Source: a virus (lineage: Duplodnaviria; Heunggongvirae; Uroviricota; Caudoviricetes). Taken from it: a DNA stretch of 21,304 nt. The notes under the pieces were generated by a model. It had not been told where the DNA came from and searched no databases. It saw only the letters and a program-made list of their open reading frames with translations. The stretch lies in IMG/VR virus record IMGVR_UViG_2778261461_000001, positions 1 through 21,304 of that record. One strand, given 5' to 3'. This document shows, piece after piece, positions 1 through 21,304 of the stretch. How positions within the stretch are numbered: position 1 is the stretch's first letter; every line of letters starts with the position of its first letter. The translations under genes and the position numbers were made by a program.

Positions 1-525
1 CAGCTTCTCAACGGATTTATACCATGGCACTTTAAAGCCAGCATCACTGACAATGAGCGGTGTGGTGTTACTCGGTAGAATGCTCGCAAGGTCGGCTAGA
101 AATTGGTCATGAGCTTTCTTTGAACATTGCTCTGAAAGCGGGAACGCTTTCTCATAAAGAGTAACAGAACGACCGTGTAGTGCGACTGAAGCTCGCAATA
201 CCATAAGCCGTTTTTGCTCACGGATATCAGACCAGTCAACAAGTACAATGGGCATCGTATTGCCCGAACAGATAAAGCTAGCATGCCAACGGTATACAGC
301 GAGTCGCTCTTTGTGGAGGTGACGATTACCTAACAATCGGTCGATTCGTTTGATGTTATGTTTTGTTCTCGCTTTGGTTGGCAGGTTACGGCCAAGTTCG
401 GTAAGAGTGAGAGTTTTACAGTCAAGTAAGGCGTGGCAAGCCAACGTTAAGCTGTTGAGTCGTTTTAAGTGTAATTCGGGGCAGAATTGGTAAAGAGAGT
501 CGTGTAAAATATCGAGTTCGCACAT
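1..525 (-). CDS. IS10 transposase, N-terminal 175 codons (partial, continues beyond window)
   Basis: Minus-strand translation from ATG at 525 gives MCELDILHDSLYQFCPELHLKRLNSLTLACHALLDCKTLTLTELGRNLPTKARTKHNIKR..., recognised as IS10/Tn10 transposase; in frame to the window edge. Not in the ORF track because it has no stop in the window. Confidence 0.9.
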   Translation of the reverse strand, partial: MCELDILHDSLYQFCPELHLKRLNSLTLACHALLDCKTLTLTELGRNLPTKARTKHNIKRIDRLLGNRHLHKERLAVYRWHASFICSGNTMPIVLVDWSDIREQKRLMVLRASVALHGRSVTLYEKAFPLSEQCSKKAHDQFLADLASILPSNTTPLIVSDAGFKVPWYKSVEKL

Positions 526-586
526 TTTGTTGTCTGATTATTGATTTTTGGCGAAACCATTTGATCATATGACAAGATGTGTATCT
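518..586 (+). ncRNA. IS10 RNA-OUT antisense RNA (approximate bounds)
   Basis: Position inferred from the known IS10 layout (pOUT reading outward across the transposase start); sequence ttcgcacattttgttgtctgattattgatttttggcgaaaccatttgatcatatgacaagatgtgtatc resembles RNA-OUT from memory. Bounds are not verified. Confidence 0.45.
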
Positions 587-1119
587 ACCTTAACTTAATG
601 ATTTTGATAAAAATCATTAGGGGATTCATCAGTGCTTGGCAGGCATAATAAGAGGCAATAGAGTAAAAATCCCGAAAGAACAAGATATGCCATGTACGCT
701 TCAATTAACGATGATATATGTCGGCATCACCTTTTTCCTAATTGTCGGTTATATCTGCCATCAAATAACTTAGAACTGATTTAGAATTGAATTTGATAAA
801 GCTTACTACAAAGTAGTTTTGTCAATGTTCAACCTGTTTATCAAACCTACGGTGACTTTTTATGACTGGGAATGGTATCAATACTGTACGCATAAACAAC
901 GAAGTGAAACACATCTCAGAGTTAGATCCGGAGATCTCTTTTTCTTGAATGGAATAAACTGAAAAGTGAAAATAACGAACTGTATCGCTGCATAAAGGAA
1001 GCAAATTCTGGTTGGCGTGGTTTTGTCCTTCGTTTAATAGGGGTTTATCTACCTGATGGCAAAACAATTGTCATTAAACCCTAGATTATTTGAATATTCC
1101 TAAACATAGGCTTAATAAG

Positions 1120-1143
1120 AAAAGCCACTGAAAAGTGGCTTTT
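1120..1143 (-). terminator. Rho-independent terminator downstream of the H-NS-like ORF
   Basis: Perfect hairpin AGCCACT-gaaa-AGTGGCT; on the minus strand it is followed by TTTTCTTATT, 30 bp after the stop at 1175. Confidence 0.5.
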
Positions 1144-1174
1144 GAACTGAGCTGTTCGCGATTTTAATTTCAAC

Positions 1175-1933
1175 TTAGATGAGGAAATCATCCAGTGTTT
1201 TACCGGCTTCAAGTTGTTCGGCCAGTGCTTTAGGGGTACGCCCCTGGCCAGTCCAGGTTTTCGTTTCACCATTAACATCAGTGTATTTATATTTCGCAGG
1301 GCGCGGTTCGCGAACTTTTTTAGGTGCTCCGGACTTTGCAGAGAAAGAACTCAGTAACTCTTCAGGGTCAATTCCATCTTCAAGCATTAATTGACGCAGG
1401 GATTCAATCTTCTCCAGACGCGCTTTCAGCTCAGCTTCTTTTGAAGATTCTTCCTGACGTCGTTCTTCAATATTTGTATCAACCTGAACCTTCTGTATCT
1501 GCTGGATCGCTGCACTCTGGTCTTCCAGTTTCTTATTGACGGTCTGTGTGATTTCATTGCTGACATCCGTAATGGACGTCCTGATTTCAGCCAGGTCAGG
1601 CGCAAGCTGACCGTTATCAATCTGCGTCCACAGCTCCTGAGCCAGATGGGTTTTCCCTATCTCGCCTTTGAAAAAATCCAGATAGCCGGATGCATCATCA
1701 CTCGGCTGACCAACAGCCTCCACGAATGCCGATTTGCCAACGGTGTTCACACTGCGGATATAAAAGTAATAATCATGGCCCGGTTTGATATTGATACTGG
1801 CGGCTATCCAGTACAGCGCCGTACCAAGATAGCTGCTGCTCCCCAAGCCACACAGGAGGCTCATTATCTCCGGCCATACGCGCATCATGTTCCTGCCATT
1901 GTTTCGCGTGTGCCCAGGCATCACTACCCGCAA
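1175..1933 (-). CDS. Chimeric ORF: lambdoid host-specificity protein J internal fragment fused in frame to an H-NS/StpA-family C-terminal region (probable recombination product, possibly pseudogene)
   Basis: Residues about 35-105 ([41 protein letters not shown]...LDFFKG) match the lambda J C-terminal region; residues about 155-252 (IEERRQEES...[13 protein letters not shown]...[24 protein letters not shown]...LDDFLI) match the H-NS/StpA linker and DNA-binding domain including the TWTGQGRTP motif. The annotated start is TTG and there is no ATG near the H-NS-like part. Confidence 0.55.
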
Positions 1934-2003
1934 AAATAATGACTTCTGTTCCTTTGTGTTTTATGCCGCGTGACTGCTGTTTTACGTTCGGTGCCAGTTT
2001 CAT
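1773..2003 (-). CDS. Hypothetical small protein (76 aa); 3' end reads J-derived DNA out of frame, so likely truncated by the insert/J junction near 1831
   Basis: ATG at 2003 overlaps the upstream stop (ATGA) and is preceded by AGAGG; the C-terminal about 20 codons overlap J-homologous DNA in another frame. Confidence 0.4.
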
Positions 2004-2299
2004 TTTTTACCTCTGAATCCGTTAATCATGGTTTTCATTTTCTGGATATTTCCCCACGCTTTTTCCCTGCTGATGGGCTTACTGCGGGGTGCGGCATATA
2101 CCAGGGAAAAATCACGCCGGAACTGATAAACAGGCATCACGCAGTCATAGCTATACCCCTCACGGCGGTAAGTGATGCGCCGTTCTGCCACGCCTTTAAT
2201 CGTTACCGTGCCGCCGTATTTATCGCGGTAAATATCGCCGTTCATAAATTCAGTTCGAGCGGGGCCGCTGGCAATAAAGCCAGAATTTTTCATTTCCAT
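2000..2299 (-). CDS. Hypothetical small protein (99 aa), fourth gene of small-protein operon
   Basis: ATG with GAGGA 10 nt upstream; ATGA stop/start overlap with the downstream gene; no family recognised. Confidence 0.5.
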   Translation of the reverse strand: MEMKNSGFIASGPARTEFMNGDIYRDKYGGTVTIKGVAERRITYRREGYSYDCVMPVYQFRRDFSLVYAAPRSKPISREKAWGNIQKMKTMINGFRGKK

Positions 2300-2316
2300 A
2301 TTATTTATTCCTCGAC

Positions 2317-2538
2317 TTAACTCGACTTATTTGATAGCAGGGCACTATTTATTGCGTCATTGAGTTTTTCTGCTGATTCATCAATAAGTGACAACAGGCC
2401 ATAAGCAATATTTGCATCTTCATTGTCATTTATGCAATCAAGCCACATATTTAATATTGCTTTTGCTGAATTATTTAAAGTTAATGAACTTTCTGCACAT
2501 GCTAACAATTTAAAAAAGACTTCCCGTTCTGTATTCAT
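2317..2538 (-). CDS. Hypothetical acidic small protein (73 aa), third gene of operon
   Basis: ATG immediately follows the upstream stop at 2539-2541; GGGGGA upstream; predicted helical and acidic; no family recognised. Confidence 0.5.
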   Translation of the reverse strand: MNTEREVFFKLLACAESSLTLNNSAKAILNMWLDCINDNEDANIAYGLLSLIDESAEKLNDAINSALLSNKSS

Positions 2539-2730
2539 TTAATCCCCCACCAGCTTACTTTCTTCCTCAATCAAAAAACTAGCGACACTTCCCGAAAGAC
2601 GCGCCAGTAGGCTCGCCAGTGCGGATATATCAGCATCTGTAATTTTGTTCGGGTATACCTCAAGAAGGCGGCAAATAATTTCTGTCTGGTGCGCACGTTC
2701 AGCGGCTTCGTGTAATGTAATTTCCTGCAT
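2539..2730 (-). CDS. Hypothetical small protein (63 aa), second gene of operon
   Basis: TAATG stop/start overlap with the upstream gene; GAGGTG upstream. Confidence 0.5.
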   Translation of the reverse strand: MQEITLHEAAERAHQTEIICRLLEVYPNKITDADISALASLLARLSGSVASFLIEEESKLVGD

Positions 2731-2915
2731 TAATGCACCTCTTTTAATTCATACATTGCTGAAATAATGACTTGTGATAAGCCATATTCTGATGATTCGC
2801 TTCTCACCGCAGCAATAGCCGTCTGAACATTAACAGCCTTCACATTCTGAGCGATACCAATTGTGTGGCCTATTGGGTTAACAGCTCGGGCAAATACACG
2901 GAAGGTTTTAAGCAT
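2730..2915 (-). CDS. Hypothetical small protein (61 aa), first gene of operon
   Basis: ATG at 2915 with GGGAG 7 nt upstream; lies directly downstream of the divergent regulatory region. Confidence 0.5.
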   Translation of the reverse strand: MLKTFRVFARAVNPIGHTIGIAQNVKAVNVQTAIAAVRSESSEYGLSQVIISAMYELKEVH

Positions 2916-3194
2916 GACTCACTCCCTGGCGGATTTTTGCAGCGAATACAGCAACACAACCGGACGGGCAACGGCTACGCGCTTCGCGTTCCGTCCAGGC
3001 GGTTACGTGGATGATTTGAGATTCTCCGGCACTCAGTGCCAGAAAACGCCACACAAAGGCCGTTTGTGTGTGTACAAGGTGTGGTATATGATTTACAGCA
3101 ACCATAACGGCTCCTAGTTTACGTTGTTGGTTAGACGCCCCGTATGTGTTCCCAGCACTGCGGGGCGTTGCTCTTTGTATTTCAACAATCCTTT

Positions 3195-3275
3195 CGGTGT
3201 GTTTCATGTTATGAGCGCATGAAACACACGTCAAGGCTTTTTGTATTTCTTTTTTTGTGTATACTGAAACACACC
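3195..3275. promoter_or_regulatory. Putative operator/promoter region between the RHH regulator gene and the small-protein operon
   Basis: Inverted repeat GTGTGTTTCATG (3197-3208) - 9 bp - CATGAAACACAC (3218-3229), with a third half-site TGAAACACAC at 3265-3274 overlapping a TATACT -10-like hexamer (3260-3265) about 30 bp upstream of the RHH start. Confidence 0.4.
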
Positions 3276-3295
3276 GATGATTAGGAGTTTCAGAA

Positions 3296-3601
3296 ATGGC
3301 AACGGCTAACAAAAACGCAAAATCACAACTGACAACTGTCAGAGTCCCACTAGATGTTATGCAAGGGATGGAATCCGTTAAGCTGGACGGTGAAAGCAAT
3401 GCCGGATTTATCGTAACCGCCATGCGCGGAGAAATAGCCCGCCGCCAAGCAGAAGGCAGCGGAGAAAATCCCCTTGTGTCGTCACTGGATGCCCTGGCTA
3501 AGGTCGAACAAATCGGCATCAAAGCAGCCGAGGAGATCGGGCAACTCGTCACCGTCGCGCGTGAAGAACTCCAGCGACGCAAGGTCAAAGAGCATGAATA
3601 G
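3296..3601 (+). CDS. Putative ribbon-helix-helix (Arc/CopG-like) transcriptional regulator (101 aa)
   Basis: AGGAG 8 nt upstream of the ATG; N-terminus (TTVRVPLDVMQGMESV...AGFIVTAMRGEIARRQ) has a beta-strand then two helices typical of RHH; sits beside the palindromic operator. Confidence 0.55.
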   Translation: MATANKNAKSQLTTVRVPLDVMQGMESVKLDGESNAGFIVTAMRGEIARRQAEGSGENPLVSSLDALAKVEQIGIKAAEEIGQLVTVAREELQRRKVKEHE

Positions 3602-3658
3602 CCAATATCAGCGCCATAGTTTGAGGAACGCAGGCGCATTGCTTTACAGGACAGCACC

Positions 3659-3838
3659 ATGAGCGACACAGAATCAACCAAAACACCATCACCAACTCGT
3701 AAGAGACGACGCAAAAATATAGCGCATGAACATGAATCAGAAAGATTCGCACCTTGTTCGTTTGCTCTTGAGAAATTCCTTAAAGAGCACAGGAAAAAGC
3801 TCTCGTTGCAAACCTTGGAACGAACCAAATCTGACTGA
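3659..3838 (+). CDS. Hypothetical basic small protein (59 aa); below the ORF-track length cutoff
   Basis: ATG at 3659 with AGGA 7 nt upstream, 57 bp after the RHH gene and followed by a terminator; translation MSDTESTKTPSPTRKRRRKNIAHEHESERFAPCSFALEKFLKEHRKKLSLQTLERTKSD. Confidence 0.3.
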   Translation: MSDTESTKTPSPTRKRRRKNIAHEHESERFAPCSFALEKFLKEHRKKLSLQTLERTKSD

Positions 3839-3904
3839 TCACATTGCCCACCAGCCGCAAATGTGGCATTGTTGGTGATGCTTTTGTTTTCCCTTGTTCC
3901 CACT

Positions 3905-3936
3905 GGCGACCCTTTTGCGGTCGCCTTTGTTTTGTC
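3905..3936 (+). terminator. Rho-independent terminator for the plus-strand RHH/59-aa unit
   Basis: GGCGACC-cttttgc-GGTCGCC hairpin followed by TTTGTTTTGT. Confidence 0.5.
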
Positions 3937-4513
3937 ACTGAATGCGGTTACCAAAGTAAAACTCAGGCTGATATTCACGTATCAGCGTTTTTTCTTCTTC
4001 CTCCAGCTCACGCTTTTTGCGCTTACATGCCTGTAGCTCCCTCCCCTTCTCGCTGGCACTTATTTGATATTGCTCTTTACGGCGGGAAAAATCCTGTAAT
4101 GCACCCCACGGGATACCATAAGTCCCCGTTTTTCTGATACCTGGTATCACATTTCTGAATACCCAGTTACTGAAACGATGAGCAAATGTGCCAGGCGTCG
4201 TTGCTTTGCGGCTGCGGGCTATTAGTTTGTAGAAACCTGACTCAGAGATAATTCTCATATTCTGATTTCCTCCTGGGGTGTAAGTTAAATTTACTCCCTT
4301 TTCATCATCATCAAGCATCTGCAACGCCGTACGCGAATTGGTTAGTTCCAGCGCAGCACAAACATCTTTTGCAACAAACCACGGATCGCCGTTCAGATAC
4401 ACCACACGAACGTTCACACTATCAAAGCGCAGAACGACGAGATCACGAATATCGCAGAATTTTTTCACTGGACGAGCGTACCCCTTGCCCGTCACGGCAA
4501 TATTTTTATTCAT
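3935..4513 (-). CDS. Bro-N domain protein (phage antirepressor-like), 192 aa
   Basis: N-terminal region (FDSVNVRVVYLNGDPWFVAKDVCAALEL) is a recognisable Bro-N/antirepressor-type motif; C-terminus is charged and coiled-coil-like. Confidence 0.7.
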   Translation of the reverse strand: MNKNIAVTGKGYARPVKKFCDIRDLVVLRFDSVNVRVVYLNGDPWFVAKDVCAALELTNSRTALQMLDDDEKGVNLTYTPGGNQNMRIISESGFYKLIARSRKATTPGTFAHRFSNWVFRNVIPGIRKTGTYGIPWGALQDFSRRKEQYQISASEKGRELQACKRKKRELEEEEKTLIREYQPEFYFGNRIQ

Positions 4514-4531
4514 CGCGTTTTTACCTTATAG

Positions 4532-4556
4532 ACAAAAAACCCCTCGTGATGAGGGG
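4532..4556 (-). terminator. Hairpin with T-run after alpA (terminator or attenuator)
   Basis: CCCCTC-gtgat-GAGGGG followed on the minus strand by TTTTTTGT, 14 bp after the alpA stop and about 20 bp before the Bro-N start. Confidence 0.4.
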
Positions 4557-4569
4557 CATTATTTACTGG

Positions 4570-4827
4570 TTATTGCTGTTTTGTTTTTCCAGGTTTCCAT
4601 CCAGGATGCCACTCACCACGGATCCATGCCTGAACCTCTGAAAGTCGATACCCTGCAGCACGTTCACCGATCTTGATACGTCGCGGGAATTTACCTGCCT
4701 GCTCCATTTTCCAGCGTGTTGAGTTTGCCAGCGTGGTAAGTGCTATGCACTCTTTTTCACGAATGAACCGATCAATGTCCTTCATTGTGCGCAAATCGTT
4801 TTCATCAACAAGAGAATAAATTGCCAT
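4570..4827 (-). CDS. alpA: AlpA-family transcriptional regulator / excisionase-like protein (85 aa)
   Basis: Sequence (...GKFPRRIKIGERAAGYRLSEVQAWIRGEW...) matches the AlpA/Vis-type HTH family; start is 1 nt after the integrase stop, GAGGTGG upstream. Confidence 0.8.
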   Translation of the reverse strand: MAIYSLVDENDLRTMKDIDRFIREKECIALTTLANSTRWKMEQAGKFPRRIKIGERAAGYRLSEVQAWIRGEWHPGWKPGKTKQQ

Positions 4828-4828
4828 A

Positions 4829-6070
4829 TCACACCACCTCTTTATTAAGCTCGATAACGTTGTTGTTAAATCCTGCTATCGTATTAAGGTAATTAACCCA
4901 CATATTAAGCACCTCAAGTTTTTTCTTTATATGCCTGCTTTTATTGTAAACACCAGCAACCCCTTTCACTTTATGACCTAAAAGAAGTTCGACAATATAA
5001 GGATCCGCCCCCATATCATTAAGCGTAGTGGAAAATGTGCGCCTGAAATCATGTATGCACCACAAGCCATTAGTATCATGACCAAGACGCCTGCATATTC
5101 TGTTTGCAGCCCCTGTTATTGTCGCCCTTTGCAAAGCACAACCGACAACATAACCGCGATTTTTTGTTTCTGCGTAAAGATTAACGATCCATTGTTTTAT
5201 TCCGTCAGGAACAGGCCTTACTATAGCCTCCTTGTTTTTGCTGTGCTCTTTTGGGACTGTCCATACCCAGTTTTTTAAATCCCATTCGTCCCAGGTGGAT
5301 AGCCTCGCCTCCTGCTGTCGGCAACCAAACACCAGGCAGATAACCATTATTCTTCGGTTATATATTGATGACAGAGTTAGCAAATTATTACCGTAAGCAT
5401 AAGACCATACATCAGCGGTTTCATTGATATTAAGAACGCGATCCCTTATACCGGATGAGCGCCCGACATAACTTACGTTAATATCTCCAAAGGGATCGCA
5501 CGCGATGTATTGCCTGACGCGACAAAAACGCAACGCCTGTTTGATATCAAGAAAAATTGCACCAGACATAACAGGCGCATTTTTTTTGATCCTGTCAAAG
5601 ACGGTAAGCCATGTGTGTAATTTGCACTGTTCTATAGCCATATCACCGATATAGGGGAAGATATGCTTTTCAAATCGTTTTATTAAATATTCATGCTCTT
5701 TTCTGGCTGTTGTGGCGTGATTGTCGTACCAGTAAAACAGCGCATCCCTTACGGTCACTGGTTGCATAGTTTTTTCGGCAGCAAGTTTTATTTGCCTGCG
5801 GGGGTCCAGATTTTCAGCCAGCCATTCACGGCACTGATCACGCATGCGCCTGGCCGTTGCAAGAGACATGTCAGGATAGCGACCAAGTGTAAGCCATACC
5901 GGAGGGGATTCCCTGCCACCAAGACGATAGTAAAAAACAAAGCTGATCCCCCCAACCATGCTTACACGCACAGACAACCCGCGCCCATCCGCTATTGTTT
6001 TTTGTTTGTCCTGCCGTTTTCCGACAAGACTCTTTAACAGTTTGTCACTGAGTTTGTTTTCAATAGCCAT
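4829..6070 (-). CDS. int: Tyrosine recombinase (P4/CP4-57-type integrase with N-terminal arm-binding domain), 413 aa
   Basis: N-terminal DUF4102-like arm-binding region (GRGLSVRV...FYYRLGGRE...LTLGRYPDMSLATAR) and C-terminal catalytic motifs (HDFRRT, LLGHK, GVYNKSRH); GAGGG upstream of the ATG. Confidence 0.85.
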   Translation of the reverse strand: MAIENKLSDKLLKSLVGKRQDKQKTIADGRGLSVRVSMVGGISFVFYYRLGGRESPPVWLTLGRYPDMSLATARRMRDQCREWLAENLDPRRQIKLAAEKTMQPVTVRDALFYWYDNHATTARKEHEYLIKRFEKHIFPYIGDMAIEQCKLHTWLTVFDRIKKNAPVMSGAIFLDIKQALRFCRVRQYIACDPFGDINVSYVGRSSGIRDRVLNINETADVWSYAYGNNLLTLSSIYNRRIMVICLVFGCRQQEARLSTWDEWDLKNWVWTVPKEHSKNKEAIVRPVPDGIKQWIVNLYAETKNRGYVVGCALQRATITGAANRICRRLGHDTNGLWCIHDFRRTFSTTLNDMGADPYIVELLLGHKVKGVAGVYNKSRHIKKKLEVLNMWVNYLNTIAGFNNNVIELNKEVV

Positions 6071-6086
6071 TAAAAGCCCTCAAGAG

Positions 6087-6142
6087 ATTTGCAATACACA
6101 CCCATCCCGATCGCCAATTTGCAATACACATTGCAATACACA
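6087..6142. repeat. Three direct repeats of TTGCAATACACA upstream of the integrase start (candidate arm-type or regulator binding sites)
   Basis: Copies at 6089-6100, 6119-6130 and 6131-6142, 20-70 bp upstream of int. Confidence 0.5.
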
Positions 6143-6270
6143 AAACCGCGAAAAACTGGAAGGGTGATGAACGGTCATCAAAAGCATGGAAAACGACATT
6201 CCAGACGCAGCAAGGGTTTCAGTGGAGTTGGCGAACGATGCGGGCAACTACGGTGAGATGATAGACATAA

Positions 6271-7303
<1,033 letters not shown>

Positions 7304-7954
7304 TCATCCTCTCCGGATAAGGCACGGGCGTAATCTGCCAGTGTTTTCTTGTTGGTTGCTGCACCATCCTCTTCCTGCAGGCTCGCCAGCAGTGCACTGA
7401 GATCCAGCTGCCAGCGGGAAATACTGATGCGCAGCGCCGCCAGCGCATATCAGTTCATCCAGCGCGGCTGCTTTGTTCATGGCTTTGATAATATCCCGTT
7501 TCAGGAAATCAACATGTCGGTTTTCCAGTTCCGGAAAACGCCGCTGCACCGACAGGGGGAGCCCGTCGAGAATACTGGCAATTTCACCTGCGATCCGCGA
7601 CAACACGAAAGTACAGAATGCGGTTTCCACCACTTCAGCGGAGTCTCTGGCATTCTTCAGTTCCTGTGCGTCGGCCTGCGCACGCGTAAGTCGATGGCGT
7701 TCGTACTCAATAGTCCCTGGCTGGAGATCTGCCTCGCTGGCCTGGCGCAGTTCTTCAACCTCCCGGCGCAGCTTTTCGTTCTCAATTTCAGCATCCCTTT
7801 CGGCATACCATTTTATAACGGCGGCAGAGTCATAAAGCACCTCATTACCCTTGCCACCGCCTCGCAGAACGGGCATTCCCTGTTCCTGCCAGTTCTGAAT
7901 GGTACGGATACTCGCACCGAAAATGTCAGCCAGCTGCTTTTTGTTGACTTCCAT
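7304..7954 (-). pseudogene. nu1: Terminase small subunit Nu1 fused to the 3' end of terminase large subunit gene A (internal deletion of nearly all of A)
   Basis: Matches lambda Nu1 up to ...AAALDELI (junction about 7447-7451); downstream DNA corresponds to the last about 50 codons of A read out of frame. Confidence 0.8.
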
Positions 7955-8131
7955 TGTTCATTCCACGGCCAAAAACAGAGAAAGGAAACGACAAAGGCCC
8001 AAAAGTTCGTTTTCAGCACCTGTCGTTTCCTTTCTTTTCAGGGGGTATTTTAAATAAAAACATTAAGTTACGACGAAGAAGAACGGAAACGCCTTAAACC
8101 GGAAAATTTTCATAAATAGCGAAAACCCGCG

Positions 8132-8143
8132 AGGTCGCCGCCC
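8132..8143. other. cosN cohesive-end site, with cosB and cosQ flanks at about 8040-8210
   Basis: AGGTCGCCGCCC is the reverse complement of the lambda cohesive end GGGCGGCGACCT; flanks match the remembered lambda left-end and right-end sequences. Confidence 0.8.
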
Positions 8144-8342
8144 CGTAACCTGTCGGATCGCCGGAAAGGACCCGCAAAATGATAATAATTATCATCTGCA
8201 TGTCACAACGTGCATCTACGCCATCAAACCACGTCAAATAATCAATTATGACGCAGGTATCGTATTAATTGATCTGCATCAACTTAACGTAAAAACAACT
8301 TCAGACAATACAAATCAGCGACACTGAATACGGGGCAACCTC

Positions 8343-8537
8343 ATGTCAACGAAGAACAAAACCCGCAGAACAACAACCCGCAACATCCGCTTTCCTAACC
8401 AAATGATTGAACAAATTAACATCGCTCTTGAGCAAAAAGGGTCTGGGAATTTCTCAGCCTGGGTCATTGAAGCCTGCCGTCGGAGACTAACGTCAGAAAA
8501 GAGAGCATATACATCAATCCAAAGTGATGATGAATAA
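8343..8537 (+). CDS. Small conserved ORF (64 aa) corresponding to a lambda right-end ORF; possible RHH-like fold
   Basis: DNA matches the remembered lambda right-end region; translation MSTKNKTRRTTTRNIRFPNQMIEQINIALEQKGSGNFSAWVIEACRRRL... Confidence 0.45.
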   Translation: MSTKNKTRRTTTRNIRFPNQMIEQINIALEQKGSGNFSAWVIEACRRRLTSEKRAYTSIQSDDE

Positions 8538-8896
8538 ACATCCCGGTTTCTTCCACCATCGCACCGGAAAAGCGACTATGAGGGTAACCCTGCGTCTGTC
8601 AGCACAGTAAAACCCGGTGTGCATCGTTTTTGATTATTCCCGCACACTCACGCAGAAGGAATTCCCCGTCGGGCTACGGTCATGGTTAATGCGGGAATAC
8701 GGCGACGATACAGCGCAGCTAAAAGGGTAATGGACAGATAGAGCGGTTTATTTCATTCCACAGGATTCTGAGTGCCCCCCTCCTCCAATAGGCTGAGCAT
8801 CCACCTATATAGTTTTATTTTTCATCAATCCATTTAACTATCGTTTAATTGTTGTCACATAGGATTCTGCCGTTTTTAACAATGCAGGATAATAAG

Positions 8897-9190
8897 ATGA
8901 AAAAAATGTTGTTTTCTGCCGCTCTGGCAATGCTTATTACAGGATGTGCTCAACAGACGTTTACTGTTGGAAACAAACCGACAGCAGTAACACCAAAGGA
9001 AACCATCACCCATCATTTCTTCGTTTCGGGAATTGGACAGGAGAAAACTGTTGATGCAGCCAAAATTTGTGGCGGCGCAGAAAATGTTGTTAAAACAGAA
9101 ACCCAGCAAACATTCGTAAATGGATTGCTCGGTTTTATTACTTTAGGCATTTATACTCCGCTGGAAGCGCGGGTGTATTGCTCACAATAA
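8897..9190 (+). CDS. bor: Bor lipoprotein (serum-resistance, lysogenic conversion), 97 aa
   Basis: MKKMLFSAALAMLITGCAQQTF... with lipobox LITGC; matches lambda Bor; AGGA upstream of ATG at 8897 (the ORF-track start at 8849 is rejected). Confidence 0.85.
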   Translation: MKKMLFSAALAMLITGCAQQTFTVGNKPTAVTPKETITHHFFVSGIGQEKTVDAAKICGGAENVVKTETQQTFVNGLLGFITLGIYTPLEARVYCSQ

Positions 9191-9221
9191 TTGCATGAGT
9201 TGCCCATCGATATGGGCAGCT

Positions 9222-9683
9222 CTATCTGCACTGCTCATTAATATACTTCTGGGTTCCTTCCAGTTGTTTTTGCATCGTGATCAGCCTCTCTCTGAGAGTG
9301 AAATAATCCCGTTCAGCGGTGTCTGCCAGTCGGGGGGAGGCTGCATTATCCACGCCGGAGGCGGTGGTGGCTTCACGCACTGACTGACAGACTGCTTTGA
9401 TGTGCAACCGACGACGACCAGCGGCAACATCATCACGCAGAGCATCATTTTCAGCTTTCGCATCAGCTAACTCCTTCGTGTATTTTGCATCGAGCGCAGC
9501 AACATCACGCTGACGCATCTGCATGTCAGTAATTGCCGCGTTCGCCAGCTTCAGTTCTCTGGCATTTTTGTCGCGCTGGGCTTTGTAGGTAATGGCGTTA
9601 TCACGGTAATGATTAACAGCCCATGACAGGCAGACGATGATGCAGATAACCAGAGCGGAGATAATCGCGGTTACTCTGTTCAT
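9222..9683 (-). CDS. Rz: Rz i-spanin (lambda-type), 153 aa from ATG at 9683
   Basis: Matches lambda Rz (…[58 protein letters not shown]...); ATGA overlap with the endolysin stop. Confidence 0.85.
9281..9463 (-). CDS. Rz1: Rz1 o-spanin lipoprotein embedded in Rz in the +1 frame
   Basis: [52 protein letters not shown]; lipobox plus proline-rich region typical of lambda Rz1. Confidence 0.8.
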
Positions 9684-10177
9684 TGCTGACCCCACAAACA
9701 GATTTCACGCTCAATCTCACGACGAGTCATGAGACCTTTCCATTGCTTACCGCCAGCATATGTCCAGCGACGTAGCTGATCACATGCGCCTTTGATATCG
9801 CCCTGGTTTATTTTGCGAAGAAGCGTCGATGTTCTGAAATTGCCAGCACCCACGTTGTAAACGAATGAGTAAAGAGCGCCGCGCGTTGTTTCCGGTATAT
9901 CGACTTTGATGTACGGGTTAATTTGTCTGGCGACCGTGGCAAGGTCTTTATTCAGGAGGGCTTTGCATTCTGCTTTGGTATACGTTTTACCGAGCATGAT
10001 GTCTTTTCCTGTATGCCCGTGACATACAGTCCATACACCAACAATATCTTTGTATGGTATGTAGCTGACACCTTCCAGACCATCGTTACCACTTGGGCCA
10101 GTGATTAACACTGATGCTATAGCAATTGCTCCGCCACCAATAGCAGCAGCAACGGCTTTTCGTAATGATGGAGGCAT
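9680..10177 (-). CDS. R: SAR endolysin (phage 21 R-type, T4-lysozyme family with N-terminal signal-anchor-release domain), 165 aa
   Basis: N-terminal Gly/Ala-rich SAR segment ([20 protein letters not shown]) followed by a lysozyme-like domain; overlaps the holin stop. Confidence 0.85.
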
Positions 10178-10392
10178 TATTCACCTCTCGCAGCCTTGCG
10201 CTTATCTTCTTTAATCTTGAAATAAAGGTTTGTCAGGTACGTCAGCAGGCCAAATACCAGGCTACCCAGCACACCTATTGCTGCCCACTGTGAGGGCGTG
10301 ACTTTATCGAGCAGCTGTAAAAACCAGTAACCGGCACTACCTGCTGAGGTGCCATAGGCGACACCCGTTGTTAACTTATCCATGGATTTCAT
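10177..10392 (-). CDS. S: Class II pinholin (S21-type), about 71 aa from MKSMDKL
   Basis: Two transmembrane segments and a dual-start motif (MKSMDKL); GAGGTG upstream of ATG at 10392 (the ORF-track start at 10437 is probably too long). Confidence 0.8.
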
Positions 10393-10980
10393 AACCCCAC
10401 CTCGCAGACAAAGCGGGTGTAAATTGAGGGAATACAACGTATCGCAAAAAAGCAGAAACGTAACAGACTCGGAGTCAGTGAATAACTCAGGTATTGAGTT
10501 ATCAGCTAATATCGAGACTCAAAAAATGGAAAAACCAGCTCGACGGCGGGTTTAAGCTGTGTGACGAAGTAACCACTCTTAACAGCATAACCAATTTTTT
10601 ACGTACGTAAACCACTGAATGATATTTATGAGAATGCTACCGAGTGTTCAAAACTCCACCACAAATACATAAGAAAACCTCAACAAATAACCAATAAATA
10701 ATTTCAGATGTTATTTTTAGTTGATTTAAATTAAACTGCCGAATTATAGAACCCCCATAAATAACAGCCATTAATATAAATTAGCTAATAGGTTTATTTT
10801 TGTTCAAATAAGAGCCATAAATAGGTTTCGATAGAAAAAGTTCAGATAAAAATAGAGATCTACTTCACAAATTAAATGAGAAACTAAAACTTACATCTTG
10901 AAATAATCACATTGATTAGATGAATATTTATCGCGCAGTGACATCATTTTTTAATAATAGTTCAAAAAAAAGGGCTCACG

Positions 10981-12063
10981 ATGAAAAAATTAACAGTGGC
11001 AATTTCTGCTGTAGCTGCATCAGTACTGATGGCGATGTCTGCTCAGGCAGCTGAAATTTATAATAAAGACAGTAACAAGCTGGATCTGTACGGGAAAGTT
11101 AATGCTAAGCACTACTTCTCCTCTAATGATGCAGATGATGGTGATACTACTTATGCCCGTCTTGGCTTCAAAGGTGAAACCCAAATCAACGATCAACTGA
11201 CTGGTTTCGGTCAGTGGGAATATGAATTCAAAGGCAACCGCGCTGAATCTCAAGGTTCCTCCAAAGATAAAACCCGTCTTGCCTTCGCTGGCCTGAAATT
11301 CGGTGACTACGGCTCCATCGATTATGGCCGTAACTACGGTGTAGCATACGATATTGGTGCATGGACCGACGTTCTGCCAGAATTCGGTGGCGATACCTGG
11401 ACCCAAACAGATGTATTCATGACTGGTCGCACCACAGGTGTTGCAACTTATCGTAACAACGACTTCTTTGGTCTGGTTGATGGCCTGAACTTTGCAGCTC
11501 AGTATCAGGGCAAAAATGACCGAAATGAAGTAACTGAAGCTAATGGCGATGGTTTCGGTTTCTCAACTACTTATGAGTATGAAGGATTCGGCGTGGGTGC
11601 AACCTATGCTAAATCTGATCGCACTAATAATCAGGTTATCTACGGTAACAACGGTCTGAATGCTTCTGGTCAAAATGCTGAAGTATGGGCAGCTGGTCTG
11701 AAATATGATGCGAACAACATCTATCTGGCCACCACCTATTCTGAAACCCAGAACATGACTGTTTTTGGTAATAACCATATTGCCAACAAAGCACAAAACT
11801 TCGAAGCTGTTGCACAATATCAGTTCGACTTCGGCCTGCGTCCATCCGTTGCTTACCTGCATTCTAAAGGAAAAGACTTGGGTGTTTGGGGTGATCAGGA
11901 CCTGGTTGAGTATGTTGATGTAGGTGCAACCTATTACTTCAACAAAAATATGTCCACTTTTGTTGACTACAAAATCAACCTGATTGATAAGAGCGATTTC
12001 ACGAAAGCATCTGGCGTTGCTACCGATGATATCGTTGCTGTAGGTATGGTTTACCAGTTCTAA
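10981..12063 (+). CDS. nmpC: Prophage-encoded general porin of the OmpC/OmpF/NmpC (Lc) family, 360 aa with signal peptide
   Basis: Signal peptide ending AQA, then [23 protein letters not shown]... and C-terminal ...VAVGMVYQF typical of enterobacterial porins; position between Q and the lysis cassette on the opposite strand matches DLP12 nmpC and PA-2 lc. Confidence 0.85.
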
Positions 12064-12190
12064 TTTGATTACTAAAAGGTATGTTGTGGGAGGCTTTGCC
12101 TCCCCAACATATAAGTGGCTCCCTCAAGCCACTTCCTTTAGAAGCACAACCTTGCTTCTAACTATACAAACCTTCTGTTATATATTACCC

Positions 12191-12215
12191 TTTATTTTTG
12201 GGGGCGTTTCAACGC
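12191..12215 (+). terminator. Rho-independent terminator downstream of the porin gene
   Basis: GGGGCG-tttcaa-CGCCCC followed by ATTTTT. Confidence 0.6.
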
Positions 12216-12251
12216 CCCATTTTTAATAACTTTTAGTAAATAATTGGCGTA

Positions 12252-12635
12252 TTAATTAGAGTTATTAACAACGATATCCATCTCTAACCGGATATCTAAT
12301 GCCATTAACATCCCTTCAATTATGCCCTCAGCCTTTTGTAACCTTTTCCCGATATAACCATCAGAGCAGCAATGCTTACCTGCCAGTGACATGAATGTCA
12401 TACCGACTACATAATAATCTACTAATAAATCGTGCAAATCGCTGTTGTTCTTTTTCAGACGGGCCATGCACCCGCAAATGATCATCGCGTCATCGTCACA
12501 ACATTGCGGGCGAGATTTTACTTTTGAAAGAATTAATCCCTTAAAACCGGCGGCAATGGACGACCAGGTCACATCTTCATGATTATTAGCCGCCCACGCT
12601 CCCCAACGCTCAAGAACCATCTGAATATCACGCAT
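12252..12635 (-). CDS. Q: Late-gene antiterminator Q (phage 82/21/DLP12 QuuD-type), 127 aa from ATG at 12635
   Basis: Cys-rich zinc-binding region ([19 protein letters not shown]); GGAG upstream of ATG at 12635 (the ORF-track TTG start at 12650 is rejected); sits between rusA and the lysis genes. Confidence 0.75.
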
Positions 12636-12720
12636 CAACTTACTCCACAAAAATCAGACCAGAACGCCAATTACAAGCAAAAATCAACAAAACAGTATTA
12701 GTTGATTGTTATCTCTGACT

Positions 12721-12861
12721 TCATACTCCTGCTCCTGTCAGGGTTTTGGCGTAATTCTTCAGTATTCGGTAATCGGTCAAAACAGAACCGGGGAAACGAT
12801 ATAAGCGCAGATGCCCCCAGCGGTGGCGAAGAAGTTCTGCCATATAAAACTCAAACATCAT
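12721..12861 (-). CDS. Small ORF (46 aa) between rusA and Q, YlcG-like by position and length; below the ORF-track cutoff
   Basis: ATGATG start overlapping the rusA stop (ATGA); translation [46 protein letters not shown]. Confidence 0.35.
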
Positions 12862-13220
12862 TCATTCCCCATTTCGGTGATGGTCAGTTCCAGCCTCCCA
12901 CCTTTGGTAACAGGCATCTTCACAACGCGGTAATCAACGACCTGAGCATCATCCAGCCAGAAACCTGCTTTAGTGAGTGCGTCAAAAGCGGCTTTTTGCA
13001 GATTATCCAGGTCACGGCGACGGCGATCCGGCATGTGGCACTCAATGCGGATTTTCACAGGCATAGCCAGGCCGATATCCAGCATTGCGTTTTTAATGAT
13101 TCGGGCGACGTTATCGCGGTATGCCTGCCCCTCTGCGCTGACGTGCGTGCGCCCGCGATTATGGCGGTAATAGCGATTATTGCTCGGAGGCCAGGGTAAT
13201 GTGATGCTGTAGGTATTCAC
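12858..13220 (-). CDS. rusA: RusA Holliday-junction resolvase (120 aa, GTG start)
   Basis: [102 protein letters not shown]... matches RusA. Confidence 0.85.
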
Positions 13221-13526
13221 GCCTTAATAACCCCCTCTTTCAGCCAGATAACCTGTGTTCTCGCCATACCTTCCAGCGCGCATTCTTTTGCATATGCAGC
13301 ATCGACTTGCTTGGCATGCCCTTTACCGGCAATCTTCTGTATGCGCTAAACCTAGATAGAATCCACTCTGTGCACATTGAAGCCCGCTCTATGCTTCCTT
13401 TCAGGTATTGAAGGGATTGAGATGGGCTAAGCATTATTGGCCTCCTGCATCAGGAGAAAGACAATCATGGCGGCGCGGAGAGGTCTGGTATCAAATATTG
13501 GGCTTGAAGAACTGAAAGAACACCAA

Positions 13527-13548
13527 GCCGCCTGATGGCGGTTTTTTC
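13527..13548 (+). terminator. Hairpin with T-run upstream of xis (terminator-like)
   Basis: GCCGCC-tgat-GGCGGT followed by TTTTTTCTT. Confidence 0.4.
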
Positions 13549-13574
13549 TTGCGTGTAATTGCGGAGACTTTGCG

Positions 13575-13793
13575 ATGTACTTGACACTTCAGGAGTGGAA
13601 CGCTCGCCAGCGACGCCCAAGAAGCCTTGAAACAGTTCGTCGATGGGTGCGCGAATGCAGGATATTCCCTCCTCCGGTTAAGGATGGAAGAGAATATCTG
13701 TTCCACGAATCAGCGGTAAAGGTTGACTTAAATCGACCAGTAACAGGTAGCCTTTTGAAGAGGATCAGAAATGGGAAGAAGGCGAAGTCATGA
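13575..13793 (+). CDS. xis: Lambda excisionase Xis (72 aa)
   Basis: [72 protein letters not shown] matches lambda Xis. Confidence 0.9.
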
Positions 13794-14841
13794 GCGCCGG
13801 GATTTACCCCCTAACCTTTATATAAGAAACAATGGATATTACTGCTACAGGGACCCAAGGACGGGTAAAGAGTTTGGATTAGGCCGAGACAGGCGAATCG
13901 CAATCACTGAAGCTATACAGGCCAACATTGAGTTATTTTCAGGACACAAACACAAGCCTCTGACAGCGAGAATCAACAGTGATAATTCTGTTACGTTACA
14001 TTCATGGCTTGATCGCTACGAAAAAATCCTGGCCAGCAGAGGAATCAAGCAGAAGACACTCATAAATTACATGAGCAAAATTAAAGCAATAAGGAGGGGT
14101 CTGCCTGATGCTCCACTTGAAGACATCACCACAAAAGAAATTGCGGCAATGCTCAATGGATACATAGACGAGGGCAAGGCGGCGTCAGCCAAGTTAATCA
14201 GATCAACACTGAGCGATGCATTCCGAGAGGCAATAGCTGAAGGCCATATAACAACAAACCCGGTCGCCGCCACTCGCGCAGCAAAATCAGAGGTAAGGAG
14301 ATCAAGGCTTACGGCTGACGAATACCTGAAAATTTATCAAGCAGCAGAATCATCACCATGTTGGCTCAGACTTGCAATGGAACTGGCTGTTGTTACCGGG
14401 CAGCGAGTTGGTGATTTATGCGAAATGAAGTGGTCTGATATCGTAGATGGATATCTTTATGTCGAGCAAAGCAAAACAGGCGTAAAAATTGCCATCCCTA
14501 CAACATTGCGTGTTGATGCTCTCGGGATATCAATGAAGGAAACACTTGATAAATGCAAAGAGATTCTTGGCGGAGAAACCATAATTGCATCTACTCGTCG
14601 TGAACCGCTTTCATCCGGCACAGTATCAAGGTATTTTATGCGCGCACGAAAAGCATCAGGTCTTTCCTTCGAAGGGGATCCGCCTACCTTTCACGAGTTG
14701 CGCAGTTTGTCTGCAAGACTCTATGAGAAGCAGATAAGCGATAAGTTTGCTCAACATCTTCTCGGGCATAAGTCGGACACCATGGCATCACAGTATCGTG
14801 ATGACAGAGGCAGGGAGTGGGACAAAATTGAAATCAAATAA
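13771..14841 (+). CDS. int: Lambda-type integrase Int (356 aa)
   Basis: [68 protein letters not shown]... matches lambda Int; overlaps the xis 3' end as in lambda. Confidence 0.9.
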   Translation: MGRRRSHERRDLPPNLYIRNNGYYCYRDPRTGKEFGLGRDRRIAITEAIQANIELFSGHKHKPLTARINSDNSVTLHSWLDRYEKILASRGIKQKTLINYMSKIKAIRRGLPDAPLEDITTKEIAAMLNGYIDEGKAASAKLIRSTLSDAFREAIAEGHITTNPVAATRAAKSEVRRSRLTADEYLKIYQAAESSPCWLRLAMELAVVTGQRVGDLCEMKWSDIVDGYLYVEQSKTGVKIAIPTTLRVDALGISMKETLDKCKEILGGETIIASTRREPLSSGTVSRYFMRARKASGLSFEGDPPTFHELRSLSARLYEKQISDKFAQHLLGHKSDTMASQYRDDRGREWDKIEIK

Positions 14842-14915
14842 TGATTTTATTTTGACTGATAGTGACCTGTTCGTTGCAACAAATTGATAAGCAATGCTTT
14901 TTTATAAGGCCTACT

Positions 14916-14930
14916 TAGTATAAAAAAGCA
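14916..14930. other. Prophage/chromosome junction attL: att core TTAGTATAAAAAAGC flanked by the phage P' arm (left) and the chromosomal B arm (right)
   Basis: Core is the reverse complement of GCTTTTTTATACTAA; right flank AGGCTTCA matches the E. coli attB arm; left flank resembles the lambda P' arm with about 3 differences (from memory). Confidence 0.8.
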
Positions 14931-14975
14931 GGCTTCAACGGATTCATTTTTCTATTTCATAGCCCGGAGCAACCT

Positions 14976-16259
14976 GTGAACACATTTTCAGTTTCCCGTC
15001 TGGCGCTGGCATTGGCTTTTGGCGTGACGCTGACCGCCTGTAGCTCAACCCCGCCCGATCAACGTCCTTCTGATCAAACCGCGCCTGGTACCTCTTCTCG
15101 CCCGATTCTGTCGGCAAAAGAAGCGCAGAATTTCGATGCTCAACACTATTTTGCATCCCTGACACCAGGTGCTGCAGCGTGGAATCCTTCCCCGATTACC
15201 CTGCCTGCGCAACCTGACTTTGTTGTCGGCCCGGCGGGCACTCAAGGTGTAACGCATACCACGATTCAGGCGGCGGTAGATGCGGCAATTATCAAGCGTA
15301 CCAACAAGCGCCAGTATATTGCCGTGATGCCTGGTGAGTATCAGGGAACGGTATATGTCCCTGCCGCTCCGGGTGGAATTACTCTGTACGGTACAGGTGA
15401 AAAACCGATTGATGTGAAGATTGGGCTTTCCCTTGATGGTGGCATGAGCCCTGCCGACTGGCGTCACGACGTCAACCCGCGCGGCAAATATATGCCAGGT
15501 AAACCAGCGTGGTATATGTACGATAGCTGCCAGAGCAAACGCAGCGACAGTATCGGTGTTCTCTGCTCTGCGGTCTTCTGGTCACAAAACAATGGCCTGC
15601 AACTGCAAAATCTGACCATCGAAAACACGCTGGGCGATAGCGTAGATGCAGGTAACCATCCGGCGGTGGCACTGCGTACTGATGGTGACCAGGTACAGAT
15701 TAACAACGTTAACATTCTCGGTCGTCAGAACACCTTCTTTGTCACCAACAGCGGTGTGCAGAACCGTCTGGAAACGAATCGTCAGCCGCGTACGCTGGTG
15801 ACCAACAGCTACATTGAAGGGGATGTGGATATCGTTTCTGGTCGCGGCGCAGTGGTGTTCGATAACACCGAATTCCGCGTGGTGAACTCACGTACTCAGC
15901 AAGAAGCGTATGTGTTTGCACCGGCTACGCTGTCCAACATTTACTACGGTTTCCTCGCCGTAAACAGCCGTTTCAATGCTTTCGGTGATGGTGTGGCGCA
16001 ACTGGGCCGCTCGCTGGATGTTGATGCCAATACCACCGGTCAGGTGGTGATCCGTGATAGCGCCATCAACGAAGGTTTTAACACGGCTAAACCGTGGGCC
16101 GATGCGGTGATCTCTAATCGTCCGTTTGCGGGTAATACCGGCAGCGTAGATGATAACGACGAAATACAGCGCAATCTGAATGACACTAACTACAACCGCA
16201 TGTGGGAATACAATAACCGCGGCGTGGGTAGTAAAGTGGTTGCAGAGGCGAAGAAGTAA
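14976..16259 (+). CDS. ybhC: YbhC outer-membrane lipoprotein (pectinesterase-like acyl-CoA thioesterase), 427 aa, GTG start
   Basis: Signal peptide with lipobox LTAC; sequence and position next to attB-lambda match E. coli ybhC. Confidence 0.85.
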   Translation: MNTFSVSRLALALAFGVTLTACSSTPPDQRPSDQTAPGTSSRPILSAKEAQNFDAQHYFASLTPGAAAWNPSPITLPAQPDFVVGPAGTQGVTHTTIQAAVDAAIIKRTNKRQYIAVMPGEYQGTVYVPAAPGGITLYGTGEKPIDVKIGLSLDGGMSPADWRHDVNPRGKYMPGKPAWYMYDSCQSKRSDSIGVLCSAVFWSQNNGLQLQNLTIENTLGDSVDAGNHPAVALRTDGDQVQINNVNILGRQNTFFVTNSGVQNRLETNRQPRTLVTNSYIEGDVDIVSGRGAVVFDNTEFRVVNSRTQQEAYVFAPATLSNIYYGFLAVNSRFNAFGDGVAQLGRSLDVDANTTGQVVIRDSAINEGFNTAKPWADAVISNRPFAGNTGSVDDNDEIQRNLNDTNYNRMWEYNNRGVGSKVVAEAKK

Positions 16260-16264
16260 GAGCA

Positions 16265-16480
<216 letters not shown>

Positions 16481-16492
16481 ACATGGCGCTTT

Positions 16493-18754
16493 TTACATCT
16501 GACGGTTTTTATTGAAGTTAATCAAACTACCCGCCTTGATAATCTCGCGCTCTTCAGCAGTCAGACTTTCCATATAGAGCGTAATTTCCGTTACCGGCGC
16601 ATCTTCATGGATCACATAACCTTTAAACGTCGTACCCGGATTATCCAGCGCCGCTTTAATGCCAGGGATGTAAATGTAATCCCCCACTTCAAAGGTTGGT
16701 ACTTCCGCCATTTGCAGCGGTAACATCCCCCAGTTGATGACGTTAGAACGATAGCGTTTAGTCGCGTACTCCTCGGCAATATTCGCCAGACCGCCAATCA
16801 CACGCTGGCAGCTCGCCGCCTGTTCACGCGCAGAACCATCGCCTGGTTTCACCGCATAGACCATGCTGCCAATTTCAGTTTGCAGCGGATCAATATGCTC
16901 CTGACCAGCAATCTGCTTAATGCGCGCAAACACCTCTGTCAGCTCGCTGACATTCCCCGCCAGACGCTGATTTTCCAGCTCAGCAGTCGCTTTACTTCTG
17001 CTAACATAACCGGGATCGCGGCGAGACAGGGTAAACTCCGCCAGACCAATCGGATTTGAACGATAAGAAGAGGTTTCACCGGAAGGAATCAGTTCGTCGG
17101 TGGTGGTCACTTCGTCGAGGATCTTCGAGCACACTTTCAGGACGATATTGTCAGTCAGCGCACCCAATTCCGGCCAGTCTTTAATGTTCGGCCCGTAAAT
17201 CAGCGGTTGCTGAGTTGCCCCTTTCACAAAGCCCTGATAAACACGGTTTTTATACGGCGTTACATCGAAGGCGTACTCCGGCACGTTGTCCCAGCAATCA
17301 AGTTCGCTGGCAGAGGTTAAATAGCCACCGTTTGCCGCAGTCGCAGCGATAGAACGAGCGTCCATCAACGCCACCGCTGACATCTGCCCATTAGCTGGCT
17401 TAGAGCCTTCGCGGTTCGGGAAGTTACGCGTGGTGTGGCGAATACTCAAACCGTTGTTGATTGGCGTATCGCCCGCGCCAAAGCATGGGCCGCAGAACGC
17501 GGTTCTGATGATTGCGCCTGCGCCAATCAAATCTGCTACCACACCTTTTTTGGCGAGATCCATAAACACCGGCTGTGATGACGGGTAAACTGCCAGCGAG
17601 AAGGTGTCATTGCCACAGGATTGACCGCGCAGTGCATTCGCCGCCGCGATGACGTTTTCGTAGTTACCGCCAGAACAGCCCGCGATAATCCCCTGCTGCA
17701 CTTTCAGGCGACCATTTTCCACTTTATCCAGCAGCGAGAGTTTGGCTTTACCGTGCGCCACGCGTTCGGACTCAATTTCAATCTCACGCAGAATGTCGGT
17801 CAGGTTCTGGTTCAGTGTGTCGATTTCATACACGTTGCTCGGGTGGAACGGCAGCGCAATCATTGGTTTGATGGCGCTTAAATCAACGCTGATGCAGCCA
17901 TCGTAGTACGCCATCGGTTGAGGGTTAAGCTGGCAGTAATCCTGGCCGCGACCGTGCAGCGCCAGCCAGTTATGGACTTCTTCATCGGTTTGCCAGACAG
18001 AACTTAAACAGGTCGTTTCAGTGGTCATCACGTCAACGCTGTTACGGAAATCGGTAGAGAGCGCGCTAACGCCCGGTCCAACGAACTCCATGACTTTGTT
18101 TTTGACGTAACCGTTTTTGAACACCGCGCCAATGATAGCCAGCGCCACATCCTGTGGCCCCACATACGGCGCAGGTTTTCCGGTCAGATGCACCGCAACC
18201 ACGCCCGGATAGTCGATATCCCAGGTGTCATTAAGCAGCTGTTTTACCAACTCACCGCCGCCCTCACCGACTGCCATTGTCCCTAATGCACCGTAACGGG
18301 TGTGGCTGTCTGACCCGAGGATCATTTTGCCGCCGCCTGCCATCATCTCACGCATATATTGATGGATGACCGCAATATGCGGAGGCACAAAAATACCGCC
18401 ATAACGCTGGGCCGCCGATAAACCAAAAACATGGTCATCACCGTTAATAGTGCCGCCGACGGCGCAGAGTGAGTTATGGCAGTTGGTCAGCACATACGGC
18501 AGCGGGAAACGTTCCATACCGGACGCTTTAGCGGTCTGTACAATACCAACAAAGGTAATATCGTGAGAGGCTAATGAATCAAACTTAATTTTAAGTTTAT
18601 CCATATTTCCGGACGTATTATGCGAAGAGAGAATAGACCAGGCAATAGTGCCTTTTTTGGCTTCTTCTTTTTTAATTTCGCCGGTGAAATGTTCTTCGGC
18701 AATTATTTCGTTATTACTGGCGAGAAACACGCCTTTTTCAGATAACTTGATCAT
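16493..18754 (-). CDS. ybhJ: YbhJ aconitase-family putative hydratase (753 aa from ATG at 18754)
   Basis: Aconitase-family motifs (GSDSHT, CGPCFG); GGAG upstream of ATG at 18754 (the ORF-track GTG start at 18778 is rejected). Confidence 0.85.
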
Positions 18755-18936
18755 CAAATGCTCCAGATATCTGCGCACCGTGAAGTGCGCAGAAAGATAA
18801 TAAATGGATATACTCTAAATAATTCGAGTTGCAGGAAGGCGACAAGCGAGTGAATCCCCAGGAGCTTACATAAGTAAGTGACTGGGGTGAGCGAACGCAG
18901 ACGCAGCACATGCAACTTGAAGTATGACGAGAATAT

Positions 18937-20370
18937 TTACAGCATGTTCCAGCCGATCAGCATATTCCACCACCACACGCCGAGGGTGATATGCACCAGG
19001 AAGGTTAATATCGTCAGTACCGCACCGACCAACCACCAGGATTTAATATCGTTATAACCCACGCCAAAGATGACCGGACCTGCCGCGCCGCCATAGTGAG
19101 TAACCATGCCGCCATAGGAGTTGGAGAACAACAGTGCCAGCGCGGTTAACATTAACGGTGCGCCGGAGACGTTCGCCAGCATGGCAAATACCGGTAACAT
19201 AGCAACGATATAGGCACTACCGGAAGCGAAGAAATAACGCACGATAATGCTGAGGAAAATAATAACGAAGAAAGCAACGTTACCGTGACCATCAAATGCC
19301 AGGTTATTTTTAAAGACTTCAGCTAACCATTCGAAGAATTTAACTTTCGATAATAAGGAGCTTAAGCCGATAATACCGCCGTACCAGATTAAGGTATTCC
19401 AGCCGCCTTTATTTTTAACCACGTCTTCCCAGGTAACGATACCCAGCAGCAGCATGGTTGCCATAACAACGATTGCCACGGTGGATTCATCAACCCCCAG
19501 AGACTTACTGAAAATCCAGCCCAGCAGCGCCAGCACAAAGACACCGAGCAGCATTTTTTCGCGGATTTTCATCGGTCCTAGTTCGGCAAGGCCCGCTTTA
19601 GCGATGGTTTTGTTATCCACCTTCTTAATTTCTGGTGGATACATGGTGTAAATCACCAGCGGGGTGACCAGCAGCATAATGATGCCCGGCAATCCGGCTG
19701 CCAGCGCCCATCCACCCCAGCTAATTTGCAGGTGCAGAATGTCGTTGATCATTTTCAGCGCCAGAATGTTCCCCGCCATTGCGGTAAAGAACATATAGCT
19801 GGTGGTTTTGGTGACCATGTAAATGGACATCATCAGGTAATGTCCGACACGACGCGGACTTTTTTCCGGTTCGGACCCCAAAGCCACCGCCACGCTGTTG
19901 ATGATCGGTAACACAATGCCGCCCGCACGCGCGGTGTTAGACGGTGTTGCCGGAGCCAGTACCAGATCGAGGAATACCGTAACGTAACCCAGACCCAGCG
20001 TGGTGTTACCGATTTTACCAATCAGCAGATAGGCAATACGTTTACCTAAACCGGTGGTCACAAATGCGGCGCTTAAGGTAAACGCCGAGAACACCAGCCA
20101 GGTGGTACCTGAAGAGTAACCGCTTAATACGGCGGTGGTTTTAAACGCACCGTCGGATAAGTTACCGACCACCACCATTGAGGCAGCAACGGCAATTAAC
20201 AGTACGACAGGTTCCGGGAAAGGCTTGATAACCAGCCCCACAATGGCCGCCAGGTAAATACCAAAAAGCACCCACGCCAGTTCGCTTAATCCTGCCGGAG
20301 CTGGCATAAAACCAATAATACATGGGATCGCTAATATCAGAATTAGCTTCCATAACGATTTCTTATTCAT
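18937..20370 (-). CDS. ybhI: YbhI DASS-family di/tricarboxylate transporter (477 aa)
   Basis: Multi-pass hydrophobic protein; sequence and position match E. coli ybhI. Confidence 0.85.
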   Translation of the reverse strand: MNKKSLWKLILILAIPCIIGFMPAPAGLSELAWVLFGIYLAAIVGLVIKPFPEPVVLLIAVAASMVVVGNLSDGAFKTTAVLSGYSSGTTWLVFSAFTLSAAFVTTGLGKRIAYLLIGKIGNTTLGLGYVTVFLDLVLAPATPSNTARAGGIVLPIINSVAVALGSEPEKSPRRVGHYLMMSIYMVTKTTSYMFFTAMAGNILALKMINDILHLQISWGGWALAAGLPGIIMLLVTPLVIYTMYPPEIKKVDNKTIAKAGLAELGPMKIREKMLLGVFVLALLGWIFSKSLGVDESTVAIVVMATMLLLGIVTWEDVVKNKGGWNTLIWYGGIIGLSSLLSKVKFFEWLAEVFKNNLAFDGHGNVAFFVIIFLSIIVRYFFASGSAYIVAMLPVFAMLANVSGAPLMLTALALLFSNSYGGMVTHYGGAAGPVIFGVGYNDIKSWWLVGAVLTILTFLVHITLGVWWWNMLIGWNML

Positions 20371-20445
20371 TTAAAATCCTGTTCTTTCTGTATGACTCAT
20401 ACAGAAGTCCTTTATTGATTGTCCTTATCCTGACAACGAATTTTT

Positions 20446-21227
20446 TCAGGGAAGATAAACTTCAACGGAAAATATTTTTCTGGTCGTCCGAATAACAGAT
20501 GCGCGTAACGTCGTGGCATCCTGACCTTCATTACTTAAATGAACGTCGAGCGCACCACTGGGGTGTTCAATATTGATATTGCCGTATCCTACAGAAGGGA
20601 CGATTTGTCGGGTGACGGTGCCTTCCAATGCACAACTACTGGAAATAGCAATAGCACCGGTTATCGCCAGCGCGCGATGGCAAGAATGCGGCATAAAATA
20701 ACGCACATTAATTGCCCCGCCTTTCTGCGCTGGAGAAATAAGCACAGGTTTAGGGATAACCATATTACTGACATCACCTAAGCCCATTGCTTTACCCGCT
20801 TGTAGACGGATAGATTCAATGCGGGCTAATAATGCTTTGTCGGCATCCAGTTCCGCCGGTAATTCATAACCTGTTTTTCCCAGATATTCAGCCGGAATAA
20901 TGACGACTGGCATCGCCATATCGATACAGGTCACCGGGACATCGTCAAAATAATCAATCTGATTATCAGTCGGGAAAACTTTTCCGGTTTTGGTTCCAGC
21001 GGCATTCAGGAAAGTGAGCGCAACCGGTGCGGCAGTACCCGGTACGCCGTCAATTCTGGCGCTACCCTCGTACTCGACAACACCATTTGGCGTTTGCACA
21101 TCAGCTTCGATGAACGTACCCGTATTGACGTTGCGGATACGTACGCGAGTAACTGGCGAAGTCGCTGCAATCAAACCATTTTCAATGGCGAATGCCCCAA
21201 CACCAGACAGCATATTGCCGCAGTTAG
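20446..21227 (-). pseudogene. ybhH: ybhH (PrpF-family isomerase) interrupted by IS5; only the 3' portion is present
   Basis: Reading frame continues upstream of the ORF-track Met (…PLIRTFPNCGNMLSGVGAF…) and is broken at 21227/21228 where the IS5 end begins. Confidence 0.8.
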
Positions 21228-21304
21228 GGAAGGTGCGAATAAGCGGGGAAATTCTTCTCGGCTGACTCAGTCATTTCATTTCTTCATGTTTGAGCCGATT
21301 TTTT
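21228..21304. mobile_element. IS5 terminal region (partial, runs off right edge)
   Basis: GGAAGGTGCGAATAAGCGGGGAAATTCTTCTCGGCTGACTCAGTCATTTCATTTCTTCATGTTTGAGCCGATTTTTT matches an IS5 end; preceded by TTAG (CTAA), the IS5 target motif. Confidence 0.8.

Follow-up and report, generated by a model that had tools for sequence, protein, structure and literature searches.

A probable remnant of a helper-embedded satellite in the portal gene of a decayed lambda-like prophage

Helper-embedded satellites and the locus under study

The closest described relatives of the locus reported here are the helper-embedded PICIs (HE-PICIs), defined in 2023 by Tommasini, Mageeney & Williams (PMC10111431), who described their four ordered zones (Integration, Bro, Replication, and Late), their att motif, and an induction experiment. 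Supplementary File 1 of that work lists elements named B_Phage_portal_2_241, which have in common the identity block 'aaggcgat' near position 241 of the Pfam Phage_portal_2 profile and include one example of 10,899 bp (PMC10111431). A doubled motif, tgTGTATTGCantgTGTATTGCa, flanks the attP core and is specific to HE-PICI attP sites; Gram-negative PICIs of the EcCICFT073 type do not carry the doubled TGTATTGC attP motif (PMC10111431). In the prototype of the class, Eco567.11capE (site E:Phage_cap_E:80), induction leads to excision of the whole composite, replication of this composite, and then precise excision of the satellite, and no particles were recovered (PMC10111431).

The window that we analysed, a stretch of 21,304 nucleotides from a Caudoviricetes record (IMGVR_UViG_2778261461_000001), contains a 4.4 kb module that is very probably the integrase-side ~40% of a ~11 kb phage satellite targeting the portal gene of lambda-like prophages. 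With the same high confidence, we consider this copy to be an immobile remnant of an HE-PICI of site group B:Phage_portal_2:241; none of our observations speaks against this. Both the class and the exact insertion site were already known from the 2023 study (PMC10111431), and the window copy adds no new kind of system. It provides a clear example of the published phenomenon, a satellite inside a late gene of its own helper prophage, and it illustrates how such a composite ends up once deletions have pared down both partners. The arrangement that the earlier note on this DNA described as a parasite of a parasite is thus borne out, as an instance of the published class (PMC10111431).

The catalogued members of this site group (among them Eco14781.11.B_Phage_portal_2_241, Eco2613.11 in CP011416, and Eco4623.11 in CP006834; PMC10111431) use the same att block and portal codon, and the group shares with our locus the doubled TGTATTGC motif, a ybhC-side helper, and 99.5-100% identity over window positions 1828-6400. 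In contrast with their 10,899-bp complete form, the window copy has lost the far att site, the SSB gene, the whole late zone, and all but the first codons of the primase, and its helper is gutted. Eco567.11capE has a similar integrase-AlpA-Bro-replication-late layout, sits co-oriented within a late gene of a lambdoid helper, and encodes a capsid homologue of its own, as does the complete B:241 element, but its target is the major capsid gene E instead of portal gene B, its integrase belongs to another subclade, and it is the only element for which excision after replication of the composite has been shown (PMC10111431). EcCICFT073 and other Gram-negative PICIs, including those inserted in fis and hpt, also have int followed by a co-oriented alpA, a Bro zone, a primase-based replication zone, and a length of ~11 kb, but they insert in chromosomal genes and act on their helpers only in trans. 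The satellite phage P4 resembles the locus in its related integrase clade, AlpA-like gene, Bro-network gene, and D5-like primase, whereas here the helper is lambdoid instead of P2-like, and insertion is into a phage gene instead of a tRNA gene.

Genes retained in the module

Between the portal and J homologies, the window encodes, in this order, an integrase, AlpA, a Bro-N protein, a YlcI/YnfO-like protein, an Icd-like protein, three small ORFs, a DUF4222 protein, and a primase stub of 59 codons, all on the minus strand, as is the portal N-terminal half, except for the YlcI/YnfO-like gene. In terms of the published zones, Integration and Bro are complete, Replication is represented by DUF4222 and the 59 primase codons, and Late is absent. 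The tyrosine integrase (4829..6070, 413 aa) is full length, with the Pfam domains Arm-DNA-bind_3, Phage_int_M, and Phage_integrase. It shares the protein accession WP_000963723.1 with the integrase of a complete element in Escherichia coli strain Z0117EC0116 (locus L002), and its gene shows no nucleotide difference from the one in that element. Because of this identity, and because positions 1828-6400 are 99.8-99.9% identical to four elements catalogued in PMC10111431 (their coordinates in CP011416, CP006834, CP028192, and CP015912 contain our matches H26, H50, H38, and H44, respectively), the integrase appears to fall in the HE-PICI clade. Directly downstream and co-oriented is the gene of an AlpA-family excisionase/regulator (4570..4827; Pfam Phage_AlpA, E = 5e-14; phrog_2790), separated by a terminator-like GC hairpin with a T-run (4539..4557, minus strand; a consensus match only) from the Bro-N gene that makes up the Bro zone (3935..4513; Pfam Bro-N, E = 5e-20; phrog_2593 anti-repressor, E = 4e-85). 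These Pfam matches confirm the P4-type tyrosine integrase, co-oriented AlpA, and Bro-N protein proposed from the sequence in the earlier note. A second P4-type int-alpA pair among lambdoid morphogenesis genes is best annotated as an HE-PICI or as what is left of one.

Divergent from the leftward operon, a small protein of the YlcI/YnfO family (3296..3601, plus strand; NCBIfam YlcI_YnfO_N, E = 2e-17; phrog_6522) is a candidate regulator. Upstream of its gene, a repeat search found operator-like repeats (3194..3277) consisting of three copies of TGAAACACAC, one of them inverted; the set, a putative operator, includes a perfect 13-bp inverted repeat and overlaps a leftward promoter-like site detected in a promoter scan (3234..3206). 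In the gene list of the earlier note, this gene and its repeats correspond to the RHH regulator with its operator. The leftward genes that follow encode a homologue of the Icd-like host cell-division inhibitors (2908..3105; NCBIfam phage_ICD_like, E = 1e-17), three small proteins (2317..2915, with genes at 2730-2915, 2539-2730, and 2317-2538) of the functionally unassigned families phrog_3672, phrog_1478, and phrog_2196, annotated as hypothetical in strains C1 and Z0117EC0116, and a DUF4222 protein (2000..2299; Pfam DUF4222, E = 2e-23) at the start of the replication zone. The five small genes previously left unassigned are all present, and two of them can now be named, one as Icd-like and one as DUF4222.

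The last gene is a stub of a satellite primase/helicase (1827..2003, codons 1-59 of 584), identical to the N-terminus of the primase in L002, which matches D5_N, DUF5906, and Pox_D5; in strain C1 the stub bears the annotation of a DNA primase family protein that lacks the C-terminus. The module had been described as devoid of primase or replication genes, which needs correction for these surviving codons. Two other ORFs were rejected as genes: that at 2908-3978 (356 aa) lies antisense to the ylcI-like gene, extends over intergenic DNA, and has not been annotated in C1 or Z0117EC0116, and that at 1175-1933 (252 aa) is a chance read-through over two junctions, hns|J and J|primase.

A PADLOC scan of the nine module proteins gave no match and thus no support for the anti-phage cargo that had seemed plausible beforehand. 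A search of the module for the P4-type immunity RNAs C4 and isrK with Rfam models found none, either at gathering thresholds or at E<=1, which gives no support to RNA-based immunity in this element.

The portal junction and the complete relatives

The right boundary of the module cuts the helper portal gene, the cognate of lambda B, whose N-terminal half (6271..7100, minus strand, ~277 codons) is collinear with the intact portal gene of a related prophage with an empty site (L003) and is annotated in strain C1 as a portal protein without a C-terminus. Residues 32-281 of the truncated ORF match positions 2-242 of the 354 in the Pfam Phage_portal_2 profile, and the profile is broken at 238-242, with the N-terminal half ending at 242 and the C-terminal half starting at 238. 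The abrupt end of lambda B homology reported at 6271 is confirmed by this profile limit and by the att crossover core ATCGCCTT at 6271..6278, which marks the int-side recombinant att site. To the right of the core the sequence matches the uninterrupted portal gene (attB of L003, at 6176), and to the left it is satellite-specific. In L002 these 8 bp bound the complete element on either side (13545 and 24444), and the intact attB of L003 contains them too; read on the opposite strand, ATCGCCTT gives the identity block 'aaggcgat' of B_Phage_portal_2_241 (PMC10111431, Supplementary File 1).

Close to the core, a repeat search located three ATTTGCAATACACA repeats (6087..6142, plus strand), of which the tandem pair at 6117-6142 constitutes the doubled TGTATTGC motif, a putative arm-type binding site of the integrase, and 6087-6100 is an extra single copy. 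The doubled motif also occurs near both ends of the L002 element, where its second copy (13625-13649) corresponds to DNA deleted from the window. We measured core-to-motif-centre distances of ~89 and 143 bp, compared with the published 81 and 132 bp (PMC10111431), a mismatch that probably reflects a different reference point.

The far side of the element is another matter. The window has only the int-side recombinant att site, whereas the complete relative in L002 has both; the repeat of the junction sequence that the earlier note suggested looking for toward the far end did not appear, as no far-end att sequence was found in the window with up to 3 mismatches allowed, and far-side copies of the arm-type motif are absent from it. 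The window copy must therefore be counted as a remnant of an HE-PICI member and not as a functional one, and with a single att site and no replication gene it is predicted to be unable to excise, replicate, or be packaged. The same observations make it exceedingly unlikely that the module is a small integrative island, complete with int, alpA, and cargo and kept mobile by a cryptic second att site. Such an island would fit the intact int and alpA, identical to those of complete elements, but not a left boundary at codon 59 inside the primase ORF, nor the fact that this left junction occurs in 1 of 5,426 genomes as against 64 for the genuine att junction on the int side.

These counts come from a survey of 5,426 complete E. 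coli genomes. Positions 1828-6400 of the window are matched contiguously in 52 other genomes at 99.5-100% identity. The earlier proposal to look elsewhere in E. coli for the module with its att site and full gene set was rewarded in strain Z0117EC0116, where the same core bounds a 10,899-bp element on each side. The element lies between the two halves of the portal gene it interrupts, in an otherwise complete lambdoid prophage; strain CFSAN029787 likewise has a complete composite. The Z0117EC0116 element comprises all four zones and, beyond the part shared with the window, contains the full primase, an SSB gene, homologues of lambda E, D, and Nu1, and a second AlpA-like gene; the window retains ~4.44 kb (41%) of it. 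Capsid-remodelling genes, previously noted as lacking, are indeed absent from the window but belong to the complete element in the form of these E, D, and Nu1 homologues, deleted here. The integrase is not an inactive fragment without att repeats, since it is full length and the repeats exist in other genomes.

The window and L002 differ at 2 positions in the 4.4 kb of satellite and at 18 in 1.2 kb of flanking helper DNA, the pattern expected of a mobile-element boundary. Lambdoid prophages are highly mosaic, and the prophage in the window has suffered several other deletions, so that a recombination patchwork, or an ordinary, moron-like part of a lambdoid genome, might be imagined in place of a separate mobile element. 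This we find extremely improbable given the sharp fall of divergence inside the element, its defined ends with the same 8-bp core on both flanks, the empty site in related prophages, its own integrase, AlpA, primase, and late genes, its occurrence between both portal halves in L002, and its listing as a discrete genomic island in a published catalogue (PMC10111431). Among the three options initially considered, the truncated satellite and the island targeting a phage structural gene both stand, as two aspects of the same element, and the patchwork falls on the defined ends, the core, and the empty site.

The P4-type architecture of the integrase, the co-oriented alpA, and the D5-type primase would also suit an off-target integration into a prophage, whether by a P4-like satellite, a capsid-forming PICI (cf-PICI), or a PICI of the standard chromosomal kind, all the more as such integration is known for this integrase clade (PMC10111431). 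We give this explanation very little credence, since the site is canonical and recurrent, being found in 64 genomes and in the published list (PMC10111431), and genes for Sid, Psu, and Delta are lacking from the complete element: no Pfam families corresponding to them were detected in the window or in the L002 element. cf-PICIs possess their own complete head module (portal, protease, major capsid, and connectors) together with TerS. In contrast, the L002 element encodes only major capsid, decoration, and Nu1 homologues, without portal, protease, or connector genes of its own, and it interrupts the portal gene of its helper.

Proposed life cycle and decay of the composite

For the HE-PICI of which the window copy is the probable remnant, we propose that the P4-type integrase would recombine the 8-bp core ATCGCCTT of attP with its copy near codon 276 of a lambdoid portal gene, which would stay split until excision of the satellite. 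The complete element (10.9 kb) would contribute its primase, SSB, own E (major capsid), D (decoration), and Nu1 (small terminase) homologues, and a second AlpA-like gene, and the helper would supply the portal, protease, large terminase, and tail. Since they are homologous to 11capE, the sole HE-PICI tested (PMC10111431), we infer that members of the B:241 group follow the same order of events.

The composite would have sat at the lambda attachment site adjoining ybhC before its decay; three of the helpers in CP011416, CP006834, CP028192, and CP015912 were mapped at 'PBP|ybhC', the chromosomal site of the window (PMC10111431). On the left, the satellite ends at a sharp boundary with an internal fragment of the tail-tip gene J (1471..1833, minus strand, codons ~764-885), 362 of whose 363 nucleotides (99.7%) are identical to gpJ of ETEC H10407. 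A three-way alignment places the junction at 1828..1833, on the 6-bp microhomology GATAGC common to primase codon ~59 and J codon ~764, with the satellite match running from 1828 and the J match covering exactly 1471-1833. The resumption of J homology was thus rightly described as abrupt, and its position, given before as about 1831, is mapped to 1833 with the H10407-type J allele, the L003 allele (85% identity) being too distant for this purpose. The junction was found in 1 of the 5,426 genomes, that of strain C1, where it is 100% identical. At its left end (1-1470), the window joins IS10 and plasmid-type DNA to J in an unusual way that is not seen in C1, and this could raise the suspicion that the primase-J junction is also an assembly artefact; as C1 is an independently assembled complete genome, the probability of this is close to negligible.

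A deletion of ~20 kb, a size that assumes an ancestor organised like L002, would have joined primase codon 59 to J codon ~764 via this microhomology. It probably removed ~6.4 kb of satellite DNA with the far att site, and, on the helper side, everything from the portal C-terminal half through J codon ~764, with all the head and tail genes. Further deletions would have taken most of the terminase genes and the helper early region, leaving int, alpA, and the Bro-N, YlcI-like, and Icd-like genes intact.

The authors of PMC10111431 speculated only that abandoned HE-PICIs may regain activity through a new helper. That the stranded remnant responds to incoming lambdoid phages and interferes with them, and that the host keeps it as a domesticated anti-phage module, we regard as unlikely, at the level of an outside chance; interference might proceed through Int-mediated recombination between the resident half-site and an incoming portal attB, or through Bro or Icd activity. 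The genes to which a non-inert reading of the remnant can refer are the int-alpA pair, the anti-repressor-like Bro-N gene, the Icd-like gene, and the YlcI-like regulator with its operator-like repeats.

The satellite in the portal gene and its complete counterpart

The foreign module recognized in the earlier note is confirmed by its boundaries: homology to the portal gene, the lambda B cognate, stops at the 8-bp att core ATCGCCTT (6271-6278), the match of the truncated portal to Pfam Phage_portal_2 ends at profile position 242 of 354, and homology to the tail-tip gene J resumes at 1833. When 5,426 complete E. coli genomes were searched with window positions 1700-6400, 52 genomes besides strain C1 matched 1828-6400 contiguously at 99.5-100% identity, and the int-side portal junction is therefore common to them; a 180-bp probe spanning this junction was fully covered in 64 of the 5,426. 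A search of this kind was proposed in that note. A complete copy with its own att sites and full gene set is present in strain Z0117EC0116 (locus L002), where the portal gene of an otherwise complete lambdoid prophage is split into C-terminal (12773-13555) and N-terminal (24440-25273) halves. The insert contains the genes found in the module (int, alpA, Bro-N, YlcI-like, Icd-like, three small proteins, and DUF4222) and, in addition, a 584-aa D5_N/DUF5906 primase, a small protein, SSB, a second AlpA-like protein, one additional small protein, and late genes homologous to lambda E (Phage_cap_E), D (HDPD), and Nu1. It has ATCGCCTT at both ends, with a spacing of 10,899 bp, and ATTTGCAATACACA-type repeats near both. 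The portal gene of strain TUM1887 (L003) is uninterrupted and reads through a single copy of the core, namely attB. The earlier proposal of a phage structural gene as the target is supported.

The satellite part of the window differs from L002 by 2 nucleotides in 4.4 kb, whereas the adjacent helper DNA (6271-7449) shows 18 differences in 1.2 kb. Divergence is thus 0.05% in 1828-6270 but reaches 1.5% in the portal, W, and Nu1 sequences alongside, with the first helper-side difference 140 bp past the core, the pattern expected of one mobile element in differing helper alleles. At the far end of the complete element, between the last ORF and the att site (L002 13960-14350), there are several direct repeats, aatcaatgggttag and gccagccagcgcaat...gcgttatc among them, that could represent a cos/packaging site or an origin; the window has lost this stretch by deletion.

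Membership in the helper-embedded PICIs

Helper-embedded PICIs (HE-PICIs), described by Tommasini, Mageeney and Williams (NAR Genom Bioinform 2023, PMC10111431), are satellites residing, co-oriented, in one of 14 sites within lambda late gene cognates. Their integrases form one clade, their genes are laid out in four zones, Integration (int, alpA), Bro, Replication, and Late, and their attP sites bear the doubled motif tgTGTATTGCantgTGTATTGCa (PMC10111431), the reverse complement of which lies at window positions 6117-6142. Supplementary File 1 of that work includes a group, B_Phage_portal_2_241, with the identity block 'aaggcgat', the reverse complement of ATCGCCTT, and an example, Eco14781.11, of 10,899 bp (PMC10111431). 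Four of the matching genomes (CP011416, CP006834, CP028192, and CP015912) are catalogued in the same file (PMC10111431) and, since the listed coordinates enclose our matches, membership in this site group is demonstrated by direct overlap with catalogued elements and not by resemblance. For three of the four, the location given for the helper prophage is 'PBP|ybhC', as in the window. The catalogue already covers the class and its exact site group as well as near-identical complete copies.

The HE-PICI prototype, Eco567.11capE, located in the major capsid gene E, was followed after mitomycin C by qPCR and deep sequencing: the helper-satellite composite first excises and replicates, and the satellite excises later and precisely, restoring the interrupted late gene; particles were not recovered (PMC10111431). 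By homology, the complete portal-site element would block portal expression until excised by Int and AlpA. Its own primase and SSB would then replicate it, and its packaging would combine its own E, D, and Nu1 homologues with the portal, protease, large terminase, and tail of the helper.

Genes of the module

All genes of the module (1831-6270) lie on the minus strand, with the single exception of a divergent YlcI/YnfO-family gene (3296-3601, plus strand). They are int (4829-6070; Arm-DNA-bind_3, Phage_int_M, and Phage_integrase domains), alpA (4570-4827), a Bro-N gene (3935-4513; phrog_2593, annotated as anti-repressor), an Icd-like gene (2908-3105), three small genes without known function (2317-2915), a DUF4222 gene (2000-2299), and the first 59 codons of the primase (1827-2003). 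The gene list of the earlier note therefore holds, its "no primase" statement being corrected by this stub. A terminator-like hairpin, a feature of the sequence only, is found 3' of alpA (4557..4539, minus strand). The Icd-like operon and the YlcI-like gene diverge from a 190-bp region with three copies of TGAAACACAC, including a perfect 13-bp inverted repeat, which overlap a leftward promoter-like site. Judged from sequence, these repeats fit the regulator with its operator suggested previously, as a putative operator. We found no P4-type immunity RNA in the module and no known defence proteins among its products.

Truncation of the satellite and decay of its helper

Homology to the complete satellite begins at 1828 and H10407-type J homology covers exactly 1471-1833 (362 of 363 nt), the two overlapping at GATAGC (1828-1833), a 6-bp microhomology at which primase codon 59 is fused to codon ~764 of J, a gene of 1,165 codons in the H10407 allele. 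This junction is present in just one of the 5,426 complete genomes, that of strain C1. Assuming an L002-like ancestor, the deletion would have cost the satellite ~6.4 kb, with the far att site and the entire late zone, and the helper ~14 kb, from the C-terminal half of the portal gene through two-thirds of J. The suggestion of a truncated satellite is supported. Homology ends inside the primase, and both the far att site and the late zone are absent; a search across the window for a far-side repeat of the att junction revealed no such sequence or motif. Because it has one att site, no primase beyond the stub, and a dead helper, the remnant is unable to excise, replicate, or be packaged. Its int and alpA are nucleotide-identical to those of L002 and its genes carry only two non-synonymous changes relative to that copy, an agreement so close that it points to recent loss, with no sign of selection for gene retention. 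The window copy is a decayed, non-mobile remnant of a satellite targeting a phage structural gene.

The chromosome of strain C1 (locus L001) matches window positions 1471-21304 at 99.98% identity, and this region is a lambdoid prophage, much reduced by deletions, that occupies the lambda attachment site. Carrying over the C1 annotation (window coordinate = L001 coordinate - 6530) places ybhC at 14976-16259 (plus strand), with the prophage int and xis immediately to its left and, leftward on the minus strand, the Q, lysis, bor/iss, Nu1, W, and portal genes. The helper has also lost 1.79 kb of Nu1/A that L002 and L003 retain (junction 7448/7449), and between 13306 and 13488 it lacks an early region of ~11 kb that is present in L003 and comprises the nin region, O, P, cI, cro, red, and gam.

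The deletion at 7448-7449 joins the Nu1 start to the terminase A end, generating a 216-aa ORF (7304-7954) labelled 'terminase small subunit' in C1, and at 13306-13488 fragments of ninX and of a DUF1364 gene now adjoin xis and int. A further indel of the helper remnant is seen at 8554-8843, where 289 bp replace the ~1.3 kb with ybcW and ybcV of L002 and L003.

At the left end of the window, positions 1-632 correspond to an IS10 element end, whose terminal inverted repeat stops at 632 (...ggggattcatcag) and which contains an RNA-OUT match (518-587, 97 bits). Positions 633-1470 match, at 100% identity, part of certain large plasmids of E. coli (pO111_1, for example) that includes a plasmid H-NS-family gene; this hns gene is broken at 1470 and runs directly into the J fragment, no IS end marking the join, where strain C1 has further J sequence. 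The join may reflect an IS10-associated rearrangement, plasmid integration, or an assembly chimera. Finally, the ybhC-ybhJ intergenic region contains a match to the Rfam family naRNA4 (REP-derived; 16328-16398), barely above the gathering score, beside a 103-bp inverted duplicate (16275-16376 / 16367-16469).

Follow-up and report, generated by a model that had tools for sequence, protein, structure and literature searches.

The five small genes on the minus strand of the window (the whole 21,304-nucleotide stretch of IMG/VR record IMGVR_UViG_2778261461_000001) are the front of the repressor-controlled early/replication operon of a broken-off helper-embedded PICI (HE-PICI), and they are real, catalogued genes of the satellite with no characterised function, not a new phage cassette. 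We give a probability of roughly 60% to the reading that this region is the promoter-proximal part of an HE-PICI early/replication operon repressed by a YlcI-like protein, that the early proteins together with the replicase cause phage-triggered arrest or death of the cell, and that the copy found here is a remnant. What the element is, which families its genes belong to and how conserved they are, the selection acting on them, the operator architecture and the truncation can all be seen directly in the comparisons presented below. The first-pass annotation had described an early operon of small proteins; its repressor-gated operon, its mobile element and its small proteins without assigned function all stand, and the element is a satellite and not a phage early/moron cassette. 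It is also not an undescribed locus: the element class has been published, RefSeq already carries an annotation of the exact sequence, and catalogue entries (DUF4222 and PHROG families) exist for the small genes.

The five ORFs were originally proposed to have sizes of 61, 63, 73, 99 and 76 aa, and these were confirmed at 2730-2915 (ORF1), 2539-2730 (ORF2), 2317-2538 (ORF3), 2000-2299 (ORF4) and 1773-2003 (ORF5), all on the minus strand, together with the proposed junctions (TAATG at 2730, an abutting TAA-ATG at 2538-2541 and ATGA at 2000-2003) and a purine-rich Shine-Dalgarno (SD) sequence 5-10 nt upstream of every ORF. The operon was thought to consist of five genes starting at 2915, but it contains six, the first being an Icd-like gene (2908-3105, minus strand; NF033153, E 1e-17) that sits between the promoter and ORF1 and overlaps ORF1 by 8 nt. 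The start/stop overlaps along the operon are 8, 1, 0 and 4 nt, the last being the ATGA in which the stop of ORF4 overlaps the primase start, and an SD sequence is present for each gene. No promoter or terminator above background was found inside the operon, and none flanks an individual ORF. The proteins had been described as belonging to no recognisable family, which is not the case: ORF4 is a Pfam DUF4222 protein (PF13973, E 2e-23; phrog_285; pI 10.1), ORF5 is the N-terminus of a primase (phrog_864/2850; RefSeq/PGAP annotation), and ORF1 to ORF3 match PHROG families that have no assigned function. ORF1 is basic (pI 9.4) and matches phrog_3672 (E 4e-45), ORF2 is acidic (pI 4.7), is predicted to form a helical hairpin and matches phrog_1478, and ORF3 is acidic (pI 4.2), has a GC content of 32% and matches phrog_2196.

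Judged from its alignments, ORF5 is not a small protein but a pseudogene, what is left of a 584-aa primase. Its first 59 codons (2003-1827) are identical to residues 1-59 of the 584-aa primase of a related satellite (locus L002), its last 17 codons are out-of-frame J DNA, and PGAP/RefSeq labels it as 'DNA primase family protein, incomplete', a pseudogene. The earlier proposal that the last ORF is cut by the junction with J was correct, as the match to lambda J, a minus-strand fragment of the lambdoid tail-tip gene (1471-1840) joined to the truncated primase, extends up to 1840 and the match to the satellite begins at 1828, the two alignments overlapping by 13 bp (1828-1840) at the deletion junction. 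This junction was found in one of the 5,426 complete E. coli genomes, that of strain C1. A deletion took out everything from primase codon 60 on and fused the remainder to gene J; the copy in the window is a remnant in which the small genes are intact and the unit is unable to replicate.

We identify the element as a helper-embedded PICI that interrupts a lambdoid prophage's portal gene, and the window as carrying the remnant of a member, because of its family matches, the intact 100%-identical copies that split a portal gene and the agreement with the published four-zone organisation of HE-PICIs (Tommasini et al. 2023, PMC10111431). The element has the order integrase-AlpA-BroN, the divergent YlcI-like gene, and then Icd-like-ORF1-ORF2-ORF3-DUF4222-primase. 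The integration zone is present as a satellite tyrosine integrase (4829-6070; annotation and Pfam domains of an identical gene) followed by an AlpA-family regulator (4570-4827; Pfam PF05930, E 5e-14), which like the operon lie on the minus strand, and the Bro zone, between the integration and replication zones, is present as a Bro-N domain protein (3935-4513, minus strand; Pfam PF02498, E 5e-20). The location inside a lambdoid late gene was also found: the N-terminal fragment of the helper prophage portal gene (6219-7100, minus strand), interrupted by the satellite, is identical to a 293-aa Phage_portal_2 product and lies 148 bp from the integrase. The replication zone (SSB and full primase) and the late zone are absent from the window, the primase ending after codon 59 and the rest being deleted. 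E. coli C1 matches positions 1471-6200 at 100% identity, and EC93 and many other strains match positions 1828-6200 equally well; an intact element lies between the two halves of the portal gene in EC93, and intact relatives with 100% identity continue into primase, SSB, capsid, decoration and terS genes. In the descriptions of these satellites the small genes from the Bro zone to the primase are classed just as hypothetical or accessory (Tommasini et al. 2023, PMC10111431; Fillol-Salom et al. 2018, PMC6092414), and the divergent YlcI-like gene and its operators are not described in either paper.

The palindromic operator proposed earlier is present, with arms GTGTGTTTCATG / CATGAAACACAC at 3196-3208 and 3218-3230 that overlap a promoter-like site, TTGACG-17-TAACAT, at 3234-3206 (-35 at 3234-3229 and -10 at 3211-3206). 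The operator core GGTGTGTTTCA occurs in three copies (3196-3206, 3220-3230 and 3265-3275) that bracket the promoter-like site of the operon; the three lie within 80 bp, compared with 0.5 matches expected in the whole window, and the third follows directly after a TATACT hexamer upstream of ylcI. The 5' leader of the operon folds into a conserved GC-rich stem-loop (3135-3168, minus strand) with no T-run after the stem, and this stem is kept in other elements with different sequences. The divergent gene (3296-3601, plus strand) encodes a 101-aa protein of the YlcI/YnfO family (NF041551, E 2e-17, 63 bits with a cut-off of 30; phrog_6522) and is the candidate repressor. It had been proposed as a divergent RHH regulator; the divergent gene is there, and an RHH fold is only hinted at by a sub-threshold match to Pfam PSK_trans_fac (E 0.022). 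The YlcI-like protein gave no relative in the PDB.

Comparison of 40 loci showed that the scaffold of this region is constant and that all three operator cores change jointly (GTGTGTTTCA in the window and GTGGCTGACA in L005, for example), tracking the N-terminal sequence of the YlcI-like protein in about 10 classes; the cores do not track the Icd leader. Between elements, the YlcI-like protein and the three operator sites thus co-vary in the manner of a satellite master repressor. Part of this co-variation could be physical linkage, the sites lying less than 100 bp from the start of ylcI. We infer that the YlcI-like protein is the repressor of the operon. Many related PICIs contain no ylcI-like gene at all, so it is not a universal regulator. 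A further point against this reading is AlpA, which experiments have shown to be the activator in the model PICI (PMC6092414). The co-variation between YlcI and the operators is relevant to an unsettled point in work on PICIs, namely if those of Gram-negative bacteria are under any repressor.

The block is conserved in other genomes: of the 5,426 complete E. coli genomes, 130 contain 80% or more of it. The index of the assembly collection lists the exact ORF2 protein in 13,680 blocks, and the protein occurs in thousands of E. coli assemblies. The order Icd-like gene, variable small genes, ORF3-type gene, DUF4222 gene and replicase gene recurs in about 1,600 E. coli genomes. In 79 related loci, whose cassette ORFs were classified by reference-based tblastn, the Icd-like gene is always first (79/79), the ORF3-type gene adjoins the DUF4222 gene in 70, and the DUF4222 gene lies directly upstream of the replicase gene in every one, the replicase being a primase in 70, RepA in 6 and DUF927 in 3. 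Directly after DUF4222, the three types of replicase share an N-terminal domain of 125-163 aa that is 63-80% identical. The positions of ORF1 and ORF2 are taken by other, unrelated small genes in some otherwise similar elements. A scan of genome contigs with the DUF4222 alignment returned only two loci (Shigella and E. albertii), a result that says little about distribution given one genome per species and narrow peptide patterns.

This arrangement raises the alternative that the small proteins are replication accessory factors, with DUF4222 and perhaps the ORF3-type protein binding either the origin of the satellite or the shared N-terminal domain of the replicase and helping to load or regulate the primase-helicase, any toxicity being a side effect of runaway replication. 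The overlap of the DUF4222 stop with the replicase start (ATGA), the invariable position of the gene before replicases of any catalytic type that have a common N-terminal domain, and the basic character of the protein are consistent with it, as are the requirement for the primase in the phenotype of the ECOR61 locus discussed below (Silas et al. preprint) and the reduced viability that results from uncontrolled PICI replication (PMC6092414). DUF4222 is, however, also found elsewhere: a branch 22% identical to the satellite form adjoins xis in 128 lambdoid phage genomes, far from the replication genes and with no replicase beside it, and a replication-specific role is therefore weakened. The lambdoid-phage genes (such as C_RS07095 of a CFT073 prophage, and that of phage ev017) resemble the satellite gene in their Pfam domain and small size, but they sit in the int-xis accessory region, whereas the satellite form has 99 aa, a basic C-terminal helix and coupling to the replicase. 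In addition, ORF1 and ORF2 are swapped for unrelated genes in similar elements, unlike core replication factors, and none of the small proteins was found to resemble a known loader or origin-binding protein in sequence or structure. We consider the accessory-factor explanation rather unlikely and favor early proteins that would act with the replicase in phage-triggered arrest.

The ORF4 protein matches PF13973 with 82 bits (cut-off 27) over profile positions 2-52 of 53, is 70-77% identical to the copies in diverged PICIs and has a predicted strand-rich core followed by the basic C-terminal helix. The Icd-like product scores 63.7 bits against NF033153 (cut-off 25). The Icd name comes from the Icd of phage P1, and the Icd-like product may inhibit host cell division. 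We considered ORF1 as a diverged Icd-like paralogue, as its pattern of strands and helices is similar, and rejected this on an hhalign probability of 0.2%. Homologues of ORF1 have 65-97% identity, and the 42 homologues of ORF2 have 73-98% identity and are all from Escherichia/Shigella, to which ORF1 to ORF3 are restricted. ORF3 is a diverged member of the family whose fixed place is immediately before DUF4222 (hhalign probability 95%, E 4e-8, against the ORF3-type genes of other PICIs); a phmmer search with ORF3 of 1.84 billion representatives returned its own 50% cluster and spurious matches to long repetitive proteins. The small ORFs are real genes under purifying selection, as estimated from dN/dS values of 0.25-0.43 in the informative comparisons, those of ORF1, ORF2 and DUF4222 with diverged copies: 0.25 for ORF1 against L005, about 0.3 for ORF2 and 0.26-0.43 for DUF4222. 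The value of 0.93 for ORF1 against the near-identical L003 comes from 4 substitutions and is uninformative. AlphaFold2 predicted ORF2 (31 sequences, pLDDT 80) as two helices, 6-25 and 32-61, a generic helical hairpin for which Foldseek gave no match at E <= 0.001 in the PDB and BFVD; the model of DUF4222, made from a single sequence, has a pLDDT of 50 and is unusable. PDB sequence searches with ORF1 to ORF4, the Icd-like and the YlcI-like proteins, and profile searches with the DUF4222 and ORF3 families, gave nothing below E 0.03.

Some of these properties are those expected of a phage early/moron cassette, carried to the benefit of the phage, whose products take over the host or counter defence, for instance by inhibiting restriction, CRISPR or other systems, the function that had first been suggested for the block. 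The proteins are of small size and evolve fast, and they are translationally coupled; ORF2 and ORF3 resemble many anti-defence proteins in being acidic (pI 4.2-4.7) and helical, the GC content of ORF3 is atypically low and the middle of the cassette varies between elements. The genes are nevertheless those of the satellite and not those of a phage, as tblastn searches of 50,697 phage genomes with ORF3 and with the DUF4222 protein of the window gave no match. They also lie inside a replication operon and are coupled into its replicase gene, with no promoter or terminator of their own. PADLOC, whose models cover defence and not anti-defence systems, gave no matches, and sequence searches found no similarity between the ORFs and characterised anti-defence proteins in the PDB. 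We rejected the moron reading on the missing promoter and terminator, the missing phage matches and the replicase coupling, and regard an anti-defence cassette as quite improbable.

The only functional lead for the small genes is the ECOR61 locus (contig QOYT01000045.1), to which they are linked by gene sizes, overlaps and annotation. In ECOR61, expression of orf24, a phage accessory gene, causes cell death, and Tn5 insertions that suppress this death were mapped to an Icd-like gene of 366 nt and in hypothetical genes of 186 and 192 nt that overlap by 8 nt and 1 nt, a superinfection-exclusion/cell-death phenotype was reported, and the effect could be reconstituted only with the full set of six linked genes, among them a primase (Silas et al. 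preprint). The window likewise has genes of 186 and 192 nt with overlaps of 8 and 1 nt, and a further locus (L103), with ORF1, ORF2, ORF3 and DUF4222 93-100% identical to those of the window, equals ECOR61 in its gene sizes and overlaps, including the 366-nt Icd-like gene. The two differ in that ECOR61 has a 121-aa tandem form of the Icd-like protein, compared with the 65-aa form in the window, and in that the six intact genes of ECOR61 are not matched in the window, where the primase is truncated at codon 59. The block hit in that functional screen is probably the same as that in the window. Tn5 insertions in upstream genes are polar, and therefore the suppressors do not show ORF1 or ORF2 themselves to be effectors.

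The need for all six genes, primase included, for the phenotype (Silas et al. preprint) also favors a reading in which the ORFs in the window genome are decaying, functionless remnants in which mutations have not yet accumulated. The truncated primase points the same way, as does the loss by deletion of the remaining satellite genes and of most of the helper prophage. We think this very improbable, since the five upstream genes, the promoter and the operators are intact and 100% identical to those of intact elements and the families are generally under purifying selection; decay would in any case concern the copy in the window and not the nature of the genes.

Our preferred explanation is that of an early operon whose products act with the replicase. 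In intact copies, a single promoter drives the Icd-like gene, ORF1, ORF2, ORF3, DUF4222, the 584-aa primase, SSB and then the captured head genes, with the first six genes translationally coupled. This promoter lies among three copies of an element-specific operator, facing the divergent gene for the putative YlcI/YnfO-like repressor, and the operon would be silent until a phage signal lifts repression. The small proteins would then be non-enzymatic early satellite proteins. The Icd-like protein may arrest the host, possibly through a division block, the ORF3-type protein and DUF4222 would form a conserved core ahead of the replicase, and ORF1 and ORF2 would be exchangeable, protein-binding accessory factors; these biochemical roles of ORF1 to ORF3 and DUF4222 are what we infer. 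The block and the replicase together would produce phage-triggered growth arrest or cell death, as reported for the ECOR61 locus of the same geometry.

A more speculative extension, which we offer tentatively and would not ourselves bet on, is that in a large subset of Gram-negative PICIs the YlcI/YnfO-like protein is the master repressor that has so far been missing, acting on a tripartite operator with at least 10 immunity-like specificities, that the operon under its control senses phages, with a phage accessory protein serving as the anti-repressor, that the small proteins and the replicase arrest or kill the cell, and that ORF1 to ORF3 are previously undescribed abortive-infection effectors or adaptors. 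The small proteins are very abundant and are placed where the satellite decides to replicate, and if they mediate phage-triggered growth arrest or manipulation of the helper, they are relevant to the sensing of phages by satellites and to the protection of bacterial populations.

Among known systems, the element resembles HE-PICIs (e.g. Eco567.11capE) and the Gram-negative PICIs (EcCICFT073) in its co-oriented integration (integrase and AlpA), Bro, replication and late zones (PMC10111431; PMC6092414). It also shares with them the insertion inside a lambdoid late gene and, in the intact copies of the window's element, the primase-SSB pair and captured capsid genes; unlike them, the copy in the window is truncated inside the primase and has no replication and late zones. 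The left (early) operon of satellite P4 contains kil/eta, the CI RNA, cII, epsilon, orf151 and the alpha primase. Both systems have a run of small early genes before a primase-helicase in an enterobacterial satellite of the AlpA/Vis type, and Icd-like genes are common in P4-like elements. Unlike P4, the helper here is lambdoid and not P2-like, and the intact relatives have capsid and decoration genes of the lambda type together with terS genes of the Nu1 type. None of the P4 core genes sid, psu, delta and epsilon is found in the intact relatives, and an Rfam search of 1700-4900 gave no C4/isrK immunity RNA even at E <= 1 and no other family. These missing genes and RNA and the lambda-type head genes speak against a P4-like satellite.

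In the SaPI Stl/Str systems of Gram-positive PICIs, a small regulator gene is divergent from the excision/replication operon and the operators are intergenic. The divergent small regulator and the intergenic operators are alike in the two cases. The proteins are unrelated, the integrase and alpA are here on the operon strand and not on the repressor strand, and repression by the YlcI-like protein is putative here. By the same logic as in the SaPIs, induction of the operon would be tied to a helper-phage anti-repressor.

The five small minus-strand ORFs that the first-pass annotation had read as a phage early or moron cassette (ORF1 to ORF5) belong instead to the replication-zone operon of a phage satellite. 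The window is 100% identical to E. coli C1 across 1471-6200 and to EC93 and many other strains across 1828-6200. The operon strand also carries genes for a tyrosine integrase (4829-6070), AlpA (4570-4827) and a Bro-N protein (3935-4513), with a YlcI/YnfO-family gene (3296-3601) in the opposite orientation. In the intact EC93 element the DUF4222 gene (ORF4 in the window) is followed by a 584-aa primase, a small ORF, an SSB, a major capsid protein, a decoration protein, an AlpA-like HTH protein and then a small terminase subunit, and the whole element splits a lambdoid portal gene in two, as it does in other loci. Helper-embedded phage-inducible chromosomal islands (HE-PICIs) are divided into integration, Bro, replication and late zones (Tommasini, Mageeney and Williams, PMC10111431); judged from its sequence the window/EC93 element is an HE-PICI of this description, which puts the five ORFs at the head of its replication-zone operon. 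A tblastn search of 50,697 phage genomes with ORF3 and the window's DUF4222 protein gave zero matches. Accessory genes with no assigned role, located between the regulation and primase modules, are noted in reviews of satellites (PMC10085698). The slot between alpA and the operon, filled in the window by the Bro-N and YlcI-like genes, is occupied by different cargo in satellites that are otherwise nearly identical (a putative AbiC with a HicB-like gene, a DUF2971 protein or a 449-aa family-less protein; related loci L010/L011 4411-5321, L095 2913-4480 and L098/L102 2952-4261) and behaves like an accessory or defence hotspot.

The positions and lengths first given for the five minus-strand ORFs are exact: ORF1 (2730-2915; 61 aa, basic, pI 9.4), ORF2 (2539-2730; 63 aa, acidic, pI 4.7), ORF3 (2317-2538; 73 aa, acidic, pI 4.2), ORF4 (2000-2299; 99 aa, basic, pI 10.1) and ORF5 (1773-2003; 76 aa). 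The overlapping or abutting junctions were also found as described (TAATG at 2730, TAA-ATG at 2541-2536, ATGA at 2003-2000), with a spacer of 17 nt upstream of the ORF4 start, and each of the five has a purine-rich Shine-Dalgarno sequence upstream. What had been overlooked is a sixth gene on the same strand, an Icd-like gene (2908-3105; 65 aa, pI 9.7; NCBIfam NF033153, E 1e-17) that shares 8 nt with the start of ORF1 (ATGCTTAA) and, because it sits between the promoter region and ORF1, is the operon's first gene. In frame with it, a 356-aa frame is open at 2908-3978 (-), antisense to the entire ylcI-like gene, and its upstream part resembles regions that in other PICIs carry the PGAP labels incomplete Icd-like or hypothetical. 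Translation of this frame from the mapped promoter is unlikely, but read-through from alpA-bro could yield a longer Icd-like form.

The statement that none of the ORFs has a recognisable family does not hold. ORF4 matches Pfam DUF4222 at 82 bits (cut-off 27), residues 1-59 of ORF5 are identical to the N-terminus of the 584-aa satellite primase (D5_N and DUF5906 domains) and RefSeq labels ORF5 an incomplete primase, and ORF1, ORF2 and ORF3 match phrog_3672, phrog_1478 and phrog_2196, respectively, all families of unknown function. Searches of Pfam, NCBIfam, PADLOC and PDB returned no relatives of ORF1-ORF3, whose homologues are limited to Escherichia, Shigella and E. albertii, and ORF3, run exhaustively with phmmer against 1.84 billion representatives, had no relatives beyond its own cluster. 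The dN/dS values against diverged copies (0.25-0.30 for ORF1 and ORF2, 0.26-0.43 for DUF4222) indicate that these three are real genes. With ORF3-type genes from other PICIs, ORF3 shares just 24-35% identity, yet the relationship is significant in hhalign (95% probability, E 4e-8). The GC content of ORF3, 32%, against 41-52% in its operon neighbours, suggests recent exchange at this cassette position. Structure prediction, one of the checks proposed at first pass, gave a confident two-helix hairpin for ORF2 (pLDDT 80) that had no significant match in fold comparison, and an unreliable single-sequence model for DUF4222 (pLDDT 50; four strands and a C-terminal helix).

The last gene is indeed truncated at the junction with the lambdoid tail-tip gene J, although ORF5 is a primase fragment and not a small protein. 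Satellite homology stops at 1828 and lambda J homology runs from 1840 downward, with a 13-bp overlap; as read from these sequences, a deletion took the primase from codon 60, the remainder of the satellite and the helper head and tail genes to mid-J. This junction was found in one of 5,426 complete E. coli genomes, that of strain C1. The five genes upstream of the truncated primase and the control region are undamaged, and the window's unit, without its replicase, is most likely inert. Positions 1-1470 are a mosaic of an IS10 end with RNA-OUT (518-587) and a plasmid-type stretch (633-1470), the latter 838 bp 100% identical to a plasmid-borne hns-family gene region. The hns region is joined at 1470/1471 to the J fragment in a 252-aa in-frame J/H-NS fusion ORF (1175-1933). 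The junctions at ~632 and 1470/1471 occur in none of the 5,426 genomes, and the mosaic reflects either a rearrangement particular to this strain or a chimera, produced by assembly or by construction. A match to Rfam naRNA4, a REP-derived nucleoid-associated RNA, at 16328-16398 is barely above the gathering score, falls within the window's chromosomal part and has no connection with the operon.

Conservation of the genes as a block was borne out: of the 5,426 complete E. coli genomes, 130 carry at least 80% of the 1.1-kb block and 1,613 carry parts of it. We used reference proteins to classify 79 related loci, drawn from IMG/VR and from annotated genomes; because the best 80 of 192 were retained, the following counts are biased to close relatives. 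The Icd-like gene comes first in 79/79, a replicase directly follows DUF4222 in every classified locus, an ORF3-type gene is immediately upstream of DUF4222 in 70/79, and the Icd-like gene, ORF1, ORF2 and ORF3 are all present in 47/79, the remaining loci having unrelated small genes or additional Icd-like copies at the ORF1/ORF2 positions. Several loci have two or three consecutive Icd-like genes, and a 121-aa long Icd-like protein (L103:4458-4823) seems to have arisen by tandem duplication of the Icd-like domain. Three replicase types occur downstream of DUF4222 (D5_N/DUF5906 primase, DUF927 and AAA_25 RepA helicase; for example L002:7422-9176, L003:2372-4504 and L004:3104-4504). Their catalytic domains are unrelated and they have in common a Pfam-less N-terminal domain of 125-163 aa, 63-80% identical, of which window 1827-2003 encodes the first 59 aa. 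The recombination boundary is inside the replicase gene, and the conserved module therefore spans the Icd-like gene to the first third of the replicase. This coupling to a common replicase domain favors the main rival explanation for the operon, in which DUF4222 and ORF3 serve as accessory factors for replication and the toxicity is runaway replication. Against it, a second DUF4222 branch (79 aa, 22% identical to the satellite form, 128 phage records; for example L093:10191-10430 in the CFT073 helper prophage) is found beside xis in lambdoid phages, which serve these satellites as helpers; it occupies their early-left accessory region, far from the replication genes.

The reported palindrome was confirmed and contains a promoter-like site, TTGACG-17-TAACAT at 3234-3206 (-). 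The operator core GGTGTGTTTCA has three copies in 80 bp (3196, 3220, 3265; 0.5 expected per whole window), the third after a TATACT hexamer just upstream of the ylcI-like gene. The scaffold is constant across 40 related loci with a ylcI-like gene: SD, site, GTATACAC, A-rich stretch, CTTGACG, site, 12-14 nt, site, GC hairpin, SD and icd start codon. The three site cores vary in concert between elements (including L005, L049, L052, L058, L061, L069, L071-L073, L078, L081-L083 and L087), forming ~10 classes, each with its own YlcI N-terminal sequence: QLTTVRVPLD is paired with GTGTGTTTCA, KKLEARVPHA with GTGGCTGACA, QSVTARIAHE with GTGTAAGACA and QTVAARVPHE with GTGTTCAACA. The Icd leader can differ among loci with the same YlcI and operator type, and vice versa. 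From concerted change at three separate sites, as in a cognate repressor/operator pair, we infer that the YlcI-like protein is a candidate repressor of the operon; the physical proximity of the sites to ylcI and the many PICIs with no ylcI-like gene count against this. The co-variation looks like that of an element-specific master repressor, of which we found no description for Gram-negative PICIs in the searchable literature, nor any assignment of YlcI/YnfO function in satellites; work on EcCICFT073 showed experimentally that AlpA is the activator and did not decide whether a repressor exists (PMC6092414). We consider this co-variation the part of the locus most deserving further study. The 5' leader of the operon has a GC-rich stem-loop (3135-3168, -) with no T-run after it (whole-leader fold z-score -1.6), its stem preserved in other elements despite different sequences and loops, which could be a processing, stability or antitermination signal.

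In the mechanism that we propose, the early operon of a lambdoid-phage satellite would be held by a repressor until a phage signal led to expression of the Icd-like protein, the exchangeable small binding proteins ORF1 and ORF2, the conserved ORF3-type/DUF4222 pair and the replicase, and the net outcome would be satellite replication with host growth arrest. The variable middle genes could form an anti-defence cassette, but nothing supports this directly. The earlier description was thus accurate except for the missed first gene and the lack of families; its interpretation as an early operon stands, with a superinfection-exclusion type phenotype possible, and the kind of element was wrong. The locus is also not undescribed: its annotation and element class are already known, and the block was probably met in a published screen.

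That screen is the one functional lead for the operon. When the phage accessory gene orf24 is expressed in E. coli ECOR61, the cells die, and the Tn5 suppressors of this killing map to three genes, one Icd-like and two hypothetical, which in the supplementary table measure 366, 186 and 192 nt and overlap by 8 and 1 nt (Silas et al., bioRxiv 10.1101/2023.04.06.535777). Because of Tn5 polarity, ORF1 and ORF2 are unproven as effectors. These sizes and overlaps are exactly those of the Icd-like gene, ORF1 and ORF2 in L103, an HE-PICI whose ORF1, ORF2, ORF3 and DUF4222 are 93%, 100%, 100% and 96% identical to those of the window, and the ECOR61 locus, matched by geometry and annotation alone, is probably the same block. 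Like ECOR61, the window has the 186-nt and 192-nt genes and the 8- and 1-nt overlaps; unlike ECOR61 (366 nt) and L103 (121 aa), it has the Icd-like gene in the short 65-aa form.

Follow-up and report, generated by a model that had tools for sequence, protein, structure and literature searches.

A composite reading frame at a plasmid–prophage junction in Escherichia coli that joins phage J to the 3' part of IncHI1 plasmid hns, probably as a recombination scar

The stretch of DNA analyzed here, referred to as the window (21,304 nt; IMG/VR record IMGVR_UViG_2778261461_000001, contig NNVK01000057.1), brings together an IS10 end, a piece of IncHI1 plasmid backbone, and the remnants of a lambdoid prophage that carries a phage satellite (Table 1). 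Across the boundary between the plasmid and the prophage DNA runs a composite open reading frame (ORF) made up of three parts, namely, about 31 codons of a satellite replicase read out of frame, 123 codons of J, and codons 38-134 of hns.

Table 1. Features in and around the composite reading frame (window coordinates)
Feature	Position	Strand	Details
IS10 (IS10R-type) outside end and 5' part of transposase gene	1..632	-	ATG 525; runs off contig start
IncHI1 backbone downstream of hns	633..1174		only small hypothetical ORFs; BLAST
hns intrinsic terminator (predicted)	1120..1143	-	AAAAGCCACU-UUUC-AGUGGCUUUU, then CUUAUU; RNA fold, centroid hairpin
Composite ORF	1175..1933	-	TTG 1933 to stop 1175-1177; 252 codons
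3' 296 nt of IncHI1 plasmid hns	1175..1470	-	codons 38-134 and stop; BLAST, alignment
Plasmid hns/prophage J joint (putative illegitimate recombination)	1470..1471		window vs strain C1 vs plasmid; BLAST breakpoints
Internal lambdoid J fragment	1471..1840	-	approximately lambda J 762-885; 100% identical to strain C1 and, as protein, to ev099 J
Satellite replicase/primase, N-terminal ~58 codons	1831..2003	-	ATG 2003; continues as ORF 1773..2003

A first, sequence-only reading of this DNA had described an in-frame J/H-NS chimera of 252 codons, and we recovered both the ORF itself and matches to the two protein families in Pfam and PDB sequence searches. In the J part, Ig_J_second was detected at ORF residues 33-88 (Pfam, E = 1.6e-18), covering only positions 49-104 of the 105 in the profile, and ORF residues 32-107 aligned to residues 762-837 of lambda J (PDB sequence search, E = 3e-34). 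Further along, positions 37-78 of the Histone_HNS_N profile matched ORF residues 155-196 (Pfam, E = 1.2e-9), and Histone_HNS matched residues 213-252 (Pfam, E = 4.6e-16); with near-complete identity to a plasmid H-NS in addition, the H-NS likeness of the C-terminal region is far beyond chance. The C-terminus of the ORF also matched structures of the StpA and H-NS DNA-binding domains (2LRX, 1HNR, and 2L93), and its C-terminal part aligned to the structure of H-NS 1-83 (3NR7, residues 31-84; all PDB sequence search). Pfam and the alignment place the switch to H-NS exactly at residue 155, where it had been put approximately. The segment before it had been taken for about 120 residues of J, which is right for the 123 J codons but not for the first ~31 residues of the ORF, a replicase/primase fragment in the wrong frame: the satellite was cut and joined to J out of frame, and the initial codons are therefore replicase DNA rather than J. 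Gene callers start the composite protein at ATG 1885 (236 aa) or at ATG 1864 (229 aa, MBB9096764.1).

The J fragment comprises the C-terminal half of FNIII-2 and the alpha-helical shaft (domain names after PMC11101478), the latter being a three-helix bundle in the virion (PMC11101478). In a tblastn search of 50,697 phages, ORF residues 38-154 were 98-100% identical to J of phages ev099, 1H12, and 21 and of Stx2-converting phages, such that over this segment the chimera is nearly identical to the phage 21/ev099-type allele of lambdoid J. Unlike a lambdoid J, however, it retains only ~123 of ~1,130 residues. The homology begins at about residue 762 of lambda J, upstream of which lies satellite replicase DNA, and the N-terminal hub domains are absent, as are complete FNIII domains, the beta-prism fiber, and the C-terminal receptor-binding domain. 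In E. coli strain C1, the J fragment reaches its natural stop after 405 codons, whereas in the window it is interrupted by plasmid DNA after 123 codons, with ~280 J residues of the C1 homolog missing. Without the hub domains, the beta-prism fiber, and the receptor-binding domain, the chimera cannot be a tail component. The possibility that this C-terminal sequence naturally belongs to some J proteins, in which case the ORF would not be a chimera, was rejected: every J match among the 50,697 phages stops at residue 154, and the best 120 of 2,130 matches in a search of 5.8 billion protein clusters (E ≤ 1e-5) are all J and reach no more than 52% coverage of the chimera.

On the other side of the joint, positions 633-1470 are 100% identical over 838 bp to IncHI1 plasmids pCP53-mcr, pHCM1 (S. 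Typhi CT18), pO111_1, and many others (BLAST), and in these plasmids the donor gene is a complete hns of 134 codons. The donor protein, WP_001287388.1, is identical at 133 of its 134 residues to HNSP_SALTI (UniProt Q9L5H8), the H-NS of R27/pHCM1. ORF residues 155-252 and donor residues 37-134 are identical at 98/98 positions save for the junction codon, residues 156-252 corresponding exactly to 38-134. Thus, the resemblance to H-NS/StpA noticed from the sequence holds as far as the H-NS family is concerned, but the donor is an H-NS of the R27/pHCM1 plasmid type, and the H-NS part of the chimera is only 58% identical to StpA and 51% identical to chromosomal H-NS. The DDFLI ending, which had been read as StpA-like, is the normal C-terminus of IncHI1 plasmid H-NS. 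The close relative of this plasmid H-NS described in the literature is Sfh of pSf-R27.

H-NS is organized into dimerization site 1 (residues 1-44), dimerization site 2 (52-82), a linker (84-93), and a DNA-binding domain (93-137), and it multimerizes head-to-head via site 1 and tail-to-tail via site 2, both sites being required (PMC6411929). The retained piece of hns encodes the C-terminal half of helix alpha3, site 2 (H-NS residues ~52-82; Histone_HNS_N positions 37-78 and 3NR7 residues 31-84), the basic linker, and the C-terminal DNA-binding domain with the TWTGQGRTP minor-groove loop. Site 1 is absent: positions 1-36 of the Histone_HNS_N profile are unmatched, only donor residues 38-134 are kept, and 37 of the 44 site-1 residues are missing. 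The loss of the H-NS N-terminus had been recognized in the sequence-only reading, which put it at about 40 residues; the figure is 37. In addition to its role in dimerization, site 1 is the Hha-binding surface. Plasmid identity stops at 1470, inside the gene, and with the 5' end went the hns promoter, its ribosome-binding site, and its start codon. Consistent with the earlier remark that no ATG lies near the H-NS-like part, the sole in-frame ATG, at 1387 (Met183), has no Shine-Dalgarno sequence; it would yield a 70-residue fragment starting inside site 2, and we rejected it as a separate start for the H-NS part. Set against the H-NS gene of R27/pHCM1, then, the retained DNA matches at 100% through the stop codon and terminator and over 540 bp beyond the stop, but the chimera lacks codons 1-37, the ribosome-binding site, and the promoter, and is joined to foreign sequence. 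Since both site 1 and the expression signals proved to be missing when looked for, the chimera is not a functional member of the H-NS family. The automatic label “H-NS histone family protein” attached to MBB9096764.1 is misleading.

The 3' end had been described as having a clean hairpin terminator, suggestive of a former bona fide gene end, and RNA folding indeed predicts a hairpin there, within the segment that is 100% identical to the plasmids. It consists of a 10-bp stem with a GCCAC/GUGGC core followed by UUUUCUUAUU and lies 32 nt past the stop codon. Given that the whole of 633-1470 is plasmid DNA, this terminator is the plasmid hns's own.

When the window, strain C1, and the plasmid were compared side by side, the J|hns joint showed microhomology of 0-1 nt. 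Within chimera codon 155, the joint follows the first base, turning Val37 of H-NS into Ile155, and because it lies after the first codon base in both genes, the frame is preserved. For two genes on the same strand, chance alone keeps the frame in 1 of 3 cases, and the in-frame status is therefore of little weight. Beyond the joint, positions 1471-10050 are gaplessly 100% identical to the chromosome of strain C1 (BLAST).

The C1 counterpart is a lambdoid prophage that occupies the lambda attachment site and is flanked by ybhC and ybhB/bioA. The window holds the int-xis end of the prophage together with ybhC, ybhJ, and ybhI, and the ybhC side of the attachment site is intact. Before the J::hns joint arose, this prophage had already acquired at least three rearrangement joints: replicase'|J' at ~1831-1840, Nu1'|A' at 7448/7449, and the interruption of the portal gene by the satellite. 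With J::hns as the most recent, the scars number at least four. At the replicase'|J' joint, an 80% DNA match to the RepA-family gene of an intact satellite stops at 1831, and the replicase fragment is joined, in a different frame, to J at codon ~762. This is an older deletion joint common to C1, in the annotation of which a “DNA primase family protein, missing C-terminus” overlaps a “phage tail tip protein, missing N-terminus”; among the 5,426 complete E. coli genomes, it occurs in strain C1 only.

The satellite itself (window ~1831-6220) encodes a tyrosine integrase, an AlpA-like HTH protein, a Bro-N protein, an Icd-like protein, a DUF4222 protein, and the truncated replicase, and adjoins a truncated portal gene. 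The joint between the integrase and the portal fragment is present in 64 of the 5,426 complete E. coli genomes. In strain CFSAN064035 (NZ_CP031134.1, 4084-14467), an intact satellite of ~10.4 kb is flanked on either side by the portal halves of a lambdoid prophage and encodes a major capsid protein, a decoration protein, and a small terminase of its own, a set similar to that of capsid-forming PICIs. The position of the satellite in the portal gene looks like site-specific integration into a phage morphogenesis gene.

No record spanning the J|hns joint was detected among the 5,426 complete E. coli genomes, 72,556 plasmids (PLSDB), and 50,697 phages, and the exact 38-mer over the joint had 0 matches in metagenome contigs and in GTDB representative genomes. 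The exact chimera was found only in GCA_002485665.1, the assembly that contains the window contig, in a Logan assembly, and in GCA_012384935.2. It is called as a 236-aa protein on NNVK01000057.1 and on the Logan re-assembly, and as the 229-aa MBB9096764.1 on contig AASJJC020000066.1 of GCA_012384935.2. The two NCBI contigs are 100% identical over 11.4 kb, which indicates that both isolates belong to one lineage. A full-text search found no publication mentioning the assembly or the WGS accessions. These comparisons show from which three sources the DNA derives and exactly where it was broken, that microhomology is lacking, and that the joint is confined to a single lineage.

The plasmid fragment is bordered by IS10, an IS4-family element that is 100% identical over 632 bp to the IS10 copies of R100, R27, and pHCM1. 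Its terminal inverted repeat (CTGATGAATCCCC…) ends at 632, and the transposase gene starts ~108 bp inside the outside end. This end lies 540 bp past the hns stop and 838 bp from the J|hns joint, and the 9 bp beside it, TGCTTGGCA (633-641), are close to the IS10 target consensus NGCTNAGCN. IS10 was found at the 632/633 site in none of the 72,556 plasmids and none of the 5,426 complete E. coli genomes, and the insertion is therefore lineage-specific. The outward promoter of IS10, pOUT, would face the plasmid fragment, antisense to the chimera. The same IncHI1 segment, with hns intact, is also present in the chromosome of strain PC6 (NZ_CP080253.1, 2143872-2156709), between ISEcp1 and IS1 and adjoining ydiR and then the ars operon. 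It represents an independent capture of this plasmid region, so that capture of a piece of the backbone by a chromosome has a precedent.

We interpret the composite ORF as a dead scar of illegitimate recombination, that is, a by-product of rearrangement and not an evolved gene, and assign this reading a probability of roughly 0.8. The possibility of a dead recombination scar, already raised from the sequence alone, is favored by the blunt joint, the scarred state of the prophage, the occurrence in one lineage, and the loss of the hns promoter and start. The frame kept across the joint and the good terminator at the end of the ORF point in the opposite direction. Under this interpretation, the lambdoid prophage at the lambda attachment site would have been gutted first, with a capsid-forming-PICI-like satellite in its portal gene; one deletion would have fused the satellite replicase to J codon ~762 in a different frame, and a second would have removed the large terminase gene. 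A later blunt, end-joining-type recombination would have linked the J fragment, ~123 codons in, with an IncHI1 resistance plasmid broken inside hns at codon 37/38, the matching gene orientation and the retained frame being due to chance. The resulting ORF would begin in satellite DNA, cross J, and enter the 3' two-thirds of hns, ending at the stop and terminator of that gene. IncHI1 DNA would thus have entered the chromosome with one end sealed inside J, and IS10 may have provided the other anchor, via homology or transposition. We infer this order of events, the movement of plasmid DNA into the chromosome and not the reverse, and a product without useful amount or function.

The arrangement resembles defective-prophage scars and IS-associated plasmid capture in having several blunt joints between unrelated sequences and an IS beside the captured DNA. 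Here, however, the J|hns joint is not at an IS end, and the frame is kept, by chance, across unrelated genes. Simple reciprocal integration of the whole plasmid found no support. The product predicted for a reciprocal exchange, H-NS(1-37) fused in frame to the C-terminus of J (317 aa), is not in a collection of 15 billion proteins, although the source strain could carry a J tail unlike that of C1, so that this absence counts only slightly against such an integration.

The main alternative, which we consider unlikely, is that transcription reading through from the satellite operon leads to a chimeric protein that acts on the H-NS network. Such a protein could bind DNA and, via site 2, pair with H-NS, StpA, or plasmid H-NS, but it would be unable to lengthen a filament; it could thus cap their filaments, resulting in dominant-negative anti-silencing, or else it could occupy AT-rich DNA without the ability to spread. 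The chimera retains complete versions of site 2, the linker, and the DNA-binding domain, with no difference from those of a functional plasmid H-NS, and similar, R27-type plasmid H-NS proteins are reported to interact with H-NS and StpA (PMC11796372). The ORF shares its strand with the icd-like/DUF4222 operon of the satellite, which lies upstream of it, so that read-through transcription would be possible, and ATG 1885, with AGGA five nt upstream (AGGA-N5-ATG), is a plausible start. Furthermore, in a single-sequence AlphaFold2 model (mean pLDDT 63; usable for the long helix and the rough topology of the DNA-binding domain, with the Ig part unreliable), an unbroken helix spanning residues 87-162 leads across the joint from the shaft into H-NS alpha3 (pLDDT ~90), and the fusion is therefore not obviously misfolded at this point. 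On the other hand, half of an FNIII/Ig domain makes up the N-terminal ~55 residues (pLDDT <50); it is probably unable to fold alone, a condition that would favor degradation. The chimera has no promoter of its own, and no promoter-like site was found on the minus strand within ~1.2-1.3 kb upstream of the ORF; both candidate starts, ATG 1885 and ATG 1864, lie inside the residual replicase ORF and out of frame with it, and, judged by sequence, the internal start sites appear weak. Site 2 by itself is the weaker, heat-labile interface (PMC6411929), and the chimera is confined to one clonal lineage. Natural and laboratory precedents also differ from it. H-NST of the EPEC/UPEC islands and dominant-negative hns alleles made in the laboratory keep the N-terminal oligomerization domain and have lost DNA binding. 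Like these, the chimera is a partial H-NS with one interaction surface that could poison H-NS multimers, but it keeps the opposite half, with the DNA-binding domain, and has lost site 1. A more elaborate version, which we regard as quite improbable, is that a chimera both made and active would have site 1 replaced by the trimerizing J shaft, continuous in one helix with alpha3, and thus a new geometry of H-NS multimers. If so, it could cap and antagonize the resident H-NS/StpA filaments; alternatively, it could form branched DNA bridges that do not depend on Hha. Its expression would come from the operon of a phage satellite.

Two further explanations concern the joint as such. IS10 transposase could potentially have made it, by moving IS10 and its 838 bp of plasmid flank as a unit, using a pseudo-end within hns for insertion into J. 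IS10 is indeed appropriately placed, 838 bp away, and, read inward from the joint, the plasmid DNA (TTGAAGAACGACG...) shares 11 of 23 positions with the outside end, among them 7 of the first eight. Nevertheless, 2% of the positions in the window match equally well, position 1 (C) and most of the transposase-binding bases 9-13 (TCCCC) are wrong, and the 9 bp on the J side, TATTTGTAT, are unlike the IS10 target; moreover, this explanation was proposed post hoc, with the data already seen, and we rate it as highly unlikely. The other possibility is an assembly artifact, a short-read contig chimeric between plasmid and chromosome. In line with this, the contig is a short-read draft that ends in IS10, and the flanks of the joint are 100% identical to common sequences. 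But there is no shared repeat at the joint to collapse (0-1 nt), and misassembly mediated by repeats was accordingly rejected; furthermore, the identical joint is present in two separately submitted NCBI assemblies and in the Logan re-assembly of reads. The lack of a repeat and the independent assemblies make misassembly very unlikely, the least probable of the explanations weighed here.

Taken as a scar, the chimera is a fresh instance of an ordinary kind of event, another recombination scar among mobile elements and of little consequence as it stands. The joint marks a junction between plasmid and chromosome (IncHI1 DNA with IS10 on one side, a prophage at the lambda attachment site on the other) in one E. 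coli lineage, and it is of some use for tracing the entry of resistance-plasmid DNA into chromosomes. Should the protein be made and perturb H-NS silencing, it would be a natural “site-1-less” H-NS, a class of which only laboratory constructs are otherwise known.

Elsewhere in the prophage, the 216-codon “Nu1” ORF (7304-7954) is itself a scar, consisting of the small terminase gene with a foreign tail (joint at 7448/7449); compared to CFSAN064035, a deletion of ~1.8 kb at this point took out the large terminase gene. The prophage also carries an OmpC/NmpC-type porin gene (360 aa) beside holin, lysozyme, and Rz genes, and a Bor/Iss lipoprotein gene (10981-12063 and 9222-10177). This porin, lysis, and Bor cargo represents ordinary lambdoid morons, with identical annotation in strain C1.

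Follow-up and report, generated by a model that had tools for sequence, protein, structure and literature searches.

Genomic setting of the RHH gene

The window, that is, the entire stretch of 21,304 nucleotides that was analysed, corresponds to the lambda attachment region (ybhC side) of the E. coli chromosome and carries a decayed lambdoid prophage. Nu1, W and a portal fragment of this prophage are found at 7954-6219, and its Bor, lysis, porin, Q, RusA and int genes all lie farther to the right. The segment between approximately 1940 and 6200 is a phage satellite of the EcCICFT073-type Gram-negative PICI, located inside the lambdoid portal gene, and its gene content matches that of EcCICFT073, the model Gram-negative PICI. 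This context of a PICI satellite within its helper prophage had gone unrecognised in the original prediction made on this DNA.

The integration/Bro zone of the satellite (3935..6070, minus strand) is made up of int (6070-4829), alpA (4827-4570) and a Bro-N gene (4513-3935; Pfam match E = 4.9e-20), and is transcribed towards the RHH gene. The latter occupies 3296..3601 on the plus strand and codes for a 101-aa protein of the YlcI/YnfO family. A 59-aa basic ORF follows it (3659..3838, plus strand; phrog_21027) and is probably co-transcribed with it; this ORF is kept in EcCICFT073 and missing from many other loci. The RHH transcription unit ends in an intrinsic-terminator-like hairpin with a T-run (3905..3935, plus strand); read on the minus strand, where it lies directly 3' of the bro stop codon, the same hairpin has no T-run. 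On the opposite side of the RHH gene, the operon placed under the control of the candidate operators (2000..3105, minus strand, truncated here) comprises an icd-like gene (3105-2908), three small ORFs (2915-2730, 2730-2539 and 2538-2317) and a DUF4222 gene (2299-2000). The icd-like gene, first of this early operon, belongs to the phage_ICD_like family (NF033153, 63.7 bits). The divergent arrangement of the RHH gene (3296-3601, plus strand) and a five-gene small-protein operon (minus-strand genes 3105-2000), as originally described, is therefore correct. All satellite genes of the window except the RHH unit share one direction.

The satellite copy in the window stops after DUF4222. Since it is truncated, it cannot replicate and its RHH module is probably a relic; this module is nonetheless intact and identical to the copies in complete elements. 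An intact satellite that is 99.9-100% identical to that of the window is found in strain EC93, where it divides the prophage portal gene into two annotated halves and carries, beyond the point of truncation, primase, SSB, major capsid, decoration protein, an HTH gene and TerS. More generally, the operon of intact elements runs on after DUF4222 to primase, SSB, capsid, decoration protein and TerS. The arrangement in the window and in EC93 corresponds to the helper-embedded PICI configuration of Mageeney et al. (PMC10111431): judged from the genes of the window and the intact EC93 copy according to the zone scheme of that work, the int - alpA - Bro zone - primase zone - late zone are co-oriented and inserted in a prophage late gene. 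Every locus examined keeps the order int - alpA - (Bro/Ant) - RHH, with icd-like ... primase running divergently from it.

Repeats and predicted promoters between the divergent genes

The intergenic region contains a perfect inverted repeat whose arms, GTGTGTTTCATG (3197-3208) and CATGAAACACAC (3218-3229), are complementary at 12 of 12 positions and separated by a 9-nt spacer. This confirms the 12-bp repeat with a 9-bp spacer that had been reported; the start assigned to the region, 3195, is 2 nt too early, which is trivial. Order-1 Markov simulations of a 21.3-kb window yield an expectation of 0.03 perfect 12-nt inverted repeats per window (spacer <=30 nt). A third copy, TGAAACACAC (3265-3274), overlaps the last base of a -10-like TATACT hexamer (3260-3265), in agreement with the third half-site that had been noticed on this element, and the match between TCGGTGTGTTTCA (3194-3206) and TGAAACACACCGA (3265-3277) is perfect over 13 nt. 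The shared 10-mer occurs exactly three times when both strands of the whole window are counted, always inside 3197-3274, which makes the array non-random. Degenerate copies are found in register at 3241-3249 (TTGTATTTC) and 3175-3184 (TTGTATTTCA).

Between the divergent genes, a consensus scan detects a single sigma-70-like promoter, which lies on the minus strand. This predicted leftward promoter of the icd-like operon (3206..3234) has a TTGACG -35 (3234-3229), a 17-nt spacer and a TAACAT -10 (3211-3206), with an expected start at about 3199. The predicted -10 of the RHH gene promoter (TATACT, 3260..3265, plus strand) was read from the sequence and would correspond to a start at about 3272; an AGGAG Shine-Dalgarno motif lies at 3283-3287 on the same strand. 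Four candidate sites are distributed over these elements. The left arm of the inverted repeat corresponds to S1 (TCGGTGTGTTTCATG, 3194..3208), which overlaps both the -10 of the leftward promoter and the start predicted for it, while S2 (CATGAAACACAC, 3218..3229), the right arm, occupies the spacer of that promoter and abuts its -35. The degenerate S3 (TTGTATTTC, 3241..3249, a 7/9 match to GTGTGTTTC) falls in the -35 region of the rightward promoter, and the corresponding slot holds a good copy of the class repeat in other specificity classes, described below. S4 (TGAAACACACCGA, 3265..3277) follows on from the TATACT hexamer, sharing the end of this -10, and overlaps the start predicted for the RHH gene's own promoter.

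Among 20 loci scanned, most have a TTGAC- or TTGAA-type -35 at about -67 from the RHH ATG and, after a spacer of 16-18 nt, a TAnnnT -10 for the leftward promoter; a TATAAT, TATACT, TATATT or TATAGT hexamer is likewise present at -36/-35 in most of them for the RHH promoter. Thus, the repeat array overlaps two divergent promoter-like elements, both predicted, whose positions are conserved.

The 5' leader of the leftward transcript contains a conserved GC-rich hairpin (3135..3168, minus strand), with compensatory changes in 9 of its 14 predicted pairs, followed by a conserved CUCUAACCA and a small hairpin that presents the Shine-Dalgarno sequence. A promoter for an antisense sRNA opposite the icd-like start, ending at a terminator-like hairpin at 3135-3183, was considered and dropped, as the conserved DNA there is accounted for by the Icd-like coding sequence (TQTxPKFxW motif). 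Rfam searches for the C4, c4-a1b1 and isrK RNAs that would be expected of a P1/P4-type immunity region found none in the window, either at gathering score or at E up to 10, and no CI RNA was found with Rfam either. A C4 RNA with its a1b1 targets does occur directly downstream of icd-like in a related locus (L015), alongside the RHH module. Since protein and RNA can therefore coexist, a general rule by which the former would simply take the place of the latter was abandoned.

The 101-aa protein

The protein is predicted to start with an RHH domain made up of a strand (~10-17), a first helix (19-28), a G32-E-S-N loop and a second helix (35-53), and to end in a long C-terminal helix (59-100). The G32-E33-S34-N35 turn ahead of helix B is nearly invariant among homologues, as is expected of this fold, and the strand follows the pattern S-Q-x-x-x-x-R-x-P, in which R16 and P18 are invariant, with hydrophobic and polar residues in alternation and an end of the Arc/Mnt type (V-R-V-P-x-D-V). 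The AlphaFold2 model of the 101-aa protein, based on 31 homologues, reaches a mean pLDDT of 80.5 and has an extended segment at 10-17 and a short linker before helix 59-100; the N-terminal 57 residues modelled alone reach a pLDDT of 86. These models are monomers, so that the ribbon is not visible as a sheet. Structure prediction, which had been named as the test able to refute the RHH assignment, upheld it, with a predicted beta-alpha-alpha succession and Arc, ParG, omega, AmrZ, MazE, ParD, TacA and HicB among the fold matches of the N-terminal domain. In absolute terms these model-based matches score modestly, as can be expected of a monomer of 45 residues, and their list is unambiguous for RHH.

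With respect to sequence families, residues 9-50 match NCBIfam NF041551 (YlcI_YnfO_N) with 63.3 bits for a cut-off of 30, and identical proteins carry the same YlcI/YnfO name in RefSeq. The Pfam search returned nothing above threshold, a Foldseek search of the N-terminal domain against the PDB gave no significant match, and sequence and profile searches of the PDB, as well as hhalign comparisons with Arc and Mnt, gave weak matches only, which were nonetheless in register. Residues 45-86 show a marginal similarity to a Hef helix-hairpin-helix domain (E = 0.004), which was not relied upon, since AlphaFold2 predicts one continuous helix in this part of the protein. The family comprises 73 representatives at 50% identity, of which about a dozen have two domains; most of the others are proteins of mostly ~45-90 aa that match the N-terminal domain only, like the YlcI/YnfO-type proteins. 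Full-length homologues are distributed across Enterobacterales, and 711 of the 5426 complete genomes of E. coli have the gene, among them Nissle 1917, where it belongs to an intact PICI at tRNA-Pro, ATCC 25922 and CFT073. Some genomes contain it in two or three places (three in NZ_CP028192.1, for instance). A tblastn search against 50,697 phage records found no match. EcCICFT073 carries the module (NC_004431 1380473-1380652) with a 59-aa short form of the protein that results from an in-frame loss of the C-terminal helix and is flanked by two direct GGTGTGGCCCAC repeats.

The closeness of the fold to Arc and Mnt, the presence of a Bro-N/antirepressor-like gene 330 bp away and the location of RHH operators over divergent, overlapping (predicted) promoters may all evoke the immI region of P22, whose logic had been invoked in the original prediction. 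In such a scenario, the RHH protein would chiefly repress an antirepressor, here Bro-N, as Arc and Mnt repress ant. Yet, Bro-N is located on the far side of the RHH gene, convergent to it, as part of an int-alpA-bro unit that falls outside the operator-controlled promoter, and no copy of the repeat is found near its 5' end. The predicted promoter that bears the repeats leads instead to the icd-like and replication genes, an operon that contains no antirepressor. Moreover, many loci have the RHH/operator module and no Bro-N, among them L018, L020, L022, L025 and EcCICFT073. The parallel with P22 logic therefore did not hold, and this scenario appears highly improbable.

Another possibility to be considered is that the protein is a type II antitoxin, the partner of which would be either the 59-aa basic ORF or the Icd-like division inhibitor. 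Many RHH proteins are antitoxins, and the presence of MazE, ParD, TacA and HicB among the fold matches, a weak Pfam match to PF07704 and the annotation of Icd-like proteins as division inhibitors would all be compatible with this role. Nevertheless, the 59-aa ORF is variable or missing among the loci and no toxin family matches it, and no C-terminal toxin-binding tail is evident in the RHH protein, while the repression of a toxic icd-like gene is already covered by the explanation favored below, that of an autoregulated repressor. The toxin-antitoxin reading was rejected for lack of a conserved partner and seems barely credible.

Co-variation of the repeats with the strand residues

The evolution of the operator region was studied by comparing 23 related loci from about ten genera, which fall into ten classes according to the residues of the beta-strand; they were taken from Xenorhabdus, Photorhabdus, Enterobacter, Erwinia, Serratia, Klebsiella, Yersinia, Phytobacter and a number of lineages of E. 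coli, among them Nissle 1917 and CFT073. When the loci are stacked on the conserved -35, repeats appear in every locus in four fixed slots at about -99, -76, -53 and -30 from the ATG, that is, with a spacing of ~21-24 bp. The sequence of the repeat differs between groups of loci, and these groups coincide with the predicted strand residues. The mean Jaccard similarity of the repeated 7-mers is 0.468 within classes versus 0.023 between them, a difference reached by none of 5000 permutations of the labels.

The correspondence is as follows for strand residues 10-18. SQLTTVRVP is found with the repeat GTGTGTTTCA in E. coli, Xenorhabdus and Photorhabdus, the Serratia member of this group having the strand SQLFTVRVP; SQMTT[LI]RVP is associated with GTGA(G)ATATAC in E. 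coli and Yersinia, and SQSLTARIP with GGTGTAAG(T/A) in E. coli (Nissle included), Enterobacter and Klebsiella. SKQISIRIP goes with GTGTGATTC in E. coli and SQMISTRVP with GGTGTAGTC in L024. SQ[LVI]KN[IV]R[IV]P is found with GTGTG(T/C)ATTT in Erwinia, 'Martelella' and Serratia, and SQMKNIRFP with GGTGT(A/G)TGTAC-like repeats in E. coli. Finally, SQQ[LI]NARFP is accompanied by TGG(T/G)ATTCA in E. coli and Phytobacter, and SQALKARVP by GGTGTGGCCCAC in EcCICFT073. The window belongs to class A, class B operators are exemplified by GGTGTAAGTA in Nissle and those of class C by GTGATTC. The orientation of the sites varies with the class (they are direct in classes E and H) and their position is kept. 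Strand positions 12-15 and 17 concentrate the variability of the protein, next to R16 and P18, both invariant.

The Serratia L027 allele (x-K-N-x-R) carries class-E-like sites, as predicted. A change from L12 to M12, by contrast, had been guessed to leave class-A specificity intact and does alter the site (L025/L026; M-T-T-[LI] class). The prediction of specificity from strand positions 12, 14 and 16 alone also failed for the M-T-T-[LI] class.

Because linked DNA diverges together, both flanks of the region were checked. On the left, hardly any difference is seen between the Icd-like proteins of the window (class A), L014 (B), L018 (F) and L020 (G), whereas that of the window differs greatly from those of Xenorhabdus loci with which it shares class A. 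On the right, the C-terminal half of the L016 protein is 95% identical to that of the window, with a different strand and different sites. At the DNA level, five E. coli alleles from other classes were compared with the window, and identity drops to a trough in the operator for four of them (61-67%), the values being 83-92% for icd-like and 74-88% for codons 57-101 of the RHH gene. In the fifth allele (L016) the icd-like region has diverged, and the lowest identity outside icd is found in codons 1-18 (59%) and the 5'UTR (61%), with 74% in the operator and 87% in codons 57-101. Conversely, the operator is the best-conserved segment in the Xenorhabdus allele of the same class (85% vs 56-74%). 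Neither the Icd-like gene nor the C-terminus of the protein follows the classes, and the co-variation is independent of both flanks. An exchange of cassettes can also produce co-variation in linked DNA without any direct interaction, although the behavior of both flanks speaks against simple linkage. As far as sequence comparison can tell, the repeats co-vary with the strand residues as would be expected of sequence-specific binding, over 23 loci and ten classes and with both flanks controlled for.

This co-variation also bears on the possibility that the inverted repeat acts as an RNA hairpin, terminator or attenuator, or as the site of another protein, be it AlpA, the Icd-like protein or a factor of the helper phage. 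On the plus strand the repeat can extend to an imperfect hairpin of 26 nt followed by a T-rich run, and the PHROG families that match the Icd-like protein are labelled 'transcriptional repressor'. Nevertheless, classes E and H have a direct instead of an inverted repeat as their first two sites, so that there is no conserved hairpin, and the repeats follow the strand residues of the RHH protein instead of the Icd-like protein, which is nearly identical over four operator classes. Similarly, the same RHH allele and operator co-occur with AlpA genes of different length. Neither AlpA nor the Icd-like protein follows the operator classes; both were rejected as readers of the repeats, and the whole alternative looks quite improbable.

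A candidate repressor of the replication operon

Since the repeats track the DNA-reading residues across many bacteria, the RHH protein is very probably an off-switch for the replication genes. The explanation that we favor, with a probability of roughly 70%, is that it represents an autoregulated repressor of EcCICFT073-type PICIs that would occlude the promoter of the icd-like/replication operon, a proposal built on sequence comparison. RHH dimers would insert their beta-ribbon into the ~10-bp sites S1-S4. As S1 and S2 bracket the leftward -10 and its spacer, their occupancy would exclude RNA polymerase, in which case the operon of icd-like, small ORFs and DUF4222, which in intact elements also includes the primase, would be silent. 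The occupancy of S4, together with S3, over the -10 and start of the protein's own promoter would result in negative autoregulation. The conserved C-terminal helix probably either connects the dimers of adjacent sites, which lie two helical turns apart, in the manner of Mnt or TraM, or receives an inducing signal. The alleles of the protein and their operators would have diversified jointly into at least ten specificity classes, in a manner reminiscent of phage immunity groups.

How such a repressor might be relieved is a more speculative matter. AlpA is the established activator of these elements, and its overexpression alone leads to uncontrolled excision and replication of EcCICFT073 (PMC6092414). 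Any repression by the RHH protein can thus be overridden. As all the genes but the RHH unit are co-directed and the hairpin at the end of bro has a T-run on the plus strand only, antisense read-through into the replication operon is possible: AlpA-dependent transcription from the int-alpA-bro unit could run antisense through the RHH gene into this operon, and would in this way dampen the repressor as well as bypass it. In Pseudomonas, AlpA is reported to be an antiterminator. In the embedded state, late transcription of the helper could also run through the RHH gene.

The sufficiency of AlpA for induction may also suggest that the RHH protein binds the repeats in some other capacity, either as an activator or timing factor or with the sites serving as iterons or a centromere-like array in the replication or segregation of the excised satellite. 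The four regularly spaced sites and the presence of ParG, omega and AmrZ, which have such roles, among the fold matches go in the same direction. Nonetheless, the sites coincide with the -35, -10 and +1 of two predicted promoters whose positions are conserved, a geometry typical of occlusion. The PICI origin was mapped downstream of pri (PMC6092414, PMC10111431) and no gene for a partition ATPase is present. A role other than repression thus seems rather unlikely.

The autoregulated repressor can be placed within a broader scenario, which we put forward tentatively and with the odds somewhat against it. The RHH protein would be the missing Gram-negative PICI repressor, acting at the promoter of the replication operon; at least ten heteroimmune classes would have arisen by the exchange of a ~170-bp cassette that contains the four operators and approximately the first 18 codons; and repression would be overridden by AlpA-dependent antisense transcription, making the module a protein counterpart of the P_LE/CI/P_LL switch of P4.

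The existence of a repressor in Gram-negative PICIs was deemed "unclear" by Fillol-Salom 2018, and in later surveys the gene appears only as 'YlcI/YnfO, prophage-associated protein' or goes unmentioned. No description of this module was found in the searchable literature, which leaves many subscription-journal papers uncovered, so that a prior description is possible. The type of mechanism is very well known; the interest of the module is that it offers a concrete candidate, open to testing, for an unsettled question of satellite biology, with a series of specificity variants that occur naturally. Gram-negative PICIs are common phage satellites that shape phage-host interactions and gene transfer, and a repressor/operator pair with legible natural variants of specificity would offer a concrete and easily tested candidate for the control of their quiescence. 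It would also account for a possible independent regulation of several such satellites in one cell and would provide a small family of orthogonal RHH repressor/operator pairs for the engineering of PICI-based delivery vehicles.

Comparison with known systems

The prophage proteins YlcI (DLP12) and YnfO (Qin) share the N-terminal domain (NF041551) with the 101-aa protein, but they consist of ~60-77 aa with the RHH-like domain only and adjoin cos/nohD in lambdoid prophages. A true ylcI gene is present in the window at 8343-8537, and no comparable repeat array was seen upstream of it by inspection.

Arc and Mnt from P22 immI are small RHH repressors that resemble the protein studied here in their strand motif (R-x-P-x-E/D-V), their G-x-S loop and the overlap of their operators with divergent promoters. 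In Mnt, the RHH domain is followed by a C-terminal helical oligomerisation domain. They have no significant sequence relationship with the 101-aa protein, however; their half-sites are ~11 bp apart, whereas ~21-24 bp separate the sites of the satellites, and the P22 operon is that of an antirepressor in a phage instead of icd-like and replication genes in a satellite. The heptads recognised by omega (pSM19035; PDB 1irq, 2bnw) are contiguous, in contrast with sites two helical turns apart, and omega is part of a plasmid copy-number and partition system. By analogy with these proteins, the module of the window may work like an RHH operator-repressor of the Arc/Mnt/omega type.

In position and logic, there is a parallel with Stl and Rpr, the master repressors of Gram-positive PICIs (SaPIs), each a single gene divergent from the replication operon with the control region in between (PMC6092414), which is also the arrangement observed for the RHH gene. 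Stl has a helix-turn-helix fold, unlike the RHH fold of the present protein, and activation by AlpA is the known inducing step in the Gram-negative elements. With P4 immunity (P_LE, CI RNA, P_LL) and the immI of P1 (c4-icd-ant), the satellites share an early operon that starts with an icd/kil-like gene and leads to primase, and an alpA/vis-like gene upstream and co-directed, so that transcripts coming from the latter could override immunity. The difference is that the candidate immunity factor at the promoter would here be a protein and not an RNA.

Context of the satellite within the prophage

The satellite, a truncated phage-inducible chromosomal island (PICI) of the EcCICFT073 type, is housed in the portal gene of the lambdoid prophage as a helper-embedded PICI (window positions ~1940-6200 and 6219-7100). 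In E. coli EC93, which carries an intact and near-identical copy, the portal gene is split into two halves. The satellite of the window ends abruptly past DUF4222, and the prophage no longer has its terminase large subunit or most of its head and tail genes. Two other E. coli loci (L016 and L017) carry satellites of the same type that adjoin lambda-like genes for head decoration (HDPD) and the major capsid protein (Phage_cap_E); these are further helper-embedded insertions, in a late gene other than the portal.

To the left of the satellite, a single ORF on the minus strand (1175-1933) consists of a piece of tail-tip protein J carrying the Ig_J_second domain, fused in frame to an H-NS-like protein's C-terminal half that matches the domains Histone_HNS_N and Histone_HNS; the fusion has the appearance of a junction left by a deletion or rearrangement. 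Rfam RNA-OUT has a full-length match at 518-587 on the plus strand (97 bits), so the left of the window holds the end of an IS10-type element. At the other side of the satellite, three direct copies of TGCAATACAC (6090-6141) lie immediately upstream of int and are possible binding sites of the integrase (arm-type) or of AlpA.

The ribbon-helix-helix protein and its neighbors

In a profile search, residues 45-86 of the 101-aa ribbon-helix-helix (RHH) protein, encoded at 3428-3553, marginally resemble the Hef helix-hairpin-helix domain (1x2i; E = 0.004), and residues E71, I73 and G74 are invariant in this stretch. Contrary to this match, AF2 predicts one continuous helix for the same residues. 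EcCICFT073, the model PICI, encodes the protein in a 59-aa version (L030 18474-18653, corresponding to NC_004431 1380473-1380652), in which the long helix has been lost in frame and a C-terminal RRKAKEQE tail directly abuts the RHH domain.

Downstream of the RHH gene of the window, a very basic ORF of 59 aa with a KRRRK motif (3659-3838, plus strand) matches phrog_21027, and profile searches in Pfam and NCBIfam assigned it to no family or function. Many related loci lack a homologue; in EcCICFT073, where the ORF is conserved, one follows the short RHH gene. The N-terminal domain family of the RHH protein has a second member in the window, the canonical 64-aa prophage gene ylcI (8343-8537, plus strand), located between the cos/Nu1 region and bor. 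Inspection by eye of the region upstream of this gene revealed no repeat array comparable to that of the RHH gene. Xenorhabdus vietnamensis has two copies of the module made up of the RHH gene and its array on one contig (L008 and L009), in opposite orientation and within about 13 kb. Both belong to class A, and one has point changes in two sites of its array (TGAAATACAC and TGTAACACAC).

Leader and RNA elements

The icd-like operon has a 5' leader (3103-3175, minus strand) containing a GC-rich hairpin (3135-3168) that is conserved with compensatory changes in 14 loci, an invariant stretch (CUCUAACCA) and a second, small hairpin that presents the Shine-Dalgarno sequence. Read on the plus strand, the leader hairpin followed by a T-rich run resembles an intrinsic terminator.

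Rfam matches in the window also include a REP-derived nucleoid-associated RNA, naRNA4 (16328-16398, minus strand), which barely exceeds the gathering score and is located in the ybhC-ybhJ intergenic region. Among the relatives, two have a match to int-alpA RNA between int and alpA (L003 7326-7394; L024 6026-6091) and one matches isrN downstream of the RHH gene (L011 1907-2049). In L015, whose RHH allele is identical to that of L014, a C4 antisense RNA and a1/b1 target sites (2366-2453 and 2521-2570, minus strand) are found directly downstream of icd-like. The presence of C4 in a locus that also bears the RHH gene indicates that protein and RNA layers of immunity can coexist in the EcCICFT073-type satellite family.

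Follow-up and report, generated by a model that had tools for sequence, protein, structure and literature searches.

Three 12-bp repeats beside the integrase of a truncated, helper-embedded satellite as candidate arm-type sites

Three exact copies of a 12-bp sequence stand directly upstream of the second integrase gene in a cryptic lambdoid prophage of E. coli, and they are best read as candidate arm-type sites, probably for the N-terminal domain (Arm-DNA-bind_3) of that integrase, which belongs to a satellite inserted in the prophage portal gene. The DNA analysed, here called the window, is the whole stretch of 21,304 nucleotides, and its matches in E. coli chromosomes fall at bio-ybhC, the lambda att site, inside a decayed lambdoid prophage. 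Two of the repeats (R1 and R2) are the doubled motif published for helper-embedded PICIs (HE-PICIs) by Tommasini, Mageeney & Williams 2023 (NAR Genom Bioinform, PMC10111431), and the third (R3) is an extra half-site. Since the attachment-site account in that paper already gives the motif, its position and candidate binders, the present result is mainly confirmation; relative to that account, it adds a fifth half-site by the int start that is specific to one integrase subclade, and a variant of the motif that keeps this geometry in a satellite inserted at hpt. The repeats are a real, functional-looking feature, and an earlier note on this DNA, made from its letters alone, was right about them in its main line. 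The features on which the argument depends are the following.

6131-6142, minus strand: R1, half-site, core-proximal half of the doubled motif; exact copy, reading TGTGTATTGCAA in the int sense
6119-6130, minus strand: R2, half-site, second half of the doubled motif at a 12-bp period; exact copy
6089-6100, minus strand: R3, half-site, extra single copy; exact copy
4829-6070, minus strand: satellite tyrosine integrase (int), 413 aa; Arm-DNA-bind_3 (PF13356) E=3e-17, residues 7-94; Phage_integrase E=1.7e-14
4570-4827, minus strand: AlpA-family wHTH protein, putative excisionase/activator; Phage_AlpA E=5e-14; PDB 8C3T E=1e-7
6279-7100, minus strand: helper portal gene (lambda B type), N-terminal fragment; match to Phage_portal_2 over profile positions 2-242 of 354
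6266-6278, no strand: attL core, with the identity block ATCGCCTT at 6271-6278, common to the intact portal gene and the other junction
6165-6180, no strand: palindrome TGATGA-ACGG-TCATCA between doublet and core; candidate site for AlpA or an accessory protein

On the plus strand TTGCAATACACA occurs exactly at 6089-6100, 6119-6130 and 6131-6142, with start-to-start spacings of 30 and 12 bp and no fourth exact copy in the window; the unit reads TGTGTATTGCAA on the int-sense strand, as the earlier note had it, and two of the three copies extend to the 14-mer ATTTGCAATACACA. The note had reported a triple 12-mer lying 20-70 bp upstream of the integrase start and about 130 bp from the junction, which agrees with our measurements of 18-72 nt from the integrase ATG (6070, minus strand) and 129 nt from the last repeat to the junction block ATCGCCTT (6271-6278). 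R3 sits between the doublet, 18 bp away, and the int ATG, 18 nt away, with 7 nt between its end and a Shine-Dalgarno-like GAGGG. By our own arithmetic a given 12-mer should match exactly about 0.003 times in 2 x 21.3 kb, so that three such matches within 54 bp are far beyond chance. A search for the 12-mer across the window, which the note had suggested, recovers it exactly at these three sites only; with up to 2 mismatches there are 7 matches in total against 3.2 expected (at least 7 in 7 of 100 shuffles), and the four 2-mismatch copies outside the repeat cluster are at chance level. A lone exact GTGTATTGC at window 9173-9181 (plus strand), in the prophage region, was judged to be chance, and an antisense ATGTATTGCC within int (ORF about +558), kept in several relatives, was judged to reflect coding conservation.

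The integrase has Arm-DNA-bind_3, central and catalytic domains; its PF13356 score exceeds the curated cut-off, and its N-domain has homologues among CP4-like integrase N-domains of known structure (PDB 3JU0, 3JTZ). Directly downstream of int lies alpA, followed by a Bro-N gene. On the other side of the repeats is the portal fragment at 6279-7100, labelled 'portal protein, missing C-terminus' by PGAP, co-oriented with int and split by the satellite; in intact elements its C-terminal counterpart lies at the far end. The element ends where the earlier note placed its end, at a junction in the split portal gene 129 nt past the last repeat. The window element is a truncated HE-PICI of group B:Phage_portal_2:241: int, alpA and primase lie inside, and point the same way as, a prophage late gene split without any replacement sequence. 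This split is seen in full around the 11-kb element of three related loci (L004, L006 and L009), where the gene order is Nu1-A-W-portalN, then int, alpA ... primase ..., then portalC, and the window holds the int-side junction only. Elements of E:Phage_cap_E:80 and B:227, which likewise lie in split late genes, have integrases 54-55% identical to that of the window, and the assignment to the HE-PICI clade is made on this identity and on the identity block.

In L004 (strain GZEC065) an intact 11-kb element stands between the N- and C-terminal portal fragments and carries int, alpA, Bro, YlcI/YnfO, Icd-like, DUF4222, primase, SSB, E-like capsid, decoration, HTH and small terminase genes. The window copy has no far end or attR, a remnant of its primase being fused to a remnant of the tail-tip gene J (window 626-2003), and terminase A is likewise gone from the helper (at ~7449 there is a gap of 1.8 kb against L004, which leaves a 216-aa Nu1-type ORF). 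Without attR, recombination cannot occur here; the satellite copy is a relic, and neither satellite nor helper is mobile in its present state. An ORF at 1175-1933 (minus strand), inside the PGAP-labelled tail-tip pseudogene, combines a fragment of the second Ig-like domain of J with matches to the H-NS N- and C-terminal domains (E=1e-9 and 5e-16). The embedded satellite explains both the split portal gene and the second integrase of this cryptic prophage, and the repeats are a landmark for such a satellite and for its exact end inside a prophage portal gene.

HE-PICIs have been described at 14 lambdoid late-gene sites (PMC10111431), and the supplement of that paper lists B:Phage_portal_2:241 as an E. 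coli group with the identity block 'aaggcgat'. According to its attachment-site description, each attP carries the doubled motif tgTGTATTGCantgTGTATTGCa as two co-oriented doublets, one 81±2 bp upstream of the centre and the other 132±2 bp downstream of it; the motif is called unique to HE-PICIs and unlike IHF sites, and the integrase arm domains, AlpA or another, unnamed protein are proposed as binders. The reverse complement of 6119-6142, TGTGTATTGCAATGTGTATTGCAA, matches tgTGTATTGCantgTGTATTGCa and is co-oriented with int. The window agrees with the published group in sequence, int orientation, distance from the centre, the block aaggcgat and host species, and with HE-PICIs as described there in the order int-alpA-Bro zone-primase and in being embedded, in the same orientation, in a lambdoid late gene. 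With ATCGCCTT centred on 6274.5, the doublet at 6119-6142 starts, at 6142, 132.5 bp from that centre, against the published 132±2. A far-arm doublet spans about 77-99 bp from the centre in intact relatives (L004, L006, L009 and L036) against the published 81±2, for which the paper's description does not state the measuring point; the window, holding a truncated element, is without it and in this differs from the published HE-PICI attP. The published HE-PICIs have two doublets, that is four half-sites, whereas the window's subclade adds the single copy at 6089-6100, of which the attachment-site description and the supplement legend of that paper make no mention. Our literature search found no later experimental work on the doubled motif.

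Of 5426 complete E. coli genomes, about 64 have the integrase, which adjoins the portal fragment in every case inspected, and homologues in Edwardsiella tarda (88% identity), Serratia quinivorans (77%) and a metagenome (69%) occupy the same site in a lambda-family portal gene, co-oriented with Nu1-A-W-portal. An alignment of homologous elements, also proposed in the earlier note, finds the repeats conserved at the element boundary between diverged spacers: among relatives with 69-88% identical integrases, three copies with 12- and 30-bp spacing are invariant, while the spacers and flanks around them diverge (alignment A1, mean column identity 75%). R1 is invariant in the E. coli, Edwardsiella, Serratia and metagenome relatives, GTGTATTGC is invariant in R2 (A1 columns 159-180), and R3 is invariant in all sampled members of the window's integrase subclade (A1 columns 198-212). 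On the far arm, the intact elements of L004, L006 and L009 have exactly two further copies, co-oriented and at a 12-bp period (alignment A2), and an Erwinia element (L036) also has the far-arm doublet beside the same core. Beyond the arm repeats, no further exact copies were found inside the elements of the relatives compared.

Doublets of TGTATTGC occur at both ends of more distant elements in E. coli (L011, UILP01000031.1), Citrobacter (L013) and Klebsiella (L016), inserted respectively in a lambdoid capsid E gene that is split, at a different portal position and in a Clp-protease/capsid gene, with integrases 54-55% (L011 and L013) and 51% (P0023, of L016) identical to that of the window; these three independently reproduce the late-gene tropism published for HE-PICIs. 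R3 is absent from the HE-PICIs of other site groups that were compared (L013, L016 and L090; B:227, C:CLP_protease:110 and Xenorhabdus), and the capsid-E group has no more than a degenerate copy, on the core side. Read by eye, all sampled elements have one motif copy whose end lies 3-8 nt ahead of the Shine-Dalgarno sequence of int; in the window's subclade, where int starts ~35-50 bp further from the core, the RBS-adjacent position is taken by R3. Across HE-PICI groups that share the motif and differ in their cores, the arm domain is 64-69% identical and the core-binding and catalytic domains 45-53%. If the Int arm domain is shown to be the binder, invariant arms combined with fast-changing cores would help explain how this integrase clade is repeatedly re-targeted to new prophage late genes. 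A scan of genome contigs with the integrase protein gave no match, the species representatives there being without the element; an exact scan of genome contigs (596 Gb) for TGTATTGCNNNNTGTATTGC returned mostly chance matches in unrelated phyla (~280 expected by chance), and among the matches listed only Erwinia (L036) and Xenorhabdus (L090) were relevant.

The core was defined by a three-way comparison of the uninterrupted portal gene of phage 2G7b with the left and right junctions of L004, and the reconstructed attP core is CATAAA-GGCGA-TTTATG. From the crossover centre to the first int-side TGTATTGC is 134.5 bp in five loci of the window's subclade and 134.5-137 bp over all sampled elements; the first far-arm TGTATTGC lies 95.5-98.5 bp from the centre (97.5-98.5 in L004, L006 and L009), and the two doublets are 232 bp apart in HE-PICIs. 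Across site groups the crossover distance holds to within a few bp, whereas the distance to the ATG varies from -23 to -85. As is expected of arm-type sites, the repeats are distinct from the core, occur on both arms at fixed distances and accompany an integrase with an arm-DNA-binding N-terminal domain. The arms of the palindrome at 6165-6180 are largely kept in the E. coli, Edwardsiella, Serratia and metagenome relatives, while its flanks diverge (A1 columns 122-137); by eye, other HE-PICI groups have an IHF-consensus-like YAANNNNTTGATW at the equivalent place. A scan of 5950-6400, from the portal fragment to int, found no sigma-70-like promoter or terminator.

The same layout with another motif occurs in an E. 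coli capsid-forming PICI at the start of hpt (L017, NZ_CP136018.1), whose Int is 46% identical to that of the window. Here the motif is the variant GTGTATCAC, with the unit GGTGTATCACTC present twice in each of two doublets (L017 22687-22710 and 7287-7310), one next to int and the other on the far arm; 233 bp separate the two, compared with 232 bp in HE-PICIs. The HE-PICI layout exists with a different motif, although the published description holds the doubled motif to be unique to HE-PICIs (PMC10111431). The motif covaries with the element clade, and the same layout with a different motif implies an element-specific binder, not a host factor; a site for IHF or Fis was rejected on this ground, two satellites of the same host species having different motifs in the same layout.

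In lambda attP the arm-type sites P1, P2 and P'1-P'3 are bound by the N-terminal domain of Int, and the sites of the P and P' arms are inverted relative to each other. The repeats resemble them in being unrelated to the core, in lying on both arms at tens to ~150 bp from the crossover, in numbering five in the window's subclade and in accompanying an integrase with a separate N-terminal arm-binding domain. They differ in that the integrase is of the P4/CP4 type (Arm-DNA-bind_3) and in that the candidate sites are co-oriented 12-bp tandem doublets; that all five half-sites of the intact elements are co-oriented counts, by comparison with lambda, against the arm-type reading. A second comparison is with KplE1 (CPS-53) IntS/TorI and P4 Int/Vis, in which int likewise abuts attL and the arm sites lie just upstream of the int start; in the K-12 sequence we see a repeated GGGTAAAA beside the intS ATG and at attR. 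In KplE1 the promoter PintS and the arm-type sites of attL overlap, and IntS acts as a repressor of its own gene (PMC2951348). In contrast to the present case, KplE1 targets a tRNA gene rather than a prophage late gene and has a mapped PintS where no recognisable promoter is found here; IntS is 23% identical to the window integrase and the site sequences are unrelated.

We propose that the repeats form the int-proximal arm of the attL of an HE-PICI inserted at codon ~241 of the Phage_portal_2 profile in a lambdoid portal gene, and that R1-R3 would be bound by the Arm-DNA-bind_3 domain at the N terminus of the integrase. On the excised circle, a second co-oriented doublet would lie ~232 bp away across the core, and an integrase tetramer could bridge the arms and core to build an intasome for integration and excision. 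The earlier note had offered arm-type integrase sites at the element end as one of its readings; that reading fits all of the comparative evidence (invariance, fixed crossover distance, presence on both arms), and the same idea is put forward in the published attachment-site account (PMC10111431), with binding by Int standing as a prediction for what are candidate sites. We infer both the identity of the binder and any regulatory role from sequence comparison. Less certainly, bound integrase may also limit transcription entering int, whether from a weak promoter of its own or by read-through from the helper late operon, in a negative autoregulation of the IntS/KplE1 kind, with R3 perhaps keeping a site adjacent to the RBS in the window's subclade. 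The absence of a recognisable promoter or terminator before int fits read-through from the helper late operon, which is discussed for HE-PICIs together with excision that restores the interrupted gene (PMC10111431); as there is no recognisable promoter on which autoregulation might act, that step would be the less certain part of the reading. It is conceivable, if rather improbable, that the fifth half-site, and more broadly the motif copy that abuts the int RBS in each sampled element, is dispensable for the intasome and instead serves as an Int-bound gate that throttles late-operon read-through into int-alpA, a feedback timer for the satellite excision that restores the helper portal gene. 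Such a gate, if real, would couple helper late transcription in cis to satellite excision, in a way that is mechanistically undescribed. R3 could also be a neutral local duplication that became fixed in one subclade.

The repeats might instead be sites for AlpA, acting as recombination directionality factor and/or activator of int-alpA, rather than for the Int arm domain, an assignment that we consider unlikely but that has points in its favour. The alpA gene lies directly downstream of int in every element, and AlpA is as universal in these elements as the arm domain and about as conserved (57-84% identity); both diverge in the hpt PICI, so that covariation with the motif does not separate them. 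AlpA is named as an alternative binder in the HE-PICI account (PMC10111431), and wHTH proteins of the AlpA/Vis/TorI type do bind tandem direct att-arm repeats, for example TorI at its sites in KplE1 attL (PMC2951348). Four or five half-sites suit an integrase tetramer, however, and giving them to AlpA would leave an integrase with a clear arm-binding domain without any arm-type site. Directionality factors normally have their sites on a single arm, in the interval from the arm-type sites to the core (as in lambda and KplE1), whereas the motif stands on both arms at fixed distances and is the outermost of the conserved blocks; the palindrome at 6165-6180 is better placed for an accessory protein. 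The presumed recognition helix of AlpA also stays much the same between the hpt PICI (SSRWKMEQ) and the window element (STRWKMEQ) despite their different motifs, and residues in the arm-domain beta-strands differ, a weak argument that assumes which residues make the contacts. 

That the repeats are instead an int promoter, or another cis element such as iterons or a packaging site, with no dedicated recombination protein, is in our judgement very unlikely. They do lie directly upstream of int and contain TTGCAA, which agrees with the -35 consensus TTGACA at 4 of 6 positions, yet no hexamer pair passes a lenient sigma-70 scan, the same doublet stands on the far arm where no gene starts, and it is the distance to the crossover that is fixed while the distance to the ATG varies. 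As for other cis elements, the published description puts the PICI origin downstream of pri, and cos-like sequences elsewhere (PMC10111431), and no further copies exist inside the elements; replication iterons and pac or cos sites were rejected, given the lack of extra copies within elements and a position tied to the crossover. Least probable of all, and hardly to be credited, is that the repeats serve as operators for the divergent YlcI/YnfO-type RHH regulator, or for a regulator shared with the operator region 3197-3274. The earlier note had hinted at one regulator for both regions, and GTGTGTTTCA, of which the window has three copies upstream of its YlcI/YnfO gene, is indeed matched by the int-sense GTGTATTGCA at 8 of 10 positions. 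But none of the nine other related loci examined contains GTGTGTTTCA, and the idea of a common regulator is contradicted by L004 and L002, which have identical TTGCAATACACA repeats and different operators (of the GGTATTCA and GTAAGAC types) that covary with the N-terminal residues of their own YlcI proteins. Moreover, the Edwardsiella and metagenome elements keep all five copies with no YlcI/YnfO gene annotated or called in the retrieved locus, whose ORFs were not scanned for one. The 8/10 resemblance between repeat and operator is best treated as coincidence, judging from these sequence comparisons.

The YlcI/YnfO operator regions compared were the following.

Window 3160-3300: YlcI/YnfO operator region
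L004 19360-19562: YlcI/YnfO operator region
L002 5648-5846: YlcI/YnfO operator region
L017 18817-19018: YlcI/YnfO operator region

The operator repeats in these regions are wholly different among very similar satellites (GTGTGTTTCA, GGTATTCA, GTAAGAC and GGTGTTGAACAC), and their covariation with the YlcI N terminus looks as though immunity types have diversified.

Follow-up and report, generated by a model that had tools for sequence, protein, structure and literature searches.

An intact lambda-type cos site left beside a Nu1-A deletion joint in a decayed lambdoid prophage of Escherichia coli

What becomes of a packaging start site when the enzyme that used it has been lost? In the window, by which we mean the whole stretch of 21,304 nucleotides analysed here, a lambda-type cos site stands beside a gene for the small terminase subunit (Nu1) that runs into the last part of the gene for the large subunit (A). 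A sequence-only reading of this DNA had suggested that a lambda-like helper phage could cut at this cos and mobilise the adjacent DNA in the manner of a cosmid. The site might thus be an origin of mobilisation, a part that the host has put to its own use, or simply a leftover. Our answer is that the locus is an ordinary lambda-like prophage remnant, which has lost its packaging enzyme with the packaging start site still intact, and that it is probably no more than a passive relic of a lambdoid prophage that is decaying at the lambda attachment site (ybhC/bio) of one E. coli lineage.

The window positions 1471-17954 and beyond are identical, in reverse orientation, to the chromosome of E. coli strain C1 (NZ_CP195942.1), which is the closest complete genome. 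Here the RefSeq annotation of C1 shows what heavy decay has left of a lambdoid prophage in the lambda attachment site, with ybhC on one side and ybhB-bioA on the other. Read in lambda orientation, the C1 locus starts with int and xis, which are followed by a deletion and then by ninX', rusA, ylcG, quuD, a porin gene, essD, rrrD, rzpD, iss/bor, ylcI, and cos. Past cos there are a gene for a 216-aa 'terminase small subunit', W, and a truncated portal gene, beyond which lie a second integrase gene with AlpA, BRO-N, Icd-like, and DUF4222 genes and a truncated primase gene. The far end is made up of a piece of the tail-tip gene J, lom', and tail-fibre genes. According to the same annotation, the remnant in C1 lacks an immunity or replication region as well as capsid and tail-shaft genes. 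The ylcI gene just upstream of cos (window 8343-8537, plus strand) encodes a YlcI/DUF3950 protein of 64 aa, as it does at the same place in the K-12 prophage DLP12.

At its other end the window leaves the C1 sequence inside the J' remnant, at the junction 1470/1471, and positions 1-1470 match neither C1 nor any contig of the lineage. Within this part, positions 633-1470 match large E. coli plasmids with 100% identity (an H-NS family gene and a hypothetical gene), and positions 1-633 read like an IS10 end. Across the junction runs an ORF (1933..1175, minus strand) in which J' continues in frame into the C-terminal part of the plasmid H-NS. A 35-mer spanning this J'::plasmid-hns junction is absent from the genome and metagenome contig collections, and the fusion protein is likewise not on record there. 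The junction stems either from a chimeric assembly or from an additional rearrangement of the source strain.

The genes next to cos, from the terminase to the portal, comprise the following features.

7448..7954, minus strand: Nu1 (TerS), codons 1-169 of 181; residues 1-169 are 100% identical to lambda Nu1.
7448-7449: deletion joint with a 2-bp microhomology (TA), where the two lambda-homologous blocks overlap.
7300..7447, minus strand: remainder of gene A, the last 148 nt (codons 593-641 and the stop codon), lambda 2489-2636, out of frame with Nu1'.
7954..7304, minus strand: 216-aa fusion ORF, Nu1 residues 1-169 plus 47 unrelated residues; RefSeq 'terminase small subunit' WP_227453950.1.
7097..7303, minus strand: gene W, head-tail joining protein, intact; 68 aa identical to lambda W; Pfam gpW.
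6266..7100, minus strand: portal gene B, N-terminal part only, lambda 2836-3670, interrupted by the insertion of a PICI-type island.

BLAST and global alignment to lambda (J02459) resolve this region into two colinear minus-strand blocks that meet at 7448-7449, which confirms the breakpoints in Nu1 and A. The first block, window 8554..7448, corresponds to lambda 48092..48502/1..697 with 97.2% identity, and the second, window 7449..6266, to lambda 2487..3670 with 99.4% identity. Because the homology to lambda extends over kilobases, chance similarity is not an issue. The sequence at the joint reads ...GATGAACTGA-TA-TGCGCTGG... A microhomology joint had been predicted at about 7447-7451, and this position is right, but the microhomology amounts to only 2 bp. 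Compared with lambda as well as with the intact relative EC93, the deletion removes 1,789 bp, namely Nu1 codons 170-181 and A codons 1-592. It had been noticed correctly that nearly all of A is gone: only the last 49 of its 641 codons are left, out of frame, and the ATPase and nuclease domains of TerL (gpA) are absent with the others. In contrast, the estimate that about 150 codons of Nu1 are retained was too low, since 169 of the 181 codons are present and all are identical to lambda. The number 150 rather fits the nucleotides that remain of A (lambda 2487-2636, 49 codons and the stop codon).

The Nu1 part covers the Pfam model Phage_Nu1 (PF07471) completely (1-164/164, E = 4.5e-100). From this coverage and the identity to lambda, both the N-terminal winged-helix DNA-binding domain and the central oligomerisation region are present. 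What has been lost is the native TerL-binding C-terminus, with 47 unrelated residues in place of the last 12 of Nu1 (PGLLSEYIEQSG). The 47 residues are not the C-terminus of gpA because the tail of A has been joined out of frame. Thus, the proposed fusion of Nu1 to the end of A exists at the DNA level but not as a protein. The stop codon of the 216-aa ORF is located one base before the start codon of W. Long ORFs on the strand opposite Nu1 (e.g. 7349..8053, plus strand, 234 aa) were treated as by-products of the coding strand, the minus strand encoding 100% lambda Nu1. RefSeq lists the portal gene as 'phage portal protein, missing C-terminus'. Given that there is no TerL, that the portal ends at lambda 3670, and that the capsid and tail-shaft genes as well as the immunity and replication region are missing, the prophage is unable to package itself, as the sequence-only reading had it.

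It could be argued that the deletion was introduced by sequencing or assembly and that the real genome encodes intact Nu1 and A, because strain C1 is the only one of the 5,426 complete RefSeq E. coli genomes that has the joint in one piece. However, other assemblies encode exactly the same 216-aa fusion protein on at least 24 contigs, which come from 82 blocks of the collection. In addition, the 916-bp stretch from cos to the joint is identical in seven independent assemblies with the same locus architecture, one of which is a Logan assembly of a raw sequencing run. The same joint in seven independent assemblies refutes an artefact, to which we assign a negligible probability. Over up to 16 kb, the contigs of this lineage show between zero and seven differences from the window.

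On the other side of the Nu1 start codon, the cos site consists of the following elements.

8173..8167, minus strand: cosQ, GGGTCCT, the packaging-termination element; lambda 48473-48479, 7/7.
8145..8130, minus strand: cosN nicking site, 16 bp (the 12-mer and 2 bp on each side); lambda 48501-14, 16/16.
8143..8132, minus strand: cohesive-end 12-mer GGGCGGCGACCT; lambda 1-12, exact, and the single exact match in the window.
8094..8079, minus strand: R3 of cosB, the critical TerS binding site; lambda 50-65, 16/16.
8036..8078, minus strand: spacer between R3 and R2 with the IHF site I1; A73G and T102C compared with lambda, no indel.
8035..8020, minus strand: R2 of cosB, an inverted R site; lambda 109-124, 16/16.
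7994..7979, minus strand: R1 of cosB, an accessory R site; lambda 151-166, 15/16.

For cosQ, a conserved 7-bp site (PMC4669245), and for cosN, defined as 12+2+2 bp (PMC9026076, Murialdo and Feiss 2022), we followed the extents given for lambda, as we did for R3, which spans 50-65 with the TerS contacts in the segment 55-63 (PMC9026076). In the alignment to lambda (J02459) the spacing between cosN and R3 is unchanged, and there is no indel from cosN to R2. The cosN-R3 spacing is critical. As in lambda, where cosQ is reported to lie at 48473-48479 (Wieczorek and Feiss 2001), the start of cosQ precedes the first cohesive-end base by 30 nt. The only difference within a subsite is C151T in R1, which is located at the outer edge of this element and is 6 bp away from the part that corresponds to the TerS contact segment of R3. 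R1 is non-essential and accessory (PMC4669245). All remaining differences from lambda are found between the subsites (48486, 73, 102, 134, 138-139, and 145), and the interval between R2 and R1 contains a 1-bp deletion. C151T and the 1-bp deletion are shared with phage PhiR26_1, and A73G and T102C with PhiR26_1 and the DLP12 prophage of K-12. Cos was thus described correctly as present with its cosB and cosQ flanks, and the alignment to lambda contains none of the differences in cosN or the contact segments of the R sites that would abolish recognition by terminase.

From cosQ to the Nu1 start codon the window is base-for-base identical to phage PhiR26_1 (PV340555.1) and to E. coli strain EC93. 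The terminase of PhiR26_1 is of the lambda type, Nu1 and A differing from their lambda counterparts by one and two residues, respectively; the viability of this phage rests on its GenBank record (host K-12 MG1655), and a literature search found no paper describing it. Based on the identity to the cos of this deposited phage, the site looks fully functional, as the sequence-only reading had supposed: every sequence element for recognition by a terminase of lambda specificity appears to be there.

Could DNA then be packaged from it? Initiation requires cosN and cosB, and termination requires a downstream cosQ-cosN (PMC4669245, PMC9026076, PMC6687093). Terminase stays on the cosB end so that packaging is unidirectional (PMC4669245; PMC10287942). 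Cos-type terminases need this second cosQ-cosN to complete the head (PMC6687093; PMC4669245), and uncut protruding DNA prevents the joining of tails (PMC6687093). A search for the 12-mer with up to 2-3 mismatches and a cosQ upstream found no second cos in the window, the site described above being the only match. Downstream of cos the window covers 8.1 kb. The scan was continued along the C1 chromosome, from which the window departs at 1-1470, and over 59 kb downstream (bio, uvrB, moa to ybiR; 74 kb scanned) there is no second cos. Because positions 1-1470 are not C1 sequence, this result applies to the closest complete relative and not with certainty to the true source. A replicon is not found in the remnant either, given that the annotation of C1 contains no replication genes there. 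A cosmid-like unit would need either a pair of equally oriented cos sites with about 38-51 kb between them or a replicon from which concatemers arise, and neither was found over the stretch scanned. With one cos and no replicon, cosmid-like packaging is therefore not expected, and this part of the earlier proposal does not hold.

The part concerning the helper is plausible for initiation but not for completion. By analogy with lambda and DLP12, the TerS of an infecting or co-resident phage of lambda specificity would bind to R3 and R2, and its TerL would nick cosN. Initiation and cutting are plausible because the site is intact. DNA would then be translocated from cosN towards Nu1'-W-B' and beyond, i.e. 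to lower window coordinates. Since there is no second cosQ-cosN downstream, the head could not be finished. The main products would be a double-strand break in the chromosome and tailless heads filled from one end. Most of all, the incoming phage would be expected to recombine with the remnant at positions adjoining cos. Sternberg and Weisberg reportedly found, in 1975, that packaging in situ from the cos of an unexcised prophage leads to one-ended, unfinished heads.

Nevertheless, it could be imagined that the orphan cos serves as an origin of mobilisation, from which a helper transfers the island remnant and chromosomal DNA usefully often, either like a cosmid or in a cos version of lateral transduction. 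The site is intact and identical to that of a phage, and a cloned lambda cos is enough for the transfer of plasmids by lambda and phi80 (PMC6092414). Suitable helpers are common, lambda-type A genes being found in 3,784 of the 5,426 E. coli genomes, and in-situ packaging from an unexcised prophage cos was reportedly described by Sternberg and Weisberg (1975). However, the cosmid and plasmid experiments depend on plasmids forming multimers with several cos sites, and the need for a second cos and the block to tail attachment by uncut DNA, together with the missing replicon for concatemers, speak against it. In addition, at the sensitivity of megablast C1 has no other place with a lambda-type cos, Nu1, or A end, and thus no resident helper of the lambda type. 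Useful mobilisation from this cos is therefore unlikely.

If one-ended packaging from such sites were efficient, it would be the counterpart of lateral transduction for cos phages and, given the number of genomes concerned, important. Nothing in the sequence favours this.

A different use would be interference with other phages. The fusion protein might bind to cosB and join the TerS of an incoming phage but hold TerL badly and thereby poison packaging, or the chromosomal cos itself might titrate terminase. An incoming lambdoid phage could trigger late transcription and with it the synthesis of Nu1(1-169)-X, which could occupy cosB or co-assemble with the TerS of the invader, lowering packaging in a manner similar to Rpp. 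The DNA-binding and oligomerisation parts of Nu1 are indeed retained over the full Pfam model. TerL binding maps to the C-terminus of TerS, and TerS without its last 30 residues binds TerL poorly (PMC9026076). Precedents that target packaging are Rpp of the E. coli PICIs (PMC6739421) and TerI of Listeria prophages, and the allele is fixed in the lineage. However, only 12 residues of Nu1 have been lost so that much of the TerL binding may still be there. In relatives both Nu1 and A are normal, and elsewhere many different deletion endpoints follow Nu1, as random decay would give. There is also no evidence for expression outside late transcription. Moreover, the window and its relatives with the joint represent one clonal lineage with zero to seven differences, and fixation in it is therefore uninformative on selection. 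Interference of this kind is thus highly improbable, and there is equally only a very slight chance that an intact cos and a DNA-binding, self-assembling TerS with a foreign C-terminus make up a domesticated anti-phage decoy.

Selection for the cos site was also considered and rejected. Between cosQ and R1 there are eight differences from lambda in 196 bp, where the flanks with their 97.2% identity would predict about 5.6, and all eight are also found in PhiR26_1. The conservation of cos with respect to lambda is therefore no better than that of the flanks, and the lineage is too clonal for a test. On the simplest reading, cos is intact because the remnant is young, and not demonstrably because it has been selected.

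The passive relic that we prefer can be followed back through its relatives. Nu1 of full length (181 aa) and a complete A (641 aa) are still encoded at the same locus in about 50 complete genomes, among them EC93 and EcWJ, and in the Nu1-A region it is exactly the 1,789-bp deletion that sets the window apart from EC93. An island of 10.9 kb with a 13-bp target duplication interrupts the portal gene of EC93, while Nu1 and A are intact, from which it follows that the prophage was dead before A was lost. The ancestral prophage would thus first have been inactivated by a satellite (PICI) inserting into the portal gene B, and larger deletions would have come next. The 1,789-bp illegitimate deletion at the 2-bp microhomology would have been a later event, in which the end of Nu1 and almost all of A disappeared. 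The distance from cos to the deletion is 550 bp, and cos was presumably simply missed. The identity to EC93 is 96.5% on the side of the late genes, cos, and Nu1 (13306-7448) and 99.7% on the side of the A tail, W, B', and the PICI (7449-1828), which suggests that the two sides of the joint have different recombination histories.

The island in EC93 is a cos-type PICI. It encodes an integrase, AlpA, a primase, capsid and decoration homologues, its own cosQ-cosN, and a TerS/Rpp-like gene, and the full element occupies about 18828-29713 of the EC93 locus. The insertion point inside B is at lambda 3658-3670, with the 13-bp duplication, and the gene set of the island at B comprises int, AlpA, BRO-N, Icd-like, DUF4222, and primase genes. 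In the window the element extends over 1828-6266 with its left junction at 6265/6266, and Int, AlpA, and BRO-N are present but the primase is broken off after 59 codons. The cos, capsid, decoration, and TerS/Rpp-like genes known from EC93 have been deleted by a join of primase' to J' at about window 1828. A full PICI of about 10-15 kb would have an integrase, an AlpA regulator, a primase-replicase, a cos of its own, and a gene that redirects packaging, and the island of the window is the remnant of a PICI and not a functional PICI. It also contains a second gene of the YlcI/YnfO family (C1 locus 19700-20005, window 3296-3601).

The junction between B' and int is present in 64 of the 5,426 complete E. 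coli genomes. It was considered whether the archetypal PICI EcCICFT073 also resides in a portal gene, but its position adjoins phoQ. In two papers from the Penades group, PICI sites are stated to be never occupied by prophages and the word 'portal' is not mentioned. A satellite with its attachment site in the portal gene of its helper may merit a separate study. The EC93 locus contains two cos sites in the same orientation, that of the phage at 15159 and that of the PICI at 27924, 12.8 kb apart. CosQ and cosN are identical in the two, the cosQ heptamer having the same offset from cosN in the PICI, but cosB differs.

In itself the locus is of little importance, as E. coli genomes very commonly contain an orphan cos of the lambda type next to a Nu1 homologue, K-12 included. 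The 261-bp cos region has 8,810 matching places in 4,591 of the 5,426 complete E. coli genomes, and an internal 1.7-kb piece of A has 5,372 matching places in the 5,426 genomes. Independent deletions starting at or just after the 3' end of Nu1 are seen in other E. coli genomes, where they join Nu1 to the endonuclease part of gpA, to tail-tip genes, or to tail-fibre genes. The known importance of such sites is that they are recombination hot spots between incoming lambdoid phages and defective prophages, and the outcomes on record are one-ended packaging that aborts and recombination into superinfecting phages that is stimulated by cos. The locus in the window is one more recombination substrate, which offers lambda 1.1 kb of homology at 97% and 1.2 kb at 99%, flanking the deletion. 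Recombination across it could carry the Nu1-A deletion into a phage.

The closest known system is the DLP12 (qsr') prophage of K-12 with its ylcI-cos-nohD-aaaD region. Comparing the RefSeq annotations of strain C1 and K-12, the order of the late genes is the same, with quuD, porin, essD, rrrD, rzpD, bor/iss, and ylcI followed by cos, a Nu1 homologue, and a broken A, and in both the packaging enzyme has been lost and the site kept. A set of head or tail-shaft genes is lacking, in keeping with a remnant of the DLP12 type. The cos sites are closely similar, with identical cosQ, cosN, and R2, but that of the window is nearer to PhiR26_1 and EC93 than to DLP12. DLP12 has a full-length NohD (181 aa) and the first about 100 codons of A joined to tail-fibre genes (aaaD is an A pseudogene that precedes them), whereas the window has a Nu1 without 12 codons joined to the last 49 codons of A, with W and half of B following. 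The chromosomal sites differ as well, DLP12 being located at 0.56-0.59 Mb in K-12 and the prophage of the window in the lambda attachment site. For the cos-nu1 region of DLP12, recombination with lambda is about 100-fold more frequent than for other remnants (PMC3945230, De Paepe et al. 2014), half of the junctions adjoining cos, and the nu1 of DLP12 works in lambda (PMC3945230).

Cosmids show likewise that cosQ, cosN, and cosB of lambda are sufficient in cis for recognition by the terminase of a helper (PMC6092414). However, cosmids replicate and multimerise or are ligated into concatemers so that two cos sites bracket a head-sized piece, while the cos of the window is single and non-replicating. 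In cos-type PICIs of the EcCICFT073 family, to which the neighbouring island remnant is similar in kind (int, AlpA, primase), the island has in relatives its own cosQ-cosN followed by a TerS/Rpp-like gene, which the island of the window has lost. The cos studied here is that of the phage itself and has the R sites of the lambda cosB, and PICI cos sites are without these R sites (PMC9026076).

The unexcised lambda prophage in situ likewise has a single cos in the chromosome, from which packaging proceeds in one direction from the cosB side into adjacent prophage and host DNA without a terminating cos. It reportedly yields the one-ended 'doc' particles. It supplies its own terminase and heads and replicates in situ, while at the locus of the window all of this would have to come from the helper and there is no replication. 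The layout and the idea of in-situ packaging are thus both already known, and the locus is one more member of a familiar class.

Follow-up and report, generated by a model that had tools for sequence, protein, structure and literature searches.

How does a lambdoid prophage come to have its integrase and excisionase genes set almost directly against its late genes? The question is raised by a stretch of 21,304 nucleotides, here called the window, in which the start of rusA (13220) and the start of xis (13575) are only 354 bp apart, both in the window itself and in the annotation of Escherichia coli strain C1. The window represents E. coli chromosome around the lambda attachment site, and its positions 1471-21304 are 99.98% identical to strain C1 (NZ_CP195942). 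The original prediction was that the interval is a deletion joint linking int-xis to the nin/late region. The alignments bear this out: the two sequences that meet in the interval are found far apart on the genome of a live phage, and the interval is very probably the scar of a deletion within a lambdoid prophage at the canonical lambda attB next to ybhC.

The deletion joint

The joint can be placed to the base pair.

13504..13506, no strand: novel deletion joint; crossover in the common TT (13504-13505), with both parental sequences aligned

The exact breakpoint is 13505/13506, within ninX and ORF55, and not at the ybcO remnant found next to rusA. In a BLAST comparison with strain YZ_2_2 (locus L002), a relative whose remnant at this site is longer, window 7439-13505 aligns with L002 697-6764 and window 13488-21228 with L002 10908-18648, the alignment breaking at the joint. 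Read base by base against YZ_2_2, the ninX side is matched exactly up to 13505 (…GGTATCAAATATTGGGCTT) and the ORF55 side exactly from 13504 on (TTGAAGAACTG…). The fusion thereby joins the final 25 codons of ninX to the final 9 of lambda ORF55. In phage Chlobot (PP925838) the two flanks are at 5215 and 18166, and the 12,950 bp between them are missing from the window.

What brought these two sites together? The crossover consists of a 2 bp TT inside an imperfect direct repeat with 13 of 18 positions matching (13488-13505), a match reached by just 14 of 200,000 random position pairs drawn from the Chlobot phage. Both parents are thus identifiable and the crossover is inside a short direct repeat. 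The 13 of 18 shared bases, with TT at the crossover, are the signature of short-homology illegitimate recombination. Such an event would have joined ninX at codon ~88 to ORF55 at codon ~46. The Chlobot DNA between the flanks carries the 5' part of ninX, ninE, a methylase gene, ninB, ren, P, O, cII, cro, cI, N, sieB, ral, kil, gam, bet, exo and ea/orf61-63 genes. Relative to Chlobot, the genes from ninE to the ea genes would have been lost, cIII included, and with them pL, pR, pRM, oriLambda and the nut sites (nutL/R).

The joint is rare. It is present exactly in one of 5,426 complete E. coli genomes, that of strain C1, and the 35 nt joint sequence has no exact match in contigs of metagenomes, viruses and species-representative genomes. 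With one genome in 5,426 and none in the three other collections, the joint is taken to be recent and private to a lineage. A lambda-type int at ybhC is present in 1,913 of the 5,426 genomes, about a third. A functional fusion gene across the joint was also looked for, but the candidates, a mechanical open reading frame of 32 aa with a TTG start (13437-13535) and antisense open reading frames, were rejected as genes.

Contents of the 354 bp interval

The interval consists of remnants of both parents.

13217..13306, minus strand: 3' remnant of ybcO/DUF1364, 29 codons; PGAP pseudogene in C1; homology to ybcO of K-12 and phage 82 stops at 13306
13307..13426, minus strand: ancestral spacer between ninX and the ybcO remnant; same spacer in viable phages, 100% in Chlobot
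13427..13505, minus strand: 3' remnant of ninX, last 25 of 113 codons and stop; PGAP pseudogene in C1 (fragment 13427-13504)
13506..13535, plus strand: 3' remnant of lambda ORF55, last 9 codons and stop; exact match to YZ_2_2 (L002 10926-10955) and to Chlobot from 18166
13527..13547, plus strand: predicted intrinsic terminator hairpin GCCGCC-TGAT-GGCGG + T6, upstream of xis; from terminator scan and fold
13549..13562, plus strand: putative CII-binding site TTGC-N6-TTGC of the CII-dependent pI promoter; maps to the pI/CII features of phage 434 record OL657226

An out-of-frame remnant of a ybcO-like gene had been proposed upstream of rusA. The remnant is there, but it is truncated rather than out of frame; it lacks its 5' part, has no frameshift and retains the native 4 nt overlap with rusA, as in K-12. 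Judged by sequence comparison, it is an older mosaic boundary, separate from the present deletion. It was considered as a mark of the deletion and rejected, being ancestral and found in viable phages (Chlobot). Among the 5,426 complete E. coli genomes, 584 have the arrangement ninX-spacer-'ybcO-rusA, as do 27 phage records, viable phages among them. Within the spacer, 13372-13426 shows homology to the junction of ninX and ninF in P22-like phages and resembles the start of ninF; query positions 152-285 match ninX/ninF at 88-93% identity. The ninX remnant is 100% identical to the intact ninX of YZ_2_2, ECCHD184 and Chlobot.

On the other side of the breakpoint, the ORF55 remnant, the terminator and the CII/pI site derive from the lambda/434 pL-operon segment just 5' of xis. 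ORF55 is annotated in the phage 434 and lambda records, and in phage 434 a terminator is annotated at the matching position (PMID 6305007). An Rfam scan of the interval found no RNA families.

The int-xis-att module

The interval is followed by a lambda recombination module and the host gene ybhC.

13575..13793, plus strand: xis, lambda excisionase, 72 aa; Pfam Exc 1-72
13771..14841, plus strand: int, lambda-type tyrosine integrase, 356 aa, full length; Pfam Arm-DNA-bind_1 and Phage_integrase
14915..14929, minus strand: lambda att core of attL (GCTTTTTTATACTAA); exact match, 0.06 expected by chance; between int and ybhC
14976-16259, plus strand: ybhC; PGAP annotation of C1, in window coordinates

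Int is identical to lambda Int (PDB 5J0N) at 352 of 356 residues over 1-356, and the four substitutions, as read from the alignment, are outside R212, K235, H308, R311, H333 and Y342. Xis is that of lambda (PDB 1PM6) apart from the engineered C28S of that entry. The module is complete, i.e. an Int with arm-binding domain and catalytic residues, Xis and the 15 bp core. Window 13494-14900 has 98.4-98.8% DNA identity to the attP-int-xis-ORF55 region of lambda/434, including terminator, pI/CII site, xis, int and core, but of the pL operon nothing is left upstream of ORF55 codon ~46. Of the elements that regulate int-xis expression (N-dependent pL and CII-dependent pI), pL, N and cII are deleted and the pI/CII site is kept.

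Host homology in prophage-free genomes begins at 14915. The window itself ends short of attR. In C1 the remnant runs on through tail-fibre fragments and a diguanylate cyclase gene to a second, intact core (attR) beside ybhB, and the prophage is thus bounded by att cores at the phage attachment site, attL in the window and attR in C1.

The late block

The genes to the left of the joint represent a late module of the DLP12 type.

12858..13220, minus strand: rusA, Holliday-junction resolvase, 120 aa; identical to K-12 RusA; NCBIfam NF007305, 279 bits, 1-120 of 120
12721..12861, minus strand: ylcG, 46 aa; annotated in C1; 2 substitutions relative to K-12
12252..12635, minus strand: quuD, late antiterminator Q (PF06530), 127 aa; Pfam 1-118 of 118, E 1e-52
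10981..12063, plus strand: NmpC/OmpC-type porin (moron), 360 aa; Pfam Porin_1 1-337 of 337
10177..10392, minus strand: essD, S21-type holin (pinholin family), 71 aa; identical to K-12 EssD; Pfam Phage_holin_2_1 1-63 of 64
9680..10177, minus strand: rrrD, SAR endolysin, 165 aa; one substitution relative to K-12; full-length match to PDB 4ZPU (RrrD) and 3HDE
9222..9683, minus strand: rzpD (Rz, 153 aa); Pfam Phage_lysis 1-126 of 126
9281..9463, minus strand: rzoD (Rz1, 60 aa), embedded in rzpD, +1 frame; Pfam Rz1 1-40 of 41; lipobox-like LVVVGC
8897..9190, plus strand: bor/iss serum-resistance lipoprotein, 97 aa; Pfam Lambda_Bor 1-75 of 75; iss in the C1 annotation

Is the lysis cassette complete, as had been predicted? 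The Pfam profiles of Q, holin, endolysin, Rz/Rz1, bor and porin are covered end to end; the lysis genes are near-identical to those of K-12, and all are full length. QuuD shares 126 of 127 residues with K-12 QuuD (one substitution), and RzpD, RzoD, Bor and YlcI have the lengths of their K-12 counterparts. EssD begins MKSM, an M1/M4 dual start. RrrD matches 4ZPU/3HDE (R21-type) over 1-165; its N-terminus is rich in Gly/Ala, and E35, D44 and T50 are present. The pair is that of an S21 holin with dual start and a GH24 SAR endolysin with an E-D-T triad, and the full-length PF06530 Q and the Rz gene with embedded Rz1 are those of a DLP12-type late module. The two proposed conversion genes, porin and bor, are likewise full length by Pfam, and the porin scores 515 bits in the NCBIfam OmpC subfamily against a cut-off of 484. 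Beyond bor come ylcI, a small-terminase fusion, W and a truncated portal gene (PGAP order in C1).

The regions upstream of essD and downstream of Q are conserved with K-12 apart from a 16 bp indel. The indel is a 16 bp insertion relative to K-12 DLP12 at window 10393-10440, just upstream of essD, in a control region that is otherwise conserved. In essD and rrrD, codon differences between the window and DLP12 number 18 synonymous vs one non-synonymous; this constraint may date from a time when the phages were active.

The porin region (10400-12070) is mosaic, with identities of 99.1% to ECCHD184, 98.1% to YZ_2_2 and ~89-91% to FY10, MMC-J-0105, SSGw2 and K-12; the lysis and Q segments that flank it have 97-99.6% identity in the same relatives. 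The pattern suggests that the phage porin has undergone allele exchange or diversifying evolution.

Relatives and parent architecture

The parent phage would have combined a lambda int-xis-att module with a nin-Q-lysis module of the DLP12/phage 82 type, an architecture that is intact in Chlobot and in the FY10 prophage. Chlobot, a live phage, is collinear with the window to the left and to the right of the joint, at 100% on the nin-Q side and 98.4% on the int-xis side. Both Chlobot and the FY10 prophage keep an early region of 12.95-13.8 kb that is absent from the window (cI, cro, cII, O, P, ren, ninB, N, kil, gam, bet, exo). The FY10 prophage occupies the same attB as the window and keeps cI-O-P; its N is frameshifted and an IS5 is inserted.

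Three other remnants, those of YZ_2_2/ML35, ECCHD184 and MMC-J-0105, share attB and late block with the window, have near-identical host flanks and are without cI, cro and N. None has the 13505/13506 joint, and the rusA-Q-porin-lysis genes are retained in all. YZ_2_2/ML35 has a methylase/orf61 joint and IS5 (L002 7500-7560). In ECCHD184 a deletion bounded by IS1 extends from int' to cII, truncating int (L005 14096-15015), and in MMC-J-0105 one bounded by IS3 extends from O to the ea region (L006 12832-14203). By genome comparison, the scar and these sister strains show that loss of the early region from the same lambda attB prophage has taken several different routes.

Was the loss seen in the window a single event? 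The segment identities between the window and five relatives are mosaic in the flanks, and a direct ancestor was not found among these five. As the identities are mosaic, a one-step deletion of 12.95 kb and a nested one of ~4 kb are inseparable.

Alternative readings

In a nested history the immunity region would have been lost first, through a YZ_2_2-like joint or an IS-associated deletion, and 13505/13506 would be a later trimming of ~4 kb. We regard this as a real possibility, to be held tentatively. Three other early-region deletions are found in strains whose host flanks are near-identical (ybhJ 99.96-100%), the interval missing from the window includes the YZ_2_2 joint, and relative to YZ_2_2 just 4,161 bp are missing; in addition, the ybcO-ninX segment is 100% identical to that strain. 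Against it, the YZ_2_2-type joint is itself rare (four of 5,426 genomes), and the orf55-xis segment of the window is identical to that of MMC-J-0105 but has 6 mismatches in 288 bp relative to YZ_2_2. An intermediate with the SNP pattern of the window was not found, and the deletion erased evidence. Could the joint instead have arisen by recombination between two different prophages of one host, the first lambda-like and at attB, the second DLP12-like and at argU or icd, with rearrangement of the chromosome? The late block is nearly identical to DLP12, which is at argU in K-12, and the same nin-late block is found at icd in SSGw2. This reading is nevertheless very improbable and largely refuted: lambda int-xis and the nin-Q-lysis block are intact and collinear in Chlobot and in FY10 (same attB), both parental breakpoint sequences occur on one phage genome 12.95 kb apart, and the C1 remnant is in normal chromosomal order between ybhC/attL and attR/ybhB. 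That the joint is an artefact of assembly or a chimera is hardly credible. Window 1-1470 does consist of IS10 and plasmid-type DNA that is absent at that place in C1, but the joint bears a typical microhomology signature and is carried in identical form by C1, an independently assembled complete genome with 99.8-100% identity at the joint and 99.98% over the surrounding 19.8 kb. The presence of the joint in C1 argues that it is real.

A further reading concerns selection. Adaptive domestication would have eliminated early genes that are lethal or inducible (kil, N, O/P, cro) and kept rusA, Q, porin, lysis genes and bor as useful to the host. At least four independent early-region deletions at attB, all with an intact late block, are consistent with this, as are the 18 synonymous vs one non-synonymous differences from DLP12 in essD and rrrD and the roles in biofilm and outer membrane vesicles (OMVs) reported for the DLP12 lysis genes (PMC7918800). 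Yet in prophages generally, lysis genes are preferentially lost from incomplete elements (PMC7744054), a trend that counts against domestication. Moreover, the signal of purifying selection can predate prophage decay, from the era of active phages, and five relatives were inspected, without a neutral model. The joint is private to one lineage and too young for retention of its neighbours to indicate selection, so late-gene retention here says nothing on selection. Domestication as an account of this locus is accordingly rated as quite unlikely. The broader proposition is that the attB-lambda family has repeatedly and independently lost its early region (through IS1, IS3, IS5 and microhomology) while host selection, and not neutral decay, kept the late block as a domesticated lysis/OMV/porin module under envelope-stress control; it is doubtful. 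Deletion within one lambdoid prophage, by one or more steps, remains the preferred reading of the interval.

Loss of early genes and expected behaviour

In the annotation of C1, no gene for cI, cro, N, O or P is found in the window or onward to attR/ybhB. The absence of recombination, immunity, N and replication genes had been predicted, and an early region elsewhere adjacent, between the window and attR/ybhB, was looked for in C1 and not found. Terminase gene A is deleted, the portal gene is truncated, and head and tail genes are absent. With genes essential for lytic growth missing (immunity/early regulation, replication, morphogenesis), the prophage is cryptic, and from its gene content neither induction nor plaque-forming phage would be expected.

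Did the joint provide a new promoter for Q? A consensus scan of the minus strand over 12600-14900 found no sigma-70-like site of at least 10/12; our own relaxed scan (at least 8/12) gave a best minus-strand site of 9/12, which is inside rusA. As no site of at least 10/12 is found upstream, the joint appears to have supplied no promoter for rusA-Q. For rusA-ylcG-quuD, the only strong promoter (pR) would be gone and none gained; immunity, replication and N-dependent read-through would all be absent.

The prophage had been described as locked in. The regulators are indeed gone, but the attL core, Int and Xis are intact, as is the attR core in C1; the lock is therefore probably one of regulation, not of structure. 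The int and xis genes would be shielded by the retained terminator and would need pL, which is gone, or a CII-activated pI, for which cII is gone. With pL and cII lost and the terminator retained, the element is presumably silent and immobile despite its intact att cores, Int and Xis. The attL/attR-Int-Xis set may remain usable in trans.

How would the late block behave? In K-12, the DLP12 lysis cassette is reported to be controlled by a Q-type antiterminator, RpoE and Hha and to affect biofilm and OMV production (PMC7918800). The Q-late promoter-lysis segment of DLP12 works when recombined into the live phage 434B (PMC9119081). By analogy with these DLP12 studies, Q-dependent late promoter and lysis functions are likely here; the late block should act as a low-level lysis cassette under QuuD, RpoE and Hha, and porin and bor would be expressed from their own promoters, as in DLP12. 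The strain carries a Q-lysis cassette, a phage porin and bor/iss without a repressor, and a superinfecting or co-resident lambdoid phage could trans-activate the late module or rescue it by recombination. Trans-activation and recombinational rescue of this kind are known for DLP12 qsr' and phage 434B.

Other features of the window

Several other constructs in the window can be recorded. A truncated satellite at 1840-6265 adjoins the lambda-like portal gene, which is cut at 6266.

4829-6070, minus strand: satellite int
4570-4827, minus strand: satellite AlpA-type HTH
3935-4513, minus strand: satellite BRO-N
2000-2299, minus strand: satellite DUF4222
1827-2003, minus strand: satellite primase fragment

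The junction of satellite int and portal gene is present in 64 of 5,426 genomes. In Z0117EC0116 (L011 2601-15101), a complete element of ~10.9 kb is found in the prophage portal gene, with its own capsid, decoration and small-terminase genes, and in FY10 a related satellite adjoins a truncated major capsid gene. The int beside a truncated portal gene was considered as a novel portal-targeting satellite and rejected, as 'helper-embedded PICIs' that target prophage late genes have been published (PMC10111431) and the satellite matches these.

The left end of the window (1-1470) differs from C1. An IS10 end with RNA-OUT is at 518-587. Large E. coli plasmids (~180-270 kb) carry a region with an H-NS-family gene to which 633-1470 is 100% identical, and at 1470/1471 this stretch meets a J tail-tip fragment, where a mechanical J/H-NS chimeric open reading frame (1175-1933) results. 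Window 1-1470 either represents a real IS10-associated insertion of DNA from a plasmid or is a chimera of assembly.

A second internal deletion joint is at 7448-7449 (open reading frame 7304-7954, minus strand), where, by comparison with FY10, the large terminase gene A has lost ~1.79 kb. It leaves a nu1'-'A fusion open reading frame of 216 aa, followed by W and the truncated portal gene. At the right end, 21224-21304 represents IS5 (81 bp identical to K-12 IS5), which truncates ybhH; ybhH (20446-21213) is annotated in C1 as a partial PrpF-domain gene. Between ybhC and ybhJ, a pair of ~100 bp repeats of 92% identity (16275-16469) overlaps an Rfam naRNA4 (REP-type) match at 16328-16398 and represents ordinary REP/BIME-type sequence.

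Comparison with DLP12

What does the locus add to what is known of cryptic prophages? The scar is a cleanly resolved case of the disarming of a lambdoid prophage, in which both parents and the microhomology are known, and it has little import beyond annotation. K-12 DLP12, studied for a long time, is the textbook case of a prophage without repressor and replication genes in which the Q-S-R-Rz cassette is intact. The significance of the present case is therefore modest. Cryptic lambdoid prophages with a DLP12-type late module are a well-known kind of element, and this one is a new and rare deletion allele of that kind.

The likeness to DLP12 (qsr') is close. The gene order rusA-ylcG-quuD-nmpC(porin)-essD-rrrD-rzpD/rzoD-borD-ylcI-nohD is the same, with 92-98% DNA identity, and DLP12, like the window, is without cI, cro, N, O and P and has retained an intact lysis cassette together with int and xis-like genes. 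The two differ in how this state is laid out. DLP12 is at argU and has another integrase; both xis and exo are pseudogenes there, its ybcO is intact and its nmpC is broken by IS5, and IS3, emrE and ybcK-M cargo stand in place of the early region. The prophage of the window, in contrast, occupies lambda attB, has near-wild-type lambda Int and Xis and an intact porin, and had its early region removed by one visible joint with a 2 bp overlap.
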